From the NCBI GenBank assembly GCA_028280605.1, contig JANQLL010000185.1, positions 1,567-65,566 on the forward strand: DNA of 64,000 nucleotides. Direction: 5' to 3'. The notes under the pieces were generated by a model. It was not told the origin of the DNA, did not search any database, and saw nothing but the letters and a program-made list of their open reading frames with translations. Positions 1 through 64,000 of the stretch are shown one piece after another. Every line of letters begins with the position of its first letter. Position 1 is the stretch's first letter. The DNA is from Candidatus Gastranaerophilales bacterium (GTDB taxonomy: Bacteria; Cyanobacteriota; Vampirovibrionia; Gastranaerophilales; JANQFW01). The position numbers and the translations under genes were made by a program.

Positions 1-1
1 T

Positions 2-532
2 TTAATATATGATTATTCTGACTTAAAAATACCTGAAGAATTAATAAAAAATATAAACAGCTATTCTGATAAATATTTAATAACCTGGTCTATGGGGGTA
101 TGGGCAGCTGCAAAAACGTTAAATAATATAATATTTAACAAAAAAATAGCTATTAACGGAACCCTAAAACCGATAAATAATGAATTTGGTATAGCAGAAC
201 AGGTATTTAAAGGCACACTTGACAACCTTTCAGAGGCAACACGAGATAAATTTTTTAGAAGAATGTTTTTGAGTCAAGCTGATTATGCTAAATTTGTAAT
301 GCCCAAAAGGGATTTAGAGAATCAAAAGCAAGAATTAGCAATATTATTAAAAATAGCCACTGAATCTAAAGATATTGATTTTAATTATGATACAGTGCTT
401 GTATCAATAAAAGATAGAATTATGCCAACTAAAAATCAAATTAACTTTTGGGAAAACTATATAAGCATTGAAGGAGGACACTATCCGTTTTATAATTTCA
501 GCAATTGGAGCGAAATTATAAATGTTAGATAA
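2..532 (+). CDS. bioG: BioG-type pimeloyl-[ACP] methyl ester esterase (DUF452), 5' end cut by window edge
   Basis: Frame is open from nt 2. Motifs ITWSMGVW (nucleophile elbow), AINGTLKPINNEFGI and FKGTLDNLSE..RDKFFRRMF match the Haemophilus BioG/DUF452 pattern. Overlaps the bioC start by 11 nt. Confidence 0.8.
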   Translation, partial: LIYDYSDLKIPEELIKNINSYSDKYLITWSMGVWAAAKTLNNIIFNKKIAINGTLKPINNEFGIAEQVFKGTLDNLSEATRDKFFRRMFLSQADYAKFVMPKRDLENQKQELAILLKIATESKDIDFNYDTVLVSIKDRIMPTKNQINFWENYISIEGGHYPFYNFSNWSEIINVR

Positions 533-1262
533 GACTCTTTTGCGCAAACGCTTTGAGAAAGGTTTTGTTACGTATCGCAAAAATGCATTTATTCAATCAA
601 AAACTGCTCAGCTCATAATAGAAATAATTTTAAAATCAAATAAAAACTTTAAGGCTATCTACGAAATAGGTGCCGGTGAAGGACTTTTAACAGAAACTAT
701 AGATGAAAATTTATCTTATGACACTTTCTACGCCAACGATATTGTTAAGTCAGCAGGTGATTTAATTAAAAATATAAATAATAATATAATTTTTCACCCC
801 GGTGACATAGAAAAATTAACTTTGCCGCAAGGTTTAGATTTGGTTGTTTCTAATGCGGTGTTGCAATGGGTTGAAGATTTGGACAGTTTATTTAAAAAGA
901 TAAAAGATAATTTAAACGAGGGTGGAATGTTTATTTTTTCTTCTTTTGGGGAGAAAAATTTGATAGAATTAAAACAAATAACAAGCACGGGTTTGAAATA
1001 TAAGGAATTAAATGAATTAAAAAGTATTTTTTCAAATTATTTTGATATTTTTTACTTTGATGATTATATTGAAAAATTATATTTTGATAAGCCTTTTGAT
1101 GTATTAAATCATTTAAAATTTACTGGCACAAACGCAATAATCAGAACTCACTGGACAAAAACAAAATTAAAAGATTTTATCGCAAAATATGAGGAATTAA
1201 GAGAACAAAGCGGTATACCAGTAACTTATCATCCTGTGATTATTGGCGGGATAGCAAAGTAA
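522..1262 (+). CDS. bioC: Malonyl-[ACP] O-methyltransferase BioC (class I SAM methyltransferase)
   Basis: 246 aa with SAM-binding motif EIGAGEGLLTE. Classical bioG-bioC pairing with overlapping junction. Confidence 0.8.
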   Translation: MLDKTLLRKRFEKGFVTYRKNAFIQSKTAQLIIEIILKSNKNFKAIYEIGAGEGLLTETIDENLSYDTFYANDIVKSAGDLIKNINNNIIFHPGDIEKLTLPQGLDLVVSNAVLQWVEDLDSLFKKIKDNLNEGGMFIFSSFGEKNLIELKQITSTGLKYKELNELKSIFSNYFDIFYFDDYIEKLYFDKPFDVLNHLKFTGTNAIIRTHWTKTKLKDFIAKYEELREQSGIPVTYHPVIIGGIAK

Positions 1263-1316
1263 TATACATTTATGAATTAGAAGTTATACAGGTTTAAAAA
1301 ATAATAGGTAAGAGAT

Positions 1317-2723
1317 ATGAGTCCAGATAAAAAAGAAAAAGATTTTTTAAAAACATTAAATTTATATGATGCTATTGCCATTTTAGCAGGAGCAATGATT
1401 GGCTCCGGTATATTTGTGGTATCTTCTCATATGGCACAAGAGGTAAATAACACATCATTACTTCTTTTAGTGTGGATAGTGTCAGGTGTTATGACTATGA
1501 TTGGCGCTTTATCACTTGGTGAATTTTCTGCAAGTTTGCCACATGCCGGTGGGCAGTATATATACTTAAAAGAAACCTGGGGAAAAATAACAGGTTTTCT
1601 TTATGGCTGGTCATTATTTTTAGTGATACAAACAGGTGCTATTGCAGCAGTTGCAGTTGCTTTTGCTAAATTTTTAGGAGGCTTATGCCCTAATATTAGC
1701 TCCAATGTAACTTTATTTTATATTTATAAATTACCTGTATCGTCGCAGCAAGTAATAGCAATAGAATTAATTGTTTTGCTCACTTTTATTAATGTGTTTG
1801 GGGTAAAATTAGCATCAAAAATTCAAAATTTTATATCTGCTACTAATATTATTGCGCTTACCGGGATAATAGTTTCGGGTTTGTTTATTGGTTTAAATAC
1901 AGAGGTTTTAACTTTAAATGTTTCTGCGCCTGTGAATACGCCGGAGTTTGATATTAATATATTTTCAGTTATTGCAATAGCTTTGGTTGGTGGTATTTTT
2001 GCGTTTGAGGGCTGGAATAATCTAACTTTTGTTGCTGCTGAAATAAAAAATACTAAAAAAAATCTTCCTATTGCTTTGATTGCAGGGACTGGTCTTGTTA
2101 TACTTCTTTATTTACTTACAAATCTTGCATATGTTTCTGTATTGTCTATTGATCAAGTAAAAAATGCTCAGGATGGAATAATCGGAGCTGTTTTTATGCA
2201 GGCTATATTTGGAGATTATGGAAAAATTATAATCTCTATTATCATTATGATAGCGGCATTTGGCTGTGTAAACAGTACCATACTTAGCGGGGCTAGAGTT
2301 TTGTATGCAATGGCAAAAGATAAGTTATTCTTTGCGAAGATGGCTCAGCTTGGAAAAAAATCAAATGCACCGGAAAATGCCTTATACTTACAGGGGATAT
2401 GGTCAATAATTCTTGTGTTAAGTGGGACATTCTCGCAATTATTAGATTATTTGGTTTTTGTGGCCCTACTGTTTTATACATTAACTATTGGTGGATTATT
2501 TATCTTTAGAAAAAAGCATCCTGAGATTGAAAGACCTTATAAAGCCTTAGGTTATCCTTATTTACCCATAATTTATTGTGTGATTACTATATTTGTTGAA
2601 ATTAATCTGTTAATATACAAGCCTATGTATACATGGCCGGGCTTTCTTATTGTGTTAACCGGTATACCTGTTTACCTGTACTGGCAAAAACTAAACAAAA
2701 AGCAAGTAAATACAAGTGAATAA
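1317..2723 (+). CDS. APC-superfamily amino acid permease
   Basis: 468 aa, about 12 hydrophobic helices, N-terminal GAMIGSGIF motif typical of amino acid/polyamine/organocation transporters. Confidence 0.85.
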   Translation: MSPDKKEKDFLKTLNLYDAIAILAGAMIGSGIFVVSSHMAQEVNNTSLLLLVWIVSGVMTMIGALSLGEFSASLPHAGGQYIYLKETWGKITGFLYGWSLFLVIQTGAIAAVAVAFAKFLGGLCPNISSNVTLFYIYKLPVSSQQVIAIELIVLLTFINVFGVKLASKIQNFISATNIIALTGIIVSGLFIGLNTEVLTLNVSAPVNTPEFDINIFSVIAIALVGGIFAFEGWNNLTFVAAEIKNTKKNLPIALIAGTGLVILLYLLTNLAYVSVLSIDQVKNAQDGIIGAVFMQAIFGDYGKIIISIIIMIAAFGCVNSTILSGARVLYAMAKDKLFFAKMAQLGKKSNAPENALYLQGIWSIILVLSGTFSQLLDYLVFVALLFYTLTIGGLFIFRKKHPEIERPYKALGYPYLPIIYCVITIFVEINLLIYKPMYTWPGFLIVLTGIPVYLYWQKLNKKQVNTSE

Positions 2724-2755
2724 TAGTCATTACCTTGACTCTTTTGATATAAAAA

Positions 2756-2799
2756 TAAAAAAAGGATGATTTTCTTCTAGTAGAAAGCATCCTTTTTTT
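2756..2799. terminator. Bidirectional intrinsic terminator between convergent permease and adhE
   Basis: Hairpin GGATG(AT)TTT...AAA(G)CATCC flanked by an A-run on the left and a T7 run on the right. Confidence 0.6.
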
Positions 2800-2826
2800 A
2801 AGATTAAATATAATTAAAATTTTTAT

Positions 2827-5421
2827 TTAATTAACACCATTAAAAGCATTTATATAAAGCTCCTTCATCTCAGACATCAAAGGATATCTTGGATTAGCGC
2901 CAGTACACTGGTCATCAAAAGCAAGCTCGGTTATTTCATCTATTTGGGCATAGAATTCTTCTTCACTAACCCCTGCCTCTTTGATTGATAAAGGTATATC
3001 AAGTTCCTTTTTAAGATTTTGTACTGCATTGATTAATGCATCAACTTTTTCATCATCGTTATTACCGTTCAATCCAATAACTGAAGCAATTTTAGCATAT
3101 CTCACCTTTGCGCTTGGATATTTATACTGAGGGAAAGAACACTGTTTTGTAGGATTATCCGTTGCATTGTACCTGATAATCTGATTTATCATAAGAGCAT
3201 TGGCAATACCATGCGGCAAGTCAAATGTAGCCCCAAGCTTGTGAGCCATTGAATGACACAACCCTAAAAACGAATTCGCAAACGCCATACCTGCCATTGT
3301 TCCTGCATAGTGCATTTTTTCCCTTGCTAATTGATTTTTAGCACCTTCTTTGTAGGATAAAGGAAGATATTCAAATATCATTTGTATTGATTCAAGTGCA
3401 ATGCCGTCAGTATAATCGCTGGCAACCACGGAAACATAGGCTTCAAGCGCGTGCGTTAACGCATCAATACCAGAAGCTGCTGTCAAGCCTTTTGGCATAT
3501 GCATAACAAAATCAGGATCAACAATCGCCATATTGGGAGTTAGTGCATAATCAGCAATAGGATATTTAATATGGGTCTTATCATCTGTAATTACAGCAAA
3601 AGGTGTAACTTCAGAACCTGTACCTGATGTTGTAGGTATTGCTACCATATCAGCCTTGTTTCCAAGTGCCGGTACCTGGCAAATTCTTTTTCTTATATCC
3701 ATAAAGCGCATCGCTATATCATCAAATTTTAAGTCCGGCTGTTCATACATCAGCCATATTATTTTAGCGGCATCAATAGGAGAACCGCCACCCAATGCAA
3801 TAATAACATCCGGCTTAAAGCTGTTAACTGTTTCCAATGCGTGGTTTACTGTAGTCAAATCAGGATCAGGCTTAACGTCAGAAAATATTTGATAATTAAT
3901 ATCCATTTCTTCAAGTACATTAGTAACTTTATGAGTATACCCAAGATCAAAAAGAACTTTATCTGTAATAATAAAAGCTTTTTGCTTGCACTCAAGTTCT
4001 TTTAAAGCTAATTCCACAGCTCCTTGCTTAAAATAAATTTTAGGAGGAACCCTAAACCACAGCATATTCTCTCTCCTTTCAGCAACAGTTTTAATATTAA
4101 TAAGATGATGAATCTCTACGTTTTCACTAACAGAATTCCCGCCCCAGGAGCCACAACCCAGAGTTAAAGAAGGAGTAAGCCTAAAGTTATAAATATCTCC
4201 AATTGCACCGTGAGAAGAAGGAGAATTAACAAGCACCCTGCCTGTTTCAATGTTATTACTAAATTGTTCAATACGATCTTTATTTAAAGGATTAGTATAA
4301 AGAACAGAAGTATGGCCCTGTCCGCCAAATTCTATAAGCTTAACAGATTTATCTATTGCCTCATCATAGTTATGAGCATAATATAAAGCAAGAATTGGTG
4401 ATAGTTTTTCATAAGAAAGAGGCTCTTCTGTACCGACTTTATCAACTTCACCTATTAGGACTTTTGTATTTTCAGGCACTTCAAGTCCTGCAAGCTGTGC
4501 GATTTTATAAGCGGGCTGCCCTACTATTTGGGCATTTAGTTTACCATCTTGTATTATTACTTCTCTTACACGATCCTTTTCCCAATCATTGAGTATATAA
4601 GCGCTGCGATAGATAAATTCATCTTTTACTGCATTGTAAACATCTGAAACAGCCACAACCGATTGTTCAGATGCGCAAATAACACCATTATCAAAAGTTT
4701 TGCTCATCAAAATTGAACTAACAGACATTTTAATATCAGCTGTTTCATCTATAATTGCAGGAGTATTACCCGCACCTACGCCTAAAGCAGGCTTACCCGA
4801 ACTGTACGCTGCTTTTACCATACTTGGCCCACCTGTAGCTAATATTAAATTGACCTTAGGATGGTGCATTAAATGCAGAGAAGATTCAACAGTAGGTTCT
4901 TCCAGCCAGCCGATAATATCTTTAGGAGCTCCCGCATCAATTGCCGCTTGCAATGTTATTCTTGCGGCTTCGATAGTACAATTTTTTGCCCTGGGATGAG
5001 GAGAAAAAATAATGGCATTTCTTGTTTTTAATGCAAGCAATGCCTTAAATATAGCTGTTGAAGTCGGATTTGTAGTTGGTATTATACCGGCTATTATACC
5101 TATGGGCTCAGCTACTTTTGTTATTCCGTTTGTTATATCTTCTTCTATAATCCCGCAGGTTTTAGAATTTTTAAATTTATTAAAAATATATTCAGACGCA
5201 AAATGATTTTTTATAACCTTATCTTCTACTATGCCCATTGAGGTTTCTTCCACAGCCTGCTTAGCCAGAGGAACCCTCATGTTATTGGCTGCTAATGCTG
5301 CTGCTTTAAAAATTTTATCAACCTGTTCTTGTGTATACGTAGAATAAATTTTTTGTGCTTCTGTTGCTTTTTGAATAACTAAATCTAAAGCTTCTGAATC
5401 AAACGTTTTCATAGTATCCAT
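2827..5421 (-). CDS. adhE: Bifunctional acetaldehyde-CoA/alcohol dehydrogenase AdhE
   Basis: 864 aa. N-terminal ALDH domain with catalytic Cys context VICASEQS; C-terminal iron-ADH domain with GGGSPIDAAK. SD GGAG lies upstream of the ATG. Confidence 0.95.
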   Translation of the reverse strand: MDTMKTFDSEALDLVIQKATEAQKIYSTYTQEQVDKIFKAAALAANNMRVPLAKQAVEETSMGIVEDKVIKNHFASEYIFNKFKNSKTCGIIEEDITNGITKVAEPIGIIAGIIPTTNPTSTAIFKALLALKTRNAIIFSPHPRAKNCTIEAARITLQAAIDAGAPKDIIGWLEEPTVESSLHLMHHPKVNLILATGGPSMVKAAYSSGKPALGVGAGNTPAIIDETADIKMSVSSILMSKTFDNGVICASEQSVVAVSDVYNAVKDEFIYRSAYILNDWEKDRVREVIIQDGKLNAQIVGQPAYKIAQLAGLEVPENTKVLIGEVDKVGTEEPLSYEKLSPILALYYAHNYDEAIDKSVKLIEFGGQGHTSVLYTNPLNKDRIEQFSNNIETGRVLVNSPSSHGAIGDIYNFRLTPSLTLGCGSWGGNSVSENVEIHHLINIKTVAERRENMLWFRVPPKIYFKQGAVELALKELECKQKAFIITDKVLFDLGYTHKVTNVLEEMDINYQIFSDVKPDPDLTTVNHALETVNSFKPDVIIALGGGSPIDAAKIIWLMYEQPDLKFDDIAMRFMDIRKRICQVPALGNKADMVAIPTTSGTGSEVTPFAVITDDKTHIKYPIADYALTPNMAIVDPDFVMHMPKGLTAASGIDALTHALEAYVSVVASDYTDGIALESIQMIFEYLPLSYKEGAKNQLAREKMHYAGTMAGMAFANSFLGLCHSMAHKLGATFDLPHGIANALMINQIIRYNATDNPTKQCSFPQYKYPSAKVRYAKIASVIGLNGNNDDEKVDALINAVQNLKKELDIPLSIKEAGVSEEEFYAQIDEITELAFDDQCTGANPRYPLMSEMKELYINAFNGVN

Positions 5422-5448
5422 TTTTGACTCCTATCAATCTGAGTATAA

Positions 5449-5466
5449 TTGTGATATTTATCACTA
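5449..5466. promoter_or_regulatory. Rex-box-like operator in the adhE promoter region
   Basis: TTGTGATATTTATCACTA fits the TTGTGA-N6-TCACAA Rex operator pattern. It abuts a minus-strand TATACT -10 candidate (5442-5447). Confidence 0.55.
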
Positions 5467-5577
5467 TTTAGCGTACAATATTTTTCAAGCAAAAACAACT
5501 CCCTAATATAATACATTCAAGACGATCCTGAAGCTTAAAAATTTCTTTTTTTGATAAATTTTTTCTATTTTGCCAGT

Positions 5578-5607
5578 TTGACAAAAAATATAGAAAAATG
5601 ATATAAT
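5578..5607 (+). promoter_or_regulatory. Sigma70-type promoter of rex
   Basis: Consensus -35 TTGACA (5578-5583), 18-nt spacer, consensus -10 TATAAT (5602-5607). Confidence 0.65.
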
Positions 5608-5616
5608 AAAATTTAA

Positions 5617-5634
5617 TTGTGACAATTGTCACAA
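5617..5634. promoter_or_regulatory. Rex operator (perfect palindrome) at the rex transcription start
   Basis: TTGTGACAATTGTCACAA is an 18-bp perfect palindrome matching TTGTGA-N6-TCACAA, 10 nt downstream of the -10. Confidence 0.7.
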
Positions 5635-5660
5635 TTAGTTTAAAAAAAAGAAAGAATATT

Positions 5661-6284
5661 ATGGAAAAAAAAATTCCTGAAAAAGTCGTAAACAGATTAA
5701 CTTTTTATCATAGTATAGTGTCAGAATTTGTTGAAAAAAATGAAAAAAATATAACCAGCCCGCAATTGGCACACAGGCTTAATATTGATGATTCTCAGGT
5801 AAGAAAAGATTTTAAGCTCTTAAATAAAGTTGGACGTTGCAGAGTGGGGTATTGCACAAAAGAGTTAAAAGAAACTATTGAAAATACTCTTGGCTTTTCT
5901 AATAAAAGAAACGCTTTTATTGTTGGGGCAGGGCATTTAGGTTTAGCATTGGCCAAGTACGATAAATTTGATAATTATGGGTTAAACATATTGGCTTTAT
6001 TTGACACTGATCCTTTAAAGATAGACATGCAGCTTAATGATAAAAAAATATTTCATCTAACTAAGCTTCCAGACTTAGCTGAGGAGTTAAGTGTTGATAT
6101 TGCGATATTAACAGTACCAAGACAGTTTGCCCAAGAGGTAGCAGACTTTTTGATAAGGTCAGGAATAAAATATATATGGAATTTCACGCCTTGTGTACTT
6201 TGTGCACCGGACCATATAAAAGTTTGGAATGAAAATTTGATGGCTAGCTTTTTGCAGTTTGCCTGCAAAGAAATTGACTGGTAA
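5661..6284 (+). CDS. rex: Redox-sensing transcriptional repressor Rex
   Basis: N-terminal winged helix (IPEKVVNRLTFYH) plus Rossmann motif IVGAGHLG. ATG at 5661 preferred over the GTG at 5619, which lies inside the operator palindrome. Confidence 0.9.
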   Translation: MEKKIPEKVVNRLTFYHSIVSEFVEKNEKNITSPQLAHRLNIDDSQVRKDFKLLNKVGRCRVGYCTKELKETIENTLGFSNKRNAFIVGAGHLGLALAKYDKFDNYGLNILALFDTDPLKIDMQLNDKKIFHLTKLPDLAEELSVDIAILTVPRQFAQEVADFLIRSGIKYIWNFTPCVLCAPDHIKVWNENLMASFLQFACKEIDW

Positions 6285-6617
6285 GTTACAATTTCTATTA
6301 TTTATACTACCAGATTTTACTTAAAAGACCTAATACCACAGGCACTAAGTCTTTTAAGCAAAATCCGGATTCTTCTCAAGGATTCTGAAAAGGGTGATGC
6401 CACACCCTTGTACTTGTCCATTTAATATTAACATATTCTTGTGCATTATGCACGTCACCTTTTTCTAAAAGATGTAACAGCAATACATTACTATTCCTCA
6501 ATCGAAATTTATGATACTTACAAGCAAATTTTAGCCATATTAAATGTAACACTTTTTTAACAAAATCACCCTTTTTTCGGATAATCCTAAACCTGGCATG
6601 CATTAAAATTCAAAAAC

Positions 6618-6626
6618 TGATATAAT
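6618..6626 (+). promoter_or_regulatory. Extended -10 promoter element upstream of the orphan ORF
   Basis: TGaTATAAT, 36 nt upstream of the TTG at 6662. Confidence 0.45.
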
Positions 6627-6661
6627 ATTAATTAAACAAACAAATAATATATCAAAGTAAG

Positions 6662-8281
6662 TTGAGATTAAAGGTATTGGTTTTGACTAAAGAAGCTGCA
6701 AAAATTGAAGACACAGGCCAAAAGGACAATGATAAATACGCATCTATTTTATATTACAGACTGCGCAACAAAATTGTCTTACTTCGCCGTTTTGCCAAAA
6801 ACTGCGATCTGATGGGCTATAAAGATCGCCTACTCGAAGCTGTAAAAACAACAGAAATGCAGTTCGACACTGTAGGCAAAGAATATATGCACATAATGCG
6901 CACAGGCAACTGGAGTAAATTCCTGATACAAAAAATGGAATTTGTTAACATGGGTCTGCAATCTTTTGCAATGAACATAATAGAAAGCGTAGAAAAAAGA
7001 AGAGCCGCCAAGAAATGGCATGCAAGAAAGCCCAAGTCCGATAGGCCAAGCTTCAAAACAAACACAGAAGGTTTAATAAACCTTGCAAAGAAAACTTATT
7101 CGTTGGTAAGCACAAAAATACCCGATGAAATAAGGGCTAAATTTTCAACTCAGCAGATTATTGCAGTTAACAACCTGAATAAGCTAAACCAAAAAATACT
7201 TGAAGAAATCGATATAATAAGAGATAAATTCGATGATTGTCATAAATTTTCTAGATTATTACCGTTAATGATGGAAAAAATGGCTCGTTTGAATCTGGAA
7301 CTCCCAACAGAGTTTGTTGTACTAAGACCATGGTCAATCAATGATTACGAATTATCTGAAGGTAATCCCGAAGATCTCCATTTATTTAAGAAATTGACAA
7401 ATATAAGCAAAAAAATTCTGTCAGAATTAAAGCAAATACACTTTAATCAAGATTTGTTTATGGATATAGTACCTGATCAAGTAAGCTACAGCAATGTTAA
7501 AGAAATTTTGCATCTACCAATCCCAAAAGATTGCTCAAATTCAGAACCTAATGATATATCCTATCCTAAATACCACGAGGGCTTCACCGATCACCCTCTG
7601 ATTAGAATAATAGACGCACACAAAGAGTTATTATACAAAATTCGCTGTGTGCGCCAGTCTCAGTTTAGACTCGATAAAGTCAAGCATAATATCTGTTATA
7701 AAGATGATTATCTTGCTTTGGCACGAGACAAATATTATGATCCATACCAGGAAGACGAAATTAAATACTTTAGCTACGAAACATGGGAAGATGAAGCAGT
7801 AACCCCTGAACAGGAGGAGCAAAGATACAATGAACACTTTGAGTATTACAGGGATTACAAAAATCGTGACTATGAGCAAAGGGTTATCAATGCTCAACGC
7901 CGCAAATCACGCAAATTAATGGCTGTAGAGCGCAACAAATTTGTTGCAGATTGCTGCGAGGAGGCAAGGAAGGAAGCACGCCAACGCAAATTGGAAGACA
8001 GTGCAAAAAAGAAGCTTAAAAATGTTAAACAGGGGAAGTATAAACCGGTTAAAGCCAGCTTGAGATTGAATGCGTTAAAGTTATATAAAGAAGTATCCGC
8101 TAATGCAAAGGTGACCGATGCTGCTTCAGCAGGCGATACTGATATTTTAAAAGATGATAAAAAAGAAAATATTATAAAAGAAGATACTTTTAGCGATGAA
8201 AATAATCAGATAAATAATAATATAATAGATATAAATAATAGTAAGAAAGAAGAATTAAACAAGAAAAAGCCACACTACTAG
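6662..8281 (+). CDS. Hypothetical protein, highly charged, no recognisable domain
   Basis: 539-codon ORF, very unlikely by chance in AT-rich DNA. Start uncertain: TTG with no SD, and internal ATGs are possible. Y/D/E-rich middle and K/R-rich C-terminal third. Confidence 0.6.
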   Translation: MRLKVLVLTKEAAKIEDTGQKDNDKYASILYYRLRNKIVLLRRFAKNCDLMGYKDRLLEAVKTTEMQFDTVGKEYMHIMRTGNWSKFLIQKMEFVNMGLQSFAMNIIESVEKRRAAKKWHARKPKSDRPSFKTNTEGLINLAKKTYSLVSTKIPDEIRAKFSTQQIIAVNNLNKLNQKILEEIDIIRDKFDDCHKFSRLLPLMMEKMARLNLELPTEFVVLRPWSINDYELSEGNPEDLHLFKKLTNISKKILSELKQIHFNQDLFMDIVPDQVSYSNVKEILHLPIPKDCSNSEPNDISYPKYHEGFTDHPLIRIIDAHKELLYKIRCVRQSQFRLDKVKHNICYKDDYLALARDKYYDPYQEDEIKYFSYETWEDEAVTPEQEEQRYNEHFEYYRDYKNRDYEQRVINAQRRKSRKLMAVERNKFVADCCEEARKEARQRKLEDSAKKKLKNVKQGKYKPVKASLRLNALKLYKEVSANAKVTDAASAGDTDILKDDKKENIIKEDTFSDENNQINNNIIDINNSKKEELNKKKPHY

Positions 8282-8313
8282 CTGGCTTTATTCTAAAATT
8301 ATAAGCTATTTAA

Positions 8314-8353
8314 GGCAATGACAGACCTTTTCTCAACAAAAGGGATCATTGCC
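8314..8353. terminator. Bidirectional terminator between convergent genes
   Basis: Nested hairpin GGCAATGA..CCTTTT-CTCAAC-AAAAGG..TCATTGCC followed by T-rich sequence. Confidence 0.6.
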
Positions 8354-8366
8354 ATTCTTATTATTT

Positions 8367-10806
<2,440 letters not shown>

Positions 10807-11040
10807 TTAAACACCATACCTTATGATATTTTAAACATTCTCTTATTTCAAATATATTAAATTCTTTCTACTGCTTTTATTACAAAAAATTTAATAAATA
10901 AATAAAGATAAGAATCATTTTTTCTTGAATAAACATATGTTACAAATATTTGTTTATTATTAAAAAAACTATTTTGTTGTTAAAATAGATTCAGAACCAA
11001 TAAATCAATTAATTATACTGGCGGCGCAGAGGAGGCTCAA

Positions 11041-12414
11041 ATGCACCTAATCAACAAATTAAAAGAAATATCAGCAAATAAGCCAATATTATTTACCACA
11101 CCGGGGCATTCTCAAGGAAAAATAATATTTCCTCAATTAAGAAATTTAATCGGTAAAAAAGTATTTAAAAATGATTATTCAGAGATTATAGGCTTGGATA
11201 ACTTGCAGAATCCTTCTGATACATTGCTAAAATCACAACTTAGATCGGGTGTAATATACGATAGCAAAGCATCTTTTTATTTAACAAACGGATCATCCTC
11301 AGGCATAACAGCACTAATGTTAGCCACAGCTAAAAAAGGTGACAAAATTTTAATAGCAAGAAATGCTCATAAATCTGTGATAAATGCATTAACCCTAACA
11401 GGTGCCATACCTGTATGGTTGGATACAGACTGGATAAATGACTGGAATATATCAAATAATGTTTGTCCGGCTAAATTAAAAGACGCACTGGAAAAAAATC
11501 CTGATATAACGTCAGTGTGGATTACAAATCCAACCTACGAAGGCATAATTGCTGATGTAGCAGAAATATATCAAATCTGTAAAGAGAAAAATGTTATGTT
11601 AATAGTTGATGAAGCTCACGGTGCATTATGGAACTTCCACAATAGTTTACCGGAGCCTGCCATCAAACTTGGTGCTGACGCTTCAGTTCAATCTTTACAT
11701 AAAAGTGCTTCATGCTTAACCCAAGGTGCAATATTACATATAGCCAAGCATTCTTCTATAACCCCTGAAAGAATGCAAAAATGTTTAAATATAACAAGCA
11801 CAACATCACCTTCTTATATATTACTGGCAAGTATAGAAGGATCCATTGAGCATATAAATTCACTACAAGGCGAAAAAGATTTAAGTAAATTATTAGAAAA
11901 CATTGAAAAATTTAAACAAAAATTGGAAAAGTATCCTGAAATTATTTTTTATAATGATGAAAATCATGACCCAACAAAATTGTTGTTTAAGTTAAAAGAT
12001 ATTTCAGGTAATTTAGTAGCTGAACACCTGGAAAATAAAAGAAATATAGAAGTAGAAGTTAATAACGATGTATCATTAATGGCATACACTGGTATTGGTA
12101 CAACAAATAAAAAATTAGACAATTTAATGTCTTCTCTAATTCTGGCAATGAAAACATTACCTCAAAGAAGTTCAGCTCCTTTGTGTCAAAATTATTTCAC
12201 ATCTCCGCATGTGATTTTTTCCCCGGCCGAAGCCTTTCATAAAAAATCAAAAATATTACCAATTCAGGAATGCCAGGGACTTGTTACAAAAGAAACAATT
12301 GTACCTTATCCGCCGGGCATTCCCATCTTGATATGTGGTGAGCTTATTAAGCAAAATCATATTGAATGCTTAATCAAAGCTGGAAAAAAATCTATTGAAA
12401 TAATTATTGATTAA
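11041..12414 (+). CDS. PLP-dependent Orn/Lys/Arg decarboxylase family protein
   Basis: 457 aa. ITNPTYEG, DEAHGA and the SLHKS PLP-lysine motif. Strong SD GAGGAGG upstream. Confidence 0.8.
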   Translation: MHLINKLKEISANKPILFTTPGHSQGKIIFPQLRNLIGKKVFKNDYSEIIGLDNLQNPSDTLLKSQLRSGVIYDSKASFYLTNGSSSGITALMLATAKKGDKILIARNAHKSVINALTLTGAIPVWLDTDWINDWNISNNVCPAKLKDALEKNPDITSVWITNPTYEGIIADVAEIYQICKEKNVMLIVDEAHGALWNFHNSLPEPAIKLGADASVQSLHKSASCLTQGAILHIAKHSSITPERMQKCLNITSTTSPSYILLASIEGSIEHINSLQGEKDLSKLLENIEKFKQKLEKYPEIIFYNDENHDPTKLLFKLKDISGNLVAEHLENKRNIEVEVNNDVSLMAYTGIGTTNKKLDNLMSSLILAMKTLPQRSSAPLCQNYFTSPHVIFSPAEAFHKKSKILPIQECQGLVTKETIVPYPPGIPILICGELIKQNHIECLIKAGKKSIEIIID

Positions 12415-12420
12415 TTTTCC

Positions 12421-12876
12421 TTACTTTTTATTTTTTTTAGAGTTTAATTTTTTGATAACATCTTCAGTTATATCTTCAGCACCATACAAAGTGCTTTCTT
12501 TTCTCACAACTGTTTTTATTTTCTTTTTCTGACTTACATTCTCAATGACTGCATAAATTTGTTTTTGGAGTTTATTCCACTCTTGCATTTTACTTTTTAG
12601 CTCAGCTCTTTTTTTAGCTAAATCTTTGTTGTATTTTTCTTCTTTTTGTTTTTTCTCTACATCATTTTTAGCGCTTTTTATGTCTTTTGATGCTTGTATT
12701 ATAAATTTATGCAGTTCTCTTTCCTGCTTTTTGATTGTTTCTGCTGATTCTTTAGCTTGTGGATAACTATTGATCACTTTATAAGTGTCAATAACTGCAG
12801 TGTCATTAGCAAAAGATTCTACTGTACTATAGTTTAAAAACATCATCATCGCCAAAGTAATAACTATTTTATTCAT
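12421..12876 (-). CDS. OmpH/Skp-like periplasmic chaperone (putative)
   Basis: 151 aa, signal peptide, K/E-rich coiled-coil body of Skp-like size. Confidence 0.55.
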   Translation of the reverse strand: MNKIVITLAMMMFLNYSTVESFANDTAVIDTYKVINSYPQAKESAETIKKQERELHKFIIQASKDIKSAKNDVEKKQKEEKYNKDLAKKRAELKSKMQEWNKLQKQIYAVIENVSQKKKIKTVVRKESTLYGAEDITEDVIKKLNSKKNKK

Positions 12877-13027
12877 ATGATCTCCTTGATTAAAATAAAA
12901 GAAGCTACCTATTTTGTAACCTTTTTAAAATATAACTTGCTCTAATATATTTTCGATTAGTCAGCCAGTTAATACCAAAAGGTAATATACAGGTAGCTTC
13001 TTTACTATGAAAAAATAGTCTGTATTA

Positions 13028-13456
13028 CTAAGCTTCAGCTCCTACGGAAACTTCAACTTCATCTTCTTCTTTTTTCTTTAATTCTAATAGATAAGAAATT
13101 GGATATTCTCTTTCTAAAATATTTCGACCGTCAACTTCTATTTCAAATGTTATGCTTTCAGCTCCTTTTTCAGCTAAAAAGTTTAAATTATTAGCAATAG
13201 CATTGAAAACAGATTGTTTGTTTTTAATTTCTGCTTTGACAGTACCAAGCTCAACACTTTCTTTATCGCCCGCTCTTACTTTAAATTTTAGCTCATACTC
13301 TCCTTCATCCCAATTTGGACCACATATAAAAGCCAAATCAAAGTTAAATTTAGCAGGTAGGTGCAGTGCTGAAAACTGATCCCAAACATTAATTACTGAT
13401 AGCCTGTTATTTCTGAAAGAAATTTGCTCTGCTACGATTAAATACTGTTGTTTCAT
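13028..13456 (-). CDS. Hypothetical cytoplasmic protein
   Basis: 142-aa ORF with ATG start and acidic C-terminus. No family recognised with confidence. Confidence 0.5.
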   Translation of the reverse strand: MKQQYLIVAEQISFRNNRLSVINVWDQFSALHLPAKFNFDLAFICGPNWDEGEYELKFKVRAGDKESVELGTVKAEIKNKQSVFNAIANNLNFLAEKGAESITFEIEVDGRNILEREYPISYLLELKKKEEDEVEVSVGAEA

Positions 13457-13869
13457 TAGTCCCCCTTAATCTTCAAAAAATTTTCAAACATCAACATTAA
13501 TTGTACAATACAAATTAAAAACTAACAAATTAATTTTTAATTATTTTTTTAAGAATTTTCCATAATTTAATTGATTGGCATTACCTTAAATCGTGCTAAA
13601 AATAAAATAATAGGCAGCTATACTTAAAAAAAATAATTTTAATACAATAAAATCCTGAATATTAATTTATAGTCTTGAAAAGAGACCTAACATTAAAATT
13701 TAATCAGTAATTTAGGCAAAAATATAATTTTTTTGAATGATAATAACTGCGAGTATTACTGCTAATCTATTAGTAAAGGAACTGTGTTTTATTATTAAAG
13801 AAATCTTCGGATTTATTCGATAAATGATATAAAGCCATAGAGACATTGACATTAAGGTGTTGAATAAAT

Positions 13870-14793
13870 ATGCGTTCAAAGAAGAATAATAAAAAGAAAA
13901 TATTTATTGCTCTAATTATTGGTATTGTACTTACTTTTATGATTTTTAATATATTAAATGCTCAGAATCAAAAGTTACTTGACCAAGAGGCTTTATTGGC
14001 AAAAATCCAAAAGGAGAAAAATAAGCCGCAAGTTGTCGTTAAAAAAACCAAAAAAGTAACCAGAAAAGCTGTTGTGACCAAGTTTAATATGAAAAAGAAT
14101 TCTAAAATAGACCCCAAATCTGTTAAAATAAAAGAAATTGAATCAAAAAACCTTCCACCTGGTTATATAAACGATGTTTTGTCTATCCTTAATAAAAGAG
14201 TTGTTAAAGATATCAAATCTGGTGAAATATTAAAATATTCAGATTTAAGTAGTGAAGATCCTAGTGGATTTGATATAGAGCTAGGAAAGCGAGCTATAAC
14301 AATTCCTAAAGAATTTATTCAAGGTATAGCATCTCATATAAAAGTTGGAAGCAAAGTAGATATACTATCAACGTCAAAAAGTAAAGGTAAAAGGCCTGAA
14401 CTTGTTTTACAAAATGTTGAAATAATTTCATTAGAAACTATGTTAGGCTCTGGAGATAATGAAATGCCTGCAACAAAAGCATCCGCAATAACTTTTGAAA
14501 TACCGGCTAAAAAATCACCTAATCTTGTTAATGCGATGGTGAACGGTAAACTGCAAATAATTGTAAGAGGACATAGCGATGAAAAAATCATTTCTACAAA
14601 TCCTTTTAACTTTACGATGAAAAAAAGTAAGAAGCTTCCCCCTCCTCCAGATGAAAGTAAATTACTGCAAAATACAAAACGCAGTGATTTGCCAAAGCCT
14701 CAAAAACCTGTTTCTAAGACAAAAACGCATAAATTAGAGTTTATTGAGGCAAACGTAAAGACAGAACATACTTTTACAGAAAGTATTCATTAA
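13870..14793 (+). CDS. cpaB: Flp/Tad pilus assembly protein CpaB/RcpC
   Basis: N-terminal TM anchor, SAF-like region (SGEILKYSDL). First gene of the Cpa/Tad gene order. Confidence 0.75.
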   Translation: MRSKKNNKKKIFIALIIGIVLTFMIFNILNAQNQKLLDQEALLAKIQKEKNKPQVVVKKTKKVTRKAVVTKFNMKKNSKIDPKSVKIKEIESKNLPPGYINDVLSILNKRVVKDIKSGEILKYSDLSSEDPSGFDIELGKRAITIPKEFIQGIASHIKVGSKVDILSTSKSKGKRPELVLQNVEIISLETMLGSGDNEMPATKASAITFEIPAKKSPNLVNAMVNGKLQIIVRGHSDEKIISTNPFNFTMKKSKKLPPPPDESKLLQNTKRSDLPKPQKPVSKTKTHKLEFIEANVKTEHTFTESIH

Positions 14794-14797
14794 TGAA

Positions 14798-16201
14798 TTG
14801 TTGGTTATGCAAATGAAAAATTCTAACATAAAAAATTTGGGTTTATTAATTATATTATTAGCCTTTGTTTTCTCTGGAGCTATGGTTTCTAGCCAACATG
14901 CAAATTTGCGCGAATCTCAAATTGATTCTTTTATGGATTTGCAAAAGAATTCTTATTTAAAAAAAAATAAGCCGGGTACGACAGAAAGACAATCATATCC
15001 TGATAACAATGCAAGCTACCATAATTATAATGATAGCCATAGCGCTTCTCCATCTATTGTTGGTGGAGTATCAAAACTAATGACAACTGTTGGTAAATCC
15101 CAATTTGTTAGATTTGATGAACCCGTGACAAGGATATCAATTACAAATCCAGAATTAGCAGATGTAGTACTATTATCTCCAAAAGAACTATTGGTGAATG
15201 GTAAAGAAAGCGGCTCTACAAGTTTACTAATATGGGGTGATTCTGAAGATCCTGTCTTTATAGATTTAATAATAGAAAAAGATTCAAGTTCATTCTTGAA
15301 TGCTGTTCAAGCAATTGCCCCTAATGAAAAATTAGACCTTAAGTTTACGGATAAATCTGTAATTTTATCAGGAAAAGTATCGTCTTCACTTATATCAGAA
15401 AAAATTAAAAGTATTGCAAAAGCTTTTGAACTGGAGTTTATCGATGTATCCGAAAGTCCGACGCCTCAAGTACTGCTAGAAGTAAAAGTTGTAGAAGCAA
15501 GTAGATCTTTTGCTAAAAATCTGGCAAAAAGCTTTTCTCTTGGGAACGATGCTAAATTTTATACTTTTGGTAACACTATCAATGGTGCGTATGCAGCGGC
15601 AGCCAAAGGGAAAGCTGGTGCTGGCGTAAGATTTGAGGGCGGGTCCCTAAATGCATTTACCTGGAGAAGTAGTTTAACAACAGCCTTAAGCTCTGCAGAA
15701 AGTGAAGGTCTTGTTAAAATACTAGCTGAACCAAAATTAGTTACTACTAATAAAAATAAAGCAAGTTTCAACTCTGGTTTACAAGTTCCAGTGCCTGCAA
15801 GTATTGGCGAAGGTGGCAATATAGCTTATGATTTTAAAGATACAGGTGTGAATGTTGCTTTTACCCCTACCATATTAGAAAAATCAAAAAGAATTTCTTT
15901 AAATATACAACCGGAAGTAAATGAAATAGACTCCGGTGCTACTATAGTAAGGCAAGATGGTACAAAGGTATTTGGTTTTAAATCAAGAAAAGCAGAAACA
16001 ACCGTTGAGCTAAACAATGGTCAAACACTTGTTATTGCCGGATTAATAGAAAAAACTAACAATAGAACAAATACAAAACATCCAATTTTAGGAAGTATAC
16101 CAATAATAGGAAAAGCTTTTGATAGTTATGAGATATCAAAGTACGAAACAGAATTATTAATATTTGTCACCCCAAAAATTATCGAACCAGCGATGTTATA
16201 A
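14798..16201 (+). CDS. cpaC: Tad pilus secretin CpaC/RcpA
   Basis: Signal peptide; secretin C-domain motifs LEVKVVEASRS, GQTLVIAGLI, PILGSIPIIGKAF, LLIFVTPKII. Start could be the ATG at 14807 or 14813. Confidence 0.85.
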   Translation: MLVMQMKNSNIKNLGLLIILLAFVFSGAMVSSQHANLRESQIDSFMDLQKNSYLKKNKPGTTERQSYPDNNASYHNYNDSHSASPSIVGGVSKLMTTVGKSQFVRFDEPVTRISITNPELADVVLLSPKELLVNGKESGSTSLLIWGDSEDPVFIDLIIEKDSSSFLNAVQAIAPNEKLDLKFTDKSVILSGKVSSSLISEKIKSIAKAFELEFIDVSESPTPQVLLEVKVVEASRSFAKNLAKSFSLGNDAKFYTFGNTINGAYAAAAKGKAGAGVRFEGGSLNAFTWRSSLTTALSSAESEGLVKILAEPKLVTTNKNKASFNSGLQVPVPASIGEGGNIAYDFKDTGVNVAFTPTILEKSKRISLNIQPEVNEIDSGATIVRQDGTKVFGFKSRKAETTVELNNGQTLVIAGLIEKTNNRTNTKHPILGSIPIIGKAFDSYEISKYETELLIFVTPKIIEPAML

Positions 16202-16218
16202 TAAATGGAGTTTAATTC

Positions 16219-17436
16219 ATGCAATCAATCCCTGTAATGTTAATTAGTAATGATGAGGTTTCAAGATCAGAGTTAAAAAGTGATCTTGAAAAATTTAAAT
16301 ATATTGACATAGTAGGAGAGTTTAACGATTTAATACAAGGTTTTAACTCTGTTATAAATGAAAAACCCTCTTTAGTATTTATCGATGTGTCATCTTCACC
16401 ATCGGTAGCTTTAGATGCGATAGAAAAAATAAACTTTCAATTAAGAACCTGTATAGTTTTTGCAATTTCTAGCGATACTGATCCTGAATTTATTATACAA
16501 ATTATGAGATCAGGAGCCAGAGAAGTATTTGCAAAGCCGGTATCTCAAGCAGAAGTAAGCAATGCCCTGGATAAAGCAAAACATCTGTTACAAACAAATA
16601 CAGATGGCTTTACAGAAGGAAAAATTTTCACTGTATTCAGTAACAAAGGTGGTATTGGAAAAACAACTATAGCAACCAATTTAGCGGTTAGCTTGGCAGA
16701 GCTTACAAATAAAAAAGTAGCGCTCGTAGATTTAAACTTGCAATTGGGTGATGTTACAACATTTTTAGACTTAAGCCCTTCTTATGATATTGCTTATATT
16801 GTCACACAAATCAGCAGGATCGATGAATCATTCTTAATAAAAACTCTTGAAAAATATCAAGAAAAAGAACTGTATGTATTAGCTGATCCTCCATACTTGG
16901 AGCAAGCCGAAGAAATAACGTCTGAGCAGATTGGTACGGTTTTAAATGCATTAAAATCAGTTTTTTCTTATATAGTGATAGATACAAGTAGTGCATTTGA
17001 TAGTAAAACAATATCTGCACTGGATTTATCAGATGATATTTTACTCGTATCCATCGTTAACCTGCCTTCAATAAGAAATGCTCAAAGATGTCTTGACTTA
17101 TTTGAAAGACTTGATTATCCAAAAGAAAAAGTTAAAATGGTTGTAAACAGATACATAGAAAATGAAGAAATTACAGTTGATGATGTTGAAGATGCATTAA
17201 ATCATAATGTATACTGGAAAATACCAAATAACTATTTTACTGTAATGTCCGCAATTAATAGAGGTATGCCTATTTGTGAAATCAATAAAGAATCAAATGT
17301 AAATGACAGTTTCTTTGGTTTAGCTGCAGGGTTAAGCAACTCTCTTTATGTAAAAGACAATGAACAGGCAGCATCAAATTCCGGTAATTCTCTTCTAGGA
17401 AATTTATTTAGTAAAATTACTCCTCCTAAAAAATAA
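16219..17436 (+). CDS. cpaE: Tad pilus ATPase-like localisation protein CpaE/TadZ
   Basis: N-terminal receiver-like domain plus MinD/ParA-type P-loop SNKGGIGKTT. Confidence 0.8.
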   Translation: MQSIPVMLISNDEVSRSELKSDLEKFKYIDIVGEFNDLIQGFNSVINEKPSLVFIDVSSSPSVALDAIEKINFQLRTCIVFAISSDTDPEFIIQIMRSGAREVFAKPVSQAEVSNALDKAKHLLQTNTDGFTEGKIFTVFSNKGGIGKTTIATNLAVSLAELTNKKVALVDLNLQLGDVTTFLDLSPSYDIAYIVTQISRIDESFLIKTLEKYQEKELYVLADPPYLEQAEEITSEQIGTVLNALKSVFSYIVIDTSSAFDSKTISALDLSDDILLVSIVNLPSIRNAQRCLDLFERLDYPKEKVKMVVNRYIENEEITVDDVEDALNHNVYWKIPNNYFTVMSAINRGMPICEINKESNVNDSFFGLAAGLSNSLYVKDNEQAASNSGNSLLGNLFSKITPPKK

Positions 17437-17445
17437 GGGTCATAT

Positions 17446-19023
17446 ATGTCTTTAAAAGATAGATTAAATAAAAATGCCAGTTCAACAAAGCCTACTTTTG
17501 CAGAAACTGCTTCTAGCGCCAAGAAAGAAGAATCTAAAGGCGCTAATAATGAAGTAAATTCTCAACTGCAAACAATAAAGGAAGAGATTCATTCAAAGTT
17601 TATAGAAAAAGTTAATTCAACACCAGCCTGGGATAACTTTAGTAATGAAGAACAAAGGCAATTTATTAAACAATTTGTAGATAAATGCCTAACTACAGAT
17701 TATGCATCTACCCCTATGAATAATAGGGAAAAAGACACCCTTATAAGAGAAATTTTACAAGAAATTAAAGGTTATGGACCTCTTGACCCATTACTTACGG
17801 ATCCAGGCGTATCTGATATTCTTGTAAACGGGCCAAAACAGGTTTATGTGGAAAAAGGCGGAAAGCTTGTAAGAACACCTGTAGTTTTTAGAGATAATGC
17901 TCACTTAATGAATATAATTGAAAGAATAGTTTCTGGAGTTGGAAGAAGAATTGACGAAAAATCTCCAATGGTAGATGCGAGGTTGCCAGACGGTTCCAGG
18001 GTTAATGCAATTATTCCTCCTTTGGCTATTGATGGAGCATCTCTATCTATAAGAAAATTTAAAGCAGATGCTGCAACATTAGATAGCTTATTAACTTGGG
18101 GTTCTATGACAGTTGCAATGGCTGATACATTACGAGCTGCAGTATTGGCAAGACTTAATATCGTTATCTCCGGAGGTACCGGTGCAGGTAAAACTACCTT
18201 ATTAAATAGTCTATCCGCTCAAATTCCTGATGATGAAAGAATTGTTACAATAGAAGACTCTGCTGAATTAAGTTTACAACAGGATCACGTTGTGAGGCTG
18301 GAAACACGTCCTCCTAACATTGAAGGTGAAGGAGCTATTACAGCAAGGGATCTTGTTATCAACTCTTTAAGGATGAGGCCTGATAGAGTTGTAATAGGTG
18401 AATGTCGTGGAGCTGAGGCTTTAGATATGCTTCAGGCTATGAATACAGGTCATGACGGCTCTTTAACAACACTTCACGCAAACACGCCAAGAGATGCATT
18501 AAGCAGGCTGGAAACAATGGTTATGTTTTCCGGTGTAGAATTGCCGGAAAGAACAATTAGAAATCAGGTAAGCTCTGCAGTTCACCTTATTGTTCAGGCT
18601 AGCAGATTAAGTGACGGTTCTCGACGAGTTACTTATATAACAGAAGTTGTCGGAATGGAAGGTACTGTAGTAACAATGCAGGATATATTTAAGTGGGAGC
18701 AAAAAGGTCTGGACTCAAATGGTAAAGTTGTAGGTTGTCATAATTCCACAGGAGTTCGTCCTAAATTTATGGATAGGTGTAAAGCAAAAGGTATAGACTT
18801 GCCATCCGAACACTTTAAAGCAGATGCTCAACCCCAATACCTATGTCCTGATCCACCTCATAAAAGATCGCTTAAGAAAGATGGAGAGTCGGGTGATTTA
18901 TCAACCTCTTCACCTTCTTCAACATCCTCTCAATTAAAACATTCTGAAAGTAAAGTGCCGCCGAACACTGCTCAGCCAAGTCCTAACAGGAATTCTCTGT
19001 TAAATAGATTAAAAAATAAATAA
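17446..19023 (+). CDS. cpaF: Tad pilus secretion ATPase CpaF/TadA
   Basis: Walker A GGTGAGKTT, RIVTIEDSAE, RPDRVVIGECRGAEA. Carries an extra ~70-aa S/P-rich C-terminal tail. Confidence 0.9.
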   Translation: MSLKDRLNKNASSTKPTFAETASSAKKEESKGANNEVNSQLQTIKEEIHSKFIEKVNSTPAWDNFSNEEQRQFIKQFVDKCLTTDYASTPMNNREKDTLIREILQEIKGYGPLDPLLTDPGVSDILVNGPKQVYVEKGGKLVRTPVVFRDNAHLMNIIERIVSGVGRRIDEKSPMVDARLPDGSRVNAIIPPLAIDGASLSIRKFKADAATLDSLLTWGSMTVAMADTLRAAVLARLNIVISGGTGAGKTTLLNSLSAQIPDDERIVTIEDSAELSLQQDHVVRLETRPPNIEGEGAITARDLVINSLRMRPDRVVIGECRGAEALDMLQAMNTGHDGSLTTLHANTPRDALSRLETMVMFSGVELPERTIRNQVSSAVHLIVQASRLSDGSRRVTYITEVVGMEGTVVTMQDIFKWEQKGLDSNGKVVGCHNSTGVRPKFMDRCKAKGIDLPSEHFKADAQPQYLCPDPPHKRSLKKDGESGDLSTSSPSSTSSQLKHSESKVPPNTAQPSPNRNSLLNRLKNK

Positions 19024-19037
19024 GTGATAGTAGGATT

Positions 19038-20015
19038 ATGGATAATAGTATTGTATTAAGTATAATTTGTGGAGTTATAATATTTGGATTAGTAATGTTA
19101 CTAGTTAGTGATGACACAAAAGACCCTTTATTAAAAAAAAGATTGAGTAACATAAAAAACAGAAAAACAGGTGACGGACCTGCCAAAGAAAAAAATATGA
19201 TACTCGATCAATATATGGAAGATTCTGATTATAAGATAAGTGCATTGGCAAAAATACTTGATAATCTAAATGTTATAAAAAAATTAAAAAAAGGTCTAAA
19301 ACAGGCTGATATAACAACATCAGTAGATATATTCATAATACATGCATTAATAATAATGTTCGTGGTTACCCTAGTTTTATCTTTACTCATAGGATCGGTA
19401 CTTGCTCCGATTGCAGGATTAATTGCAGGTTTACTTCCATTCTTTTCAATTAAATTTAAAATTTCGCAAAGGTCTAAAAAGTTTTCTAAACAGTTTCCTG
19501 ACTGCCTGGGACTTTTAGCCAGCTCTTTAAGGGCCGGTCATTCTTTATTATCAGCATTTCAGCTAGTGTCTAACGAAATGAATCCCCCGGTAAGTCAAGT
19601 ATTTAAACAAGTTTCTGATGATATTTCACTTGGTAAGGATACAAAAGACGCACTTGATGATATGGCTCAAGCAATTCCCAGCAGTCAAGATCTACGCTTT
19701 TTTGTTACTGCAGTTATGATACAAAGAGAAATAGGTGGTAACCTTGCAGAAATTTTAGACAATCTTAGTCATACAATACGTGAAAGATTTAAATTATTAG
19801 GGATGATCGACTCTCAAACAGCACAAGCGCGCCTCTCTGGAATTGTTTTAGGACTTGCTCCAGCTGCTATTGGAGGACTAATAACTTGGATGAATCCTGA
19901 ATATATGGAGCCTATGTTTACGACACCTATAGGCTGGTGCGCTCTAGCTCTTGCTGCAAGTATGAGTGGTCTTGGATTCTTTATTATCAATAAAATAACT
20001 CAAATTAGGGTTTAA
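19038..20015 (+). CDS. tadB: Tad pilus inner-membrane platform protein TadB
   Basis: T2SS-F-like domain, TM segments, position after cpaF. Confidence 0.8.
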   Translation: MDNSIVLSIICGVIIFGLVMLLVSDDTKDPLLKKRLSNIKNRKTGDGPAKEKNMILDQYMEDSDYKISALAKILDNLNVIKKLKKGLKQADITTSVDIFIIHALIIMFVVTLVLSLLIGSVLAPIAGLIAGLLPFFSIKFKISQRSKKFSKQFPDCLGLLASSLRAGHSLLSAFQLVSNEMNPPVSQVFKQVSDDISLGKDTKDALDDMAQAIPSSQDLRFFVTAVMIQREIGGNLAEILDNLSHTIRERFKLLGMIDSQTAQARLSGIVLGLAPAAIGGLITWMNPEYMEPMFTTPIGWCALALAASMSGLGFFIINKITQIRV

Positions 20016-20020
20016 TACAA

Positions 20021-20998
20021 ATGATTAATATATCACTTTTACTAATAGTAATTTGTGTTGCAGGTATTATATATTTATTTATGGATCTGGAAGAAGAAGA
20101 TGATATCCTTGAGCGAAGATTAAAAAGCCTTGTCAAAAATAAAGAATCTTCAAATGCAGCAAAAATTGCAAAAGAAAGCTTTTTAATCAAACGCTTAGGA
20201 GAACTTGTAGCACCGGTTGTAAATTCTTTAACCAGAAAAAAGCAAAATGTAAACACCATCAAGCAACTTTTAATACAAGCTGGTAAACCTTCTACTGATG
20301 AGGATGTAATAAAGCTTGTAACACAAAAAGTAATCTATGGCATAATTGGGCTTGTTTTTGCTTTTGCTATTTATAGTATAGGTGGTTTGGACACTATGAT
20401 GATAACTATATTATTTGTGGCAACTCCATTAACGATGTATAGATTACCTGAAATGAAATTAAAAAGATATATTAAACATAAAGAAACAGAAATCTCATAT
20501 AATTTGCCTGATGCTCTGGATTTATTAACAGTTTGTGTTGAGGCAGGCTTAGGTCTTGATGCTGCACTATTTAGGGTTTCTCAGGAACAAATGCGAACTT
20601 GTCCTATTCTCGCAGTAGAACTTGGTAGAGTTAGTAAAGACATTTTAGCCGGTGTACCTAGGCAAGAAGCATTTAGAAACCTGGCAAATAGAAATAACGT
20701 TGAAGATTTACGCTCTTTAACCTCCTTGCTTATTCAAACTGATAAACTTGGTACAAGTATAGCCCAATCTTTAAAAGTATATTCTGATACCGTAAGAACA
20801 AGAAGACGACAAAAAGCCGAAGCTCTAGCGGCAAAGGCCAGTGTAAAAATGGTACTTCCTCTTGTGTTGTTTATATTGCCATCTATGTTTATTGTATTTC
20901 TAACTCCGGCAGTTATTAGCTTAATAGAAAATTTCCAAAGTATGTCTGTTGGCAGTGACGAACAACAAGAACAACCTGCAGAGCAACAACAGCATTAA
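20021..20998 (+). CDS. tadC: Tad pilus inner-membrane platform protein TadC
   Basis: T2SS-F-like domain paralogous to TadB (LPDALDLL..VEAGLGL). Confidence 0.8.
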   Translation: MINISLLLIVICVAGIIYLFMDLEEEDDILERRLKSLVKNKESSNAAKIAKESFLIKRLGELVAPVVNSLTRKKQNVNTIKQLLIQAGKPSTDEDVIKLVTQKVIYGIIGLVFAFAIYSIGGLDTMMITILFVATPLTMYRLPEMKLKRYIKHKETEISYNLPDALDLLTVCVEAGLGLDAALFRVSQEQMRTCPILAVELGRVSKDILAGVPRQEAFRNLANRNNVEDLRSLTSLLIQTDKLGTSIAQSLKVYSDTVRTRRRQKAEALAAKASVKMVLPLVLFILPSMFIVFLTPAVISLIENFQSMSVGSDEQQEQPAEQQQH

Positions 20999-21008
20999 TA
21001 GTAGAAAT

Positions 21009-22364
21009 TTATTCTAGTACAGCCTTAATAGAGTCATATGCTATGTCGGTTAACTTTGTTATTTCTTCTTCTGTAATAACATAAGGCGGCATAAAATATA
21101 GCACATTTCCAAGGGGTCTAATAATAGCACCTCTTTTTAGCCCTTCCTTGTGTATTTGCAAGCTTAATTTTTTCTCAAAAGAAAATCCTTCTTTGGTTTG
21201 CTTGTCTTTTACAAGCTCAATAGCCCCTATCATGCCAACATGTCTTATATCGCCAACATTTTTGAGTTCTTCAAACTTTTGTAGCTCTGATTTTAATTTT
21301 TTAATTTTAGGTTGAATAGATTCAATAACATTTTCTTCTTCAAGAATTTTAAAATTCTCGACAGCAACGCTTGCAGCCAAAGGGTTGCCTGTAAAACTGT
21401 GACCGTGGAAAAAAGTTTTTAATGTCTCATAGTCATCATAAAATGCCTGATAAATCTCTTCACCCACAACAGTAACAGCCAATGGCAAATAACCGGCGGT
21501 TATACCTTTAGCAAGACAAATGATATCAGGAGTTATTCCTGTATGTTCATATGCAAACATTTCACCGGTTCTGCCAAAGCCCATTGCAACCTCATCGTCA
21601 ATAAGCAATATATTATATTTTTCACAGATTTTTTTAAGTCTAATAATATATTCTTTGTCATAAATAATCATGCCTCCTGCACCTTGAACAAGTGGCTCAA
21701 TGATTATTCCTGCAACCTTATTTGCATTTTCTTCAAGTATTTTCTCCACAGAATTTAAACACTCAAAGTTACAGCTCTCTTTTTGCTTCTCACATGGGCA
21801 TCTGTAACAATAAGGCGAATCAGCCTGAAATATATCAAACAATAAAGGTTTATAAATTTTGTGATATAAATCCACACCACCAACTGAAACAGCGCCTAAT
21901 GTATCTCCATGATATGAATTTTTAAGGGCAATAAATTTATTTTTTTCTGGATAACCTTTATGTACCCAATATTGATAAGCCATTTTCAATGCAACTTCAA
22001 CAGCAGTAGAGCCGTTGTCCGAATAAAAAACTCTTGTAAAAGATGTATTCATAATCTTAATTAGTCGCTCTGCCAATTCAATAGCCGGAACATGGGAACA
22101 TCCTGCCAATAAAACATGTTCTATTTTATCCAGTTGACGCTTTATTGCATCGTTTAATCTTTCATTAGAATGTCCTAACGTATTAACCCACCAGGAAGAT
22201 ATTCCATCTATATATTTATTTCCTTTTAAATCCCAAACATAAATACCTTTACCCTTATCAATAATTAAAGGATCATCCTGTCCATAATCTTTCATCTGTG
22301 TAAAAGGGTGCCAAACGTATTTTATATCTTTTTCCGCCCATTCTCTATAAGATAAATCCAGCAT
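21009..22364 (-). CDS. bioA: Adenosylmethionine-8-amino-7-oxononanoate aminotransferase BioA
   Basis: 451 aa class III aminotransferase. DDEVAMGFGRTG and PLP-lysine context CLAKGITAGYLP. Confidence 0.9.
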   Translation of the reverse strand: MLDLSYREWAEKDIKYVWHPFTQMKDYGQDDPLIIDKGKGIYVWDLKGNKYIDGISSWWVNTLGHSNERLNDAIKRQLDKIEHVLLAGCSHVPAIELAERLIKIMNTSFTRVFYSDNGSTAVEVALKMAYQYWVHKGYPEKNKFIALKNSYHGDTLGAVSVGGVDLYHKIYKPLLFDIFQADSPYCYRCPCEKQKESCNFECLNSVEKILEENANKVAGIIIEPLVQGAGGMIIYDKEYIIRLKKICEKYNILLIDDEVAMGFGRTGEMFAYEHTGITPDIICLAKGITAGYLPLAVTVVGEEIYQAFYDDYETLKTFFHGHSFTGNPLAASVAVENFKILEEENVIESIQPKIKKLKSELQKFEELKNVGDIRHVGMIGAIELVKDKQTKEGFSFEKKLSLQIHKEGLKRGAIIRPLGNVLYFMPPYVITEEEITKLTDIAYDSIKAVLE

Positions 22365-22381
22365 TTAATTATTCCTCTTTT

Positions 22382-23284
22382 TTAATATATACTTACGCCT
22401 TTATCGATAGTAAAGGTTTCAAACATTTCATACCCAGCAAAGTGCTCATAAAAATCTATATCAGTATTATAAATACCAAACACACTGGGACCACTCCCAG
22501 ACATTATAGCATTTAAACACCCGATACTTATTAATTTATTCTTAATGTCTTGTATTTGCTCATACATGCCTAAAGCTACCTTTTCCAAATCATTGCTTAA
22601 AAATAGTGCAATATTTTCTATATTATTCTCATTAATAGCATTAATTATAAGTTCTGTGTTCTGGAATTTAGGACCCTCTACAACGAATTCTTCCTGGGCA
22701 TTATGTGGAAAAAACAACTCTGAATACTTGGTATAAATATCTTTTGTTGATAACGATAAAGCCTTAGGCTTAATAATTATTACATTAAAATCAAGAGTAG
22801 AAATTGGTTTTAACTGCTCTCCACGAGAAGTAGCCAGCTGCGTGCCCCCATGCAAGCAAAAATTAACATCAGAGCCTATTTTAGCTGCCAGCTGAGACAT
22901 ATCTTCCATTGACAAAGGCTTGTTGTACATCTCGTTTAATCCAACTAAAATACCGGCAGCATTTGTGCTGCCACCAGCTAAACCAGCAGCAACCGGTATT
23001 CTCTTTTCTATATTTATATTTACCCCGTGATCTTTTAAATTTATTTTTTCAAAAAATAGCTTTGCACTTTTATAGCATAAATTAGTTTCATCATAAGGGA
23101 TGTCAGATTTATTACCGCTGAGAGTTATATCTTTAGAGACTTCTTGCTTTGTTATTGTCAAAAAATCGTACAAACTCACCGACTGCATCAGGCTTTTTAT
23201 GTCATGATAGCCGTCAGGTCTTTTATTCAAAACTTCTAGTGTTAAATTAATTTTTGCCGGAGTTTTAACTTTTACTTTTTCCAT
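22382..23284 (-). CDS. ispE: 4-diphosphocytidyl-2-C-methyl-D-erythritol kinase IspE
   Basis: GHMP kinase motif PVAAGLAGGSTNAAG, N-terminal KINL. Overlaps the rsmA stop by 20 nt. Confidence 0.9.
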   Translation of the reverse strand: MEKVKVKTPAKINLTLEVLNKRPDGYHDIKSLMQSVSLYDFLTITKQEVSKDITLSGNKSDIPYDETNLCYKSAKLFFEKINLKDHGVNINIEKRIPVAAGLAGGSTNAAGILVGLNEMYNKPLSMEDMSQLAAKIGSDVNFCLHGGTQLATSRGEQLKPISTLDFNVIIIKPKALSLSTKDIYTKYSELFFPHNAQEEFVVEGPKFQNTELIINAINENNIENIALFLSNDLEKVALGMYEQIQDIKNKLISIGCLNAIMSGSGPSVFGIYNTDIDFYEHFAGYEMFETFTIDKGVSIY

Positions 23285-24164
23285 CCATAATCTCCTCTAT
23301 AGCACGGGCAAGTCTTTCAAAGTCGTGCATAGATAATTTTTCACCTCTAATAGTAGGAGAAATACTTGCCTGTGACAGTGATTCATTAATTACGCTATTA
23401 TCAAAACCAGAATTAACAAGTGCATTTTTAATTGTTTTTCTTCTCATTCTAAAGCCAGCTTGAATTACCCGCCTGAATAACTTAGGATTTTTAAGGTCAA
23501 TTGCCGGTTTTTCTCTAACTTTTAATTTAATCAAAGCCGAGTCAACCTTTGGCGCAGGATAAAATGACTTTGCCGGTACTTTAGCAATCAGTTCCGGCTC
23601 AGCCCAATAATTTACAAGAATAGATAATAACCCATATTCTTTTGATGCGGATAGTTCATTAGCAACAATTCTTTGTGCTACTTCGTATTGAACCATTAAC
23701 ATTATTTCCTTAATCATTTTCCTGTTTGAATGTTCAAGTTCATCGATTTCGCCAAGCAAATGTACAATAATCGGACTTGTTATATAATAAGGTATATTTG
23801 CAATTATTTTTATTGGATTATTGGTTAATTCACTTATAGCAACTTTAAGAATATCTTCATTAATTATTTTAAGATTTGAAAAGTTTAATTTTTCCAGCTC
23901 TTCTATGGCATCTTCATCAATTTCTACTGCAAAAATTTTTGCAGCCAACCGGGCTATTTTTTCTGTAACAAAACCAATCCCGGGACCTATTTCTAAAACT
24001 ACATCGTCTTTGCTCAAAGATGCTTCGTCTATGATTTTCTCAATTATATTTGGGTCTAGCAAAAAATTTTGCCCTAACCGTTTTTTTGTTCTAAATTTTT
24101 TTGCCCTTTTTAAATAATTCAATTTTAATCCTCTTAGGCTATTATCTAAAATAATAATACTCAA
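23265..24164 (-). CDS. rsmA: 16S rRNA (adenine1518/1519-N6)-dimethyltransferase RsmA/KsgA
   Basis: LGQNFL and EIGPGIG motifs. Confidence 0.9.
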   Translation of the reverse strand: MSIIILDNSLRGLKLNYLKRAKKFRTKKRLGQNFLLDPNIIEKIIDEASLSKDDVVLEIGPGIGFVTEKIARLAAKIFAVEIDEDAIEELEKLNFSNLKIINEDILKVAISELTNNPIKIIANIPYYITSPIIVHLLGEIDELEHSNRKMIKEIMLMVQYEVAQRIVANELSASKEYGLLSILVNYWAEPELIAKVPAKSFYPAPKVDSALIKLKVREKPAIDLKNPKLFRRVIQAGFRMRRKTIKNALVNSGFDNSVINESLSQASISPTIRGEKLSMHDFERLARAIEEIMDGKSKS

Positions 24165-24291
24165 TAAAAAAAAATTATGCTAAGCTTACAAAAACATTAA
24201 CAATTATTTTACTTTATTTGTGAATAAGTTGATAATACAATAAAATCAACTATAAATTAAGATAAAAAATGGAAAATATGGAAAATTAAAA

Positions 24292-25653
24292 ATGCAGCAA
24301 TTATTAGAAAAAAATAAAAAAAGTCAAGTAATAACTAATAAAAATCAGCTGATGGAAATATTTTTCAGCGGAATAAAACCTGATACGGATTTTAAAATTG
24401 GCTTAGAATTTGAAAAACTTGGAATTGATAATAAAAATTTTATAGCAAAACCTTTTTCAGGAGAAAATGGCATATTTGAGTTTTTGGAAAATTTTAAAAC
24501 AGAACACAATTTATCAACCCAAAGCTCTGATGAGCTTGTAAATAATATCAATTATAAAGAAGGCATAATAACGATTGAGCCGGGAAGTCAGATTGAATAT
24601 AGTATCAATCCACATAAAACCATTCAAGAATTAAGTACAATAGTTGCAAATTATAATAATATTACCAATGAACTGGCTGAAAAGATGAGTATAAAATGGA
24701 TTGGACTTGGAAACCAACCTGTATCTACACATGGAAATATTATTATAATTCCAAAAGATCGTTATAAAATAATGACAGAATATCTTCCAACAAAAGGCAG
24801 CCGTCCTTTTGTTATGATGAGAGAAACTGCCGGAATTCAAGCTGCATTTGATTTTAATTCAGAAGAAGATGCAATAAATAAGCTACGCTTATCCGTTGGA
24901 TTATCTCCTATAGTTACGGCTATGTTTGCAAATTCTCCAATTAGGGAAGGTAAATTATCAGGTTTTAAATCTTATAGGGCTTATGGGTGGCTAGATACAG
25001 ACGAGGATAGATGCGGCTTGATCTCACCTGAGTTATTTAAAAATAATTTTTCTTTTGAAAATTATACCGATATAATGCTTGATTTGCCTATGATATTCCT
25101 TCAAAAAGAAGGGAAATGGTTTAATATGAAAGGCATGCCGTTTAGAGAATATTTGAAAAGCGGATATAAAGGTTATCATGCAACCATTGAAGATTGGCAT
25201 TTGCATTTAAGTTCATTCTTCCCGGAAGCCAGGCTGAAAAACTATATAGAAGTCAGGTGTACTGATTGCCAGAGAGAAAATTTAATACCGGCAGTGCCTG
25301 CTTTATGGAAAGGCCTGTTATACAATCCTGATGCTTTAGATGCTGCTTGGGATATTATCAAAAATCTTGACTGGAGAGACTATAGCGATTTAAGGTTCTC
25401 TGTGCCTAAACTTGGTCTAAAAGCTAAATGCAGATATTTTAAAGTTGTTGATGTTGCCAAAGAAATTATTAATATAGCTATGCAGTCTTTAAAAGAGCAA
25501 CAGATTACTGATGGTATTGATGAATCCATATATTTAGAAGAATTCAGTGATCTTGTTCGTCAAGGCTTATCACCTGCTGATATTCTGATTGAAAACTGGA
25601 ACGGTGCTTGGAATAAAGATATTCGTAAGTTAATAAATTATGCATCTTTATAA
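24292..25653 (+). CDS. gshA: Glutamate-cysteine ligase, GCS2 (plant/cyanobacterial) type
   Basis: 453 aa. IEPGSQIEYS and FPEARLKNYIEVRCTD motifs typical of the plant-type GCL family. Confidence 0.8.
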   Translation: MQQLLEKNKKSQVITNKNQLMEIFFSGIKPDTDFKIGLEFEKLGIDNKNFIAKPFSGENGIFEFLENFKTEHNLSTQSSDELVNNINYKEGIITIEPGSQIEYSINPHKTIQELSTIVANYNNITNELAEKMSIKWIGLGNQPVSTHGNIIIIPKDRYKIMTEYLPTKGSRPFVMMRETAGIQAAFDFNSEEDAINKLRLSVGLSPIVTAMFANSPIREGKLSGFKSYRAYGWLDTDEDRCGLISPELFKNNFSFENYTDIMLDLPMIFLQKEGKWFNMKGMPFREYLKSGYKGYHATIEDWHLHLSSFFPEARLKNYIEVRCTDCQRENLIPAVPALWKGLLYNPDALDAAWDIIKNLDWRDYSDLRFSVPKLGLKAKCRYFKVVDVAKEIINIAMQSLKEQQITDGIDESIYLEEFSDLVRQGLSPADILIENWNGAWNKDIRKLINYASL

Positions 25654-25742
25654 TAATCAGAAAGCTTATTACTTGCTTCACCTATTATTTCAAACATTCT
25701 GCTAACAGCATTATAAGTTTTTTCATACAAACATTACCTTGC

Positions 25743-25849
25743 TATACTCCCACTAAAATACTTTTCAGATTATTAAATCGAGTTAAAGTTAATAAAATAA
25801 ACTATTCTCTGGAAAGAGTAATCTGAAATTTAATTGATGAGCAGTATAA
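25743..25849 (-). repeat. 107-nt imperfect-palindrome repeat, copy A
   Basis: The reverse complement differs from copy C (43590-43696) at 3 of 107 positions by hand alignment. Confidence 0.85.
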
Positions 25850-25895
25850 GTAATATAGTTATTATAATATATTAAACTTAAAATTGCGTTCTGTT

Positions 25896-25958
25896 AGTCT
25901 GATTGAATGCTATAACAAAGATGTTCGCAAGTTAATAGATTACTTGGGGCTGCTATAA
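25896..25958 (+). pseudogene. Displaced, diverged duplicate of the gshA 3' end
   Basis: Translates SLIECYNKDVRKLIDYLGLL*, versus the gshA C-terminus ILIENWNGAWNKDIRKLINYASL*. The 27-nt core is 23/27 identical and all differences are transitions. Confidence 0.6.
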
Positions 25959-26054
25959 AACCTAAATTTTTGTAAATTTTTAATGTAAATTTATCAATAT
26001 TATATATGTTTGCATTTAAATAAAAAAGGAAGTTCTGTAATATAGGTAAGTTTT

Positions 26055-26921
26055 ATGGCTTTTAATGCAGTTGGTGGCATAGCGCAAGTAAATGGACGAC
26101 CTGGCCCTTATGATAATAGGGTTAAAAATCCAAACGTTAGATACGGCAGAAATGCAGTAGCGAATTATGCTGAATATAATGCAAGGTTAAGCTTGCCGGC
26201 TGATCAATTTGATGCTCCGGATGTTAACGCTTTAGCTGGAGACTTGGCAGATTCTTTACAAGTTGCTAAAAGAATCAGTACAACAAAAATTCTACAAGCT
26301 TACGGAATAATTAATCCAAAATTTGCAGATGTAATCTTAAAAAGAGATGAAGGGCGTTTAGCTCAACAAAATGAAAGTACAGGGCAACGGTTAGATCAAC
26401 TAGAGGGTTGGACTAATGAGCAGCACAATATAATTGAAAATGCAGCTCCTATTGGCTTTAAACTACAGTATCTGCCAGAGGATAAAGTAACCCCAAAAAA
26501 TTTAAATAAATTAGCACTCATGGCTGCATCATTTGAAGATTTAGGCAAGAAAATTTCAATACCGGTAGTCCAAATAACTCAAGGCCTACAGCAAATCTTT
26601 GGTAAAAAAGTTTCGGCTGAAGCTCTTGATGCAAATAATGATGGTCAAATTGATATTGCAGAAAACGCTACTTCTATTTTAATAAAAGATATGGCAGATA
26701 AGCATTCAACAGATGATGTTGTAGCAACGGGCAAGCTTGACTTACAAGCAAAAGACATAGATGGTACTTATACAAATACTGGCGAAACTAATATTTGGTC
26801 CTTTTTAAAAACTGATAAGATTAGTGAAACAAAGCAACTTATTACTCAAATTTATAATGCTTTTCAATTAGATAAAGCAAAAGAAGAATTTTTAAGTGAT
26901 GAAAATAATACCATACAATAA
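26055..26921 (+). CDS. Hypothetical protein with one EF-hand-like calcium-binding loop
   Basis: 288-aa ORF. DANNDGQIDIAE (26628-26663) fits the DxNxDGxIDxxE EF-hand loop. No signal peptide. Confidence 0.6.
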   Translation: MAFNAVGGIAQVNGRPGPYDNRVKNPNVRYGRNAVANYAEYNARLSLPADQFDAPDVNALAGDLADSLQVAKRISTTKILQAYGIINPKFADVILKRDEGRLAQQNESTGQRLDQLEGWTNEQHNIIENAAPIGFKLQYLPEDKVTPKNLNKLALMAASFEDLGKKISIPVVQITQGLQQIFGKKVSAEALDANNDGQIDIAENATSILIKDMADKHSTDDVVATGKLDLQAKDIDGTYTNTGETNIWSFLKTDKISETKQLITQIYNAFQLDKAKEEFLSDENNTIQ

Positions 26922-27054
26922 CCATATATAGAGAATGCTCTTTTCTACTTGTTTAGTAAACTTTTTGTAACAATCATTCAACTTTCATGAAATACTTTAA
27001 CAAATATGTTATACTATATATATAGCATATAAATAATAGGTAGGTGTATTGGTC

Positions 27055-27507
27055 ATGAAAATAACACAATACGTTAAAACTCTATTTTTTATTTTGTGGA
27101 ATATGATAACATTCCTATGTTTAATTATTGCCCCGCAAAATTTAAATTCGGTGAAAGAACTTTGTTTATCTGTTCTTAAACGTATAGATAGTTATTTTTA
27201 TAATATATTTTTATATTTAAAAGAATTAAAAAAGAAAATAATAATAAATAAAAACAATAAAGCTGATGCCTCATCAGCACAACCTATTAATAAAAGTAAA
27301 AAACAAGTATTAAACTCGTTTGATATTAATAATAATATATTAAATCAAGCAGTAAAATCTTCAAAACGCTTATCTAACAACAAATTAAAGGATGCGCCAG
27401 CCACGCAAAATTTAATTTCAAAACAGCACTTTTTCCGCTTACAGGATAAGTGTGCCTTTTTATACTCTTTTGTAAGCAAAAACCATTGCAGTCTATATAT
27501 TTTTTAA
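27055..27507 (+). CDS. Small N-terminally anchored K/N-rich protein, paralogue 1
   Basis: 150 aa from the ATG at 27055. TM helix LFFILWNMITFLCLIIA. C-terminal LKDAPATQNLISKQHFFRLQDKCAFLY is shared with 55706-56191. Confidence 0.55.
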   Translation: MKITQYVKTLFFILWNMITFLCLIIAPQNLNSVKELCLSVLKRIDSYFYNIFLYLKELKKKIIINKNNKADASSAQPINKSKKQVLNSFDINNNILNQAVKSSKRLSNNKLKDAPATQNLISKQHFFRLQDKCAFLYSFVSKNHCSLYIF

Positions 27508-27770
27508 TTTTTACATCACATACAATTGAATATTTTTTTCAGCTCTCTTTAAGGCTAAAAGAGGCGGAATTTATAATGGATACTTTAATCACTAGTAAAA
27601 AGTATCCATTATAATTATATATGAATTCCTATGTCATACCCTTAAATTAAATATAAAAATCGGGCTTGGCTCAAAAAAGGGCCAAAGCAAAAGCTAGATT
27701 TAGAAATTATGAATAATATTTTTTTACTTTAAATTTTTATTTCTTAAAATTTTAAAAATTACTTAATATA

Positions 27771-28628
27771 TTAATTAAATAGCCCGCAAAACATAATAAC
27801 TCCAAATATTATTATAAAAACAGGTCCGGCAAGTTCCACTATTTTTAGTAATACTTGAACACTATTATTAGACTTTTTTAACATAATTAATTTACGAAAA
27901 TAAAACGATAATAAACCCACTGCAGTAATAGTGGAGCCTATGCCTAAACCTATGGCGATTACAAGCATTACACCAATATAAAACATTTTACTGGCAGCAG
28001 TAAAAAGTAATATTAACAATGATCCTATACAAGGCACTAACCCTGCGGAAAAAGCAAGAGCTGTTGAATTATGCTTGCAGTTGCAAACATTTTTTTTGAT
28101 ATTTCTCAATTTACTTATAAGCATAAAAAGCCCAATACCAATAACTAAAAGAAAACTTATAAATTTAAACCAGTAAATCTGCTTATCAGGATCGGATATT
28201 ATCTGCCGTAAAGAAATATCTGCAATCAACACAAATATAATTGGCGTAATAACATGAGTCATAGATATCTGATAAGCCATAATAGGAACTTTTTGAAGTT
28301 TTTCTTCACTAGAAATAAAATAAGAAGCTATAATAGCCTTGGAATGACCCGGGCCTAAAGCATGAAGACAGCCATATAAAAAAGCAAAAAATATCCCTAT
28401 CGCAAAAACCATCGGATTTTTTTCTTTTTTTATGTTTCTTAAAGTTTTAGTAATTTCAAAATTGAGCATTCTCTGTACTTTCAATATTTCAGAAAAAATG
28501 CTTCTGACAGGATTAATTTGAACTTCTGCCTTAGCAGGTGCAGGCCCGATAGCATTAACAGGCTGAGCAATAAAACAAATACTAAACATAAATAATGAAA
28601 ATATAAAAACTAAAAAATAATTTTTCAT
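27771..28628 (-). CDS. NicO/RcnA-superfamily metal (Ni/Co-type) transporter permease
   Basis: Multi-TM protein with HALGPGHSK motif. ATG at 28628 is preceded by AAGGAGG and overlaps the DUF1007 stop (ATGA). Confidence 0.7.
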   Translation of the reverse strand: MKNYFLVFIFSLFMFSICFIAQPVNAIGPAPAKAEVQINPVRSIFSEILKVQRMLNFEITKTLRNIKKEKNPMVFAIGIFFAFLYGCLHALGPGHSKAIIASYFISSEEKLQKVPIMAYQISMTHVITPIIFVLIADISLRQIISDPDKQIYWFKFISFLLVIGIGLFMLISKLRNIKKNVCNCKHNSTALAFSAGLVPCIGSLLILLFTAASKMFYIGVMLVIAIGLGIGSTITAVGLLSFYFRKLIMLKKSNNSVQVLLKIVELAGPVFIIIFGVIMFCGLFN

Positions 28629-29251
28629 AATCCTCCTTGGCTCCCGCAATGTAATTTTATCCTCTGAGGGGGCACAGTTTTATAATAATAAAGGTTTTGT
28701 AAATCCTCATCTATTTTATACTTGCAACTATTGGGACCAGTACCGGCAAAAGATGCAGGTTTAGTTTCATCAAAATAAACATAATAATAATAGCTTTCAT
28801 CATAAAAACTTGCTGACAATGGTTTTAACGACAAATCAACAGGTATATCAAAGTTAACAGTAAAGCTTATGGTTATAATATCTTGATCGTTAACTGTAAA
28901 ACCAAACTCTCGTGGCTTAAATGTCAATAGATTATTGTCAAATTTTATATAGCTGTAATAATTTTTATTTGCCATGTTTTCAAGGACAAATTTATGTATC
29001 TCCCATTTCAGCTGTTTTTTCTCAACTTCATCAAGCTTATCATTGTTATTACTGTCAACAGCCTTGATTAGCATCAAACTATTCATTTCATCAAGCTTCC
29101 AGTTTGTTTTTATTTTTATTAATTGTTTTTTTTTAAATATAAAAACAATGGAATTCTCTATCCACCCATGAGGATGTGATATGGTAGAAGACAAAGGAGA
29201 AAATATAAAAAAAGTAAATATTATAAGGCTTAATAAATATTTTATTTTCAT
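28625..29251 (-). CDS. DUF1007-family periplasmic partner of the metal transporter
   Basis: Signal peptide then HPHGW motif. Conserved pairing with the NicO-like permease. Confidence 0.65.
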   Translation of the reverse strand: MKIKYLLSLIIFTFFIFSPLSSTISHPHGWIENSIVFIFKKKQLIKIKTNWKLDEMNSLMLIKAVDSNNNDKLDEVEKKQLKWEIHKFVLENMANKNYYSYIKFDNNLLTFKPREFGFTVNDQDIITISFTVNFDIPVDLSLKPLSASFYDESYYYYVYFDETKPASFAGTGPNSCKYKIDEDLQNLYYYKTVPPQRIKLHCGSQGGL

Positions 29252-29294
29252 GTAAAAATTTAACCTTTTTTGCTTTTTTATTATTAAAATTTTA

Positions 29295-29399
29295 TTATAC
29301 AGGTTTTCAATTAAATTTCAGATTACTCTTTTCAGAGATTAGCTTACTTTATTAACTTTTACACTATTTAAAAATCTGAAAAGTATTTTAGAAGTAATA
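29295..29399 (+). repeat. Imperfect-palindrome repeat, copy B (diverged)
   Basis: About 85% identical to copy C by hand alignment. Lies between the rhodanese stop and the DUF1007 start. Confidence 0.75.
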
Positions 29400-29408
29400 T
29401 AAATATAT

Positions 29409-29807
29409 TTATTTATCAAAAGAATAGCCAAGCTTTTGCCAATTATTTAAGCCTCCTTTAAGTATTTTTAGCTGTAAAAAACCATTTGTACTTAAATTTT
29501 TATATGCTTGTATACTCTTAACTTGGTCACTACAAATAAGAATTATTGTTTTATCGGTAGGCAACTTATTTTGATGTTCTTTTAAATTCGTAAACGGTAT
29601 ATTTTGTGAACCTGCTATATGTTGATTCTTGTACTCAAGTTTATTTCGTACATCAATAAGTACGAGCCCTGGTTTAGTCAGGTTACCTCTTAATTCATCA
29701 GCTTCTATTACGGGTATATTCTCAAGCCCGATACTTGATTTTAATAATATTTTTCTAAAAAAAGATACTAAAAAAGTTATTAATCCCAATAATAATATTA
29801 ATTTCAT
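29409..29807 (-). CDS. Membrane-anchored rhodanese-domain protein
   Basis: N-terminal TM helix plus rhodanese fold with active-site loop CSDQVKS. Confidence 0.75.
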   Translation of the reverse strand: MKLILLLGLITFLVSFFRKILLKSSIGLENIPVIEADELRGNLTKPGLVLIDVRNKLEYKNQHIAGSQNIPFTNLKEHQNKLPTDKTIILICSDQVKSIQAYKNLSTNGFLQLKILKGGLNNWQKLGYSFDK

Positions 29808-29856
29808 TCAAAACTCCAACTTATTTCACCAAATGTAATAAATTTTTTTTAAAATT

Positions 29857-30975
29857 TTATGTGGCGATTTCCTTAGTTAATTTTACAATATTTTCAGTTG
29901 CATAAGGTTTTGCAAGTATTTTAGCTGAATCTTTCATTTTTAACAACATATTTTCATTACTCAGCAAGTCAATAATAAACCTCATTAAATTATCCGCATT
30001 ACAATCATTGTCATCCAAGTATAGGGCAGCACCTTCTTTTTCCATCGCCCTGGCGTTATATCTTTGATGATCAGCCGCCGCATAGGGATAAGGAATAAGA
30101 ATAGAAGGCAAAGCACTTAAACATAACTCAGAAAGAGTTAACGAGCCGGCCCTTGTAATAGCCAAATCAGCAGCCGCATACAATAAAGCTGTATTGTCAA
30201 AATACGGCCTGACTATATAATCAGGATTGGACAATATATTAGGACAAATAGATTTAAGTTCTTTTATATACTCATCATGTTTGTTTTTGCCTGTCTGCTG
30301 TATGACAATATATTTATGCTCTTCCACAAGACTTTGCACAATGGTCTTCATTGCATCATTTAAAGACTTAGCCCCCTGTGATCCACCGATTATTAACAAT
30401 ATTTTTTTGTTAGCATCCAAGTTTAATTGGTTTACAGCTTCATTTTTAGATATAGTCGAAAAAGTTTTCCTTACAGGGTTTCCATTAACAAAAATATTAT
30501 TAGATTTAATAAATTTTTTTGCCTCCTCAAACGCTACAGACACCACAGCAGCATAAGGAGCTGTTACCCTGCTCACAATGCCGGGGTGTGCATCTGCATC
30601 ATGTATAATAAAAGGAATTTTGAGTAATTTTGCTGCAATTAAGGCAGGTCCGCTAACATATCCTCCTGTACCGACAACAACGTTGGGTTTGTACTTTTTT
30701 AAGTAACTAATAGCTTTTATACTTGCTATTATTAGTTGAAAAATCCATTTGATAAATCTGATGCTAATCTTCCTTGGCATACCCGATACAGAAACCGGTA
30801 AAAATTCGATATTTTCCTGAGCAACAATATCTTTTTCCATATTATTAGGGCAGCCTATATAATAAATGTGTTCAATGTTCTGATCTTGCTTTAGTTTTTG
30901 CACTACAGCAATCGCCGGATAAATATGCCCGCCTGTTCCACCACCTGATATTAATACATTAATTTTATTTTCCAT
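29857..30975 (-). CDS. murG: UDP-GlcNAc:lipid I GlcNAc transferase MurG
   Basis: GGTGGHIYPA N-terminal motif, 372 aa, position in the dcw cluster. Confidence 0.9.
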   Translation of the reverse strand: MENKINVLISGGGTGGHIYPAIAVVQKLKQDQNIEHIYYIGCPNNMEKDIVAQENIEFLPVSVSGMPRKISIRFIKWIFQLIIASIKAISYLKKYKPNVVVGTGGYVSGPALIAAKLLKIPFIIHDADAHPGIVSRVTAPYAAVVSVAFEEAKKFIKSNNIFVNGNPVRKTFSTISKNEAVNQLNLDANKKILLIIGGSQGAKSLNDAMKTIVQSLVEEHKYIVIQQTGKNKHDEYIKELKSICPNILSNPDYIVRPYFDNTALLYAAADLAITRAGSLTLSELCLSALPSILIPYPYAAADHQRYNARAMEKEGAALYLDDNDCNADNLMRFIIDLLSNENMLLKMKDSAKILAKPYATENIVKLTKEIAT

Positions 30976-30980
30976 TCTTG

Positions 30981-32156
30981 CTAACCTTTACGCTTACTTT
31001 TCAGCCTGGAGATATTTAATAAAATACCAAGCATAATCATTGTTGTAAGCACTGATGAACCTCCATAGCTTATCAATGGTAATGTTACACCAGTAGCTGG
31101 CAAGGTACCTGTTGCAACACCGATATTAATAAAGGCTTGCACTCCAATAGAAAAAGTTATTCCAAATGCTACAAGCTTGCCGAACATTTCAGGGCACCTA
31201 TTTGCAATATAAAAGCCTCTATAAATAAATGCGACAAACAAGCCAATAACAATTAATGAGCCTCCTACGCCTAATTCTTCAGCAATAACAGCAAATATAA
31301 AATCAGTATGAGCAAACGGCAACCAGAATAATTTTTGCTTAGAATTACCGTAACCTACGCCGAAAAATCCACCTGAACCTATAGCATACCAAGATTGTAT
31401 AAGATTATATCCAAGGGTATGAGCAAATTCCCAAGGATTTAGCCATCCTTTTATCCTATCCCATTGATATTCATTGGATCGCATATAAATAAAAACAAAT
31501 ACTGAACCCAAACCGGTCGTACCAAATGTTAATAGCGGAGAAACTCCTCCTACAAGCATCAAAGCGCCAGAGGTTAATGCAAGCATTATAAACATACTTA
31601 AATTAGGCTGCTTTAATATAAGCAAAGCTGTCAATCCAACCAAAAAGCAACATGCCATAAATTTTTTACTTATCAAGTGCTTTATATTTATCATGGTAGA
31701 AGAGATAAGCAATATAGATGCAAGCTTTGCTAACTCTGAGGGTTGAAAAGGAATGCCACCTATCACCAGCCACCTGGTTGCTCCATAATTTAATTTACCC
31801 ATAGAGGGAATATATGTAGCAAGTACAAGGAGCAAAACAGCTATACTAAAAGGTATTGCTATATCTTTTAGCCTTTGATAGTTAACTCTGGAAATACCAA
31901 ATAGCAATATAAACCCAAGAAATAAAAACACACTATGCCTAATTAAAAAATAAGCAGAGTTTTTATCAGGAATAACAGCAGCCTCAGGTGCACCTGCGCT
32001 AAAAACGAAAAGTAACCCAATTAAAGCAATACAGCAAATTATTATCAATAAAGGTTTATCAAAAGGATCAAGCGACTTAACCTTTTTCTTTGCTTTTAAA
32101 TTTGGCTTAACGGGCTTTTTTGATTTATTGTTTTGAGTTTTTCTTTGCTGAGACAT
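30981..32156 (-). CDS. ftsW: SEDS peptidoglycan polymerase FtsW
   Basis: 10-TM SEDS protein with PLISYGGSS motif. ATG at 32156 (MSQQRK...) preferred over the longer ORF that overlaps murD. Confidence 0.85.
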   Translation of the reverse strand: MSQQRKTQNNKSKKPVKPNLKAKKKVKSLDPFDKPLLIIICCIALIGLLFVFSAGAPEAAVIPDKNSAYFLIRHSVFLFLGFILLFGISRVNYQRLKDIAIPFSIAVLLLVLATYIPSMGKLNYGATRWLVIGGIPFQPSELAKLASILLISSTMINIKHLISKKFMACCFLVGLTALLILKQPNLSMFIMLALTSGALMLVGGVSPLLTFGTTGLGSVFVFIYMRSNEYQWDRIKGWLNPWEFAHTLGYNLIQSWYAIGSGGFFGVGYGNSKQKLFWLPFAHTDFIFAVIAEELGVGGSLIVIGLFVAFIYRGFYIANRCPEMFGKLVAFGITFSIGVQAFINIGVATGTLPATGVTLPLISYGGSSVLTTMIMLGILLNISRLKSKRKG

Positions 32157-33489
32157 AATCTTTAAATACTTTTCCTCGTTCTTCAAAGTTTTTAAACATA
32201 TCAAAGCTTGCACATGCCGGAGAAAACAAAACCGGTGCCAAGTTCAGACTTCCTGCACGATCTATAGCTTCTTCCAATGAGTTTACTTTATATATATTTT
32301 GGTAATTAGCTTTTTTCATTTCTATTTCAAATCTTTCAGTGGCCTGCCCTATTAATACAACGGACTTAGCTGATATTTTTATATTTTGAACAAATTCATC
32401 AAGGCTGGTTCCCTTATCTTTGCCTCCGGCAATTAATACACAGCCTTTATCTTTAAATGCTTTTAACGCTACAATAGCAGAGTCACAATTAGTAGCTTTA
32501 GAATCATTATAATAATCAATTCCATCAATTGTATCAACATACTCAAGCCTGTGCTCTGGGAGCTTAAAAGAAATTATAGTATTTTTAATAACATCTTTAT
32601 CTATCTTTAAAATACATGCAATAGCCACCGCAGCCATGATATTTTGTAAATTATGATCACCAGGTATTGTAATTTCTTCAAGCGATATTATTTCTTGTTT
32701 TTTATTATCTATATTGCTAAAAATCTTCTTATCTTTTATAAATACAGAATTATTATTCAATTCATTACCAAAATAAAGAATATTTTTAAATATTTTTTTA
32801 TCAATATTTTTAACATTAGGTTCCTTTGCATTCAAAACAGAATGTAAAGGTTGATTATCACCTGTAAACAAAGATTCTTTAGCTTTAAAATATTCTTCTT
32901 TACTACCATGCCAATCTATATGGTCAGGAGAATAATTTAAAAATAAAGCGACTTCAGGTCTAAAAAATTGACTTGTATCTATCTGATAAGAGCTAACCTC
33001 TACTACAAAATAATCAATATCAGTATTCAAAAGAGAAGTAACAGGAAGACCAATATTACCACATGCCGGAGCATTAAGCCCTGCGTTTGTTAAAATCTCA
33101 GAAACCAACTTTGTTGTAGTTGACTTGCCATTTGTGCCTGTGATTGCAATAAAAGGCTTGTCAGATTCTAAAAAAGCAACATCAACTTCGCTGATAATTT
33201 CAATGTTATTTTCTTTTATCAGTTGTTTCACAGGCGCATGAGGCGGTATTCCGGGGCTGGTAATTATAATATCAGCGTTTAATATTGTTTCATTTTTGTG
33301 GTCACCGATTTCTAGTTTTATCCCTAATCTTATAAGCTCGTTTAATTCTTCACTGCTGTATGATGTTTCTGCGTTGTATTCACTAATTATACAACTGCAC
33401 CCTATACTGTTTAGATACTTAGCACAGGATATCCCACTTTTTGAAAGCCCTAAGGTAGTTATATTTTTATTTTTAAAATAATTTTTCAT
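32125..33489 (-). CDS. murD: UDP-N-acetylmuramoylalanine-D-glutamate ligase MurD
   Basis: GTNGKSTT P-loop, Mur ligase architecture. Confidence 0.9.
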   Translation of the reverse strand: MKNYFKNKNITTLGLSKSGISCAKYLNSIGCSCIISEYNAETSYSSEELNELIRLGIKLEIGDHKNETILNADIIITSPGIPPHAPVKQLIKENNIEIISEVDVAFLESDKPFIAITGTNGKSTTTKLVSEILTNAGLNAPACGNIGLPVTSLLNTDIDYFVVEVSSYQIDTSQFFRPEVALFLNYSPDHIDWHGSKEEYFKAKESLFTGDNQPLHSVLNAKEPNVKNIDKKIFKNILYFGNELNNNSVFIKDKKIFSNIDNKKQEIISLEEITIPGDHNLQNIMAAVAIACILKIDKDVIKNTIISFKLPEHRLEYVDTIDGIDYYNDSKATNCDSAIVALKAFKDKGCVLIAGGKDKGTSLDEFVQNIKISAKSVVLIGQATERFEIEMKKANYQNIYKVNSLEEAIDRAGSLNLAPVLFSPACASFDMFKNFEERGKVFKDYVSAKKNSKQ

Positions 33490-33500
33490 TTTTTTTTAAC

Positions 33501-34460
33501 CTAAATTATATAGAATTTAATCATACAAGCCACAAAGGCAAATAAAGCACCTACCAACCAAAAGGAATAAACAACTTTTTTTTCTGACCAGCCGCAAAGC
33601 TCAAAGTGATGATGTAAAGGACTCATTTTAAATATTCTTTTTCCGGTGGTTTTAAAGCTTATAACCTGTAAAATAACAGATAAAGTTTCTGCGACAAATA
33701 CAGCGCCGATTAAGACCAGCAATAATTCAATTTTACCTACTACTGCAAGAGTTCCTATTACTCCACCAAGCCCAAGGCTGCCTGTATCACCCATAAATAT
33801 TTGAGCCGGATTTTTGTTAAACCTAAGAAAACCCAAGCAGGCTCCCATCACGGCTACAGAAATAACAGCGAATTCATACCTGCCGCTTAATATAAATATT
33901 AAAGCCATTGCAACCAAAGCAATTGACGTAGTACCCGTTGCAAGACCATCGAGTCCGTCCGTTAAGTTAACAGCATTAGATGTGCCAACTATAATAAATG
34001 CAGCAAAAAACGGATATAAAAAACCTAAATTTAAAGAGTAACCCAAAATATCAATATAAGACTGGCCTGTAAATGTTACATACAAGGCAGGTATCAATGC
34101 TACGGCAAATTGCAACATAAGCTTGCCTTTAGCGCTTAAACCCTTATTTTGCTTATTTTTTATTTTGTCATGATCGTCTTTAAGACCAATTAGTGAAAAA
34201 AACAGAAACGACATCAGTACAATATGTGAGTATAATGTAACTGTTTTAAGCATAAACAGACCTGCAGATGCTGCAATAAATGAGCATAAAACAATCAATA
34301 TTCCGCCGCCTGTTGGTGTGCCTGCTTTTTTTTGATGAGAAGCCGGCCCTTCTTCTCTTATATATTGTCCGTACAGATTTTTTTTTAAAATATTCAAAAA
34401 CGGTTTACCTGCTAACAAAACCAATATCAGAGATACTAAACAGGTTACTATAATATACAC
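33501..34460 (-). CDS. mraY: Phospho-N-acetylmuramoyl-pentapeptide transferase MraY
   Basis: NAVNLTDGLDGLA and HHHFE motifs. Confidence 0.95.
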   Translation of the reverse strand: MYIIVTCLVSLILVLLAGKPFLNILKKNLYGQYIREEGPASHQKKAGTPTGGGILIVLCSFIAASAGLFMLKTVTLYSHIVLMSFLFFSLIGLKDDHDKIKNKQNKGLSAKGKLMLQFAVALIPALYVTFTGQSYIDILGYSLNLGFLYPFFAAFIIVGTSNAVNLTDGLDGLATGTTSIALVAMALIFILSGRYEFAVISVAVMGACLGFLRFNKNPAQIFMGDTGSLGLGGVIGTLAVVGKIELLLVLIGAVFVAETLSVILQVISFKTTGKRIFKMSPLHHHFELCGWSEKKVVYSFWLVGALFAFVACMIKFYII

Positions 34461-34489
34461 GACAACACTCCTACCCGCATAAACACTAT

Positions 34490-35836
34490 TTATAACTCAT
34501 CAATTATTTTCTCAAGCTGCATAGATCTTGATGCTTTAAATAACACAACCGTGTTATCTTTTAAATTCTCTTTTAAGTATTTTACTATCATTATATGTTG
34601 ATTAAAAGAATTTGTTTTAATTTTTTCATTTTTGATACAATCCGTAATTAATTTAGCTTTATCACCAATGGTTATTACATCACTAACAGGGAGATTGTTT
34701 ATAAACTCCCCTATACTGGCGTGGTATTCATCTGCATTTTCACCAAGCTCTGCCATATCGCCAAGTACAAGCTGGACGTTTTTACCTTTATGAATATCGA
34801 TAACAGCTTTTATCGCTGCTTTCATAGAGTCAGGATTTGCGTTGTAAGCATCATTAATTAATTTTATATTATTTTTATAGTCAAATTCTTTCCAACGCCG
34901 CCCCACAGTTTGGTAATTTTTAAGTCCATTGTTTATCTGATCAGGAGTCAATCCGCAAATTAAACCTGCTTCTATTGCAAATAAGACATTTTGTACGTTA
35001 TATTCTCCGCCAGTAGGTATCTGATAAGTATTATCCTTGTATCTAAATATGGTTTTATCTTTTTCCATATTCAAAATTTCATAGTCGTCCACCGGTAAAA
35101 AATTGCCACCCCAACTTTCAATCGTATTTCTTACGGGATCTGCATTTCTGTATATCAAATACGCATTTTCTTTAGCATATTTTATTATTTCACACTTGGC
35201 TTTTGCAATATTTTCTACTGTTTTTAACCTGCCAATATGGGCAGTTCCTATATTGGTTATTATAGAAATATCAGGCTGTGCGTATTTAGAAAGCAATTCT
35301 ATTTCGCCCAATCCTCTCATACCCATTTCCAGTACAAGATATTCTGTAGCTTCAGACATGTTTAATAATGTCTGGCATAATCCTATTTCATTATTATGAT
35401 TAAGCAAAGACTTGTGAGTTTTAAAATTCTGCGCAAATACAGAATAGATCATTTCCTTTGTTGTCGTTTTACCAGAGCTGCCAGTTATAGATATAACAAA
35501 TGGATTAACTTTTTGCCTATAATAGCTAGCAAGCTTTAAATAAGCTTCTAAAGTATCATTAACTTCTATTAAAACATCAAAAGCATCTTTTATATCCTGA
35601 GTAATTTTATGTTTTGCACTTTTTGCAACAAACCCACACTTGCACCCCTTTGCTAAAGCCTTATCAAAAAAGTCATGCCCATCAAACCTTTCACCGATTA
35701 TGGGTAAAAATACATTTTCAGAATTTATTGTCCTTGTATCTGTTGATATTTTGTACACGCTAGACAGGTTGTTAGCGACTAGCAATGTGCCTTGCGTTAT
35801 TTCTTTTAATTGTTTTGTACAAAACTTCATGTTCAT
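34490..35836 (-). CDS. murF: UDP-MurNAc-tripeptide-D-Ala-D-Ala ligase MurF
   Basis: TGSSGKTTTKEM P-loop, Mur ligase C-domain. Confidence 0.9.
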   Translation of the reverse strand: MNMKFCTKQLKEITQGTLLVANNLSSVYKISTDTRTINSENVFLPIIGERFDGHDFFDKALAKGCKCGFVAKSAKHKITQDIKDAFDVLIEVNDTLEAYLKLASYYRQKVNPFVISITGSSGKTTTKEMIYSVFAQNFKTHKSLLNHNNEIGLCQTLLNMSEATEYLVLEMGMRGLGEIELLSKYAQPDISIITNIGTAHIGRLKTVENIAKAKCEIIKYAKENAYLIYRNADPVRNTIESWGGNFLPVDDYEILNMEKDKTIFRYKDNTYQIPTGGEYNVQNVLFAIEAGLICGLTPDQINNGLKNYQTVGRRWKEFDYKNNIKLINDAYNANPDSMKAAIKAVIDIHKGKNVQLVLGDMAELGENADEYHASIGEFINNLPVSDVITIGDKAKLITDCIKNEKIKTNSFNQHIMIVKYLKENLKDNTVVLFKASRSMQLEKIIDEL

Positions 35837-36144
35837 ACCCTTTTAGACTGTCTGTTTTACTCTTTTATATTGTTTTATGGTACGTTTCTATATTATTTTT
35901 ATTATTTCATATAATTTTTTAAAATAAAAAAAATAAAAATATGAAATAATAAACCTTATTATAGCCATCCATCTATATAATAATACAGAAAAAGAACTTT
36001 TTATCATATCCCTAAATTTAAAATATAGATTCACGAATTATAATTATATATTATAATTATGAGTAGTTAAATTTAAAAAAGTGTTGAAGATCACCATATC
36101 GAGTGGAGGAGTACTCTAGAGACAGCATAAAAAGGGTGGAGTTT

Positions 36145-36834
36145 ATGAAAAAAATTTTATCACTATTTTTTCTTTTGTCCGTACTGATAACACCAGTTTG
36201 GGCGGAAGATATTAACTTTAAATCACATAAAAGAAAGAGAAATTTACTTTTTACAAGAAACTTTCCAAAAGCCTACAAGCCAACCAGAATAATTTTAGGC
36301 CAAAAAAACAAATTTTTAGTGCAAGCACAAGCTGGAAGTTATGTATCTCTGGCAACTTCATTTAAAAACAAGGGTGCGGACTTGTTCTACGGAAAAAAAC
36401 TCAGACTGGGAGAAGACCTTAAGACAACTGAAGGAATAGTCCCGGCAAAGGGAGTGATAGAGTTAGAGCTGGAAATTCCTGAAGAAAAAGAACTTGCTGG
36501 AAAAATGTTATTTTTTGAAGTTGCAGTATGGAAAAATCCTGATTTTAGTGATTTAAAACTTGCTAAAATAATGGCACCTAACGGAAGAGAATCCAGAAAT
36601 AATGCAGTTGTAATGATACCTCCAGAGAAAAAGTCTAAAATTCCATTGCTGGGACCTGCATTACCGGGCACAAATACAGACTTTTTAAGAACTATAAATA
36701 CAGTTAACCAGATGAGTGAAGGCCAGCCTGAAGCATACGATGGAGCTGTTGAGAACAGTATGTTCTATAATAATCAGGCACCTTTAATGTTAAGAAATTT
36801 AAGAGATCCTAGCATTGACGAAAAGAAAAAGTAA
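36145..36834 (+). CDS. Hypothetical secreted protein
   Basis: ATG at 36145 with SD GGTGGAG. Signal peptide MKKILSLFFLLSVLITPVWA. Confidence 0.5.
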   Translation: MKKILSLFFLLSVLITPVWAEDINFKSHKRKRNLLFTRNFPKAYKPTRIILGQKNKFLVQAQAGSYVSLATSFKNKGADLFYGKKLRLGEDLKTTEGIVPAKGVIELELEIPEEKELAGKMLFFEVAVWKNPDFSDLKLAKIMAPNGRESRNNAVVMIPPEKKSKIPLLGPALPGTNTDFLRTINTVNQMSEGQPEAYDGAVENSMFYNNQAPLMLRNLRDPSIDEKKK

Positions 36835-38311
36835 TATTCTGGTTATTCCGCTGGATAACCGTCCTGTTTGTTACTTATTACCGTTGCAAATAGCGCAAAT
36901 AAACAAAAATATAAACATATTAATGCCTCCAAGAGAGATACTGGGAGGCTTAAACCATAATGCAAATATCAATAAAATACTAAATTGGATCAAATCCATA
37001 GATATTAATATTGATACTATTATATGCGCTCTGGATACAATTGCATACGGAGGTTTAATATCTTCTAGGAGGGTAAATAAAGATCAGGATCAAATTTTAT
37101 CAGATTTAGAATCTTATATTTATGAATTTAAAAATAATAAAATTTTTAAAGATGCTGAAACATATGCTTTTAGTAGCATAATGAGAATATCTGACAGTAA
37201 TATTAATGAAGAAGAGAAGCTTTACTGGGATAAATACGGAAGATTAATCTTTAATTATTCAGTTGCATATCATAAGTTCATTAAAAATCAGATTAATAAA
37301 CAAGAACTGGAGCTTATTAAAAGCCAAATACCCGAAGATATTTTAAAAGATTATTTAAATACACGTGAGCGTAATTTTTTAATTAATAAAAAATATTTAA
37401 ACTTACTGGAAACAGGTAGTTTTGATGAATTGATTTTTTCTAAAGACGACACAGTACAAATGGGTTTAAATATTATAGAAGCTGAAGAAATAAATAACTT
37501 GATAAAAAATAAAAACTTATCTAATCACAGTAAAATCCATACAGGTACAGATGAAATAATATCTTCTTTGCTTGTTAGATCTATTATTAAAGAAAATAAC
37601 GATAAAATATGTATTTATCCCATTTATTCTACTGATAATGGAAGTAATATTGTCTCAAGATACGAAGATAAAACAATATCACAAACTATTGTAAGTCATA
37701 TAAGTCTTACCGGAGCAGAAGTATCTGACAATCAAGATGGCGCTGATTTAATGCTATTAGTACACACACCTGAGCATGAACAAAATGACCATGCTTTAAA
37801 TATATATAAAGAGCATACATCACCTAAAACCATAGAATTTTGTATTGAAACAATTAAAAATTCTGATAAACTGATTATTCTGGCGGACATTGCTTATGCT
37901 AACGGGTCTGATAATCTTCTTATCGAAGAATTATTAAATAAAAATAATGATTATTTAACAAAAGTCATAGGCTATGCAGGCTGGAATACAACAGGAAATA
38001 CATTAGGTAGTGTAATTTCTATGGGATTAAATGCATACATTGCACAGAAATATTGCAATTTTAATGAGCAAGAATTTAAAAAAATACTAACTATAAGGCT
38101 TGTTGACGACTGGGCATATCAAGCCAATTGCAGGCAAATAATAAGGAAGAATCAACAAAATTCGAATCAAGAAACCTTAAGGAATTGCCTAGAACCTTAT
38201 ATTCAAAAAATACAGAAAAAAACATATTTACCTCTTAACGAGATAGAGGTAAAATTACCGTGGGGCAGAACATTTGAAATTGAAGTTCAGCCCAAATCAA
38301 TTCATGAGTAA
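36815..38311 (+). CDS. DUF4127-family protein
   Basis: N-terminal IPLDNRPVCY signature of DUF4127, 498 aa, TTG start. Confidence 0.7.
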   Translation: MTKRKSNILVIPLDNRPVCYLLPLQIAQINKNINILMPPREILGGLNHNANINKILNWIKSIDINIDTIICALDTIAYGGLISSRRVNKDQDQILSDLESYIYEFKNNKIFKDAETYAFSSIMRISDSNINEEEKLYWDKYGRLIFNYSVAYHKFIKNQINKQELELIKSQIPEDILKDYLNTRERNFLINKKYLNLLETGSFDELIFSKDDTVQMGLNIIEAEEINNLIKNKNLSNHSKIHTGTDEIISSLLVRSIIKENNDKICIYPIYSTDNGSNIVSRYEDKTISQTIVSHISLTGAEVSDNQDGADLMLLVHTPEHEQNDHALNIYKEHTSPKTIEFCIETIKNSDKLIILADIAYANGSDNLLIEELLNKNNDYLTKVIGYAGWNTTGNTLGSVISMGLNAYIAQKYCNFNEQEFKKILTIRLVDDWAYQANCRQIIRKNQQNSNQETLRNCLEPYIQKIQKKTYLPLNEIEVKLPWGRTFEIEVQPKSIHE

Positions 38312-38321
38312 GATAGGATAT

Positions 38322-39548
38322 ATGCAATTTACTTTACTGGAAAAAACTTTTGTCTCATTGAGAAACACAAACTTTAGACTATTCTTTACAGGGCAGTCAA
38401 TATCTTTATTAGGTTTTTGGGTACAACAAACTGCATTAAGCTGGTTAATCTATGACTTAACAGGCTCAAGGTTTTTGCTTGGTTTTATTGCAGCTTTAAA
38501 TACATTTCCTTTGCTATTTTTATCTGCATTAGGGGGTGTTCTAGCAGACAGATACCCTAAAAGAATTATTTTGATTGGTACACAACTATTAGCTATGATT
38601 ATAGCTTTTATTTTAGCATTCTTAGCATATTTTAATTTACTAGAAATATGGCATATTATGTTAATAGCTGTTATTTCAGGCATTATCTTTGCTGTAGATT
38701 TACCTACAAAGCAAGCTTTTATGGTTGATATGGTGGGCAAAGATGATTTAAATAATGCAATAGCATTGAATTCCTCCATTGTAAATGCAGCAAGAATGAT
38801 CGGGCCAGCAATTGCCGGAGCATTAATGGTCAAATTTAATATGGGGATATGTTTTTTATCCAATGCATTAGCTATTGCGCCAATTTTAGTAGTGTTAGCC
38901 AGTATAAGGCTAGTGGGGGCTGAAGCTTGTCAGACCTCAGAATCTATAATGCATTCCTTCATGAACGGTTTTTCTTATGTACAAAAAAATAAAATTATTC
39001 TGCATCTGCTTTTATTAATGATGATTATGGGATTATTCGGTTCCGCTTATACAATATTACTTCCTGCTATTGCAAAAGACCTGTTAATGCAGCAAGAAAA
39101 AGGCTATGCAATGATGGTTTCCTTTAACGGAATCGGCTCATTGTTTGGAGCATTGTTTGTAGCGTATCTTGGAAACAGTAAAAAACGTAATTACTTTGTT
39201 TATATTGGCTTGCTAATATTTTGTATTTCAATTATACTACTTGCTTTAACAAAAAGTTATCATTTAGGCCTTATTTTGCTACCACTAACAGGTTTTGGAA
39301 TTGTTACATATTTTTCTACAACTAATACAATAATTCAATCAGGCATAGAAGACGAATATCGAGGAAGAGTTATGGGTATATCAACACTTGTATTCGGTGG
39401 AATGATACCCATTGGCAATTTATTAACCGGGCTTTCTGCTCAATATTTTGGTTTGTGTGAAACCTTAATAGGCTTTTCTGTTATTTGTATTTTCTTTAGT
39501 CTAATTTTAACTCTTATTTTTAAAAAGAATCAAATAGTTAAAAACTAA
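38322..39548 (+). CDS. MFS transporter
   Basis: About 12 TM helices, LADRYPKR loop motif. Start at 38322 or 38304; the longer ORF from 38274 overlaps the DUF4127 gene. Confidence 0.8.
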   Translation: MQFTLLEKTFVSLRNTNFRLFFTGQSISLLGFWVQQTALSWLIYDLTGSRFLLGFIAALNTFPLLFLSALGGVLADRYPKRIILIGTQLLAMIIAFILAFLAYFNLLEIWHIMLIAVISGIIFAVDLPTKQAFMVDMVGKDDLNNAIALNSSIVNAARMIGPAIAGALMVKFNMGICFLSNALAIAPILVVLASIRLVGAEACQTSESIMHSFMNGFSYVQKNKIILHLLLLMMIMGLFGSAYTILLPAIAKDLLMQQEKGYAMMVSFNGIGSLFGALFVAYLGNSKKRNYFVYIGLLIFCISIILLALTKSYHLGLILLPLTGFGIVTYFSTTNTIIQSGIEDEYRGRVMGISTLVFGGMIPIGNLLTGLSAQYFGLCETLIGFSVICIFFSLILTLIFKKNQIVKN

Positions 39549-39564
39549 TAAAAATAAAATATTT

Positions 39565-40932
39565 TTAATTTAACATTTTGCCACTTATAATAACTTTGTC
39601 TGGCTTATTAAAGTCTAAATGCAGAGTTTTATCTTGCTTTGCATATTTCCACATAGCTAAATCTGCAATGTTACCTCTTTTAATTTCACCATAGTTATTT
39701 ATCCCCAAGTTATCACATACATTTTTTGTTGCACATAATAAGCTATGCTTATAATTATTTTGATTTTTCTTAAGTATTACATTCAAAAAGCTCATACTTC
39801 CTGCAAAAACATTATCTGCATTAACTGCAACTTCTTTATTTTTATTAATTATTTTTTGTCTTCCAAAAGTCACAGAGTTAATATCAGCTTTGTTTAACGG
39901 AAGACTATCGCTTATAAATATAATTTTAGAAGAATCTTTAGCCTTAAATATTAAATCAATAATTTCTCTTTGCAGGTGATGCCCGTCTGCAATTACTTCA
40001 ACAAAGATATTATCATTTATCAAAGCCTCGGCGATTACCCCAGGGTTTCGATGATGCAAAGGAAGCATTGCATTAAAAAGATGTGTTACTTGTTTTAATC
40101 CGTTATCAGCAGCTAGCCTTATAATTTCGCTACTTGCAGATGTATGCCCTGCGGATGCAATAACATTACTATTTGCCAAATACTTAGTCAGCTCAAAGTT
40201 TTCGTCCAGTTCTGGAGCGTATGTTATTATTTTAATTTCAGGATCTTCTATTTTTTTATAATTATCAACCGTTGGCTTAAGCATACTTGAAGATGGATGT
40301 ATTCCTTTGTATTTTGAATTCAAAAAAGGACCTTCTAGGTTAATACCATCTATTTTAGCTGAACAGATTGGTACAATAGCCTTGGCCTGGTTTATTATTT
40401 TAATTTGCTCTTTAATTTCATCAATAGATGCAGTCATTATGGTGGGGTAATAAGTTGTTATGCCATACTTGACAATTTTTTGCGAAAACTCAATAATATC
40501 TTCTTCACTTGCATAGTTAAAATCCACCCCAAACCCACCATGGATATGTTGATCTATCAAACCTGGAGTTATAACCATATCTGTCGCATCTATTATATTA
40601 AAAGAATTTATTCCCTGCGGTAGCTCATCCGGCAAATCTTCAGAGGTGGCAAGTATTTTATCTTTGTATATCAACAAATTCTGTTTTGCGTACTGTTTAT
40701 TACTGCTAAAGACATAGCCATTAACAATAATCGTACAGCCTGAATTCTCTTTTACAAAGTTTTCATAAGAAAATTCACACTTCCCTAAAATTAGCAACGA
40801 TAAAATTACAGCCAAAATTTTATTATTTCCTTGCTCTTTCTGATAAATTTTCTTAAATTCATTTTTTAATTTTTTTGAATTCATTTGATTATTTTTTATA
40901 TTTTCTAATATTTTTTTTAAATTTTTATCCAT
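39565..40932 (-). CDS. nagA: N-acetylglucosamine-6-phosphate deacetylase family amidohydrolase
   Basis: DQHIHGGFGVDF and HLFNAM motifs. Unusual ~60-aa N-terminal extension with a hydrophobic segment. Confidence 0.8.
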   Translation of the reverse strand: MDKNLKKILENIKNNQMNSKKLKNEFKKIYQKEQGNNKILAVILSLLILGKCEFSYENFVKENSGCTIIVNGYVFSSNKQYAKQNLLIYKDKILATSEDLPDELPQGINSFNIIDATDMVITPGLIDQHIHGGFGVDFNYASEEDIIEFSQKIVKYGITTYYPTIMTASIDEIKEQIKIINQAKAIVPICSAKIDGINLEGPFLNSKYKGIHPSSSMLKPTVDNYKKIEDPEIKIITYAPELDENFELTKYLANSNVIASAGHTSASSEIIRLAADNGLKQVTHLFNAMLPLHHRNPGVIAEALINDNIFVEVIADGHHLQREIIDLIFKAKDSSKIIFISDSLPLNKADINSVTFGRQKIINKNKEVAVNADNVFAGSMSFLNVILKKNQNNYKHSLLCATKNVCDNLGINNYGEIKRGNIADLAMWKYAKQDKTLHLDFNKPDKVIISGKMLN

Positions 40933-41052
40933 TTTTTGTAATTTTTACCTTCAAATGCTTGTTGTACTTTAGTTTAGCTTATTTGTAACAATATTGTAAT
41001 AAATGCCCCTTCATGTGTTAGAAAAATACAAAATTTGGGAATAATACATATA

Positions 41053-41146
41053 GAAACGCAAGCAATCTTCCTTCAATCCTTCTCTCTCTAAATTCCTCTC
41101 TCTAATATGTTGTAGAGTTAACCGGCGAAAGTCGGGTTTTTTTTTG
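41053..41146 (+). ncRNA. Candidate CU-rich small RNA
   Basis: Putative promoter TTAGAA-N17-ATAATA (41018-41046), a G-free 46-nt CU-rich tract (41063-41108), and a GAAA-tetraloop hairpin plus T9 terminator (41121-41145). No ORF. Confidence 0.3.
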
Positions 41147-41234
41147 CATATTTTTTGTAGTTTACTTAATTCAAAATATTTTTGCGCTAGTATATATTAT
41201 ACTCTTCTTAAAAAATTTATGGAGATTTTAAGTT

Positions 41235-41609
41235 TTGAATAAAACTAAGCAGCAAAATTACTCAAAAGGTAAATACGGCGAACAACTTGCAAAAAAATAC
41301 TTGGAGAGTAAAGGATATAAAGTACTCGCGCAAAATTGGAGATACTCCAGATATGGTGAAATTGACATTATTTCATTGCATAAAAACGAATTAATATTTA
41401 TAGAGGTAAAAACAAGATCATCTGTAGATTATGGTAATCCTATTGAAGCGGTTGACGAAAGAAAAATAAATAAAATTCTAAAGTTGGCCGAGTGTTACAT
41501 TAATTTAAATCCTGAGTTAACTTTTAACGCTTGCAGATTTGATATTATTGGCGTTATTTTAAAGCCAACTGTACAAATAAACCACTACGAAAACACATAC
41601 CAATTTTAA
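41235..41609 (+). CDS. yraN: YraN-family (UPF0102) endonuclease-like protein
   Basis: 124 aa with YGEIDIISLHKNELIFIEVKTR core. TTG start. Confidence 0.8.
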   Translation: MNKTKQQNYSKGKYGEQLAKKYLESKGYKVLAQNWRYSRYGEIDIISLHKNELIFIEVKTRSSVDYGNPIEAVDERKINKILKLAECYINLNPELTFNACRFDIIGVILKPTVQINHYENTYQF

Positions 41610-41740
41610 AGACGCGGATGAAAAAATTGATTCAAATGATTAAGATTTATTTTTTGGCGGGCAATTATTTTTTTGATATGTTTTAAATAATATGGCTTTA
41701 AGCAGATACCATAATATAATCTTAAAAAGGTAAAGTTTTA

Positions 41741-43357
41741 ATGAATGTTTGTCCCTCAACGAAGTCAAATAGCAGTTACAGCCAAATAAAGCACAATCAT
41801 AAACATAAACAAAATTTAACTTTTAAAGGCGATTCACTAACCACGGCTTTAGAACTGATTGATACAAATATTCTATTGGATTTATTAGGACGTGATGCTG
41901 TATCTATGATAATCCCCAGGACGGTAGTTGACTTTACGAGAAGCCAGCAAGCAGGATGGGAAACATTAAGGGGAGAAGTTGGAGGCGTATCTTTTGATAC
42001 ATTATATCCTATAGCAGCGGCTTATGGGTTAATGTTTGTAGCCAAGCATATTAATAATCCTAATAAGGTTGAAACACGTATCCATGCTAACCGTGAAATG
42101 ATGGATAACCTTACAAATATTTGGAAAAATTCCAACCAAGATAAAAGAAAATATGTTGAAGCCATTATTAATAACATTGAAGGCCTAAATGGCAGCAATG
42201 GCAACTGGAAAAACTTAGTAGATGAGCTTAATGGTAAAAATATTGAAGGCATTATTGATACTATTTCAAAAGCAATAGAAAACAACAATCCGAAAAAGCT
42301 CAAAGAGGCTCAAAAAATTATCTTAGAAACAATAGGTGCAAATAGAAATATACGATTAAAAAATAACAAGCCTATTGAAACATCTCTGGATAGTTTGTTA
42401 GGGAATACTTTCGATATGGGACGACATGTATTCTTTAAAGATAACCTACAAGGCAATAAAACTAAAATAAATAATGCCATAAAACGAATTAAGACGCTTA
42501 ATTTATGGAAATCAAAACTTGTTCTTGGCTCAGCATCATTTATAGGTGTGTCAATACAGCCACTAAATGCTTATTTGACTAAGAAAAAAACAGGTAAAGA
42601 AGGATTTGTAGGTAATCCTAATTTTCATGCTGACTCGCAAAAAGATAAATCTCATAACCTTCTTTTGGGCAAATTTGCAGCTGCAAGTGCTTTTGGTCTT
42701 ATGATATTATCAACTATAACCGGTAAAGGTCCTGTTAGATTTATTAAAGAGCTTGCCAGCAAAAATGGCTTTAAAAACTTCTTAAAAAAGCTAGAATTTA
42801 ACGATAAATTTTTAAATGCAGATCAATTAAAGCTCACGTTCGCAGCATTGATAATGGGAAGAGTTTTTGCAGCCCGCGATAAAAATGAATTAAGGGAAAC
42901 ATCAGTAAGGGATAGTTTAGGATTCTTGCATTATCTAGTATTAGGTGGCTTTGTCACCAAAGGCGTAGCAGCCTTTTTACAGCATAAAAATAAAAATCTT
43001 CATTTAATCAATGAAAGCCAGCCCTTCCAATCAACTAAAAAAGGTTTTGGCAAATTCATTGATCAAGTTGGGCATTTTATTTCAAATAAATCTGTCAAAT
43101 CACACGCAGAAATTAGAACACTTGAAAAAGGGCTTGTTAACAAAAATCTTTGTATGCTTAATTTGTCAATTTTATCTGGTATAGCTTATACATGTGCAAT
43201 GCTTGGTATTGGAATTCCTCTACTAAATAAATTTATGACAAATAAATTAGTTAAAAAGGTCGGCGATAAAGAGGCAATTCCTCCAATACCTATTAATAAT
43301 AAAATAGAAATGAGTCAAAAGAATAAGCAGCTATTTGGGCAATTTATAAAGCCGTAA
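41741..43357 (+). CDS. Hypothetical multi-pass membrane protein
   Basis: 538-aa ORF with several hydrophobic segments in the C-terminal half. No family recognised. Confidence 0.55.
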   Translation: MNVCPSTKSNSSYSQIKHNHKHKQNLTFKGDSLTTALELIDTNILLDLLGRDAVSMIIPRTVVDFTRSQQAGWETLRGEVGGVSFDTLYPIAAAYGLMFVAKHINNPNKVETRIHANREMMDNLTNIWKNSNQDKRKYVEAIINNIEGLNGSNGNWKNLVDELNGKNIEGIIDTISKAIENNNPKKLKEAQKIILETIGANRNIRLKNNKPIETSLDSLLGNTFDMGRHVFFKDNLQGNKTKINNAIKRIKTLNLWKSKLVLGSASFIGVSIQPLNAYLTKKKTGKEGFVGNPNFHADSQKDKSHNLLLGKFAAASAFGLMILSTITGKGPVRFIKELASKNGFKNFLKKLEFNDKFLNADQLKLTFAALIMGRVFAARDKNELRETSVRDSLGFLHYLVLGGFVTKGVAAFLQHKNKNLHLINESQPFQSTKKGFGKFIDQVGHFISNKSVKSHAEIRTLEKGLVNKNLCMLNLSILSGIAYTCAMLGIGIPLLNKFMTNKLVKKVGDKEAIPPIPINNKIEMSQKNKQLFGQFIKP

Positions 43358-43589
43358 ATAATTGAGATTTAAAAAACATTAAGGATTATTAAGTATTGTT
43401 TGCTATAAACATGCTGATTTGTATGCATCAAAATTTTATTGAAAATATTATTAATTTATATCTTTTTGATTTTATTTTTTTTTAAAGATAATAATAGTCC
43501 ATTTGATTTAGCAATTATTTAGAAAACTTTGTTTTTATAATATTGGAGATAAGGATGAAGCAAAAAGAAAAGGGTAAGAAAAAAGCTAA

Positions 43590-43696
43590 TTATACTGCTC
43601 ATCAATTAAATTTCAGATTACCCTTTTCAGAGAATAGTTTATTTTATTAACTTTAACTCGATTTAATAATCTGAAAAGTATTTTAGTGGAAGTATA
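43590..43696 (+). repeat. 107-nt imperfect-palindrome repeat, copy C
   Basis: 104/107 identical to the reverse complement of 25743-25849. Internal perfect pairing TTTCAGATTA (43611-43620) with TAATCTGAAA (43667-43676). Confidence 0.85.
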
Positions 43697-44036
43697 ATAA
43701 CAAAGTTTAAATAAAAAATAAAGCTTATAAAATAAGCTGAAAACTGAAGCGAATAGTTAAAAGTTAATTGTGAGTATTATAAATAATATTGAAGTGAAAA
43801 AGATAGGGAAATAAATTCCGCTAGTGTTAAAATGATGCGGAAAAAGGGAATAAACAGGGGAAGTAAGATATTTTAGCGTGTAAAACACGAGATTGAAAAA
43901 TTAAATAGGATCAGGAATTTGGACGAGTAAGTTTAGGAAGCTTATATACAGAATTGCAAAAAAATACCTCATATACCTTAATATACCTCATAGCTTATAC
44001 ACATATTGCAGTTTATACAAACTGCATTTTTATTTT
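43697..44036 (+). ncRNA. Candidate GGA-rich, C-poor non-coding RNA ending at an intrinsic terminator
   Basis: Eight GGA motifs lie between 43807 and 43938. Local hairpins include TTCCGC..GCGGAA and CGTGT-AAA-ACACG. No ORF of 60 aa or more in any frame. Terminator at 44007-44036. Confidence 0.3.
44007..44036 (+). terminator. Intrinsic terminator
   Basis: 8-bp stem TGCAGTTT/AAACTGCA, 4-nt loop, then TTTTTATTTT. Confidence 0.65.
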
Positions 44037-44114
44037 ATAAAACAGGCTTTATTAATGCTTATGGTTGTATTACGATAAGTTTTGATCAAATGAAACTATT
44101 AAAATGGGGGAAAG

Positions 44115-44555
44115 ATGGAATACACACAAGCTTCACAAGGTAGGGTATTTGTCGCAAGAATAGATGACAGCGAAGATATGATAGAAGAACTAAAAAAAAT
44201 TATCAAAAAAGAAAATATTAGAGCCGGTTTTGTGCACTTAATGGGAGCTTTATCTTCAAGCAAAGTTGTTTTAGGTCCTGAAGAAAAGGAATATCCGCCT
44301 AATCCCGTATGGTGGGAACATAATGATGTGTTTGAAGTGGCTGGCTTGGGAGTTTTTGCCTGGGAAAATGATGAACCTAAAATTCATATACATTCTTCTT
44401 TTGGTAATTATAAAGATACAAAAATGGGTTGTATCAGAGAAAAAGCAGAAGTCTATCTAACTATAGAAGCTGTTATACAAGAAGTTATCAACCCTAATAT
44501 CACCAGAAAATTAGATGATAGATATAACGCAAGCTTGCTAAATTTTAAATATTAA
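44115..44555 (+). CDS. PPC/DUF296-domain protein
   Basis: 146 aa. N-terminal GRVFVARIDDSEDM and central HLMGALSS pattern of the PPC (DUF296) fold. Confidence 0.65.
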   Translation: MEYTQASQGRVFVARIDDSEDMIEELKKIIKKENIRAGFVHLMGALSSSKVVLGPEEKEYPPNPVWWEHNDVFEVAGLGVFAWENDEPKIHIHSSFGNYKDTKMGCIREKAEVYLTIEAVIQEVINPNITRKLDDRYNASLLNFKY

Positions 44556-45550
44556 TGAAAAAAGAAGATATATTTATAAAAATAATTCAAAATGCACTGC
44601 CTTCTTCTAAAGATTATATTGGCGATGATACAGCTTTTATTAAAGAAAAAGATATTGTAATTACTCAAGATACTTTAGTTGAGGATGTGCATTTTAGAAC
44701 TGCTACAATCAGTCCGTATAATTTAGCGCAAAAAGCTGTTGCTGTTAATCTTAGCGATATTGCAGCAGCTGGAGCGGTCCCTTCTTATTTGGTAATATCT
44801 CTTTCCCTTCCAGGGCATATAAAAGAAGATTATATAAAAGAATTTTATAAAGGTATTAACGATATTTGCACAAAATATCATGTCTTAACCATTGGCGGGG
44901 ATTTGACAGGTGGAGAAAAAATAGTAATTAGTATAACTATGCTTGGCAATTGCAATAGTATACCTCCGGCAGCTCGATCTAATGCTCGGGTAGGTGATTA
45001 TATAATTACAACAGGTGAATATGGTTCCAGTTTTATGGGGTTTAATATTTTAGAAAATCCTGATAATATTTATAATTTAACGGATATTGAAAAAGAATAT
45101 TTTAAAAATGCTCATATCAATCCAATCCCACGAGTAAAAGAGGGTCTAGTAATCGCGGAAATTAACAAGAATAATAAATTATGTATGATGGATACTAGTG
45201 ATGGGCTTGCAGATGCATTATTTAAAATTTCAAAACTAAGTAATATCAGTATGGAAATAGATTATAATTCTATACCCTTTAATTCAGCTTTAGCTAAAGC
45301 TGTTAAAAGCAAGTCTGATATTTTCAATTGTATTTTATTTGGGGGAGAAGATTATGAGCTGGTGGCATGTGTAACTCAAAGTACATTAAAAGAACTTAAG
45401 AAAAATCGTGTAAAATTTTCTGTTATTGGAAGAGTTGCCAAGAATTTTGGTTCTGCTAAAATAATAATGAAACTGGATGATAAAATTTTTGAACTAACAA
45501 AAAACTTATTAGAAAATAACTTATTTAATCATTTTAAGGATGATCTATGA
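44555..45550 (+). CDS. thiL: Thiamine-monophosphate kinase ThiL
   Basis: IGDDTAF, AVNLSDIAAAGA and DTSDGLADAL motifs of the AIR-synthase-related family. Confidence 0.85.
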   Translation: MKKEDIFIKIIQNALPSSKDYIGDDTAFIKEKDIVITQDTLVEDVHFRTATISPYNLAQKAVAVNLSDIAAAGAVPSYLVISLSLPGHIKEDYIKEFYKGINDICTKYHVLTIGGDLTGGEKIVISITMLGNCNSIPPAARSNARVGDYIITTGEYGSSFMGFNILENPDNIYNLTDIEKEYFKNAHINPIPRVKEGLVIAEINKNNKLCMMDTSDGLADALFKISKLSNISMEIDYNSIPFNSALAKAVKSKSDIFNCILFGGEDYELVACVTQSTLKELKKNRVKFSVIGRVAKNFGSAKIIMKLDDKIFELTKNLLENNLFNHFKDDL

Positions 45551-46281
45551 AAATAACCGCTCTTATTCCTGCGGCAGGTTCAGGTAGCAGGTTCGATATA
45601 CAAAAAAATAAATTGCTAACAGACTTAAATGGTACGCCAGTAATAGTCAAAACATTATTGCAAATAGTGCAAAATCCTCTTATTGATAAAATCTTAATCT
45701 GCACTTCAGTTGATATAGAGAATGAAATAAGTATATTAATAAAAAAATATAGTATACCTAAAATACAAGCTGTTATTATTGGAGGAGATACCCGCCAAGA
45801 GTCTGTATATAAAGGCTTGAAGTATTTAAGCTTAGATCCGCCTGACTATATTTTGATTCACGATGGGGCAAGACCTTTATTAACACAGGATATAATAAAT
45901 AATTCAATAGAGAGAACCTTTGAGTATGGTGCTTCTATAGCTGCAGTTCCTGTAAAAGACACAATAAAAATAGTTAAATCTGGTAAAGTAGAAAATACAC
46001 CTGCTAGAGAAGAACTTTTTGCGGTTCAAACCCCTCAAACTTTTAAATTTAGAAACTTGCTTAATGCTCATGACATATTTAAAAATAATAATTTTACTGA
46101 TGATGCTGCACTTGTAGAAAAAATGGGTCTGCCTGTTGTTGTATCTCAGGGTAGTTATAAAAATATAAAAATTACAACTCAAGAAGATTTATCCATTGCC
46201 GAGTGCTTTGATAGAGAATTATTTAATCCATTGCAAACCACAATGCACCACGAACAGGAATCACTATGCATATTGCAATAA
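45547..46281 (+). CDS. ispD: 2-C-methyl-D-erythritol 4-phosphate cytidylyltransferase IspD
   Basis: IPAAGSGSRF N-terminal motif. Family-like sequence ends near residue 222; the last ~20 codons overlap the convergent bioY-like gene. Confidence 0.9.
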   Translation: MKITALIPAAGSGSRFDIQKNKLLTDLNGTPVIVKTLLQIVQNPLIDKILICTSVDIENEISILIKKYSIPKIQAVIIGGDTRQESVYKGLKYLSLDPPDYILIHDGARPLLTQDIINNSIERTFEYGASIAAVPVKDTIKIVKSGKVENTPAREELFAVQTPQTFKFRNLLNAHDIFKNNNFTDDAALVEKMGLPVVVSQGSYKNIKITTQEDLSIAECFDRELFNPLQTTMHHEQESLCILQ

Positions 46282-46948
46282 AGCTTAGTAGTAAATCATA
46301 AGGCAATTGAATTCCACTTAATGCCCATATCCATCCAAAAAGCTCCAATACTTGTTGGGTATTAACTATTATTATTCCTATTAAATATAAAATCCCAACA
46401 AGATGTATTGCAAAAACTCCGGTTAATGTTGCGATAAAGTATTTTTTTAAATTGAATTTTATACCATTTAAGTAGTGAGCGACTAGGGTTGTTCCTAAAA
46501 GATAGCCTAATATATATCCAAAACCCTTTTGATTAACATATTCAATACCTCCGCCTGAAGCAAAAATCTGGCATCCCAGCAAGCCGGCTGTAATATATAA
46601 GAGTACTGCAAAAATGCCCAACCTTGCCCCTAATAAGGCTCCTGCAAATAATACTAAAGGTATTTGAGGTATATAATAATACGTAGTAGTTATTTCACTT
46701 ATGTCTTTGATATTTTTAAAATACTGAGGCGGATTAGTAAAAGCTTGCTCAGGTATTGTTAAAATATACAGGGGTAATTTAGTAAATGTAGCTATAACAA
46801 TAAAAAATGTACATAGAATCGCTACTAAAACAGCTCCAATTCTAATTTTTGGATAACTGTCTATAAATGCTTGATACTTAGTATTACTAAATAATCTTTT
46901 ATAAATATTTTTAAACTTTGGATACTTCGAATTTTTTATTAAGTTCAT
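46223..46948 (-). CDS. bioY: BioY-family biotin transporter S-component (putative)
   Basis: Pattern LFAGALLGARLG..LLYITAGLLGCQIFASGGG...FGYILGYLLG...LPYDLL resembles the BioY family. Has an N-terminal extension and a loop insertion. Confidence 0.6.
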   Translation of the reverse strand: MNLIKNSKYPKFKNIYKRLFSNTKYQAFIDSYPKIRIGAVLVAILCTFFIVIATFTKLPLYILTIPEQAFTNPPQYFKNIKDISEITTTYYYIPQIPLVLFAGALLGARLGIFAVLLYITAGLLGCQIFASGGGIEYVNQKGFGYILGYLLGTTLVAHYLNGIKFNLKKYFIATLTGVFAIHLVGILYLIGIIIVNTQQVLELFGWIWALSGIQLPYDLLLSFIAICIVIPVRGALWFAMD

Positions 46949-47441
46949 TTTTCAACACTTCAAACATTTCTTTAAAATTAGTATTCCAGATATTTTCTGT
47001 CCACATTATCAGTGCATCTTCGTCATTATCTTGATAGTATTTGGGTCTTGCACCAAGGCTTTTAAATCCATATTTGTAATATAAATTTTGAGCCGGAACA
47101 TTGGACACTCTTACTTCTAGTGTAATCCATTTTGCCATATTTTCATAGCAAGCATCTACTATTTGTTGTAAGAGCAATTCGCCGACAGATTTTTTTCTAT
47201 ACTCAGGAGCTACGGCTATTGTTGTAACATGGGCTTCTTCTTGTATTAGCCAAAAACCACAATATCCTATAACCTTGCCTGTTTCCAAGTCTTCAGCTGT
47301 ATAATAATACCCAAGGTCATTATTAATCTCAGAAAGAAACGATTGTCTTGACCAGTGATGTTCACCAAAAGAAGCACTCTCTATTCTCATAATCTGATCC
47401 ACGTCTTTTTTATGCATTTGTCTTATCTGTATCTTATACAA
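46911..47441 (-). CDS. rimI: GNAT N-acetyltransferase, RimI-like
   Basis: 176 aa. Acetyl-CoA motif IAVAPEYRKKSVGELLL. Confidence 0.75.
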   Translation of the reverse strand: MYKIQIRQMHKKDVDQIMRIESASFGEHHWSRQSFLSEINNDLGYYYTAEDLETGKVIGYCGFWLIQEEAHVTTIAVAPEYRKKSVGELLLQQIVDACYENMAKWITLEVRVSNVPAQNLYYKYGFKSLGARPKYYQDNDEDALIMWTENIWNTNFKEMFEVLKNELNKKFEVSKV

Positions 47442-47708
47442 CGTTGATATCTCTTATCTATAGTTTTTTATTTTACTTATTCCATCTCTTAAAAAATTAT
47501 AAGCTAAATATTATTCTGATTCAAAATTAAATTTATTATTTAAAATTTCAATTATCTAATTTTACTTGTAGAAAATAAATTATATATATTTAAACTATTA
47601 ACATTATTGATCTTATGTAATCAGTATAAGAATATATTATGTATGAACAAATAGCTAAAAAAATATACGTAACTGGAGAAAGTAGACCTTAATAAAAAGG
47701 AGAGTTAG

Positions 47709-48716
47709 ATGAGTTTTAGAATTATTAAAGCGTTAACTGTGGCACTGGCTATTTTAATGAATTTATACGCAATCCAGGCCTTTGCAGAAGCTAAAAAAAT
47801 TCTTCACATCGCATCTTATCATGACGCTTACAGTTGGACTCATAGAATTGATATAGGTATAAAAAAAGGTTTGAAACGCAGTTTCAATAATACTCCTTAT
47901 GAATACAAAGTATTTTATATGGATACTAAAAGGAAGAATAAGCCAGAACAGATATTATCAGCAGCAGAAGAAGCAGAAAAAATTATTAAACGCTGGAATC
48001 CTGATATTATTATTACATCAGATGATAATGCTACAAAGTATGTTACTTCACCATTAAAAGACTCTGGAAGAAAATTTGTATTTACCGGTGTTAATAATGA
48101 ACCTTCAATATATAATTTGCCAAACAAAAATGTGACTGGTATTATTGAAAGATTTCATGCTAAAGATGGTATCTATCTTTTAAAAATGTTAAAACCAAAC
48201 TGTAGTAAAGTGGTTATGCTCTCTGATGACTCTATTACCGGAAAATTAATTTCCGAACAACTTAAATTTACAATAAAAGAAGAAAACTTCGATCTCCTAG
48301 GCATACATGCTACTGGGTCTTTTAAAGAATGGAAAAGCTTAGTTAAAAAATATCAGGGCAAGGCAGATGCTTTTTATGTAATTGTGTATTTTACGATGAA
48401 AGACAACGACGGCAAGCCAGTGCCTGGCCCTGAAGTACTAAAATGGACCAGAATAAATTCAAAGATACCTGAAATAGGCTTTTGGCCATTTGTGACAGAT
48501 CATGGAGGGTTAGCATCAATTGGCGTTGATGGGGTTGAACAAGGTTATGCAGCATCTAAAATAGCTGTAAAAATTTTAAATGGTACTTCTCCTGCAGATA
48601 TTACAACTAAGGTTACAAGTAAAAGCACTTTGTATATCAATTCTAAAAGGGCTAGAGAGCTAAATATTATTATTCCTTGCGAATTAATGGAAAGCGCTTT
48701 TTTGATAGAAAAATAA
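47709..48716 (+). CDS. ABC-transporter substrate-binding protein (orphan)
   Basis: Signal peptide plus periplasmic-binding fold. No adjacent permease or ATPase. Confidence 0.65.
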   Translation: MSFRIIKALTVALAILMNLYAIQAFAEAKKILHIASYHDAYSWTHRIDIGIKKGLKRSFNNTPYEYKVFYMDTKRKNKPEQILSAAEEAEKIIKRWNPDIIITSDDNATKYVTSPLKDSGRKFVFTGVNNEPSIYNLPNKNVTGIIERFHAKDGIYLLKMLKPNCSKVVMLSDDSITGKLISEQLKFTIKEENFDLLGIHATGSFKEWKSLVKKYQGKADAFYVIVYFTMKDNDGKPVPGPEVLKWTRINSKIPEIGFWPFVTDHGGLASIGVDGVEQGYAASKIAVKILNGTSPADITTKVTSKSTLYINSKRARELNIIIPCELMESAFLIEK

Positions 48717-48791
48717 AATTTTATTAATAAAATATTGAATTTCTTTTATGTAATATATATCATAATTTTAATAAGTAAAAAGTAGTATTAA

Positions 48792-48880
48792 AATAGAATA
48801 ATTGGGAAACTTCGGTGAAAATCCGAGGCTGTGTCGCAACTGTAAGGGTAAAACCTAAGCCAGAACACCACTATTCTATT
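48792..48880 (+). promoter_or_regulatory. Cobalamin riboswitch aptamer (compact form)
   Basis: GGGAAAC..GGTGAAAATCC..GCTGTGTCGCAACTGTAAGGG..AGCCAGAACACC core with B12-box-like element. P1 pairs AATAGAATA (48792-48800) with TATTCTATT (48872-48880). Lies upstream of the btuBCDF-like genes. Confidence 0.8.
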
Positions 48881-49116
48881 CTATCTTACTCTTGCGATGC
48901 ACAAGAAAAGGAGATAAAAGATGATAAAATTAGAATAGCACAATCTATATTGACAGACTTCTTATTTTAAGTTTGTTCTTTTGTATAAAATTCTCAAAAC
49001 TTAATAATTTATACAAAAACCTAATTTTAAAAGTCAAATAAGTAATATAACATTTATTATTACCTATTTGATTAATGTTGATTTGTTTTATATATAGAAA
49101 GAACTAAAAAGAAAAT

Positions 49117-51129
49117 ATGAAAAAGATTTTAATAACAGCAGCAACACTTAGCATATTAAGCATAGGACAGTCATTTGGTGCAGATATAGATAATGTTAAA
49201 CCTGATACACAAAAAATAGAACAATGTAAATTTATTGAATTCGGTAAAGTAGAAGACTGCCAAGTATATAGTATAGATAACATGCCGCAAGATATCAAAA
49301 CATCAACCAGCAGCGCAGAAATTATTAATTTAAACGATGATAATAACGCTCAAAAAACTACTTTAAATGAGCTCCTTAATGACTATACAGGTATTACAAC
49401 GCAAGACCTGGGTTCTGCCGGCATGACAAGCTCAATAAGAATCCGAGGCTGGAATAGAGTTGGCCTTACTCTTGACGGTGTAAAAATTGACAACCCCAGC
49501 TATGGCTATGCAGACTTAACACACTTTTCTAATAAAGATTTAGAAAGAATTGAAGTAATAAAAGGTCCTCAAGGAAGCATACATGGCGATAGTACGCACG
49601 GTGGCTTAATCAGTTTAACAACCAAACAAGGCCACGGGAGTCCAAAGATTGACTATGAGCAAAAATTTGGTTCATATAGTACTTTTCAAGAAGGTGTTTC
49701 ATTTTCAGGCGGTAATACCTCGGCTGATTATTATATTGGCGTATCAAGACTAGACACAAACGGTGGAGCTATAACTACTTCAGATGGCAAATCCAAACGA
49801 GATGATTACTCTAACTTTACAATATCTGCAAATATAGGTAAAAGATTGATGGACACTAAAGCTGAACTAAGAAATACCTTCAGATACATTGAAGCTAAAA
49901 AGAATGTTGGTATAAGTGAAAACTATTTTGCAGGCACAACAGTATTTGATCCAAATGCAAGAAGCCAGAACACACAGATAATAAACTCAACAACATTTAG
50001 CCATAAGCCATTTAGCTGGTATGATTATAATCTAAAAACCGGCTATGTTGGATTTGAGAACTTTTTTGAAGACTTTATAGACAGCTATGGTGTAGATACT
50101 AACAATAATAACAATAAAGCAAGAAATGACAGGTTTATTGTTTCTACCCAACATAATCTAAAATACAAAGATATAGATACGTTTTCTTTTGGTTATACAT
50201 TGGAGCATAATAATTTTAACCAAAAATCATTTGGTGACGGAGTTTGGGGTTACAACGACAGATTCTCTAGGAGTTATACAACAGGGCATGTATTTTTTAA
50301 TAACAAAATTAACATAAAAGATACCCTAATAATAAAAGCCGGCACTGGTATAGAAGATTCTAAATGGGGTACTTACGCAACACCAAATGTATCAGGTGCA
50401 TTAATATTGCCAACACCGTTTATAGATAATTCTTATACCAAGCTAAGGTCAACATACGGTAATTCTATTAATTATCCTACGCCATTTCAGTTTGGCGGTG
50501 TTTTCTTTGGCTCACCGGCAGGCAATCCTAACTTAAAGCCAGAAAAATGCAGCGGTTGGGATGTCGGCGTTATTCAAAGCTTATTCAATGATAAAATTAA
50601 CTATGAGTTCGCTTATTTTGACAATAACTATACTGATTTAATAGATTGGAGCGGGACAACCTACTATAATATTTCAAAAGCGCAGACTTCAGGCTTTGAG
50701 AATACTTTAAAAGTTAACTTTTTATCAGGTATTTACGGTTTAGCTAATTACACCTATACTAATAATAATGGCTTTAATAATAACGACATTGGAGGCGTGC
50801 CAAGAAACAGGTTCAACTTTAAGCTTGGCTATTCACCTAAAGAAAGATATAATGTCTTTGCTACAGGAACCTCAGCTTCCAGCAGAGCCTATAACACAAA
50901 TGGTGCCAGAGTTGACGGATTTTTTAAACTAGCACTTGGTTCAAAGGTTAGGTTATTTAGTGTTGACAATGCACACGTTTATCTGTGGGGAAGGCTTAAT
51001 AATATCCTCAATGACAGATACGAAGTCTACAAAGGATACAAGCATCCTGGCATTAGCTTTATAACAGGATTGCAAGTTAAATTTAACCTGCCTGACTTTA
51101 AGAAAAAATCTGCGCCTGATAAAGTATAG
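49117..51129 (+). CDS. btuB: TonB-dependent outer-membrane receptor, BtuB-like
   Basis: Signal peptide, plug motif IEVIKGPQGSIHG, long beta-barrel region. Riboswitch context. Confidence 0.8.
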   Translation: MKKILITAATLSILSIGQSFGADIDNVKPDTQKIEQCKFIEFGKVEDCQVYSIDNMPQDIKTSTSSAEIINLNDDNNAQKTTLNELLNDYTGITTQDLGSAGMTSSIRIRGWNRVGLTLDGVKIDNPSYGYADLTHFSNKDLERIEVIKGPQGSIHGDSTHGGLISLTTKQGHGSPKIDYEQKFGSYSTFQEGVSFSGGNTSADYYIGVSRLDTNGGAITTSDGKSKRDDYSNFTISANIGKRLMDTKAELRNTFRYIEAKKNVGISENYFAGTTVFDPNARSQNTQIINSTTFSHKPFSWYDYNLKTGYVGFENFFEDFIDSYGVDTNNNNNKARNDRFIVSTQHNLKYKDIDTFSFGYTLEHNNFNQKSFGDGVWGYNDRFSRSYTTGHVFFNNKINIKDTLIIKAGTGIEDSKWGTYATPNVSGALILPTPFIDNSYTKLRSTYGNSINYPTPFQFGGVFFGSPAGNPNLKPEKCSGWDVGVIQSLFNDKINYEFAYFDNNYTDLIDWSGTTYYNISKAQTSGFENTLKVNFLSGIYGLANYTYTNNNGFNNNDIGGVPRNRFNFKLGYSPKERYNVFATGTSASSRAYNTNGARVDGFFKLALGSKVRLFSVDNAHVYLWGRLNNILNDRYEVYKGYKHPGISFITGLQVKFNLPDFKKKSAPDKV

Positions 51130-51189
51130 GCTTTGCCGATCCGCTCGACCTTAATATTTAACTTATTAAAGAATTTTTAATTATTCTAA

Positions 51190-52173
51190 ATGACAAAAAT
51201 AAAGCAAAAAAAACTAATAATAACGATATGTATAGTAATATTCTTGGGCAGTTTCTTTTTATCTGTTTTGTACGGCGGAACTCCAATCAGCTTAAAAGAC
51301 TTAAAAGATTGGAGTTTTGGCGTACAAACAGATAATACTTATATCATAGAATTATTTAGATTTCCAAGGGCAATAAAAGCTGTTATCGCAGGCTCCTGCC
51401 TTGCTATATCCGGGTTGTACATGCAAACGATTACAAAAAACCCGATAGTTGATCCATACATAACGGGCATTTCTGCAGGGGCAGGTATTGCTCTGGTATT
51501 GGGAGTCTTATTTAATATTTCACCGTTTTACTATCCTGTTTTAGGATTTGCAGGCGGCCTGCTGGTATCCTTACTTGTTATTTGCTTTGTAGGGGTCAAC
51601 AGATTTAGCTTGGCAAAGCTTGTGTTGGTTGGTATTTCTGTTAATTTATTAATAAGTTCTATAATATCGCTATTAATTCTCCTAAACAGAGATAAGGCCC
51701 ACAATATGATCCTTATATTGTCCGGGAATCTAAACAGTTCTTTATTTGTTTACGAATCACTATACATAATTTTTGCAGTTATAATGCTTCTTTGTCTTTA
51801 TATAACTCCAAAATTAAACTTTTTAAGGCTCGATCACAATATTGCAAAATCAATAAGTACAAAATCTAAAACATATAATATAGTATTTTTAATACTATCA
51901 TCTGCTTTAGCATCGCTTAGCGTATGCGCAGCAGGAATTTTAGGATTTATTGGAATAATAATTCCTCATATTTGCAGACAATTATTTGGGCTGGATTTCA
52001 GATGGCTGTTTTTTGCAGCCTTACTACTGGGACCCAGCCTTATTTTATTATCCGATTATTTAGCAAGATCTGTTGTCTATCCAACCGAGCTACCTATTGG
52101 TATAATAATATCTATATTAGGAGCCCCTTTATTTATTATATTTATTTTAGTAAAAGGAAAAAAGTTCTTATGA
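51190..52173 (+). CDS. btuC: FecCD-family ABC permease, BtuC-like
   Basis: 327 aa with about 9-10 TM segments. ATGA overlap with the next gene. Confidence 0.85.
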   Translation: MTKIKQKKLIITICIVIFLGSFFLSVLYGGTPISLKDLKDWSFGVQTDNTYIIELFRFPRAIKAVIAGSCLAISGLYMQTITKNPIVDPYITGISAGAGIALVLGVLFNISPFYYPVLGFAGGLLVSLLVICFVGVNRFSLAKLVLVGISVNLLISSIISLLILLNRDKAHNMILILSGNLNSSLFVYESLYIIFAVIMLLCLYITPKLNFLRLDHNIAKSISTKSKTYNIVFLILSSALASLSVCAAGILGFIGIIIPHICRQLFGLDFRWLFFAALLLGPSLILLSDYLARSVVYPTELPIGIIISILGAPLFIIFILVKGKKFL

Positions 52174-52892
52174 TAAACATAAAAAACGGGCAAATCTGTT
52201 TTGAAAACAAGGTTTTTCTTGATAACATAAATATAACACTGCCTAAAAATAAGTTTACGCTTATGCTTGGTCCGAATGGTTCAGGAAAAACTTCTATTTT
52301 AAATATAATTGGAGGGGTTACAAAATTATCAAAAGGGCTTTTTTCTAACAGTTTTTCAAAAACGATTTTAATACCGCAAAACACATCATATCCGCAGGAT
52401 CTAACACTTTTTGAGTATTTATCTTCTATTTATTATGATTCTAATTGGAAATGGAGCATTTCAAAAAAGGAAGAGAATGAAATATATTTTATTTTAAATA
52501 AATTAAATATCGCAGATAAAAAAGATCTTTTCATGAATCAGCTCAGCTCTGGTGAATTGCAGATTGCCAATACCGGCTTATGCCTTCTTTCTAAAGCAGA
52601 CTTTATTATACTTGATGAACCGGGTTCAAACCTTGATATAATAAATCAAATTATGCTCTTAGACATATTAAAACAGTTAACATCACAAAATATAACCATA
52701 CTGGGTGTAATGCACGATCTAAATCTTGCTGCAAAGTATGGAGATTATTTTATTTCAGTCTCAAGAAAAGGCAAAGTATTCTCTGGATTGCAAAAAGAGA
52801 TTTTTTCATCTGAAAACCTAACAGATGTCTATAATTATAATATTAATGTAGTGGAAGTTAATAATGAAATTCTGGCGCACCCTAAAATTTAG
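52170..52892 (+). CDS. btuD: ABC transporter ATPase, BtuD-like
   Basis: Walker A GPNGSGKTS, signature LSSGELQ, Walker B IILDEP. ATG at 52170; the longer ORF from 51924 runs inside btuC. Confidence 0.85.
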   Translation: MINIKNGQICFENKVFLDNINITLPKNKFTLMLGPNGSGKTSILNIIGGVTKLSKGLFSNSFSKTILIPQNTSYPQDLTLFEYLSSIYYDSNWKWSISKKEENEIYFILNKLNIADKKDLFMNQLSSGELQIANTGLCLLSKADFIILDEPGSNLDIINQIMLLDILKQLTSQNITILGVMHDLNLAAKYGDYFISVSRKGKVFSGLQKEIFSSENLTDVYNYNINVVEVNNEILAHPKI

Positions 52893-53652
52893 CAATATTG
52901 GACTAATTGCAATACTATTATTGACTTGCGCATATAAATACATGCCGGAAAAAGGCACTTATATATCTTTATCCCCTGCTATAACAGAAATACTGTATGC
53001 GATAAATGCACAAGATAAATTAAAAGCAGTTACTTTGTTTTCCAATTATCCTAAAGAAGCACGAGAAAAACCAAAAGTAGGCAGCTATTTTTTGATAAAT
53101 AAAGAGTCTATACTTAAATTTAATGCAGAATACATATTATGTTTAAATATGCAGAAGCAAGTTGTTGATGACCTAAAAGTAGTAGGCATTAAGCCTATTT
53201 ATTTTAAAACGGAAAATCTGGAAGATATAAAAACAAATATTTTAAAAATAGGAAACATCACTAATCATTTAAAAGAAGCTGAAAATTTGATAAAAAAGCT
53301 GGAACATCAAACAAATACAGCAAAAGCCAAAGTATCTAAAAAAGTATTATTTGTAGTTAATACACAACCTTTTATAGCAGCGGGCAACAAAAGCTTTGTC
53401 CACGATATCATTACAAAAGCAGGTCATAAAAACATAACAGACTTTTATAATAGTGATTTTCCTCTTGTCAGCTTGGAATATGCGGCAATGCAAAAGCCTG
53501 ATATTGTCATAACAAGGGGGCCAAACGAAGCAGAATATTTAAAAAAATATTTAAAAGGCAAATTTATAATACTTACAAAAGAGCAAAATGATTCTATTAG
53601 TCGCCACGGACCAAGAGCCTTTAAAATGCTGGAATTTTTCAGCAAGCTTTAA
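52864..53652 (+). CDS. btuF: Periplasmic binding protein, BtuF-like
   Basis: N-terminal anchor or signal, class III PBP pattern (ISLSPAITEILYAI). Operon position. Confidence 0.7.
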   Translation: MKFWRTLKFSNIGLIAILLLTCAYKYMPEKGTYISLSPAITEILYAINAQDKLKAVTLFSNYPKEAREKPKVGSYFLINKESILKFNAEYILCLNMQKQVVDDLKVVGIKPIYFKTENLEDIKTNILKIGNITNHLKEAENLIKKLEHQTNTAKAKVSKKVLFVVNTQPFIAAGNKSFVHDIITKAGHKNITDFYNSDFPLVSLEYAAMQKPDIVITRGPNEAEYLKKYLKGKFIILTKEQNDSISRHGPRAFKMLEFFSKL

Positions 53653-53716
53653 TTCATAAAAAAAACTTGGTCTAATTAAAGACCAAGCTTTTAGAGTGTT
53701 TAAAGAACAAATTTAT

Positions 53717-55042
53717 CTAAATAACTTCTTTCCAAACTTCCTGATTGCCCAGCAAGTCATAATCCAACTCACCTTCACCGGATGCAATACAAGAAGCAAC
53801 AACAGTATCACTGGTTATATTATTTACAGTCCTGAACATATCAATAAATCTATCAAGTGCAACTATATAAACAAAAGCCGCACCGATTTGTTCTGTTTTT
53901 AGCCCAAGTATATTTAATATAAGAGCCATTGTAATAAGCCCAGCACTAGGTATACCAGCTGATGAACTGGAAGCAATTATTGCAAAAATGCAAATTTGTA
54001 ATATTATAAGTGGAGTTAAGACTATATCATAAGCTTGAGCTATAAATATAACCGCAATTGTTTGATATAAAGCAGTACCGTCCATATTCATAGTAGCACC
54101 CAGCGGCAAAACAAAACTGCTCACCTTGCTGGATATGCCAGCTCTGCCTTCACAACATCTGATAGTAACAGGCAAAGTTGCAGAACTGCTTGCAGTACCG
54201 AAAGCAACTAATATAGCCTCATTAATAGCTTTATAAAGAGATGTAGCTTTAACTTTGCTAAATAATTTTAAAATTATCGGATAAACAATAAATAGCTGAA
54301 TCATGAGTCCAAGTATTATAGTAAACACATATAAAGACATACTACTAAAGACTTTAATGCCTGAATTAGCAACAGTATGAACTGTAAGTGCAAAAATACC
54401 CGGCGGTGCTATGACCATAATCCAGTCCGTCACCTTCATTGTTGCCGCAAAAACCGATTCAAAAAATGAAACAATGGGCCGGTTTAATTCTCCTACAGAT
54501 GCTAAAGCGCAAGCAAAAATAAGAGTGAATATTAAGATTGCCGGCATTTTATTCTGCGCAAGTGATTCTATTGGATTTTTCGGAATCATATCTAAATATA
54601 TATTGGTTAAATTGCCTTCTTTTTGTTGTATAGATTCAACTTGAGCCCTAATTTCGGTAGCTTTTGCCGGGTCAATATCTGCTTGCAGGTTTTTTCCGGG
54701 TCCTATACTTAAGGCAAGCCCTGCTCCTATTATTACAGCCATAACTGTAATAATAGAGTAATAGCCTAACATTTTTATACCCATTTTTCCTAATTGCTTG
54801 CTATCCCCAAGACTGGATATTCCAACAATAATAGTACTTATTACAAGTGGTATAATAACCATCTGAATAAGCCTAATAAAAACTTCTCCGGTAATGGCAA
54901 AAAGGTTTTGAACCCACGGATGAGCAGATTCATAAGGGAGTGTAAGACCTACAATAACACCGGCTATTAGAGCTAGAAAAATATGCCAGTTCTTTTTGGC
55001 ACCCAACCCTAATGCAACTAGTATTTGCTCATTAAATTTCAT
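53717..55042 (-). CDS. Dicarboxylate/amino acid:cation symporter (DAACS family)
   Basis: 441 aa. SSSATLP and NMDGTALYQ motifs. Confidence 0.9.
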   Translation of the reverse strand: MKFNEQILVALGLGAKKNWHIFLALIAGVIVGLTLPYESAHPWVQNLFAITGEVFIRLIQMVIIPLVISTIIVGISSLGDSKQLGKMGIKMLGYYSIITVMAVIIGAGLALSIGPGKNLQADIDPAKATEIRAQVESIQQKEGNLTNIYLDMIPKNPIESLAQNKMPAILIFTLIFACALASVGELNRPIVSFFESVFAATMKVTDWIMVIAPPGIFALTVHTVANSGIKVFSSMSLYVFTIILGLMIQLFIVYPIILKLFSKVKATSLYKAINEAILVAFGTASSSATLPVTIRCCEGRAGISSKVSSFVLPLGATMNMDGTALYQTIAVIFIAQAYDIVLTPLIILQICIFAIIASSSSAGIPSAGLITMALILNILGLKTEQIGAAFVYIVALDRFIDMFRTVNNITSDTVVASCIASGEGELDYDLLGNQEVWKEVI

Positions 55043-55705
55043 TCTAAAATTACCCTCTTTATTACTTATTAATGTACTTTTTTGACGAGTATGTCCACGT
55101 AAATTCTATACTTATCAAGCTTAAAAATAATCATTCATTTTAAGTAAAAGGGTATATATAATGTACTGAGAAAACTGAACCAGAAAAAATAAAAAGTGTT
55201 TCCCTGATAAAATAAATTAAATAAAGAATGAAATCATCTAAAATTGTTTCATCCAATTTAGTTTCTTTTTTGTCAAAAATCAGAGAAGACTGATTATATA
55301 AAACTTTTGAATCATACGACATTAAAGACTTTGTTGATAGACCCTTAAAATATACTTTAACAAAATTAATTGATATATCTTGTTTAAAGGATATTGATGG
55401 TGGGAATTTAAACGAAGATATTGCAAGGCAAAGGGAATGCCCCAAAATCCTTATTTCAAAGTAAAAAAAAGAATACAAGAGCTGAAGAAAGAAAATTAAT
55501 AATATACAAAATGAATAATATAACAGTGCAAGCACAAAGCAATCAAATCTTTTAAGCTAAGCGTGCTTTAGAAAATTTTTCCTTGATTTTTTATTAAGAA
55601 ATGCTACAAAATTAGCATTTTCACATTTCAGGAGCCTGCGGAAATTTTAAAAAAATGCTAAAATATATATAAAGTATACAATTGAAATTAGTGAGTGTAT
55701 TGGTC

Positions 55706-56191
55706 ATGAAACTATCACAATACATAAAAACTTTATATGCAATCTTGTGGAATCTAATAGCATTCCTATGTTCAATTATTTCATTAAGTAATATCACGAA
55801 AAAGAAAACACCTTCTTTTTCGCTTTTAGTATATGCTTACAATATTTTAACCATGACTTATAAAGATTTAAATGAACTTATAAATAATATATTATCAAAA
55901 CAAAAACATAATAACACTGCTGCAACAACGGCAGTAACAAACCCTATATACAAAAACAAAAACTCTGTATCAAACAGAGTAAAATCTAATAACATATTAA
56001 TAAACCAAGCACTAAAAAGTGCAAACTTATTATCAACCTTGAGATTAAAGGATGCGCCAGCCACGCAAATGTTAATTTCAAAACAGCACTTTGTTCGCTT
56101 ACAGGATAAGTGTGCCTTTTTATACCCCTTTTGTAAGCAAAAGTCATTGCAGTTAATAAATCTTTTAATTTTTACATCAACACATAATTGA
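55706..56191 (+). CDS. Small N-terminally anchored K/N-rich protein, paralogue 2
   Basis: ATG at 55706. TM helix LYAILWNLIAFLCSIISL. C-terminal LKDAPATQMLISKQHFVRLQDKCAFLY is shared with 27055-27507. Confidence 0.5.
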   Translation: MKLSQYIKTLYAILWNLIAFLCSIISLSNITKKKTPSFSLLVYAYNILTMTYKDLNELINNILSKQKHNNTAATTAVTNPIYKNKNSVSNRVKSNNILINQALKSANLLSTLRLKDAPATQMLISKQHFVRLQDKCAFLYPFCKQKSLQLINLLIFTSTHN

Positions 56192-56254
56192 ATATTTTTT
56201 TTGACTCTCTTTAAGGCTAAAAGTACGGGTTTTGTGATGCCCGCATAATCTATA

Positions 56255-56297
56255 CAAAAAACTAAAGCTGCTCCGATGTGGGGCAGCCTTAGTTTTT
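56255..56297. terminator. Bidirectional terminator
   Basis: A6 run, stem CTAAAGCTGC/GCAGCCTTAG (9 of 10 pairs), T5 run, between convergent genes. Confidence 0.6.
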
Positions 56298-56334
56298 ATA
56301 ATATTTTCAGCTTTAGCTGGGTAATAACTGTCAC

Positions 56335-57777
56335 CTAAACTTTTGCTTCTACGTTATTAACAATTTTTTTAGTATCTTCAACAAGCTTGTCCATCTTATC
56401 CTGAGTATCAGTCTCAAAGTAGATTCTTAATAAAGGCTCAGTCCCGCTAGGCCTAATTAACATCCAACTGTTATTGTCCTCAAAATAAAGCTTAACACCA
56501 TCCAGTTGGTTTTCCTCAGTAACTTTCATTCCTCCAACCGCTGATGGTGCACTTTCTACAAACATTTTCATTGCCGCATTTTTTGTTTCTTCGGTCAAGC
56601 GTAAGTCAAGCCTGTAATTTAAATACTGACAATTAGTTTCCCTTTTTAAATCCTCAATAATTTCATATAAAGGCTTGTTTTCATAAGCAATAGCTTCTAA
56701 AATTGCCAGGTTAGCTACAATACCGTCTTTTTCCGGTATATGCTCAATAATGCTTAGCCCGCCGGACTCTTCGCCCCCAACAAGAACATCTTCCTGTCTC
56801 ATAATCTGACCAACCCATTTAAACCCGACAGGTGTCTCGTGAACCTTAACATCACCGTATATTTTAGCGATTTTATCTATCATTTGGCTGGTAGCAACTG
56901 TTTTAACAACAGAGCCTTTTTTGCCTTTGTTTTTAACTAAATGTCTGAATAAAACGGCAATAACTTCATTTGGTGTAATATAGTTGCCTTTTTCATCAAT
57001 AACACCAAACCTGTCAGCATCACCGTCAGTACTAAATCCAATAGCAGGAGCCTGTTTAACAACTAACTCTTTTAACTTGCCTAAGAATTTTTCTTTAGGC
57101 TCAGGCATAGCCCCACCAAACAACGGGTCTCTTTCATTGTTAAGTGTAACTGTCTCGATGCCTGCATCTTCTAATAGTGTATTTAAGTACCCTCTACCGG
57201 TTGAAAATAAAGCATCATAATAAACTTTGCACTTTATGTTCTTCTTAATCATATCAAAGTCAATCAAGTTATTGACCCACTTAAAGTATTCCGGCTTAGG
57301 ATCAAAGCTTTCGATTTTACCCTTAGTTGCGGATGCTTTGATAAAGGTATCATCACCAGCCTGCAATCTTTGTACGTTAGAAACTATAACATCCGTAATA
57401 TCAGTAGTAGCAGGTCCCGCATAATCAGGGATATATTTAATACCGCACCACTCAGGAGGGTTATGGCTCGCTGTTAACATAAGGGCACCGGCCGTATTAT
57501 AAAATTTTGCCGCATAAGCTACAACAGGAGTTGGTGCATCTCTATCAACTACCATAACGTTTAATCCAAGATCGCTGAGTATTTCAGCTGCTTTTTGCGC
57601 AAACTTGTCAGCTAAAAATCTTGGGTCATAACCGACAACAACTGGTCGACCAGGATCATATTTGGTTTTAATATATGCAATTACTGCTTTTGTAACTATT
57701 TCTACATTGTCAAAAGTAAAATCTTGAGCTATTATCGCTCTCCACCCATCTGTTCCGAATTTAATTGGTCTTGCCAT
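56335..57777 (-). CDS. Phosphoglucomutase/phosphomannomutase family protein
   Basis: Active-site TASHNPPEWCGIKY and the metal loop FSTDGDADR. Confidence 0.9.
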   Translation of the reverse strand: MARPIKFGTDGWRAIIAQDFTFDNVEIVTKAVIAYIKTKYDPGRPVVVGYDPRFLADKFAQKAAEILSDLGLNVMVVDRDAPTPVVAYAAKFYNTAGALMLTASHNPPEWCGIKYIPDYAGPATTDITDVIVSNVQRLQAGDDTFIKASATKGKIESFDPKPEYFKWVNNLIDFDMIKKNIKCKVYYDALFSTGRGYLNTLLEDAGIETVTLNNERDPLFGGAMPEPKEKFLGKLKELVVKQAPAIGFSTDGDADRFGVIDEKGNYITPNEVIAVLFRHLVKNKGKKGSVVKTVATSQMIDKIAKIYGDVKVHETPVGFKWVGQIMRQEDVLVGGEESGGLSIIEHIPEKDGIVANLAILEAIAYENKPLYEIIEDLKRETNCQYLNYRLDLRLTEETKNAAMKMFVESAPSAVGGMKVTEENQLDGVKLYFEDNNSWMLIRPSGTEPLLRIYFETDTQDKMDKLVEDTKKIVNNVEAKV

Positions 57778-57906
57778 AATTTACCTCTCTGTTTTTTATC
57801 TCTTTTTATTAAGATTTTCACATAAAGCTTTAGATTCATTTTGTTTTGTTATATTTTAAATTTACCATTAAAATGTTTTTTAGTGAAACTTAAAAGGCTT
57901 TATATA

Positions 57907-58779
57907 ATGAATAATAAAAATAATAAAAAAATTACTAAATCTATCTATTTTCTAGGTCCTGAAGGCTCTTATACCCAAATAGCCGCAGATCAATTTGTTA
58001 CAAAAATTGATAATATAACACTAGTAGAAAAGCCACAAGGTTCAATACTAAAGGTGATTGAAAGTATAGACAATAATATTGGTGACATAGGTATTGTGCC
58101 TATAGAAAATTCAATCGAAGGAATAGTAAGGGAGAGCATTGACAATCTTCTAACAAGCTCATCAAGAGTGATGATCGGTGGAGAAATTATTTTACCTATT
58201 ACACATTGCCTAATAAGCAAATCAAATGATATGTCTACGATAAAAAATATAGCGTCGCACCCGCAGGCATTGGCACAGTGTAGATACTATATAGCTAAAA
58301 ATTTTGGTAATAAGGCAAAAACCGAGCCTCTACCAAGTACCTCAGAAGCTGTTAAAAGGCTAAATAATCTTGATGAGACATGGGCAGCAATTGGCACAGC
58401 CGGAGCAGCAGAACTGTATGATCTTAATATACTTGATAGAGATATAAATGATGTTAAGGATAATTACACAAGATTTCTTCTCTTAACCTCAGAACCTTGC
58501 GCCCCTACAGGCAATGATAAAAGCTCAATTGTTTTTTCTACTGCAAATACACCGGGTGCCCTGGTTGATATATTAAAGGCTTTTAAAGAGAATGGCATTA
58601 ATTTGTCTTATATAGAATCAAGACCATCAAAGCGAGTGTTTGGTGATTATTCTTTCTTTATAGATTTTGATGGACATATAGAAGATGAGTCTGTCAAGAA
58701 AACAATAGGTACAATCATTCCAAAGATTACCTTTTATAAATTCTTAGGTTCTTATCCAAAAGCCGGTACCGAAAAATGA
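57907..58779 (+). CDS. pheA: Prephenate dehydratase with ACT domain
   Basis: PDT domain (FLGPEGSYT, TRFLLL) plus ACT domain with ESRPS motif. ATG at 57907 preferred over the TTG at 57841. Confidence 0.9.
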   Translation: MNNKNNKKITKSIYFLGPEGSYTQIAADQFVTKIDNITLVEKPQGSILKVIESIDNNIGDIGIVPIENSIEGIVRESIDNLLTSSSRVMIGGEIILPITHCLISKSNDMSTIKNIASHPQALAQCRYYIAKNFGNKAKTEPLPSTSEAVKRLNNLDETWAAIGTAGAAELYDLNILDRDINDVKDNYTRFLLLTSEPCAPTGNDKSSIVFSTANTPGALVDILKAFKENGINLSYIESRPSKRVFGDYSFFIDFDGHIEDESVKKTIGTIIPKITFYKFLGSYPKAGTEK

Positions 58780-60524
58780 TTAACTTTGATTCTTTAACCC
58801 TAAAAGCACTTATGCAAGAGCTTGAGCCTATGCTTTCATTAGGTAGGGTTCAACGTGTCCAACAACCAAGCAGGCACGAAATTCTCCTGAGTATAAGAGC
58901 GCGTGGGCATAATCATAAATTATATATCTCAGTTAATCCTAAATACGCACATGCTTCTGTGCTAACAGACAAAGGCAAAGAACTAAGGCATATAGAAATA
59001 CCACAAAAGCCGCCTATGTTTTGTATGCTTTTAAGAAAATATATGGAAGGCGCTAAAATCCAAAGAATAAATCAACCCAAGCATGAGCGTATTTTAGAGA
59101 TATACTTTGAAAGTTATAATGAACTAGGCGCCAAGATACCGCTGGTGTTAGCTTGTGAATTTATGGGTAAATACAGTAATGTTATATTATATAACTATGA
59201 AAATAATGTAATAGTTGGCTGCGCTCATAATGTAGGCCCTGAAAAAAGTAGAGAACGCGAACTTGCAGGCGGGCTTCCTTATATTTATCCGCCTAAGCAA
59301 AATAAAATTAATCTGCTTGATATTACTGAAGAAGAATTTTTCCAACAGGCAAAAGCTTTATCAATGCCTATAAATAATTGGTTAAACAGAACTTTTTTCG
59401 ATATAAGTCTGGCTATGGCAAATGAACTGTGTGAATTATCATCTATAGTTATTAAAAAAGATGAAATATGCTCAATAAATAGAGAAACAATATCTATTTT
59501 ATACAATAAAGCTAAAGATTTGCTGCTATTAAAGAATTTAACACCATGTATATCTAATAATAAAAAATTATATTCAATATTTAATTGTGATAAAAATGAT
59601 TCTTCATCGCTAGACTCTATTAATACTATGGTGGATGAATACTTTGGGTATTATATATTTGAAGATAAATTCGGCAGGCTTAAAGCAAGCTTGTATCAAA
59701 CTCTGAAAAAGTCTTTAGACAGGGTTTTACAAAGAATTAAAGATCATTCTAAAAATTTAACTTCTTATGAAAAAATAGAAAAATATAAGCAATACGGTGA
59801 TATAATTATGGCTAACTTGTATCAAATTGAGCAAGGTGTTGATAAAGTTGAGCTATATAATTTCTTTGATGGGAATAAGCCTGTAAAAATAACACTATAT
59901 CCTTTATTATCTCCATCTGCTAATGCCCAAAAATATTATAAGCGTTATAATAAGGCAAAAAATGCCATAAAAATCAGCGAAGAAATCTTAGAAGGATTAG
60001 AATCTGAAAAACAATACCTTGAAAGTATACAAGTAAGCATTAATCAAGCTCATACCTTTGATGATCTTTTTCAAATTCAAGAAGAGCTTTATAAGGAAAA
60101 TATAGTGTCTTTATATCAACAGCAGGTAAAGAGAGATAAAAAGTCCTCTAAAAAGATTGAACTGCTTACATACAAGTCTTCAGACGGCTATGATATATAT
60201 GTAGGCAAAAACAACAAACAAAATGATTATATAGTGCAAAAGTTATCTTCGCCTTTAGATATGTGGCTTCATACACAGGAAATACCCGGCTCTCATGTCT
60301 TAATTAAAACAATATCTCCCGATGCTGAAATACCCGAAACAACCATCCACGAAGCTGCAAACATAGCGGCATGTTACAGTCAGGCGGGTGAGTCTTCTAA
60401 TGTGCCGGTTGTTTATACCAGGCGCAAGTTTGTTAAAAAGCCTTCTGGCTCAAAGCCTGGGTTTGTTATTTACACTCACGAAAAAACTCTATTTGTTAAT
60501 CCTGATAAAGAAGTTATAGCTTAA
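58776..60524 (+). CDS. rqcH: NFACT-family ribosome quality control protein RqcH/FbpA
   Basis: 582 aa. N-terminal NFACT-N, coiled-coil middle, C-terminal NFACT-R/DUF814 (GKNNKQND, WLHTQEIPGSHVLI). Confidence 0.85.
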   Translation: MINFDSLTLKALMQELEPMLSLGRVQRVQQPSRHEILLSIRARGHNHKLYISVNPKYAHASVLTDKGKELRHIEIPQKPPMFCMLLRKYMEGAKIQRINQPKHERILEIYFESYNELGAKIPLVLACEFMGKYSNVILYNYENNVIVGCAHNVGPEKSRERELAGGLPYIYPPKQNKINLLDITEEEFFQQAKALSMPINNWLNRTFFDISLAMANELCELSSIVIKKDEICSINRETISILYNKAKDLLLLKNLTPCISNNKKLYSIFNCDKNDSSSLDSINTMVDEYFGYYIFEDKFGRLKASLYQTLKKSLDRVLQRIKDHSKNLTSYEKIEKYKQYGDIIMANLYQIEQGVDKVELYNFFDGNKPVKITLYPLLSPSANAQKYYKRYNKAKNAIKISEEILEGLESEKQYLESIQVSINQAHTFDDLFQIQEELYKENIVSLYQQQVKRDKKSSKKIELLTYKSSDGYDIYVGKNNKQNDYIVQKLSSPLDMWLHTQEIPGSHVLIKTISPDAEIPETTIHEAANIAACYSQAGESSNVPVVYTRRKFVKKPSGSKPGFVIYTHEKTLFVNPDKEVIA

Positions 60525-60547
60525 GTGTAAAGAATGATTTTTTAAAA

Positions 60548-61609
60548 TTAAAATAAATACTCAGCGATATGAGCTGCTTCATATTTTGCATTGCCGCTTT
60601 TTTTATCTGCGTAAAGTGTAATAACCTGTTCTTCAGGGATGTTTTGCCATTTAATAAATATTTCAGGTTTTTTATTATACTTTCTAGGCTGTATAACTTC
60701 AGAAGCCAATATATAGCTTTTGCTATAATTACTACCATAGCTGCCTAGATATAAGCTAGTACCTTTTTTAAAAGCTATAATAGTTTCACCATCGGTCATT
60801 ATAAAATTTGTTATCGGACTATAAGTAGCTTTGTATCCATCAGATAATATTATATGTTTTGTTTCTGCAATTTCCAGCAGTTCCAAAATTGATCTTACAA
60901 ATATACTTCTGAATTTATTAATGCCAATATCTTTAATCTTAAGATTTTTAGGGTCTGTGCCTGTTGTTTCTTCTACTTTTGAAAGTATATAGTGAAATAT
61001 CATCTCAGAATCCACAACTACTTTATGGTTTATAGCTGCATATTTATTTAATATTTTAGACTGTACACAAGGCTTAGTCATACCAACCACCGTCCCATTA
61101 TGCATAAAGCTCCAATGTTTATATATAAATGGATGCGTATTATCGGGTGTAACCGTAGTCTTATCTGATGCTGCTCTTATATGGCCTAAAATAACAGTTG
61201 GATTCTTTTTAACAAGTTTTTTTACTGATTTTTTAAATTGTCTATCTTTGTAAGCCGGCTTTATGCCTGTATATTTTGTAATCGATTGATTATTTGTATA
61301 AGCTTTAATTCCCCAGCCATCTGTATTACCTTTTAAAAGTCTTCTTTTATATAGTCTTGAGTTTAAGCATTGACTATTTTGCAGATTACTTGCTTTATAA
61401 ATGTTAAAAACTGTTTTTCTTTTAGGCTTGCTTTGCTTCACAAGAGAGTTTTCGCCTTTTAAAAGAATTTCTGTTATTAACTTGTTTTCTTGATTATTTG
61501 GAGATTGAAGAATTGCAAGCATCCTACACGCCAAAGATGGCTGAATAGGTGCCATCAGTAAGTAACTAATTAAAAATAAGGCAAGCATTCTTTTTATTAT
61601 GTATTGCAT
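60548..61609 (-). CDS. Class II (Ntn) glutamine amidotransferase-fold protein with signal peptide
   Basis: CRMLAI nucleophile context; HIRAAS, NTHPF and HNG motifs. ATG at 61609 has SD GAGG 8 nt upstream. Leader is MQYIIKRMLALFLISYLLMAPIQPSLA followed by C. Confidence 0.7.
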   Translation of the reverse strand: MQYIIKRMLALFLISYLLMAPIQPSLACRMLAILQSPNNQENKLITEILLKGENSLVKQSKPKRKTVFNIYKASNLQNSQCLNSRLYKRRLLKGNTDGWGIKAYTNNQSITKYTGIKPAYKDRQFKKSVKKLVKKNPTVILGHIRAASDKTTVTPDNTHPFIYKHWSFMHNGTVVGMTKPCVQSKILNKYAAINHKVVVDSEMIFHYILSKVEETTGTDPKNLKIKDIGINKFRSIFVRSILELLEIAETKHIILSDGYKATYSPITNFIMTDGETIIAFKKGTSLYLGSYGSNYSKSYILASEVIQPRKYNKKPEIFIKWQNIPEEQVITLYADKKSGNAKYEAAHIAEYLF

Positions 61610-61877
61610 TGATATAACCTCATAAATAAATTGGTTCAAATTGAATGAATATTCACTATTATTAAAACAAAAAATAAAATAATTTTATTACTCATTTTTT
61701 TTTAGGTTAAGAAATATAATGATTTGCTCAATCAAAATTGATGTTTAACTCTATTTTTTATTTAATATTCTAGTAGGTATAGAATATATTTTTTCGTTTT
61801 TATATCTTAAAAAAATTATTAAATCTGGTTAATAAATATTATAGTGGAATTTTTAAAAAGGGGTAAAAAAAGGGTAT

Positions 61878-63566
61878 ATGATGAATCTCCTCAGAACTAA
61901 AAAATTTAGCATACTAATACTGACAATAGTTTGTATTTTCTTTTTCTTTTTTCAACTGGGAAGCTATAAGCTCATTGACGTTGATGAACCTCGCTACGCA
62001 GAAGCTGCAAGAGAAATGGTGGAGTCTTCCGACTTTATTACACCTTATTTTAATTATCAATTAAGGTTTGATAAGCCTGTGCTTTTCTACTGGCTTATTG
62101 CAGGTTCTTATAACGTATTTGGAATTAACGAATTTGCAGCCAGATTTCCTTCTGCATTGCTGGCAAGCGCTTTAGTATTCTTTACTTTTATATGGGGACG
62201 TATAGTAGTATCAAATACCTTTGGCCTGATTAGCGCTATTATACTGGCAACGTTTTTAGAGATAATAGCACTAGGGCGAATGTCCATAACCGATATGACT
62301 TTGGCATTCTTTATTTGTGCCACTATATTTTCAGGTTATTTGGGCTCGTTTGTAGATGATAAATATAAAAAATATTGTTGGTGGCTGGCTTACACTTTTA
62401 GTGGGCTGGCTGTTCTCACAAAAGGACCGGTGGGCTTTGGGCTTCCGGCAATTGTATTTAGTATTTATTTCCTTTTAACCGGTCAATTAAAGAAAAACTT
62501 AAATATAAAATATGTTTTGCCTGGATTATTAATCTTTTCTGCTATTGTAGTGCCCTGGTTTTACCAAATTATAAAAATTCACGGAAAAGATTTTGTTGAT
62601 TATTTCTTTCTGGATCATAATCTTAACAGGTTTGCCACTAAGAAATTAGGGCATTTGCAACCGTTTTATTTCTATTTTATTGTAGTTTTTGCCGGTGCAT
62701 TTCCTTGGATTACATATTTTATAGCTTCTTTAATAAAATATCCAAGACAATTAATTAAAAATATTAATATAAACGAAATTAAAAAATTTAAAATTTCAGT
62801 GTTTCAAAATGCTAATAATAAAACTAAAACATTATTATATTGTTTTACTTGGTTTTTAACAATATTTATTTTCTTTAGCTCTGCGAATTCTAAGTTATTA
62901 ACATATATTTTATCATTATTTCCTGCTATTGCATTAATAACAGGTTACCTTTGGTATGAGTATATTTGTGACAATAAAAACAACAGAAGCATAAAGTATT
63001 CCGCAATAGCTTTTGGTCTAATATGTTTAATTATGGGTATCGGGCAATTGTTCTTTTTTAATAATATTCTTCCTATCGAAGTAAGAACAAATACCCAGTT
63101 TGTTAATATTCCATCTATAGCTTTATTCTTGCTCGTTGCCACTATGGCAATAATTTTTGCGATAAAAAATCAAAAAGTATTTATATTCAGCAGCAAGCTG
63201 ATTTTAATGACAGGGCTTGCTTTCATTTTATTGTTTAATGTTATGCCTCTTGTTTATAATGCAGGTCAAAAAGATCTTATAAACTACGTTAACTTTGTAA
63301 AAGAAATGCCAGGTGCAAAATTATATACATACAGCTTGGTAAAGCCAAGTGTTGTATTCTATTCTCAAAAAGAAATACCTTATATAAAAGACAATAACTA
63401 TGAACTGTTTGATAAAGTTTATAACGATACGACTCCAAGCTTTATAGTCGTAAGGAATAGACATTTAGATATGCTAAAGAAAAGATATGATTATTTTTTA
63501 ATGAATCATGGCGTAAGATATAGCTTAATTTCAAATATAAATGCGAAGTTTTTTAAAGGTGAATAA
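61878..63566 (+). CDS. ArnT/PMT-family GT-C glycosyltransferase
   Basis: 562 aa, multi-TM. N-terminal loop motif DEPRYAEAAREM, as in ArnT-type enzymes. Confidence 0.8.
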   Translation: MMNLLRTKKFSILILTIVCIFFFFFQLGSYKLIDVDEPRYAEAAREMVESSDFITPYFNYQLRFDKPVLFYWLIAGSYNVFGINEFAARFPSALLASALVFFTFIWGRIVVSNTFGLISAIILATFLEIIALGRMSITDMTLAFFICATIFSGYLGSFVDDKYKKYCWWLAYTFSGLAVLTKGPVGFGLPAIVFSIYFLLTGQLKKNLNIKYVLPGLLIFSAIVVPWFYQIIKIHGKDFVDYFFLDHNLNRFATKKLGHLQPFYFYFIVVFAGAFPWITYFIASLIKYPRQLIKNININEIKKFKISVFQNANNKTKTLLYCFTWFLTIFIFFSSANSKLLTYILSLFPAIALITGYLWYEYICDNKNNRSIKYSAIAFGLICLIMGIGQLFFFNNILPIEVRTNTQFVNIPSIALFLLVATMAIIFAIKNQKVFIFSSKLILMTGLAFILLFNVMPLVYNAGQKDLINYVNFVKEMPGAKLYTYSLVKPSVVFYSQKEIPYIKDNNYELFDKVYNDTTPSFIVVRNRHLDMLKKRYDYFLMNHGVRYSLISNINAKFFKGE

Positions 63567-63567
63567 T

Positions 63568-64000
63568 ATGGCAGCAATTTTAACTAGAACTAAATTGGAT
63601 ATATCGGTTATTATACCGGTATATAATGAAGTCCAAAATATAAAACCTCTTTATTATTCAATAAAAGAAGTAATAGAAGGTTTAAATAAGGTTTTTGAAA
63701 TAGTTTTTATAGATGATGGATCAAGTGATGGCACTAATGAAGTATTAAAATCACTAGCTGACGATGAGCCTAATGTAAAAGTTATCAGGTTTAGAAGAAA
63801 TTATGGTCAGACTGCGGCAATTGCAGCTGGTTTTGATCATGCGTCCGGTGAGATTGTAGTTACACTCGATGGTGATATGCAGAATGATCCGACAGATATT
63901 CCAATGTTAATTGAAAAGCTTAATGAAGGTTATGACGTTGTCAGCGGATGGAGAAAAAATAGGAAAGATAATGTTTTAATAAGAAATATTCCTTCAATGA
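63568..64000 (+). CDS. GT2 polyprenyl-phosphate glycosyltransferase (ArnC/DPM1-like), 3' end cut by window edge
   Basis: My translation: MAAILTRTKLDISVIIPVYNE...FIDDGSSDGT...RRNYGQTAAI...TLDGDMQND. ATG lies 1 nt after the upstream stop. Confidence 0.85.
   Translation, partial: MAAILTRTKLDISVIIPVYNEVQNIKPLYYSIKEVIEGLNKVFEIVFIDDGSSDGTNEVLKSLADDEPNVKVIRFRRNYGQTAAIAAGFDHASGEIVVTLDGDMQNDPTDIPMLIEKLNEGYDVVSGWRKNRKDNVLIRNIPSM

Follow-up and report, generated by a model that had tools for sequence, protein, structure and literature searches.

Organization of the gshA locus

The window, by which we mean the whole 64,000-nt stretch of DNA that was analysed, carries an intact gshA gene followed by a second, decayed copy of part of its 3′-end. 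The features discussed below are listed by coordinates within the window and strand.

24292–25653, plus strand: gshA, encoding a GCS2-family glutamate-cysteine ligase of 453 aa, intact
25573–25641, plus strand: E, the segment of live gshA (codons 428–450) that is copied downstream, delimited by alignments
25653–25724, minus strand: candidate HepT-like toxin relic, an internal piece (..YEKTYNAVSRMFEIIGEASNKLSDYY..) truncated on both sides, with a weak PF01934 match
25654–25742, plus strand: F, native downstream flank of gshA, defined by alignment with the flank of L002
25743–25849, plus strand: repeat copy A, about 107 nt, hairpin-forming, dispersed and MITE-like
25850–25886, no strand assigned: AT-rich spacer between repeat and E′, without significant similarity to the flanks of relatives
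25887–25943, plus strand: E′, decayed copy of 25573–25641, with 12 of its 57 nt substituted and 12 nt deleted in frame
25942–26921, plus strand: cassette, a conserved upstream region plus a 288-aa ORF (26055–26921) of unknown function, defined by homology to L008
29278–29391, minus strand: repeat copy C (84%), intergenic, with no duplicated gene end beside it
43587–43696, minus strand: repeat copy B (96%), intergenic, with no duplicated gene end beside it

The gshA product is covered over its whole length by the PF04107 domain, full-length orthologs exist, and 1574 homologs were found at E ≤ 1e-20; against TIGR01436 it scores 380 bits, which is under the 463-bit equivalog cutoff. The protein ends in ...ILIENWNGAWNKDIRKLINYASL*, a C-terminus of the same type as those of its relatives, and two orthologs that are 87% and 83% identical to it end in ...ENWNGGWNQDISKLIDYADL and ...KNWNGSWSRDISRLINYSSL.

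The window is collinear with two related loci, that of the sister genome L002 and L003, through the gshA stop codon. Sliding identity to both along the collinear region gave no shift of the kind expected from a recombination breakpoint in gshA or its flank. As the live end and about 85 nt 3′ of the stop codon are collinear with L002, the live gshA end is in its ancestral position. This runs against the original prediction, according to which an element had supplied a substitute 3′-end and displaced the original one.

A decayed copy of the gshA end

The basic observations behind that prediction were all confirmed: gshA ends at 25653, an open frame at 25896–25958 translates to SLIECYNKDVRKLIDYLGLL*, and 25615–25641 matches 25917–25943 at 23 of 27 bases (a 29-nt repeat, D1, is found there), the four differences being transitions of which two are synonymous and the others exchange I/V and N/D. 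The homology exceeds this 27-nt core, since a further repeat, D4, pairs 25577–25602 with 25891–25916. Over its full extent E′ aligns to E in the same codon phase with a single gap of 12 nt; 45 of 57 bases agree (79%), and no identical run is longer than 9 nt (CTGATTGAA, AAGTTAATA). E′ lies some 230 nt beyond the intact gene, and the DNA bounded by the two gene ends measures 245 nt.

That these are homologous gene ends rather than a random similarity had been proposed from the sequence, and proper statistical alignment bears it out. The local alignment of E and E′ scores 20, above what AT-rich sequence is expected to yield: none of 5000 dinucleotide-preserving shuffles of the 401-nt intergenic region reached it (mean 9.5, sd 1.3, maximum 18.5). 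Elsewhere in the window, on both strands, none of 4216 tiles scored above 15, and when the last 87 nt of each of 55 ORFs were sought within 600 nt downstream, gshA alone showed a recurrence, the others scoring at most 13.5. A full-length GshA profile run against six-frame segments did not significantly detect the 24-aa copy peptide (2.5 bits, E = 6), and the evidence for the copy is therefore at the nucleotide level. At that level E and E′ are truly homologous and not a chance product of AT-rich DNA.

The copy was thought to comprise the last 20 or so codons of gshA. The homology is real and begins at 25887, but it stops at the Tyr codon 25941–25943 (codon 450), so that E′ is without the last three codons and the stop codon of gshA. 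The four codons and stop that follow (TTGGGGCTGCTATAA) are not homologous to gshA; they match the region upstream of the 288-aa gene in the sister genome.

No second gshA end was found within 6 kb downstream of gshA in L002, L003 or L004, and the tandem arrangement is thus not shared by these relatives. The downstream DNA of all three differs from that of the window, and none of them represents a clean empty site.

Origin and decay of the copy

The original prediction left room for the downstream copy to be an older or foreign allele, which the comparison with relatives contradicts: E′ shares the 45 of 57 bases given above with the live end of its own window, versus 37 of 57 (65%) with each of L002 and L003. 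At the sites where the window differs from L002, E′ sides with the window in 9 of 10 cases (sign test, p = 0.011), and where it differs from L003, in 8 of 8 (p = 0.004). L002 and L003 agree with each other and not with the window at five sites, and as E′ carries the window-specific base at all five, it derives from this lineage's own gshA end. The best protein match of E′ among 120 GshA C-termini is likewise the window's own. We also considered a foreign short-form allele, as several distant GshA proteins (P0102, P0050, P0028 and others) similarly lack about four residues here; this idea was rejected because E′ groups with the window's own gshA end. A scan of metagenome contigs for genes encoding NKDVRKLIDY gave no matches.

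The changes in E′ have the look of decay. Eleven of them fall at sites that are invariant in the three live genes. Among these changes, every one of the four P-A-D-I codons is hit; the PAD motif that three of them make up is shared throughout the family and is lost in E′. The 12-nt loss sits between TGGAAY direct repeats. Since the duplication the live end has acquired almost no changes, against 12 differences in E′, a ratio that is rather high for simple neutral decay, though the numbers are small.

DNA between the live end and the copy

What had been taken for an insert of about 240 nt does contain repeat copy A, as proposed, but it is a composite: some 85 nt of gshA flank are followed by the hairpin repeat of about 107 nt and then by 37 nt of spacer. 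Within the flank, 25691–25735 aligns with L002 7377–7422, directly 3′ of the L002 gshA stop codon, and one of 5000 shuffles equalled that score; MITE-related sequence does not account for the match. F is native gshA flank, not insert.

On the minus strand of this flank lies the possible HepT-like piece. PF01934 is its sole Pfam match (E = 0.0012; 19 bits versus a cutoff of 23.5 bits, hence below the gathering threshold), and spans 24 residues, model positions 24–47 of 120. When the fragment was searched by tblastn in 7.3 Gb of plasmid sequence, only three annotated Leptospira HepT genes were returned, at E of about 8, and it had no match in NCBIfam, PADLOC or a large protein database. HepT proteins have a C-terminal catalytic Rx4HxY motif and are encoded next to an MntA antitoxin gene; the translated frames here contain neither the motif nor a nucleotidyltransferase ORF. 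The piece would at best be a relic.

There were no Rfam matches or terminators, searches for promoters and against PHROGs and PADLOC gave nothing relevant, and base composition is ordinary.

The hairpin repeat

Copy A has inverted arms at 25743–25772 and 25819–25848 and is predicted to fold into a long hairpin (z = -3.2). The repeat is represented by several short, dispersed, near-identical non-coding copies (84–96% in the window), with a further copy in a sister genome (L008 17534–17665) and fragments in L003, where a related but different insertion lies between rsmA and gshA. TA is found on both sides of all three window copies, whose flanks are otherwise mutually unrelated. Scanning metagenome contigs for the two arms gave no matches.

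With its terminal inverted repeats (TATACT...AGTATA), its dispersed intergenic copies in two species and its TA flanks, the repeat resembles MITEs; neither an autonomous partner nor a pair of empty and filled sites was found for it. Elements of the IS630/Tc1-mariner group duplicate a TA target, and MITEs may derive from them, and the TA flanks suggest that this repeat is possibly IS630-derived. It had been suggested that a very small palindromic element might repair the gene it enters. The other two window copies have no duplicated gene end beside them, which argues against the repeat as agent or carrier of gene ends, and it is a bystander to the gshA duplication.

The relocated cassette and its junction

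The cassette that begins at the end of E′ is 80% identical to L008 9902–10858 by blastn, and local alignment extends the homology to about 9883. In that sister genome, L002, it lies elsewhere: it abuts, in inverted orientation, the RcpC end of a 12-kb block running from RcpC to gshA. Homologs of the 288-aa gene have a different context in every genome examined, including those of more distant homologs through which we sought the ancestral position of the cassette.

In the window, cassette homology starts at 25955 by blastn and at about 25942 by local alignment, and gshA homology stops at 25943. The right edge of E′ is thus fused to the left edge of the cassette within 1–2 nt, and from the position of this junction it follows that the last four codons and the stop codon of the apparent copy come from the cassette. 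A displaced gene end would have been expected to run into the old flank of gshA; this one runs into a cassette found elsewhere in the sister genome.

No gshA-like relic is present at the cassette junction in L002. Searches for a reciprocal junction left of position 13719 of the window and for a continuation after the 288-aa gene gave nothing significant. A 15-nt match to the L002 flank that was spotted by eye failed a shuffle test. Because several further rearrangements separate the window from L002, a single clean event is not reconstructable.

Interpretation

The explanation we favor, and which we think probably correct as a whole, is that E′ is a non-functional scar at a rearrangement junction. 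The data support the view that DNA was joined at the 3′-end of gshA and that E and E′ record this event. Most likely the scar is of an ordinary kind, left by a rearrangement, rather than the trace of a mobile element that mends the gene it enters. In the lineage of the window, after its split from the two sister species, a single-gene cassette of about 1 kb would have become joined to DNA 3′ of gshA. The join would have included a copy of 57–69 nt of gshA codons 428–450, whose source lay some 200 nt upstream provided that the repeat came later. We infer that copy and cassette arrived in a single event. As to the molecular mechanism, the source of the copy would most likely be local copying during joining, by template switch or filler synthesis, or else a short tandem duplication of which the second copy took the breakpoint. 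The live, intact end of gshA and its first 85 nt or so of flank would have kept their ancestral place, E′ would have decayed neutrally after the joining, and the MITE-like repeat would have inserted independently.

A different history, which we consider unlikely, is that a rearrangement broke gshA itself behind codon 450 and attached it to the cassette, so that the gene then ended in ...DYLGLL*, and that it was later rescued. The intact end and its flank (E, the tail, F and the spacer) would then have been re-installed from an unrearranged copy of the chromosome or from a sister strain, with homologous recombination at one edge and, at the opposite edge, an illegitimate join at 25886|25887; the fused end would have been pushed downstream. 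The junction of copy and cassette does read in frame to a nearby stop codon, with a Y-x-x-L-x that fits the C-terminal pattern of the family, and the window-specific bases in E′ are what a resident allele should have. Moreover, homology-facilitated illegitimate recombination is documented and has been invoked for displaced 3′-ends of genes elsewhere (PMC5361080). This course of events nevertheless requires two rare events and a donor, comparison with L002 and L003 reveals no identity shift or breakpoint in gshA or its flank, the join at 25886|25887 lacks microhomology, and if the fused gene was functional nothing would select for its rescue. The allelic replacement named as an option in the original prediction survives only as this minority scenario. 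If true, an uncultivated and little-studied lineage related to Melainabacteria would have furnished a natural example of homology-facilitated illegitimate recombination mending a broken housekeeping gene.

Slightly less plausible again is that two unrelated events coincided, namely that the gshA end and flank underwent a small tandem duplication, since partly decayed, and that the cassette later landed at its edge. Small tandem duplications and slippage deletions are common, and the position of the 12-nt loss between the TGGAAY repeats is in keeping with this; on the other hand, the DNA after E′ has no similarity to F, so that a further deletion is needed, and the cassette edge must by chance have met the end of the copy within the 1–2 nt noted above.

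To the idea that the locus is the relic of an integrative element we give little credence. Such an element, a prophage or island, would have targeted gshA at its 3′-end, bringing a replacement end with it, and would since have been deleted to about 240 nt. Direct repeats of a gene end do flank non-homologous DNA here, the possible HepT relic, a typical accessory cargo, abuts the live stop codon, and in all three related genomes the DNA 3′ of gshA becomes different no more than about 85 nt past the stop codon. The icd/icdC pair, which flanks e14, offers a precedent (PMC13626634). Against this reading, there is no integrase or transposase among 32 window ORFs searched with Pfam or among the called genes of the related loci L001–L003, no other element gene among the ORFs scanned, and no phage or defence gene nearby. 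The short identical runs between E and E′ include no recognisable core, though divergence since then could have erased one. The DNA right after the live stop codon is common to L002, which has no second copy; the supposed displaced end runs into a gene located elsewhere in the sister genome and not into a gshA tail or old flank; and E′ does not fall outside the orthologs as an outgroup would.

Finally, independent Logan contigs support the assembly. Contig L001 covers gshA up to 25769; L006 matches the window at 100% identity from 25823 on, across E′ and the 288-aa gene, and L007, from a second sequencing run, begins at the same point. These contigs break inside the repeat, and the 53 nt between 25769 and 25823 are bridged by one assembly only, so that the join across the repeat rests on that assembly and on the conserved proximity of gshA and a 152-aa gene in L003. 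Because E′ is left-truncated within its own contig regardless of the join, it is a real fragment. A mis-join through the repeat, by which gshA came to be followed by a fragment belonging to another location or another strain, would agree with the breaks at 25769 and 25823 in independent contigs, but is very improbable given that both flanks are present at 100% identity in independent assemblies (the right one from two runs), that E′ is truncated whatever the join, that gshA and the 152-aa gene are neighbors in L003 too, and that in a single contig each of the three repeat copies has flanks of its own.

Comparison with known systems

The closest formal parallel is icd/icdC of E. coli K-12, where the cryptic prophage e14 sits in the 3′-end of the gene and carries a replacement end (Hill et al., 1989, as cited in PMC13626634). 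There, e14 is a 15-kb element with its own integrase; icd continues into the prophage, at whose far end a C-terminal pseudogene is found (PMC13626634). Both loci present an intact gene followed, after unrelated DNA, by a diverged C-terminal fragment in the same orientation. They differ in that the gshA locus has no element or recombinase, its live end and flank are ancestral, and its fragment, joined to a chromosomal gene that has been relocated, lacks the true terminus of gshA.

Orphaned 3′ fragments are also known from T6SS effector/immunity arrays and Rhs loci, where they arise by illegitimate or homology-facilitated illegitimate recombination; the displaced ends are older, different alleles that accumulate in arrays under diversifying selection (PMC5361080). 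Here, too, a truncated 3′ piece lies downstream of an intact copy as a functionless fossil of DNA joining, but it is a single piece of 57 nt, of the same lineage's allele, in a housekeeping gene.

Replication-based and end-joining rearrangements can leave short duplications or templated insertions at their junctions. The gshA copy resembles these in being a short, nearby-derived stretch placed exactly at the junction of segments that are not adjacent in the sister genome; such a mechanism is only proposed for it, and the reciprocal junction was not found.

The consequences matter little beyond annotation. The locus is not to be taken as an att site, nor as evidence of a mini-element that repairs genes. 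It illustrates neatly how what looks like an insertion into a gene end can prove, once a sister genome is compared, to be a breakpoint scar, and it points to the region downstream of gshA and the single-gene 288-aa cassette as spots where rearrangement is frequent in this lineage. The 24-codon ORF at 25884–25958 should not be called as a gene.

Duplication of the gshA 3′-end

We find that the AT-rich window (G+C 32%) contains, downstream of an intact gshA, a decayed copy of the 3′-end of that gene, most likely the scar of an ordinary chromosomal rearrangement.

24292-25653, + strand: gshA, intact GCS2-family glutamate-cysteine ligase (PF04107)

The gshA product scores 380 bits against TIGR01436, under the equivalog cutoff, and its best matches are named Melainabacteria and Gastranaerophilales MAGs (45–54% identity). 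A collection of 5.8 billion proteins contained only two close relatives, one 87% identical (locus L002, on the same contig as locus L008 of this sister genome, GCA_028277625.1) and one 83% identical (locus L003, GCA_028282645.1). The third-closest, at locus L004, is 54% identical, and the collections searched gave neither closer relatives nor metagenome matches. The divergent rsmA-gshA intergenic region (24084-24250), with promoter-like hexamers (TTTACT, 17 nt, GATAAT), is 97–98% identical to L002, a conservation clearly above that of the adjacent coding DNA (about 85–90%); L003 has a repeat-related insertion of ~100 nt at this spot.

The original prediction was of a gshA 3′-end duplicated around an insert of ~240 nt, and the sequence facts behind it are all present in the window. 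In the 27-nt core, 23 of 27 bases are identical between the live end and the copy, with transitions at the other four positions. The homology is lengthened by another collinear block beyond the core (25577-25602 and 25891-25916), and the full alignment (25573-25641 and 25887-25943) keeps codon phase with a single 12-nt gap. The similarity is above chance: when the intergenic region was shuffled 5000 times with dinucleotides preserved, no shuffle reached the alignment score of 20 (mean 9.5, maximum 18.5), and 4216 tiles from the rest of the window scored 15 at most in the same comparison. Among 55 ORFs, gshA alone has a downstream echo of its own 3′-end. The evidence is at the nucleotide level, because the piece is too short for detection by a protein profile (E = 6).

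The live end has the same form as in the relatives (…NWNGxW..DI..LI.Y..L*) and has retained its native flank. In an alignment of 57 sites, the identity of the copy to the live end of the window is 79%, against 65% to each of L002 and L003 (sign tests, p = 0.011 and 0.004), and wherever the window departs from a base common to L002 and L003 (five sites) the copy has the window base. An older or foreign allele is therefore excluded; the copy groups with the window's own live end and, judged from these sites, is derived from gshA of this lineage after the species split. The copy has 11 unique changes at sites invariant across the three live genes, among them single-base, amino-acid-changing substitutions in all four P-A-D-I codons; three of these codons form the PAD motif, kept by nearly all of 120 homologs. 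Two TGGAAY repeats bracket the 12-nt loss, the arrangement that a slippage deletion would leave. As the copy is decayed and its loss fits slippage, the likewise short C-termini seen in a few distant GshA proteins are a coincidence.

The DNA between the two ends

The ~240 nt that had been taken as one insert are a composite of native flank, repeat and spacer.

25653-25724, − strand: possible HepT relic, reads YEKTYNAVSRMFEIIGEASNKLSDYY, abuts the gshA stop codon
25743-25849 (+), 43587-43696 (−), 29278-29391 (−): hairpin repeat copies in the window, ~107 nt
17534-17665 in L008: hairpin repeat copy in the sister genome; 5852-5982 and 1110-1148 in L003: fragments of the repeat family
37 nt after the repeat 25743-25849: AT-rich spacer

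The window is collinear with L002 and L003 through the gshA stop codon and, past a 22-nt indel, 25691-25735 can still be aligned to the 60 nt that directly follow gshA in L002, at a score reached by only 1 of 5000 shuffles; the repeat family does not account for this match. The left ~85 nt thus belong to the native flank of gshA. A HepT-like domain is the sole Pfam hit on the minus strand of the flank (E = 0.0012, 19 bits, under threshold, model positions 24–47 of 120), and the 24 matching residues (..EIIGEA..LS..) correspond to the middle of HepT-like toxins. A tblastn search of a plasmid collection gave only three hits, all annotated HepT genes with non-significant E values. On these matches the fragment may be what is left of an old toxin(-antitoxin) gene; part of it appears to be kept in the L002 flank.

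The hairpin repeat, which is probably a MITE, has termini TATACT...AGTATA with TA flanking both sides of each copy, is common to at least two species of the lineage, and interrupts short-read contigs. We saw no autonomous partner, no Rfam match, and no duplicated gene end beside the other two copies in the window.

The junction with the 288-aa gene

The copy is followed by a stand-alone gene encoding 288 aa (26055-26921), with its own conserved upstream region and only a weak EF-hand-like hit. Its 77%-identical ortholog in the sister genome lies on the same contig as gshA, but in a different place, on the opposite side of a 12-kb block (RcpC…pilus genes…bioA-ispE-rsmA-gshA) and inverted relative to it: L008 1-9874 corresponds to window 23565→13718, and L008 9902-10858, about 28 nt beyond, to window 25955-26921. 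The homologs (L008 10001-10858; loci L005, L009 and L010) have a different neighbourhood in each genome examined, and the gene therefore moves often. Local alignment shifts the left limit of this cassette's homology to ~25942 (ACTTGGG… and ACTCGGG…), while the gshA homology of the copy stops at 25943. The copy is thus fused within 1–2 bases to the left edge of the cassette, and what had been read as an in-frame copy with its own stop is in-frame gshA homology followed by four codons and a stop (TTGGGGCTGCTATAA) that belong to the cassette upstream region, not to gshA. The in-frame ending is, on these alignments, partly a coincidence of the fusion. We looked for a reciprocal junction and found none; the window and the sister genome are separated by several further rearrangements.

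Origin of the duplication

We favor, as the probable full history, that a rearrangement in this lineage placed the cassette onto DNA downstream of gshA. The short gshA-derived stretch at the junction would have been copied from close by, either during that event itself (template switching or filler synthesis) or through a short tandem duplication that took the breakpoint. The intact end would have stayed in place while the copy decayed, and the hairpin repeat would have inserted independently.

It is unlikely that a broken gshA was first fused to the cassette and the intact end restored afterwards from a second chromosome copy or another strain, a rescue of the kind seen in homology-facilitated illegitimate recombination (PMC5361080), as there is no breakpoint signal inside gshA and no intermediate is known. 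We find it quite unlikely that the events were unrelated, with a small tandem duplication decaying separately and the cassette landing later at its edge.

The original prediction was right in its two homologous ends and in a joining event at the gshA 3′-end, but a site-specific element, or a mini-element repairing its target gene, was not borne out. A decayed integrative element comparable to e14/icd (PMC13626634) is improbable, since the locus departs from that system in four of the five defining features that were tested: the ORFs scanned include no recombinase, the two ends lack an identical core, the DNA after the live end is native, and the "displaced" end continues not into the old flank but into a relocated gene. 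Mis-assembly through the repeat is highly improbable, as both flanks are 100% identical in independent Logan contigs and gshA is near the 152-aa gene in L003 too; the middle 53 nt of the repeat are bridged by only one assembly.

Other features of the window

Two genes (27049-27507 and 55682-56191, both +) are paralogous, with 49% amino-acid identity and similar upstream DNA (about 26989-27129 and 55641-55780, 78%), and L003 has a homolog 5.5 kb downstream of gshA. An AdoCbl (B12) riboswitch (48779-48917, +; Rfam RF01482, 61 bits, over the gathering threshold) lies upstream of a 670-aa ORF (49117-51129). The long ORFs 51190-52173 and 51924-52892 (both +) overlap by 250 nt, which could stem from a frameshift or a gene fusion, or from an artefact of ORF calling.

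What the first reader, a model, noticed from the sequence alone, without database searches (positions are those of the whole stretch)
25743..25849. Family of ~107-nt imperfect-palindrome repeats: three intergenic copies (25743-25849 reverse, 29295-29399, 43590-43696)
The same ~107-nt sequence occurs three times, always between genes. By hand alignment, the reverse complement of copy A differs from copy C at only 3 of 107 positions, although the two are 18 kb apart and inverted. Copy B is about 85% identical. Consensus from copy C: TTATACTGCTCATCAATTAAATTTCAGATTACCCTTTTCAGAGAATAGTTTATTTTATTAACTTTAACTCGATTTAATAATCTGAAAAGTATTTTAGTGGAAGTATA. The unit is an imperfect palindrome. The outer ends are TATACT and AGTATA. 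An inner perfect 10-bp pair, TTTCAGATTA/TAATCTGAAA, encloses a 46-nt AT-rich loop. A second TTTTCAGA motif offers an alternative partner for TCTGAAAA. No ORF is conserved: only copy C has a start codon, and B-versus-C substitutions are not concentrated at synonymous sites. The architecture resembles Correia/ERIC/MITE-like miniature elements or a small structured-RNA family. No transposase is present in the window.
Basis: seen in the sequence. Interest (0 to 1): 0.7.

Follow-up and report, generated by a model that had tools for sequence, protein, structure and literature searches.

The report
Correia-like mobile miniature repeat (MITE) family
The three ~107-base repeats are copies of a small non-coding "jumping" DNA element (a MITE) that is scattered between genes in a few uncultured gut-type Melainabacteria genomes. 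It is a real and tidy example, but of an already well-known kind of element.

Summary
Three ~107-nt copies sit at 25743-25849 (-), 29295-29401 (+) and 43590-43696 (+). A and C differ at 3 of 107 positions; B is about 85% identical.

A profile built from the copies finds about 70 more full or partial copies in ~250 kb from two related Candidatus Gastranaerophilales MAGs. All full-length copies are intergenic and occur in both orientations. The ends are sharp (T|TATACTG...AGTATA|N), with ~30-nt imperfect terminal inverted repeats.

Five orthologous sites are filled in one genome and empty in a relative. These include window copies B and C. The junctions fit a TA target-site duplication best, but this is not proven.

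There is no Rfam match, no covariation, and stop codons in all six frames. A ~165-nt long subfamily also exists. Both ends carry an outward-facing promoter-like motif, CTGAAA-16-TATAAn.

Verdict: a non-autonomous DNA transposon (MITE) of Correia/RUP architecture. It is probably mobilised in trans by a TA-targeting transposase of the IS630/Tc1-mariner type, which I did not find. The structured-RNA alternative is not supported. It is a new member of a known kind, of modest interest.

The parts
25743..25849 (-). MITE copy A. It lies between the GCS2-family glutamate-cysteine ligase gene (24292-25653, +) and an unknown 288-aa ORF (26055-26921, +).
   Evidence: nhmmer 94.9 bits, model positions 2-107. 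A Logan contig of the same strain breaks inside it. The orthologous GCS2 downstream regions of bin.2 and bin.96 have no copy, but synteny also changes there.
29295..29401 (+). MITE copy B. It is inserted in the short spacer between the rhodanese gene (29409-29807, -) and the DUF1007-NicO metal-transporter genes (28625-29251 and 27771-28649, -).
   Evidence: The orthologous spacers are empty in bin.2 (L027, 47 nt) and bin.96 (L026, 19 nt), against 157 nt in the window.
43590..43696 (+). MITE copy C. It lies in the conserved non-coding region upstream of the PCC-domain and thiamine-phosphate kinase genes (44115-45550, +).
   Evidence: The site is empty in bin.2 (L029: GCTAATTATAAGAAGG). bin.96 has an independent copy about 25 nt further on, in the opposite orientation (L028 6862-6983).
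43591..43620 (+). Left terminal inverted repeat of copy C (TATACTGCTCATCAATTAAATTTCAGATTA). Family consensus: TATACTnnnCTCAAnnAAnnTTTCAGA.
   Evidence: Alignment of the ends of 27 copies.
43666..43696 (+). Right terminal inverted repeat of copy C (TAATCTGAAAAGTATTTTAGTGGAAGTATA).
   Evidence: Helix 2 is 93.5% paired, through sequence conservation rather than covariation.
43671..43698 (+). Outward-facing sigma-70-like motif at the right end of C (CTGAAA-16-TATAAT, 10/12). The mirror site at the left end is 43616->43589 on the - strand.
   Evidence: The motif is present at >=9/12 in 15 of 27 right ends and 16 of 27 left ends. This is a consensus match only; function is inferred.
29294..29321 (-). 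Outward-facing promoter-like motif at the left end of copy B (CTGAAA-16-TATAAT, 10/12). It points at the DUF1007-NicO genes; the DUF1007 start codon is at 29251.
   Evidence: Function is inferred.
36108..36129 (+). Probable decayed 3'-terminal remnant of a fourth copy (GGAGTACTCTAGAGACAGCATA|AAAAGGG). It lies 5 nt upstream of the ribosome-binding site of the 243-aa gene.
   Evidence: (alignment A8): bin.96 has a full copy at exactly this junction (L026 1347-1446) and bin.2 is empty. Searches give coordinates. It is too degenerate for nhmmer to detect.

Best explanation
[quoted passage not shown] A MITE is a non-coding, non-autonomous cut-and-paste DNA transposon.

Anatomy. The short form is about 102-106 nt, with ~30-nt imperfect terminal inverted repeats (TATACTnnnCTCAAnnAAnnTTTCAGA). 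These repeats contain the TTTCAGA heptamer, which I take to be the transposase-binding motif.

Mechanism. The element inserts into AT-rich intergenic DNA, most likely at a TA dinucleotide that it duplicates (TA|TACTG...AGTA|TA). Such an element needs a transposase supplied in trans. The TA target points to an IS630/Tc1-mariner-type DDE enzyme, but none was found.

History. The family has expanded to different extents in three related Candidatus Gastranaerophilales genomes. The window's copies A and C (97% identical) are recent, lineage-specific insertions.

Side effect. Each end carries an outward-facing CTGAAA-16-TATAAn motif. As in Correia elements, this could act as a promoter; in copy B it faces DUF1007-NicO.

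Shown: multi-copy status, sharp ends, terminal inverted repeats, filled/empty polymorphism, no coding capacity, no RNA covariation.
Inferred: the TA duplication (best fit, not proven), the transposase family, and any promoter activity.
For: 1. Family size and spread. A pattern scan of 185,579 species genomes hit 22 loci. Twenty are in two Gastranaerophilales MAGs (GCA_028282645.1 'bin.96' and GCA_028277625.1 'bin.2'). A profile HMM then found 81 full or partial hits in 312 kb.

2. Unbiased density, measured in loci fetched through window orthologues rather than through the repeat: about 10 per 50 kb in bin.96, about 1 per 47 kb in bin.2, and 3 per 64 kb in the window.

3. Homology stops abruptly at T|TATACTG on the left and AGTATA|N on the right in 27 copies. 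The ends are inverted repeats.

4. Five orthologous filled/empty comparisons, each with junctions at the repeat ends:
- Copy B versus L026 and L027.
- A bin.96 copy between DUF1007 and NicO versus the window and bin.2.
- L026 1347-1446 versus bin.2, with a remnant in the window.
- Copy C versus L029, plus an independent opposite-orientation insertion in L028.
- A long copy upstream of GCS2 in L025 versus the window and L024.

5. At the NicO site, only a TA (or TAT) duplication restores the conserved ...TTATGAAAAAT start-codon context.

6. All 38 copies scored lie outside ORFs of >=90 aa. They occur in both orientations: 15 opposite, 7 same, 6 between divergent genes, 0 between convergent genes.

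7. No coding capacity, no Rfam family, and no covariation.

8. Contigs break inside copies.

9. Short (~107 nt) and long (~165 nt) size classes differ by a ~60-nt internal block.

10. Published definition. Bacterial MITEs are under 200 bp, non-coding and A+T-rich, with terminal inverted repeats, 5'-TA-3' termini and target duplications. RUP is 107 bp and TA-targeting. Correia elements are ~105 and ~155 bp with a TA target (PMC2229807, PMC2649163).
Against: No autonomous element or transposase with matching terminal repeats was found. This covers ~280 kb of window plus loci, the Pfam annotations of genes in L023-L029, and 20 mid-size ORFs of bin.96 loci.

The target duplication cannot be separated cleanly from the conserved TATA ends. 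Reconstructed empty sites differ from the real ones as follows:
- TA model: off by 0, 1, 1 and 1 nt.
- No duplication: loses the ATG at one site, then off by 1, 1 and 3 nt.
- AT model: off by 0, 3, 3 and 1 nt.
TA is therefore favoured, not proven.

The genomes compared are 80-87% identical at protein level, so their intergenic alignments are noisy. Only three genomes carry the family, and all are MAGs. The promoter-like motifs are consensus matches in AT-rich DNA; site counts in these regions do not exceed shuffles.
Confidence: 0.85

Rival explanations
1. A family of small structured RNAs or cis-regulatory leader RNAs. The imperfect palindrome would be the RNA fold, and the alternative TTTTCAGA partner would act as a switch.
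For: Copies A and C fold better than shuffles (z -2.3 to -3.2). There are alternative pairing partners for TCTGAAAAG. Copy B lies 43 nt upstream of a metal-transporter operon.
Against: No Rfam match, even at E<=10. Copy B folds no better than shuffles (z +0.6 and 0.0). RNAalifold keeps only 8 invariant pairs, with an unfavourable covariation term. All five pair measures equal the shuffle means. Both orientations occur relative to flanking genes. Orthologous genes do without the element.
Confidence: 0.03
2. A palindromic repeat of another mobility class. Either a REP/BIME-type element mobilised by a RAYT tyrosine-HUH transposase, or an IS200/IS605-derived palindrome-associated element. Both insert without terminal inverted repeats or target duplication.
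For: It is intergenic, palindromic and multi-copy. The base 5' of the left end is conserved asymmetrically (T before TATAC in about 90% of copies), while the base after the right end is not conserved. The 'no duplication' model is only slightly worse than TA at three of four sites.
Against: The unit is 102-107 nt with ~30-nt terminal inverted repeats, not a 20-40-nt GC-rich hairpin with a GTAG/CGTC head (REP definition, PMC3733652 abstract). No RAYT or TnpA-Y1 gene was seen in the annotated loci. At the NicO site the no-duplication model removes the conserved ATG.
Confidence: 0.06
3. The copies are mobile in origin but are now kept as host regulatory modules, such as portable outward promoters or protein-binding sites. 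This would explain why they cluster upstream of genes. It does not exclude the main explanation.
For: The CTGAAA-16-TATAAn motif faces outward at both ends in over half of the copies. None of 28 informative copies lies between convergent genes (0.75^28 is about 3e-4 if sites were chosen at random among spacer types). Independent insertions hit the same ~60-nt stretch in two lineages. Correia elements have proven promoters (PMC10969869).
Against: There are no expression data. Promoter-like matches are common in 30% GC DNA (counts not above shuffles). Convergent spacers are short and hold terminators, so depletion may reflect target size or purifying selection. Orthologous operons function without the element.
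Confidence: 0.25

Closest known systems
Correia repeat-enclosed elements (CREE/NEMIS) of Neisseria
   Same: Both are non-coding and mostly intergenic. Both have two size classes that differ by an internal block: 104-108 and 153-157 bp in Neisseria (PMC2649163), ~107 and ~165 nt here. Both have TATA-type termini (TATAG... versus TATAC...), a TA target, ~25-30-nt terminal repeats, outward promoter motifs at the ends, and no identified mobilising transposase.
   Different: The phyla are unrelated (Melainabacteria/Vampirovibrionia versus Betaproteobacteria). No sequence homology was shown; a partial resemblance of the terminal repeats (TATA-TGG...ATTAAATTT) is recalled from memory and was not tested. 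No IHF site or RNase III processing was tested. The composition is much more AT-rich.
RUP (repeat unit of pneumococcus), an IS630-Spn1-derived MITE
   Same: Both are 107 bp, intergenic, have stops in all frames, insert at TA, show high identity between copies that suggests recent mobility, and number around 100 copies per genome (PMC2229807).
   Different: RUP has a known partner, IS630-Spn1, with matching terminal repeats. No partner was found here. RUP's contiguous terminal repeat is 9 bp, against about 30 nt imperfect here.
Cyanobacterial MITEs (e.g. Nezha, Microcystis MITEs)
   Same: They occur in the same broad phylum (Cyanobacteriota in the wide sense) and have the same general MITE architecture (listed in PMC10969869).
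   Different: Those are described in photosynthetic cyanobacteria. The full-text search found no paper describing a MITE in Melainabacteria. No sequence relationship was tested.
ERIC/IRU of enterobacteria
   Same: Both are imperfect palindromes of ~127 bp or ~107 nt, intergenic, with TA termini and target duplication (PMC2229807, Table 1).
   Different: ERIC has only a 7-bp contiguous terminal repeat, and its positions are largely conserved between species. This family shows frequent presence/absence differences.

Membership tests
Prokaryotic MITE (generic definition, PMC2229807 / PMC10969869) | Small (<~300 bp) and without coding capacity | tested here: met
   102-108 nt (short form) and ~165 nt (long form). 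Stops in all six frames in nearly all of 27 copies.
Prokaryotic MITE (generic definition) | Terminal inverted repeats at sharply defined ends | tested here: met
   Homology ends at T|TATACTG and AGTATA|N in 27 copies. The ~30-nt imperfect repeat includes TTTCAGA/TCTGAAA.
Prokaryotic MITE (generic definition) | Multiple dispersed copies in a genome | tested here: met
   81 profile hits in 312 kb. Copies lie on many separate contigs of two MAGs plus the window.
Prokaryotic MITE (generic definition) | Evidence of mobility: filled versus empty orthologous sites | tested here: met
   Five site comparisons.
Prokaryotic MITE (generic definition) | Target-site duplication flanking the element | tested here: inconclusive
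   TA fits best and alone preserves the NicO start context matching the window sequence. Because it merges with the conserved TATA termini, the other three sites are each off by 1 nt. A 4-bp TATA duplication is excluded: the end variants AGCATA (6-7 copies) and TATTC (4-5 copies) are element-encoded.
IS630/Tc1-mariner-derived MITE | Terminal repeats matching those of an IS630-family element, and a DDE transposase in the same or related genomes | tested here: not met
   No full-length element in ~280 kb. No transposase domain in the annotated genes of L023-L029 or in 20 further ORFs. The MAGs are incomplete, so absence is weak evidence.
IS630/Tc1-mariner-derived MITE | Strict TA target with TA duplication | tested here: inconclusive
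   See the target-site duplication row. TA is favoured, not proven.
Correia/CREE family proper | Sequence homology to the Neisseria Correia consensus | not tested
   No Correia sequence was available in the tools. The resemblance in architecture is documented from PMC2649163 and PMC2229807 only. I do not file this as a member.
Structured non-coding RNA family | Conserved secondary structure supported by compensatory changes, and a consistent strand relative to genes | tested here: not met
   (no covariation above shuffles). (both orientations). (no Rfam match).
REP/BIME | 20-40-nt GC-rich hairpin with a GTAG/CGTC head, associated RAYT gene | tested here: not met
   The unit is 102-107 nt and AT-rich with TATAC termini. 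No RAYT-like gene in the annotated loci.

The most novel reading that the evidence does not exclude
This would be a second, phylogenetically independent 'orphan' MITE system of the Correia type. It shares the size classes, TATA/TA termini and outward promoters, and has no recognisable transposase. It is caught in a lineage-specific burst: about 1 copy per 5 kb in one MAG against about 1 per 47 kb in a sister MAG. If the mobilising enzyme really is absent or of an unrecognised kind, comparing the burst and non-burst genomes could identify how Correia-like elements move, which is still undetermined for Neisseria (PMC2649163). It would also show MITE-borne promoters rewiring operons in uncultured gut Melainabacteria.
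Probability: 0.1. Interest if true: 0.55.

Novelty: new member of a known kind. Interest (0 to 1): 0.27.

Why it matters
It adds a well-delimited MITE family to Melainabacteria (Gastranaerophilales), a little-studied, uncultured lineage. My full-text search found no paper describing a MITE in that lineage.

Practical points:
- The repeat breaks short-read assemblies of these MAGs.
- It marks recent strain- and species-level differences.
- It sits in regulatory spacers, for example in front of a DUF1007-NicO metal-transporter operon, and between DUF1007 and NicO in a sister genome, where its last base supplies the A of the ATG.
- Annotators should mask it, and should not call the short ORFs that read into it.

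Beyond that it is an ordinary example of a known class.

Tried and rejected
- Rfam, at gathering and permissive thresholds: nothing for the repeat.
- RNA structure and covariation: rejected.
- JGI metagenome scans (2) and one IMG/VR scan. There were no family members; the 7 metagenome hits match only ~28 nt around the pattern and are chance.
- blastn of the consensus against PLSDB plasmids and INPHARED phages: only E~1 fragments.
- The Rahnella hit of the genome scan is a 27-nt chance match.
- Transposase hunt:
  - Pfam and PHROGs scans of 83 locus ORFs through the alignment shortcut were uninformative, because only the top 25 families are listed.
  - 20 ORFs of 285-425 aa scanned individually: no transposase.
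  - Search for unpaired terminal-repeat pairs 250-4000 nt apart: none.
- A ~96-aa ORF family that seemed to accompany the repeat in L010 and L021 is just a tandem coiled-coil gene family with MITEs in its spacers.
- Clean empty site for copy A: not obtainable, because synteny downstream of GCS2 differs in both relatives.
- A 4-bp TATA and a 2-bp AT duplication were considered and found to fit worse than TA. A 3-bp TAT could not be excluded.
- attC/integron, CRISPR and terminator readings were considered. They were dismissed on anatomy: no arrays, no GTTRRRY ends, no T-tract, and never between convergent genes.

Full report
**Observation**

The three copies are real. They lie at 25743-25849 (-), 29295-29401 (+) and 43590-43696 (+). 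The reverse complement of A differs from C at 3 of 107 positions. B is 84-85% identical to both. The invariant 20-mer and 19-mer blocks each occur exactly three times, against 0.03 and 0.16 matches (at up to 3 mismatches) expected from shuffles.

The window is about 32% GC. All three copies are intergenic:
- A lies after a GCS2-family ligase gene.
- B lies between a rhodanese gene and a DUF1007-NicO transporter pair.
- C lies in a long spacer upstream of PCC-domain and thiamine-phosphate kinase genes.

**Family and host**

I made one exact-pattern scan of one genome per species (185,579 species). It returned 22 loci. Twenty come from two MAGs of Candidatus Gastranaerophilales: GCA_028282645.1 ('bin.96') and GCA_028277625.1 ('bin.2'). 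One is a contig end of a MAG labelled Tissierellales. One is a 27-nt chance match in Rahnella.

Flanking proteins of the window have 80-87% identical orthologues in the same two MAGs. The window is therefore a third, related Gastranaerophilales genome.

A profile HMM built from 24 copies found 81 full or partial hits in 312 kb. I measured density in loci fetched through window orthologues, which avoids selecting for the repeat:
- bin.96: about 10 per 50 kb.
- bin.2: about 1 per 47 kb.
- The window: 3 per 64 kb.

Several copies sit at contig ends. A Logan contig of the same strain ends inside copy A. This is the usual signature of an assembly-breaking repeat.

The family was not found in JGI metagenomes, IMG/VR, PLSDB plasmids or INPHARED phages.

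**Anatomy**

In 27 full-length copies, homology stops abruptly at T|TATACTG on the left and AGTATA|N on the right. The two ends are ~30-nt imperfect inverted repeats, TATACTnnnCTCAAnnAAnnTTTCAGA. The left half holds a second, direct TTTCAGA.

A long subfamily (~165 nt, mainly in bin.96) carries an extra ~60-nt internal block between ...TTTCTCTT and TTCAGAGAATAG.... Nearly all copies have stops in all six frames. The short ORF that reads into copy C is not conserved, because bin.2 lacks the ATG.

**Mobility**

Five orthologous comparisons show a copy in one genome and none in another, with junctions at the repeat ends.

1. Copy B. The rhodanese-DUF1007 spacer is 157 nt in the window, 47 nt in bin.2 and 19 nt in bin.96.
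2. bin.96 has a copy between DUF1007 and NicO (L026 8624-8720). Those genes abut in bin.2 and overlap in the window.
3. bin.96 has a copy at L026 1347-1446. bin.2 is empty there. The window keeps only a decayed 3' end at the same junction (36108-36129).
4. Copy C is absent from bin.2. bin.96 has an independent insertion about 25 nt further on, in the opposite orientation.
5. A long copy upstream of GCS2 in bin.96 is absent from the window and bin.2, inside an otherwise almost invariant spacer.

**Target duplication**

The termini read TA-TACTG...AGTA-TA.

At the NicO site, the filled sequence is GAGTAAT[TA]TACTG...GTAGTA[TA]TGAAAAAT. Collapsing it with a TA duplication gives ...ATTATGAAAAAT, identical to the window's empty site. 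Removing TATAC...GTATA without any duplication would delete the conserved ATG.

At the other three usable sites, TA and 'no duplication' are each off by about 1 nt in homopolymer runs (B: TA -1, none -3). An AT duplication is off by 3, 3 and 1 nt.

A 4-bp TATA duplication is excluded. The end variants AGCATA (6-7 copies) and TATTC (4-5 copies) recur in different loci without matching the opposite end, so they are element-encoded.

Two abutting pairs share the four bases (T/C)ATA (L016 3877, L012 1059). This fits insertion into a terminal TA.

I conclude that a TA duplication is the best-supported reading. It is not proven.

**Not an RNA family**

- There is no Rfam match, even at E<=10.
- A and C fold somewhat better than shuffles; B does not.
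- RNAalifold keeps only the 8 invariant TTTTCAGA/TCTGAAAA pairs, with an unfavourable covariation term.
- For the full hairpin, all five pair measures equal the shuffle means.
- Relative to neighbouring genes, copies occur in both orientations: 15 opposite, 7 same, 6 between divergent genes.

**Context bias and possible side effects**

No copy lies between convergent genes, 0 of 28 informative cases.

Each end carries an outward-facing CTGAAA-16-TATAAn motif. It scores 10/12 at both ends of C and at the end of B that faces DUF1007-NicO. It scores >=9/12 at 15 of 27 right ends and 16 of 27 left ends.

These are consensus matches in AT-rich DNA, and counts in these regions do not exceed shuffles. 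Promoter activity is therefore an inference by analogy with Correia elements (PMC10969869).

**Partner transposase**

None was found:
- There are no unpaired terminal-repeat pairs 250-4000 nt apart in ~280 kb.
- No transposase domains occur among the annotated genes of L023-L029.
- None occur in 20 further ORFs of bin.96 loci.

MAGs commonly lose insertion sequences, so this absence is weak evidence.

**Comparison with known elements**

The published definition of bacterial MITEs fits: under 200 bp, non-coding, A+T-rich, terminal inverted repeats, 5'-TA-3' termini and target duplications (PMC2229807).

The closest architectures are:
- Correia/CREE: 104-108 and 153-157 bp classes, TA target, promoters, mobilising mechanism undetermined (PMC2649163, PMC10969869).
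- RUP: 107 bp, TA target, IS630-Spn1 partner (PMC2229807).

Membership in either family proper is not claimed. Homology to Correia was not tested, and no IS630 partner was found. A full-text search found no paper describing a MITE in Melainabacteria.

**Verdict**

This is a new MITE family of a well-known kind. Interest is modest.

Noticed in passing
window 43800-44040 (+); orthologous L028 7002-7223 and L029 443-678: A non-coding stretch just downstream of copy C is nearly invariant across the three genomes, whose proteins are only 80-87% identical. It is GGA-rich (ATAGGGAAAT, GCGGAAAA, CAGGGGAAG, ATAGGATCAGGAATTTGGACGAG, TTTAGGAAGC), followed by ACCTCATATACCTTAATATACCTCATAGC. It ends in an intrinsic terminator (44007-44026 plus a T-run). 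There is no Rfam hit. In bin.96, fliW-csrA lie about 1.5 kb upstream. It is a candidate novel sRNA, possibly a CsrA sponge.
   Followed up: partly
window 25612-25640 versus 25914-25942: A diverged second copy of the 3' end of the GCS2 gene lies just beyond copy A. It matches 25 of 29 nt, the differences look codon-like, and the score is 38 against 17 +/- 3 for shuffles. The MITE-containing segment is therefore bracketed by direct repeats of the gene end. Downstream synteny also differs from both relatives. This is probably a rearrangement or integration scar.
   Followed up: partly
window 26990-27614 and 55641-56223; also L007 1638-2335, L018 3549-4219, L019 2939-3023, L025 16896-17263: A second multi-copy unit of ~600 nt, often at contig ends. 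It has a conserved TGTTATAAT promoter-like start, a variable middle that reads as a 152/169-aa ORF without Pfam hits, and a DNA-level invariant 3' block (GATTAAAGGATGCGCCAGCCACGCAAAATTTAATTTCAAA...CAGGATAAGTGTGCC). In L007 a ~95-nt insertion interrupts the ORF. There is no Rfam hit. Its nature is unexplained.
   Followed up: partly
window 24165-24291: The divergent spacer between the rRNA adenine dimethylase-like gene and GCS2 is almost 100% identical in the three genomes over ~120 nt. There is no Rfam hit and only a weak hairpin. It is probably a conserved regulatory region. bin.96 carries a truncated long MITE in it.
   Followed up: partly
window 48779-48917 (+): AdoCbl (cobalamin) riboswitch, 61 bits against a gathering score of 50. 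It is unrelated to the repeat.
   Followed up: no
L026 8612-8725 (bin.96): A MITE is inserted between DUF1007 and NicO inside the operon. The last A of the element (or its TA duplication) forms the A of the NicO ATG start codon.
   Followed up: yes
L025, L026, L028 (bin.96) versus L024, L027, L029 (bin.2): MITE density differs about ten-fold between two sister genomes: about 1 per 5 kb against about 1 per 47 kb. This indicates a lineage-specific burst. bin.96 also holds most long-form (~165 nt) copies, as well as tandem or abutting copies (L011 820-1030, L020 3619-3789, L016 3827-3923, L010 69-850).
   Followed up: partly
L018 (JANQLB010000095.1, labelled Tissierellales MAG): This 4.4-kb contig carries two MITE copies, one 98% identical to window copy A, and a copy of the ~600-nt unit. 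Its 714-aa ORF is the same length as the AMIN/amidase gene of bin.2. It is probably a mis-binned Gastranaerophilales contig.
   Followed up: no
L021 5370-7821 and L010 2993-3286: A tandem family of ~96-aa coiled-coil ORFs (MGLVASQARLMMLLSRKTDLEF...) has MITE copies in the spacers between the paralogues.
   Followed up: partly
L014 ~4740-4812: A MITE copy abuts the 5' end of a tRNA-like sequence on the opposite strand (…TTGGCAAGGAGG…, apparently tRNA-Gly GCC). This was read by eye only.
   Followed up: no

What the first reader, a model, noticed from the sequence alone, without database searches (positions are those of the whole stretch)
27040..27561. Mosaic paralogue pair (27055-27507 and 55706-56191): conserved ends, diverged middle, and nucleotide conservation that ignores the reading frame
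The two small ORFs share an almost identical start region (GTGTATTGGTCATGAAA...) and TM helix. They also share a ~180-nt 3' block (27384-27561 versus 56044-56223) that I estimate at roughly 85-90% identity. Their K/N-rich middles are much more diverged. After the shared ...KCAFLY codons, a 1-nt indel (TATAC-TC-TTTTGTAAGC versus TATAC-CCC-TTTTGTAAGC) puts the same downstream nucleotides in different frames (FVSKNHCSLYIF* versus FCKQKSLQLINLLIFTSTHN*). Similarity nevertheless continues ~100 nt further, past both stop codons, to CTCTCTTTAAGGCTAAAAG. So the 3' block is preserved at the DNA/RNA level: by recent gene conversion, as a 3'-UTR element, or as a recombination substrate. It is not preserved by selection on the protein tail.
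Basis: seen in the sequence. Interest (0 to 1): 0.55.

Follow-up and report, generated by a model that had tools for sequence, protein, structure and literature searches.

The report
Mosaic small-gene family with conserved tail
Two small membrane-protein genes in this gut-bacterium genome belong to an unnamed multi-copy family that swaps segments between copies, and the last ~180 bases are conserved as nucleotide sequence (probably a folded end of the mRNA) rather than as protein; this is a tidy, modestly interesting case, not a new kind of system.

Summary
Copy A (27055-27507) and copy B (55706-56191) are 80% identical in the 5' block, 53% in the middle and 90% (162/180) in the 3' block. Two 1-nt indels change the reading frame, and similarity runs past both stop codons to ...GGCTAAAAG.

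They are the only two copies in the window. The family is unnamed and restricted to Gastranaerophilales assemblies: 26 further loci, and only 16 representatives among 1.84 billion proteins.

Each copy is a complete transcription unit. It has an extended -10 promoter, an ORF with an N-terminal membrane helix, a conserved 3'UTR and an intrinsic terminator with compensatory base changes.

Selection differs by segment. The N-terminus is under protein-level selection (pS 0.51, pN 0.21). The middle is nearly unconstrained (dN/dS about 0.9). The 3' coding block has threefold lower synonymous divergence (pS 0.17) and no third-position relaxation.

Segment types reassort freely among copies (four-gamete combinations; PHI-like test 1/2000), so the mosaic reading holds.

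Two sense-strand hairpins fit the variation pattern, but there is no double-sided covariation. My best reading is paralogue shuffling plus a functional mRNA 3' element. What the protein and the 3' element do is unknown.

The parts
26987..27015 (+). Copy A promoter: -35-like ATGAAA (26987-26992), TG (27007-27008), -10 TATACT (27010-27015)
   Evidence: Scan (9/12 matches, TG before the -10). The TGnTAnAAT column block is conserved in the 15-copy alignment.
27055..27507 (+). Copy A ORF, 150 aa, including the stop codon. N-terminal TM helix 27055-27132; K/N-rich fast-evolving middle 27133-27381; conserved C-block 27382-27471; unconstrained tail 27472-27507
   Evidence: Open in all 20 family copies recovered. 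NG86 by region.
27381..27419 (+). Hairpin H1 of copy A (CAAAUUAAA-GGAU-GCG-CCAGCCA-CGC-AAAA-UUUAAUUUC). This is the most invariant stretch of the family.
   Evidence: I9. 97% of cells are paired on the + strand across 15 distinct sequences. Non-wobble variation falls only in unpaired columns.
27426..27455 (+). Hairpin H2 of copy A (GCACUUUUUCC / loop GCUUACA / GGAUAAGUGUGC). It competes with an alternative hairpin, 27432-27443 with 27471-27482.
   Evidence: I16. In long-form relatives a 99-nt in-frame insert sits exactly in this loop.
27461..27472 (+). Frame-changing site of copy A, TATAC-TC-TTTTG (copy B has TATAC-CCC-TTTTG). Most family members carry C CCT TTT here.
27508..27561 (+). Copy A conserved 3'UTR, including ACATACAATTGAATA and CTCTCTTTAAGGCTAAAAG (27543-27561)
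   Evidence: entropy 0.11 in 27545-27559.
27571..27614 (+). Copy A class-1 terminator hairpin (arms 27571-27586 and 27599-27614)
   Evidence: I2: 16-nt arms, 100% complementary. The class-1 hairpin alignment has compensatory changes in 7 of 14 pairs.
55599..55620 (+). Copy B upstream palindrome AAATGCTA-CAAAAT-TAGCATTT. It marks the usual left limit of family similarity.
   Evidence: Read. The ATTAAGnAATGyTACAAAAnTAGCATTTT block is conserved.
55656..55664 (+). Copy B extended -10 element TGCTAAAAT
   Evidence: Read. The column block is conserved.
55706..56191 (+). Copy B ORF, 161 aa, including the stop codon. Its tail is read in the -1 frame relative to most of the family.
56041..56079 (+). 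Hairpin H1 of copy B
56086..56115 (+). Hairpin H2 of copy B
56121..56133 (+). Frame-changing site of copy B (TATACCCCTTTTG; the extra C is at 56125)
56192..56223 (+). Copy B conserved 3'UTR, ending in CTCTCTTTAAGGCTAAAAG
56224..56297 (+). Copy B class-2 3' end: hairpin TACGGG...CCCGCATA, then an intrinsic terminator (stem 56267-56287 plus a T run). The terminator is shared with the convergent phosphoglucomutase gene.
   Evidence: (I2). This end is 89% identical to that of L011.

Best explanation
The two ORFs are members of an unnamed multi-copy gene family restricted to Gastranaerophilales. The genes encode small (146-188 aa) proteins with one N-terminal membrane helix.

Shown:
- Each copy is a self-contained transcription unit: upstream palindrome, extended -10 promoter, short variable 5'UTR, ORF, conserved 3'UTR and intrinsic terminator.
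- The family evolves by duplication plus repeated homologous exchange between paralogues. Variable modules (5'UTR type, middle class, H2-loop insert, tail type, terminator class) are separated by near-invariant stretches of 15-47 nt and reassort freely.
- The last ~180 nt (the final 28-30 codons plus the 3'UTR) are constrained as nucleotides.

Inferred:
- That constraint acts on the sense-strand mRNA. The mRNA would form two hairpins inside the coding end (H1, H2), followed by a conserved A/U-rich and CUCUUUAAGGCUAAAAG segment directly before the terminator.
- This 3' element most likely controls mRNA stability, processing or translation for all paralogues, or yields a 3'-derived small RNA. 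As a by-product it provides the homology tracts at which the paralogues recombine.
- The peptide after ...DKCAFLYPF is not itself selected, so 1-nt indels there are tolerated.

What the protein and the 3' element do is unknown.
For: Real coding gene:
- The ORF is open in all 20 recovered copies despite about 70% A+T.
- Internal indels are multiples of three.
- The N-terminal block has coding-type periodicity, 0.59/0.43/0.81, and dN/dS 0.29.

Transcription unit:
- The TGnTAnAAT element and the ATG are conserved.
- The class-1 terminator hairpin has compensatory changes in 7 of 14 pairs.

Nucleotide-level constraint:
- C-block pS is 0.17, against 0.51 in the N-terminus. Its entropy is 0.22/0.34/0.21.
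- Copy A versus L009 has pS 0.45, 0.20 and 0.00 in N-terminus, middle and C-block, and the tail plus UTR is 97% identical.
- Conservation runs through three reading frames and past the stop codons.

Structure:
- H1 and H2 are recovered by RNAalifold in both short and long forms. 98.5% of cells pair, against 24-60% when partners are slid.
- All 8 one-sided stem changes are G-U-compatible on the + strand. H1 pairs at 97% on the + strand and 92% on the - strand.
- The variable, non-synonymous positions (P/Q/L, D/V/A, N/M/I/S) lie in loops.
- The 99-nt insert of long forms sits in the H2 loop. Its GGTGAC/GTCACC hairpin shows C-G, U-G and U-A states.

Mosaic:
- Four-gamete combinations in 7 of 10 segment pairs.
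- PHI-like test 0.469 versus 0.521±0.013, 1/2000.
- Different nearest relatives per segment.
- 13 of 26 loci are cut by a contig end inside the element.
Against: - H1 and H2 show no double-sided covariation in the 13 short forms, and the shuffle controls are uninformative because the stem columns barely vary.
- Single-sequence folding of copy A is not better than shuffles (z=-1.1). Copy B's z=-3.0 is driven by its terminators.
- Single-sequence MFE folds prefer an alternative hairpin (27432-27443 with 27471-27482) that competes with H2.
- No Rfam family matches.
- How far apart the three genomes are could not be calibrated, because no shared housekeeping gene lies in the fetched loci.
- The MAG with most copies is fragmented and may mix strains: L010 equals L011, and L020 looks like an allele of L014. 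Copy number per genome is therefore uncertain.
- No expression data exist. The function of both the protein and the RNA element is inferred, not shown.
Confidence: 0.55

Rival explanations
1. Pure concerted evolution. The 3' block has no function as RNA. It is simply the segment most often homogenised by gene conversion between paralogues (a recombination hot spot), and its uniformity is a by-product.
For: - There is strong evidence of exchange between copies.
- In PL23b_bin.96 the block is similar enough between copies to break a k=99 assembly at 13 loci.
- Two copies from bin.2 with different middle classes (L006, L013) share a genome-specific tail variant.
- The stems show no double-sided covariation.
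Against: - The same invariant stretches occur in copies from at least three assemblies whose N-terminal synonymous sites differ by 0.3-0.5. Conversion within one genome cannot keep copies in different genomes alike.
- Residual variation is not random. It sits in predicted loops or is wobble-compatible on the sense strand.
- The equally recombining N-terminal block keeps normal synonymous divergence.
Confidence: 0.22
2. Type I toxin-antitoxin-like modules. The membrane protein is a toxin, and the conserved 3' block is conserved because an antisense RNA is transcribed across it, as with convergent 3'-overlapping pairs such as txpA/RatA or bsrG/SR4.
For: - The loci are multi-copy, dispersed, lineage-specific and unannotated, and each has a strong promoter and an N-terminal hydrophobic helix.
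- On the - strand, H1 reads as a G+C hairpin followed by TCCTTTAATT and was flagged as terminator-like.
- Copy A has an 11/12 promoter match on the - strand at 27637-27608.
Against: - The proteins are 146-188 aa, not under ~60 aa.
- No - strand promoter is conserved in position across 21 copies. The copy A promoter match lies in non-conserved flank.
- Wobble changes favour + strand pairing: 97% versus 92%.
- No 5'-3' fold-back exceeds shuffled controls.
Confidence: 0.08
3. The whole ~0.7-kb unit, or its 3' end, is a mobile element: MITE-like, IS-derived, or retro-transposed from its 3' end. The conserved ends would be what the mobility machinery recognises.
For: - Copies are dispersed in unrelated gene contexts.
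- Internally deleted remnants keep both ends (L018, 223 nt; L023:2131-2281, 151 nt). 5'-truncated copies exist (L017, L020).
- Other small repeats cluster near the copies.
Against: - The two ends are not linked by terminal inverted repeats.
- No fixed boundaries or target duplications were seen. Similarity runs different distances into the flanks in different subsets: 50-160 nt further upstream in L008/L009/L016/L019/L023, about 100 nt in L004/L005, and about 45 nt past the terminator in class-2 copies.
- No transposase, recombinase or reverse transcriptase is a conserved neighbour.
- There are no hits in phage or plasmid records or in IMG/VR.
Confidence: 0.06
4. Dual coding with programmed -1 frameshifting. 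C CCU UUU at the Pro-Phe codons is a slippery heptamer, both tail frames are translated, and that constrains all codon positions downstream.
For: - The heptamer is in the X XXY YYZ register in 15 of 22 copies.
- Copy B and L013 carry an extra C that hard-wires the -1 frame.
- In several copies the LFLIFT* ending is reached in the 0 frame and in others in the -1 frame.
- The C preceding CCT is a conserved synonymous position.
Against: - Conservation continues 30-55 nt beyond the stop codons of every frame, up to the terminator.
- The strongest nucleotide constraint is upstream of the heptamer, in H1 and H2.
- Tails in both frames vary in length and sequence.
- Copies A and L009 lack the heptamer (CTCTTTT).
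- No convincing stimulatory structure or correctly spaced SD-like element was seen.
Confidence: 0.05

Closest known systems
Cassette-type variable gene families that recombine through conserved linkers (Neisseria pilE/pilS with the conserved 3' Sma/Cla repeat; Anaplasma msp2). Comparison from my own knowledge.
   Same: - Variable modules are flanked by short invariant DNA stretches.
- Paralogues are mosaic.
- A conserved block extends beyond the stop codon at the 3' end of every locus.
   Different: - Here every copy has its own promoter, start codon and terminator. There is no single expression site fed by silent cassettes.
- Surface exposure or antigenic role is unknown.
- The middle region looks relaxed (dN/dS about 0.9), not demonstrably diversifying.
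- No sequence homology.
3'UTR-derived small RNAs and 3' mRNA elements of enterobacteria (for example CpxQ, SroC, DapZ, MicL). Comparison from my own knowledge.
   Same: Nucleotide conservation is higher than in the upstream coding sequence. It starts inside the CDS, crosses the stop codon and ends at an intrinsic terminator.
   Different: - No evidence of a separate or processed RNA species.
- No positionally conserved internal promoter.
- The element is shared by a multi-copy paralogous family rather than one conserved gene.
- No Rfam match.
Long direct repeats that carry type I toxin-antitoxin loci (E. coli LDR ldr/rdl; hok/sok homologues). Comparison from my own knowledge.
   Same: Repeated units of ~0.5-0.7 kb, dispersed in the chromosome. 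Each encodes a small protein with a hydrophobic N-terminus and strongly conserved untranslated parts.
   Different: - The protein is three to five times longer.
- No conserved antisense promoter.
- No fold-back pairing.
- The middle of the unit is highly diverged.
Rickettsia palindromic elements inserted in frame into genes. Comparison from my own knowledge; applies only to the long-form relatives, not to the window copies.
   Same: A ~100-nt repeat also found free in intergenic DNA is present as a 99-nt in-frame, stop-free insert within the ORF in L007, L013, L016, L021 and L023-L026.
   Different: - Unrelated sequence.
- The insert sits in the loop of a conserved RNA hairpin.
- Absent from the window.

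Membership tests
Any described protein family (Pfam, NCBIfam, PHROGs, PADLOC) | Significant profile match | tested here: not met
   Only sub-threshold noise was found: best hits E=0.005-0.02, all below the curated cut-offs. The profile search of 1.84 billion representatives found 16 proteins, all family members. The AlphaFold2 model is all-helical with pLDDT 58.6 and is not usable for fold search.
Any described RNA family (Rfam 15) | Covariance-model match at or near the gathering score | tested here: not met
   There is no hit at the locus at gathering threshold. With E up to 10 there are only chance miRNA/snoRNA matches far below threshold. Long-form loci give no hit either.
Type I toxin-antitoxin | Toxin is a very small (roughly under 60 aa) hydrophobic peptide | tested here: not met
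   Family proteins are 146-188 aa and have about 100 hydrophilic K/N-rich residues.
Type I toxin-antitoxin | Antisense RNA gene with its own promoter overlapping the toxin mRNA | tested here: inconclusive
   No - strand sigma-70-like promoter is conserved in position among 21 copies. H1 pairs better on the + strand. However, a - strand terminator-like site at H1 and a strong - strand promoter match in copy A's non-conserved flank exist. Strand-specific RNA data are needed.
Type I toxin-antitoxin (hok-type) | Long-range 5'-3' fold-back pairing of the mRNA | tested here: not met
   RNAduplex energies between the 5' 150 nt and the 3' block (-26 to -36 kcal/mol) are no better than shuffles (-30 to -37) in 9 copies, and the positions are not consistent.
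MITE / non-autonomous transposon | Terminal inverted repeats at the two ends | tested here: not met
   No inverted repeat common to both copies joins the left and right ends. Only local hairpins were found.
MITE / non-autonomous transposon | Fixed element boundaries with unrelated flanks or target-site duplications | tested here: not met
   Similarity extends variable distances into the flanks in different subsets of copies. No filled/empty site pair was recovered.
Diversity-generating retroelement target (VR/TR) | Repeat copies differ mainly at positions that are adenine in the template | tested here: not met
   The 16 substitutions between the two blocks are of mixed types (C/T 8, A/G 3, T/G 2, T/A 3) and there are two indels. 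Only two copies of the block occur in the window, and each is part of a complete gene.
Diversity-generating retroelement target (VR/TR) | Reverse transcriptase and template repeat nearby | not tested
   I did not scan every window ORF. The ten neighbours scanned are housekeeping genes, and no gene is a conserved neighbour across loci.
3'UTR-derived sRNA / structured 3' mRNA element | Nucleotide conservation exceeding that of the CDS, crossing the stop codon and ending at an intrinsic terminator | tested here: met
   The terminator is supported by compensatory changes in 7 of 14 pairs.
3'UTR-derived sRNA / structured 3' mRNA element | Conserved secondary structure supported by covariation | tested here: inconclusive
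   98.5% of cells pair and 8 one-sided changes are wobble-compatible, but there are 0 double-sided changes in short forms. A few compensatory pairs occur only inside the long-form insert.
3'UTR-derived sRNA / structured 3' mRNA element | A stable separate or processed RNA species | not testable with these tools
   Requires RNA-seq, Term-seq or a northern blot.
Cassette-type variable gene family (pilE/pilS, msp2 type) | Variable modules between invariant linkers that reassort among copies | tested here: met
   Segment-level four-gamete combinations occur in 7 of 10 pairs. The PHI-like test gives 1/2000. Nearest neighbours differ per segment.
Cassette-type variable gene family (pilE/pilS, msp2 type) | One expression locus plus promoterless silent cassettes | tested here: not met
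   All full-length copies carry the promoter block, ATG and terminator. The few truncated copies look like decay products.

The most novel reading that the evidence does not exclude
The 3' block would be a previously undescribed structured RNA element: two hairpins embedded in the last ~30 codons, plus a conserved single-stranded CUCUUUAAGGCUAAAAG segment abutting the terminator. It would act in cis or as a 3'-derived small RNA to co-regulate a whole paralogous family of small membrane proteins. Its H2 loop can host a 99-nt in-frame mobile repeat. The C CCU UUU heptamer between H2 and the 3'UTR might additionally allow two alternative C-terminal tails.
Probability: 0.3. Interest if true: 0.55.

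Novelty: new variant of a known kind. Interest (0 to 1): 0.4.

Why it matters
- The finding defines an unannotated multi-copy gene family in Gastranaerophilales (Melainabacteria), a group with almost no experimental genetics. It also shows that the family's repeated 3' block is a recurrent cause of contig breaks in their assemblies.
- It is a clean natural example in which three kinds of selection are separable along one 0.5-kb gene: protein-level at the N-terminus, almost none in the middle, and nucleotide-level at the 3' end.
- It shows modular reshuffling between paralogues through short invariant linkers.
- If the 3' element proves to be a functional RNA, it would be a new RNA motif overlapping coding sequence.
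- If it does not, the locus is still a useful caution. ORF-based annotation and dN/dS analysis of such genes will mislead at the 3' end.

Tried and rejected
- **Known RNA family:** Rfam at gathering threshold and at E up to 10 gave nothing at the locus.
- **Known protein family or defence system:** Pfam, NCBIfam, PHROGs and PADLOC gave nothing significant.
- **Structure prediction:** pLDDT 58.6, all-helical, not good enough for a fold search.
- **Wider distribution:** a 20-nt core pattern found 0 hits in IMG/VR. It found 3 hits in JGI metagenomes, all high-GC chance matches with no further similarity. Phage and plasmid records gave no match.
- **Fetching DNA for five further family proteins (P0002, P0003, P0004, P0008, P0010):** the four exact look-ups tried (P0002, P0003, P0004, P0010) found nothing, and the cluster listing (which included P0008) gave no accessions.
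- **hok-like 5'-3' fold-back:** no better than shuffles.
- **Conserved antisense or internal promoter:** none conserved in position.
- **Transposon-type ends:** none.
- **Empty site:** the flank of L013 matched window 43378-44002, but the adjoining genes differ. It is another intergenic repeat, not an orthologous empty site.
- **DGR-type adenine mutagenesis:** rejected.
- **Relation of the window's 110-nt repeat to the long-form insert:** unrelated.
- **Literature search** for the source study of the MAGs: nothing found.
Full report
**1. Observation**

The two regions are as described. The mechanical ORF list gives 27049-27507 and 55682-56191. The start codon conserved in every family member is the ATG at 27055 and 55706.

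A MAFFT alignment with flanks, scored by segment, gives:
- 26940-27034: 52%
- 27035-27131: 80% (78/97)
- 27132-27383: 53% (139/261)
- 27384-27561 versus 56044-56223: 90% (162/180)
- beyond 27561: 42%

Inside the 3' block the still-in-frame part (27384-27465) is 94% identical. The part after the frame change (27466-27561) is 87% identical. The differences are 16 substitutions of mixed type and two single-base indels: an extra C at 56125 and an extra A at 56179.

The protein tails are FVSKNHCSLYIF* and FCKQKSLQLINLLIFTSTHN*. Profiles of the 3' block and of the 5' part each hit only these two places in the window, with E=1e-32 to 1e-54.

**2. A family, not a pair**

- A search of 5.8 billion protein clusters found 10 proteins, all unnamed and without Pfam domains.
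- A profile search of 1.84 billion representatives found 16, all of the same kind.
- A scan of one genome per species found 26 loci. Almost all lie in two Gastranaerophilales assemblies, PL23b_bin.96 and PL23b_bin.2. Two further contigs were binned elsewhere, and one of these (L010) is identical to L011 over 500 nt of flank.
- Thirteen of the 26 loci are cut by a contig end inside the element. This is what a repeat longer than the assembly k-mer does.
- JGI metagenomes, IMG/VR, and the phage and plasmid records hold nothing related.
- No gene is a conserved neighbour.
- In the window the neighbours are ordinary: GCS2 ligase, NicO/DUF1007, rhodanese and MurG around copy A; an SDF symporter, phosphoglucomutase and prephenate dehydratase around copy B.

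**3. Anatomy of a unit**

The 15-copy alignment shows this order:
- an upstream palindrome block, ATTAAGnAATGyTACAAAAnTAGCATTTT;
- an extended -10 element, TGnTAnAAT;
- a 5'UTR of variable length, falling into a few types;
- the conserved ATG;
- about 26 codons of membrane helix;
- about 85 K/N-rich codons;
- the block ...RLKDAPATQNLISKQHFFRLQDKCAFLYPF;
- a short tail;
- a 3'UTR with the invariant motifs ACATACAATTGAATA and CTCTTTAAGGCTAAAAG;
- a terminator of one of two main classes.

Copy A has class 1, and copy B has class 2. The class-1 hairpin differs in sequence between copies but keeps its pairing, with compensatory changes in 7 of 14 pairs. It is therefore a real terminator, and the conserved block is the 3' end of the mRNA.

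**4. Which kind of selection acts where**

| Region | Entropy at codon positions 1/2/3 | pS | pN | Reading |
|---|---|---|---|---|
| N-terminal block | 0.59 / 0.43 / 0.81 | 0.51 | 0.21 | the coding signature (dN/dS 0.29) |
| Middle | 0.81 / 0.77 / 0.73 | 0.37 | 0.34 | almost no constraint on the residues (dN/dS about 0.9) |
| C-block | 0.22 / 0.34 / 0.21 | 0.17 | 0.11 | no third-position relaxation |

- The middle frame stays open in all 20 recovered copies, and its indels are multiples of three.
- Synonymous sites of the C-block are three times better conserved than those of the N-terminus of the same genes.
- For the closest cross-assembly pair, copy A and L009, pS is 0.45 in the N-terminus, 0.20 in the middle and 0.00 in the C-block. 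The tail plus UTR is 97% identical.
- After ...PF, single-base indels are common, and the tail is read in different frames in different copies.

**5. Mosaicism**

- I classified 14 full copies by 5'UTR type, middle class, presence of an insert in the H2 loop, tail type and terminator class. All four combinations occur for 7 of the 10 pairs of characters.
- A PHI-like test on 127 informative sites gives 0.469, against 0.521±0.013 for permuted site order (1 of 2000 permutations as low).
- Nearest relatives change along the gene.
  - Copy A is closest to copy B only in the 5'UTR and start region. It is closest to L009 in the middle (80%), C-block (98%) and tail (97%).
  - Copy B is closest to L001 in the middle and to L011 in the terminator (89%).
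- The variable modules are separated by the near-invariant stretches. These are long enough (15-47 nt) to serve as homology for exchange. That last point is inference.
- Decay products also exist: internally deleted copies (L018; L023:2131-2281) and truncated ones (L017, L020).

**6. Is there an RNA structure?**

RNAalifold finds the same two hairpins in 13 short forms and 9 long forms.
- H1: GAGAUUAAA-GGAU-GCG-CCAGCCA-CGC-AAAA-UUUAAUUUC, at 27381-27419 and 56041-56079.
- H2: GCACUUUUUCC / loop / GGAUAAGUGUGC, at 27426-27455 and 56086-56115.

Support for the structure:
- 98.5% of cells pair, against 24-60% when the partners are slid.
- The eight stem columns that vary do so by wobble-compatible changes on the + strand.
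- H1 pairs at 97% on the + strand and 92% on the - strand across 15 distinct sequences.
- Positions that vary freely, although they change the amino acid (P/Q/L, D/V/A, N/M/I/S), are the unpaired ones.
- In nine relatives a 99-nt in-frame insert sits exactly in the H2 loop. One of its hairpins shows C-G, U-G and U-A states.

Limits of that support:
- Short forms show no double-sided covariation, and the shuffle control is uninformative because the stems barely vary.
- An alternative hairpin (27432-27443 with 27471-27482) competes with H2.
- Single-sequence folding energy is unremarkable for copy A.

I rate a functional sense-strand structure as likely but unproven.

**7. Alternatives tested**

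- **Antisense RNA / type I toxin-antitoxin.** The protein is too long. No - strand promoter is conserved in position. No fold-back pairing is detected. The - strand terminator-like reading of H1 keeps this option alive at a low level.
- **Mobile element.** There are no terminal inverted repeats. The boundaries are variable. There is no associated enzyme, and no empty site was recovered.
- **DGR.** The substitution spectrum is not adenine-specific.
- **Programmed -1 frameshift.** C CCU UUU is in register in 15 of 22 copies, and copy B hard-wires the -1 frame. However, conservation continues beyond all stop codons and is strongest upstream of the heptamer.
- **Pure gene conversion.** It explains the mosaic. 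It does not explain the cross-assembly invariance or the loop-restricted variation.

**8. Comparison with known systems** (from my own knowledge, not tested by homology)

- The modular reshuffling through conserved linkers, and a conserved block beyond the stop codon, resemble the pilE/pilS (Sma/Cla repeat) and msp2 systems. Here, though, every copy is an expressed-looking gene.
- The conservation profile resembles 3'UTR-derived sRNAs.
- The repeated ~0.7-kb units resemble the LDR and hok-type repeats, but the locus fails their defining features.
- The in-frame insert of the long forms recalls Rickettsia palindromic elements.

**9. Verdict**

It is a new, unnamed, lineage-restricted gene family whose evolution combines paralogue shuffling with nucleotide-level constraint on the mRNA 3' end. 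It is a new variant of known phenomena, not a new category. Interest is moderate (0.4). It would rise if the 3' element is shown to be a functional RNA.

Noticed in passing
window 25743-25852 (-), 29286-29402 (+), 43581-43697 (+): A ~110-nt repeat with short terminal inverted repeats (TTATACTGC...GGAGTATAA) and an internal palindrome; it looks like a MITE. Copies are 84-96% alike. Two of them bracket copy A in inverted orientation, 1.2 kb upstream and 1.7 kb downstream. The same repeat occurs near family copies in the other Gastranaerophilales assemblies, for example as two tandem copies downstream of L011.
   Followed up: partly
window 48779-48917 (+): An AdoCbl (B12) riboswitch (Rfam RF01482, 61.1 bits, E=9e-9). 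It lies upstream of a 670-aa ORF, which is followed by FecCD permease and periplasmic binding-protein genes. This is an ordinary arrangement.
   Followed up: no
L002:5430-5528, L018:3415-3511, L009:1-95 (rc), L002 about 3700-3765; as an insert in L007, L013, L016, L021, L023-L026: A second ~100-nt repeat (GGTAGTGGTCAGTT.AGTACTGATGCTTACAAGTAAACTTAAGTTATATCAAAAGCTTACAGCGATGACATAAGAAAGGTGATGACCATCACC) occurs free in intergenic DNA. It also occurs as a 99-nt in-frame insert in the H2 loop of 'long-form' family genes. It has no Rfam match and is absent from the window.
   Followed up: partly
L017:2925-3018: A group II intron D1-D4 fragment (RF02001, 47.9 bits) directly abuts a 5'-truncated family copy.
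   Followed up: no
window 43378-44002 versus L013:2413-2919: An intergenic block of about 0.6 kb, which includes a copy of the 110-nt repeat, is 73-84% similar between the window and a contig of another assembly. The adjoining genes differ, and in L013 the block lies immediately upstream of a family copy.
   Followed up: partly
window 27637-27608 (- strand): A near-consensus promoter match (ATGACA-18-TATAAT, 11/12) points into the 3' end of copy A from the non-conserved flank. It is not conserved in other copies.
   Followed up: partly
window 26055-26921 (+): A 288-aa ORF lies immediately upstream of copy A. It has no significant Pfam match, only a sub-threshold EF-hand hit. It is not found next to other family copies.
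   Followed up: no

Follow-up and report, generated by a model that had tools for sequence, protein, structure and literature searches.

What does the purine-rich intergenic DNA upstream of the gene for a PCC-domain protein encode in a Candidatus Gastranaerophilales genome, and with which partner would its product act? In the initial annotation of the window (the whole 64,000-nucleotide stretch analyzed here), positions 43697-44036 were described as an RNA candidate, possibly a sponge RNA of the CsrB/RsmZ type. The compositional part of this description holds. A recount matches exactly the eight GGA trinucleotides reported within 132 nt (43807, 43839, 43847, 43859, 43908, 43914, 43921, and 43936), the window-wide mean of 1.15 GGA per 132 nt agrees with the expected value of about one, the region is cytosine-poor (33 of 340 nt, or 9.7%, versus 16.4% window-wide), and no ORF of 60 aa or more is present in 43358-44114.

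Conservation in relatives, set beforehand as one of the refutation tests, is observed: the element is located upstream of the same PCC gene, in synteny, in two related Gastranaerophilales MAGs, GCA_028282645.1 and GCA_028277625.1. Their orthologous loci are designated L001 (= L001/L010) and L002, with the window serving as the reference, and their PCC proteins are 94-96% identical to that of the window. The 3' 110-140 nt are conserved equally well or better than the neighboring coding genes, with a nucleotide identity of 92-94% for the 3' domain versus 81-88% for these genes and 57-68% for another intergenic region. The stretch 43908-44007 is 94% identical to L001, which places it in the top 6% of 100-nt windows over 5.4 kb of shared synteny. 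The conserved unit is, however, bigger than first described, its left end being at about 43529 and not at 43697; the latter is an unnatural boundary, as positions 43590-43696 are an insertion of repeat copy C that splits the unit.

The unit opens with the TTGTTTTTATAAT box (43529-43541, plus strand), identical in the window, L002, and L001/L010 and comprising TATAAT at 43536-43541. This box is invariant although the upstream genes differ among all three genomes. TATAAT is probably the -10 promoter element of the unit, with a probable transcription start, placed from this box, near 43548; the promoter role is inferred, because no good -35 hexamer was found upstream of the box. Since the upstream neighbor gene is different in each genome while about 170 nt on the 5' side of TATAAT still align, the unit moves as a cassette. 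It continues with a purine-rich 5' segment (43548-43589, plus strand) carrying AUAAGGAUGAAG and a GGA at 43553, which is alignable in all three genomes, with an AAGGAUG piece absent from L002.

Repeat copy C follows at 43590-43696. The window holds three copies of this repeat, in both orientations; copy C shows 96% complementarity to 25743-25852 and 84% identity to 29286-29402. Its ends form the imperfect inverted repeats TTATACT...AGTATAA, and the orthologous insertion site is empty in L002, where GCTAATTATA is directly followed by AGAAGGTTTAAA. The segment is thus MITE-like: a short, non-coding, multi-copy element that ends in inverted repeats and is missing from the orthologous site of L002. 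A promoter-like CTGAAA-16-TATAAT arrangement points outward from its right end.

To the right of the insertion lies a weakly conserved spacer (43697-43785, plus strand; 36-61% identity to L001 in 100-nt windows), whose counterpart in L001 holds a different repeat fragment in the opposite orientation. The module domain (43786-43894, plus strand) contains the first four of the listed GGA motifs (43807, 43839, 43847, and 43859) and hairpins A and B; it is 68-73% identical to the orthologues, with conserved blocks centered on GAUAGGGAAAU and GGGGAAGUAAGAU. The near-invariant domain (43895-44006, plus strand) comprises the other four (43908, 43914, 43921, and 43936), hairpin C, and a CCU-rich tail, and is followed by an intrinsic terminator. 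The promoter and 5' UTR region of the PCC-AIRS-IspD operon (44037-44114, plus strand), conserved in all three genomes, is outside the RNA. The unit measures about 490 nt in the window, of which 107 nt are the inserted MITE, and its counterparts in the two relatives span about 375-430 nt, the insertion-free L002 version lying at L002 298-674. A shorter RNA, of about 240 nt, may also exist; its start would fall either slightly upstream of 43796 or at the promoter-like site that faces out of the MITE. By eye, a TAnnnT box is recognizable just upstream of 43796 in the three-way alignment of the genomes, with no -35 element at the proper spacing.

No ORF is conserved on either strand, because one-base indels break every candidate; in L001, 1-nt indels are found at the A-run 43958-43964 and at AGGAUCAGG. 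For a Lys-rich mini-ORF at 43543-43650, neither the start codon nor the frame is shared by the three genomes. Small ORFs of both strands were examined and rejected as conserved genes.

One minus-strand frame deserves separate consideration, as a constraint on two strands would account for the extreme conservation. Here, the minus strand at 43972-43901 would encode the small hydrophobic 23-aa peptide MRYFFAILYISFLNLLVQIPDPI, and the plus-strand RNA would be its antisense regulator in a type I toxin-antitoxin-like pair. Each of the three genomes allows a peptide with the core FF(A/T)IL(Y/F)ISFLNLL(V/A)QIP to be read, and each has UUUAUUU, a possible terminator, after hairpin A on the minus strand. 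However, the L001 frame has lost 1 nt and enters the core only through another ATG, a further 1-nt indel gives it an altered C terminus, and the few substitutions are mostly non-synonymous (A6T, Y9F, D21I, and V-to-A) versus one synonymous. AAGG is just 3 nt from the ATG, no conserved sequence able to hold a minus-strand promoter is found to the right of 44036, and the peptide has no Pfam or NCBIfam match. A T/C-rich strand is expected to contain open hydrophobic frames, of which several more occur here. The locus resembles the Sib/Ibs type I loci in that an RNA is fully antisense to a very short hydrophobic ORF and nucleotide conservation is very high, but differs from them in an ORF broken or re-framed in one of the three genomes, the lack of a proper RBS and of a conserved promoter, and the single-copy state of the RNA locus. 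A toxin-antitoxin pair is therefore very unlikely.

The terminator at 44007-44036, with its 8-bp stem and U-tract, was correctly described and lies on the plus strand. It consists of a stem at 44007-44026 with a 4-nt loop (TGCAGTTT-ATAC-AAACTGCA) and the following TTTTTATTTT, and it is the sole such site in 43200-44300, where 0.2 would be expected. The stem is conserved among the orthologues and the loop is variable. The T-run is present only on the plus-strand side, indicating that transcription proceeds in the plus direction.

This structure bears on two readings in which no independent RNA is produced. The conserved DNA could be a regulatory region that binds a protein through direct repeats (TATACC, 9-10 bp spacing), the hairpin being incidental. 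Three ATACCT(C/T) repeats at 9-10-bp spacing and the recurrence of TATAC-like pentamers in 43945-44003 would fit such an arrangement. It is nevertheless the least probable of the explanations considered, given that the hairpin with its T-run has the canonical, strand-specific form of a terminator and keeps its stem, but not its loop, among the orthologues, that conservation spans more than 250 nt, far beyond the needs of a binding-site cluster, and that an invariant TATAAT box is located upstream.

Alternatively, the PCC-AIRS(ThiL-like)-IspD operon could have the unit as its long 5' leader or attenuator, with a protein or metabolite deciding whether transcription from the 43536 promoter passes the terminator at 44007. 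In every case the element immediately precedes the PCC gene in the same orientation, and in the window only 79 nt separate the terminator from the start codon. This distance, however, increases to 257 nt in L002 and 342 nt in L001, where about 170-290 nt of unrelated, GC-richer sequence lie between the terminator and the PCC promoter block. Moreover, there is no evident anti-terminator alternative, the predicted fold is not better than that of shuffled sequences (z = -1.2), no riboswitch model matches, and PCC homologues of 59-68% identity lack such a leader, some having no room for it. An attenuator is accordingly improbable, and the region is not simply the 5' UTR of the operon starting at 44115, as it forms a conserved unit with its own terminator, separated from the operon by the 170-290-nt inserts in the relatives. 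Conservation, the lack of coding constraint, and the plus-strand terminator together indicate that 43529-44036 (plus strand) is likely an independent, clade-specific functional gene for a small non-coding RNA.

Searches for further members returned nothing outside this group. Rfam gave no matching family for the whole window at gathering thresholds or for the relatives' loci, and a scan of 43300-44200 with permissive filters to E = 10 revealed no CsrB/CsrC/Rsm match, not even a weak one, and no other relevant match. Blastn against phage and plasmid collections produced no match. A metagenome scan with the pattern TTTAGGAAG-N15-40-ACCTCATATACC returned five matches, none confirmed by nhmmer, and an IMG/VR scan with a 19-mer from hairpin C returned one match inside a coding region; all were attributed to chance. 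The identity of PCC-protein homologues falls from 96% straight to 68%, and no RNA homologue was found at the four PCC loci of 59-68% identity (L003, L004, L021, and L022), most of which have no room for it. Among the genomes, metagenomes, phages, and plasmids searched, the element is restricted to three related uncultured Gastranaerophilales (Melainabacteria) genomes, all from one study. The sequence L012 corresponds to window positions 43972-48104, and its end falls inside the RNA.

The GGA motifs drew attention to this locus, and their number can be viewed against several backgrounds. Eight is the maximum over 132-nt windows on either strand of the 64-kb window and is reached only here. In 150-nt windows, the minus-strand coding stretch 56352-56612 reaches nine and several coding stretches reach seven; the cluster is therefore the top non-coding one of the window and not a wild outlier. 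Dinucleotide-preserving shuffles of 43697-44036 already contain 4.5 GGA on average (sd 1.5; P(>=8) = 0.025), and thus local purine richness accounts for the greater part of the excess over the genome average. The same test on the two orthologues gives P = 0.01 and 0.04, and the enrichment specific to the GGA trinucleotide is about 1.7-fold over local dinucleotide content. Eight motifs, mostly in A(N)GGA contexts in the RNA, are found in the 251-nt conserved core (1 per 31 nt), and 7-10 in the full 377-489-nt unit. Six of the eight are kept in all three genomes, and one 12-nt module, AGGGAAUAAACA, varies as a whole, being missing from L002. The best-conserved 50 nt of the unit contain no GGA.

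The predicted structure presents few of these motifs. In hairpin A (43816-43842), TTCCGC at 43816-43821 pairs with GCGGAA at 43837-43842; the pairing proposed initially is real, with a loop of 15 rather than 14 nt and an end at 43842 rather than 43841. This hairpin is retained via G-U changes in the orthologues, and the GGA at 43839 sits in its stem. Hairpin B (CGTGT-AAA-ACACG, 43877-43889), correctly described before, is absent from L001. Hairpin C (43927-43945), whose pairs are invariant in the three genomes, carries the GGA at 43936 at its apex and is the only invariant hairpin clearly presenting the motif in this way. The remaining GGA motifs fall in sequence with little predicted structure, where the unpaired probabilities of the predicted ensembles are mixed. 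For four hairpins, counting covariation over the three near-identical sequences gave no information.

A CsrA-like protein, expected under the sponge proposal, is encoded together with FliW in both relatives, as identified by Pfam. The L001/L010 genome encodes FliW (PF02623; L010 3397-3942) and a 95-aa CsrA (PF02599; L010 3967-4254; E = 8e-18 to E. coli CsrA) in which L2, L4, R6, V40, V42/I42, R44, and I47 of the E. coli protein, presumably the RNA-binding residues, are present. The fliW-csrA-TPR operon of L001 ends about 190 nt before the promoter box of the RNA, whose gene is directly downstream. In the L002 genome, fliW-csrA-TPR is located on another contig (L013), followed by transposases and the contig end. 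A third CsrA, 98% identical, is encoded in another NCBI assembly and probably belongs to the genome of the window; no csrA occurs within the 64-kb window, and the RNA is not near csrA here. The fliW-csrA-TPR arrangement is conserved across Melainabacteria, and beside it in distant members (L014, L015, and L017-L019) neither an RNA homologue nor an intergenic GGA cluster was found. In L014, a stretch rich in GGA turned out to be coding sequence beside a tRNA-like sequence. Since the adjacency is absent from these distant loci and from the window, its occurrence in L001 may be due to chance. The FliW-type systems studied so far operate without antagonizing sRNAs (PMC4894983, PMC7652899), and fliW is anti-correlated with BarA-UvrY homologues (PMC7652899).

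Binding of CsrA through the GGA motifs is the leading guess at the function of this RNA, although a weak one, with somewhat better than a slim chance of being correct. The conserved non-coding unit, the terminator, the CsrA of the clade, and the fliW-csrA adjacency in L001 are consistent with a CsrB/RsmZ-type sponge; the modest GGA excess, the halved density, the single hairpin with a GGA apex, the lack of an Rfam match, and the presence of FliW speak against it. Judging from the sequence, the RNA would be transcribed from the TATAAT box at 43536-43541 and ended at 44007-44036, and CsrA dimers would bind the 7-10 GGA motifs in its weakly structured, purine-rich body. Together with FliW, a protein antagonist, it could thereby titrate or modulate CsrA. 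Just before the terminator, the invariant CCU-rich stretch would act as a second module, either in turnover control or by pairing with Shine-Dalgarno-like sequences, as in dual-function RNAs (McaS). This CCU-rich, GGA-poor tail is left unexplained by a pure sponge model.

The same tail is central to a somewhat less probable reading, that of a trans-acting base-pairing sRNA in which the predicted single-stranded stretch 43958-44006 pairs with the ribosome-binding sites of targets and blocks translation. GGA richness would then be incidental, or would serve an A/G-preferring chaperone such as an Hfq-like protein. The stretch contains the anti-Shine-Dalgarno-like motifs ACCUC (43966-43970), ACCUU (43975-43979), and ACCUC (43985-43989). 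It is the best-conserved part of the unit, 100% identical in the three genomes, is mostly unpaired in predicted ensembles, and lies directly 5' of a U-tailed terminator, which is typical sRNA anatomy. In a duplex scan of 60 translation-initiation regions (55 from the window and five from L010, including fliW and csrA), however, the best duplex reached -21.8 kcal/mol versus a shuffled-seed mean of -21.7. In addition, 240-490 nt is long for a simple seed-type sRNA, and the conserved, module-duplicated GGA motifs would be left unexplained. It is also conceivable, but rather unlikely, that the RNA binds another protein, an A/G binder of the Hfq or S1 type, or is an undescribed regulator in which CsrA is not involved. 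Strong sequence conservation with little predicted structure fits protein-recognition or multi-partner RNAs in general, and no known family matches; yet nothing specific indicates another partner, and a modest GGA-specific enrichment is found in all three orthologues.

Melainabacteria are, to our knowledge, a non-photosynthetic sister group of cyanobacteria known almost only from metagenomes, with essentially uncharted regulatory RNAs. Against this background, the element is a well-delimited, strongly conserved RNA candidate without an Rfam counterpart. Should it bind CsrA, sponge RNAs would be extended beyond Gammaproteobacteria, with a bearing on whether FliW-type and sRNA-type antagonism act together; should it act through its invariant CCU-rich tail, it would represent a new family of base-pairing sRNAs. 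It is tentatively proposed to be a small RNA that titrates CsrA, the first one outside Proteobacteria, from a melainabacterial lineage that uses FliW as well. If this is true, a single organism would be able to possess both an RNA and a protein antagonist of CsrA.

Comparison with known systems reveals partial likenesses. McaS of E. coli and SR1 of B. subtilis, two sRNAs that base-pair and also interact with CsrA, likewise join GGA motifs to a distinct single-stranded stretch suited to base-pairing, a part that the CCU-rich tail could play here, and SR1 demonstrates that CsrA-sRNA interplay exists in a FliW organism (PMC6546359). They differ from the present RNA in the lack of homology, in being shorter, and in having known targets, whereas no target stood out here. 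With CsrB/CsrC of E. coli and RsmX/Y/Z of Pseudomonas, sRNAs that sequester CsrA/RsmA, the element shares the predicted character of an independent non-coding gene of a few hundred nucleotides with multiple GGA motifs, often A(N)GGA, at least one of them at a hairpin apex. Further common features are an unstructured stretch before a Rho-independent terminator, GGA modules gained or lost among relatives, and a cognate CsrA in the clade. With 22 GGA in about 369 nt of CsrB and 7-8 in about 120 nt of RsmY/Z, those RNAs have roughly one motif per 15-17 nt; the density of the conserved core is about half of this, while that of the densest 132 nt, with eight motifs, is comparable. Unlike in those RNAs, most GGA motifs lie outside predicted loops, and there is no Rfam sequence or structure match. 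CsrB/CsrC and RsmX/Y/Z are, moreover, gammaproteobacterial and BarA-UvrY/GacS-GacA-dependent, and an RNA of their type would be expected to be switched on by a GacA/UvrY-type response regulator in a host lacking FliW, whereas the host here is a melainabacterium whose clade encodes FliW beside csrA. In this respect, the hypothetical system would resemble the flaA leader of Campylobacter jejuni, an RNA modulator of CsrA that acts beside FliW without canonical Csr sRNAs (PMC4894983). The flaA transcript is an mRNA that is translated and whose leader contains two GGA hexaloops, whereas the element described here is non-coding, with its own terminator and 7-10 GGA motifs.

The 757-nt intergenic gap between a 538-aa ORF (41741–43357) and the PCC-domain gene (44115–44555), the first gene of the PCC-AIRS-IspD operon, contains no ORF reaching 60 aa, as the initial annotation had stated, and probably harbors an independent sRNA gene at 43529–44036 on the plus strand. 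Three-way comparison with two related genomes delineates its parts: an invariant TTGTTTTTATAAT box (43529–43541), presumably the promoter box of the unit; directly 3' of it a purine-rich 5' segment; a variable spacer, which in the window holds a 107-nt repeat (43590–43696, copy C); a module domain (43786–43894), with 68–73% identity to its orthologues and conserved blocks centered on GGA motifs; and a near-invariant domain (43895–44006). The unit ends at an intrinsic terminator, consisting of an 8-bp stem with a 4-nt loop (44007–44026) followed by TTTTTATTTT, the stem being conserved and the loop variable. This terminator, previously noted for its 8-bp stem and U-tract, is real and is the sole such site in 43200–44300, where 0.2 are expected. 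Another conserved block (44037–44114) precedes the PCC start codon.

About 170 nt upstream of the TTGTTTTTATAAT box are alignable between the genomes, although the upstream genes differ: the 538-aa ORF in the window, a TPR-like gene in L001 (locus of one related MAG) and, judged by eye, the apparent start of a divergent minus-strand gene in L002 (RNA contig of the other). The unit thus acts like a cassette that stays with the PCC side. A hairpin lies about 130–150 nt upstream of the TATAAT box (approximately 43378–43408 in the window and 118–155 in L002), its pairing apparently kept via double changes (AAACA...TGTTT in the window, GCAGGCAA...TTGCCTGC in L002); one possible role is that of a terminator shielding the cassette from genes upstream. 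That the region is simply a long 5' UTR, acting as the leader of the PCC operon, is improbable, since L002 and L001 carry about 170–290 nt of extra, GC-richer sequence between the terminator and the block 44037–44114. This extra sequence (L010 5660–5925, at the same locus as L001, and L002 675–850) is partly alike in the two relatives (GAAGC...GATGCAAGC.TTAA.AAGA.AGC), is absent from the window and has no Rfam match; it may represent a further small element or else reflect a deletion in the window.

A scan of the PCC protein against one genome per species gave four loci. The close ones, L001 (JANQHM010000104, 96% aa identity) and L002 (JANQFW010000059, 94%), come from MAGs that carry the label Candidatus Gastranaerophilales (an order within the phylum Melainabacteria), while the next PCC homologues have at most 68% identity. 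Both blastn and nhmmer found the element in the two relatives, upstream of the same PCC-AIRS-IspD genes. It was not found at four PCC loci of ≤68% identity or in phage and plasmid collections, and scans of metagenomes and IMG/VR (one match) yielded chance matches only. The family currently comprises three members. Its 3' domain shows 92–94% nucleotide identity between genomes, and the neighboring genes 88% (PCC), 83–85% (AIRS) and 81% (IspD). When 100-nt windows were slid along the 5.4 kb that are syntenic with L001, 43908–44007 came out at 94% identity, in the top 6%; 47508–47707, likewise intergenic, reaches 57–68%. That the region is conserved as a DNA-level element appears very improbable.

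Public assemblies from the same samples are interrupted within or beside the element: Logan contig L012 (SRR20820735), 100% identical to window 43972–48104, begins at 43972, contig L011 begins at L010 5875, and L002 also begins near the element. These breaks fit an invariant domain and repeats common to co-occurring strains, confusing assemblers, and imply that the RNA is under-represented in short-contig collections.

Copy C is an insertion, since L002 has no repeat at the orthologous site; the L001 spacer contains a different repeat fragment in the opposite orientation. Other copies in the window lie at 25743–25852 (minus strand) and 29286–29402 (plus strand), copy C itself spanning 43581–43697 (plus strand) at family level, and L001 carries fragments at 374–489, 2245–2268, 3314–3411 and 7650–7674. 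These MITE-like repeats of about 107–117 nt end in imperfect inverted repeats (TTATACT...AGTATAA), contain a long-range inverted repeat in their interior (TTTCAGATTA...TAATCTGAAA) and have a promoter-like CTGAAA-16-TATAAT facing outward at both ends. Elsewhere in the window, two segments of about 500 nt in the same orientation (27035–27561 and 55686–56223; 79–88% identity) hold ORFs of 152 and 169 aa, without significant Pfam matches, and non-coding sequence downstream, and form a diverged duplication of an uncharacterised gene.

All ORFs of at least 15 aa were enumerated on both strands of the three orthologues. A coding reading of the near-invariant domain was rejected on account of two 1-nt indels in L001, in the A-run 43958–43964 and at AGGAUCAGG. 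A Lys-rich plus-strand mini-ORF beside the TATAAT box (43543–43650; L002 292–351; L010 5223–5291) starts with TTG, GTG or ATG in different genomes, and its start would precede the likely transcription start. It ends at a homologous TAA in all three (MITE ignored), even though L001 carries a +2/+1 indel pair, and probably just reflects the A-rich composition. The T/C-rich minus strand yields hydrophobic mini-ORFs, such as MRYFFAILYISFLNLLVQIPDPI (43972–43901 in the window). A type I toxin/antisense pair is kept as a minor and quite improbable rival, since hairpin A is followed on this strand by UUUAUUU in all three genomes; L001, however, reads the MRYFFAILYISFLNLLVQIPDPI core only from another ATG and differs at the C-terminus, most of the few substitutions are non-synonymous, and no Pfam or NCBIfam family matches.

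The initial annotation contrasted eight GGA motifs in 132 nt with about one expected. A direct recount recovered exactly those eight positions (43807–43936), against a window mean of 1.15; this is the maximum on either strand of the window and is reached only here, while in 150-nt windows several coding stretches reach seven and one reaches nine. The contrast is mostly purine richness, since dinucleotide-preserving shuffles of the region already yield 4.5 on average (P(≥8) = 0.025), leaving a trinucleotide-specific excess of about 1.7-fold. GGA is enriched over such shuffles in all three orthologues, and six of the eight motifs are kept in all of them. The reported cytosine poverty is confirmed (9.7% C in 43697–44036 vs 16.4% window-wide).

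Folding of the region is not better than that of shuffles (z = −1.2), and RNAalifold and single-sequence ensembles agree on four elements only. These include hairpin A (TTCCGC 43816–43821 with GCGGAA 43837–43842), whose loop proved to be 15 nt rather than 14, hairpin B (43877–43889), likewise described earlier and missing from L001, and an invariant hairpin (43927–43945) with GGA 43936 at its apex; the fourth element is the terminator. Pair counting found no double changes in the hairpins, as expected with three near-identical sequences, so structure is neither supported nor refuted. Rfam 15 at gathering thresholds recovered only an unrelated AdoCbl riboswitch in the whole window (48779–48917; 61 bits, gathering score 50), which precedes a TonB-dependent receptor gene (49117–51129; Plug and beta-barrel domains) in the expected B12-uptake arrangement. 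At up to E = 10 nothing meaningful appeared in 43300–44200, and the relatives' loci were likewise blank; the element belongs to neither CsrB, CsrC, RsmX/Y/Z nor any other curated family.

A tblastn search with CsrA from E. coli and B. subtilis as queries did not find csrA within the 64-kb window; L001 gave a match (E = 8e-18), and FliW-CsrA is present in both relatives. The gene order in L001/L010 is signal peptidase, FliW (PF02623), 95-aa CsrA (PF02599) and a 242-aa TPR-like protein, with the RNA promoter box about 190 nt further on. In the other MAG the same operon lies on a separate contig, L013, where it is followed (9360–12441) by a GNAT gene, several complete or fragmentary transposase genes (Transposase_mut, DDE_3, HTH) and the contig end. 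In this clade, the sequence ahead of the RNA has the look of a hot spot for rearrangement. Since the L002 contig starts just some 290 nt before the promoter box, it and L013 could be neighbors. A third CsrA (98% identity), from another NCBI assembly, is probably encoded by the genome of the window. The fliW-csrA-TPR arrangement (L010 3397–5028; L013 7434–9044) is conserved in more distant Melainabacteria (L014 5508–7043; L015 5502–7051; L017 4655–6209), where neither an RNA homologue nor an intergenic GGA cluster lies beside it. Its third gene, always within a few bases after csrA, encodes an uncharacterised protein of 236–246 aa with faint Pfam TPR matches only. Judging by the residues essential in E. 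coli CsrA, the clade's CsrA should bind GGA.

Binding or titration of this CsrA via the GGA motifs is tentatively ranked first among functions. Besides the GGA enrichment and retention, it is favored by the apical GGA of the invariant hairpin, by the gain or loss of a GGA module as a whole (the 12-nt AGGGAAUAAACA module missing from L002's module domain), and by a csrA operon adjacent to the RNA in one relative. Against it stand the modest GGA excess, the location of most GGA outside predicted loops and the narrow distribution of the element compared with widespread csrA. The best-conserved 50 nt (43958–44006) moreover lack GGA and carry three anti-Shine-Dalgarno-like CCU motifs. This tail suggests a base-pairing sRNA, a possible but rather doubtful reading, as a duplex scan of 60 translation-initiation regions performed no better than shuffled seeds. 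An RNA with another protein partner is unlikely. FliW also counts against CsrA titration: fliW is anti-correlated with BarA-UvrY, activators of Csr sRNAs (PMC7652899), and antagonising sRNAs are absent from the FliW carriers C. jejuni and H. pylori (PMC4894983). Whether any species uses FliW and sRNAs jointly "remains to be determined" (PMC7652899). These reports make a sponge less likely a priori, and more interesting should it be one.

Overall, the element defines a new and very small family of candidate bacterial sRNAs from an uncultured phylum, linked to the question of joint FliW and sRNA action, with solid conservation, three members and a weak functional inference. Of the CsrB/RsmZ-type sponge initially proposed, the GGA motifs, the terminator and a CsrA in the clade stand, while the GGA density is lower than in known sponges. 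The unit resembles CsrB in size, has a terminator and would, if it does bind CsrA, add a variant to the Csr system.
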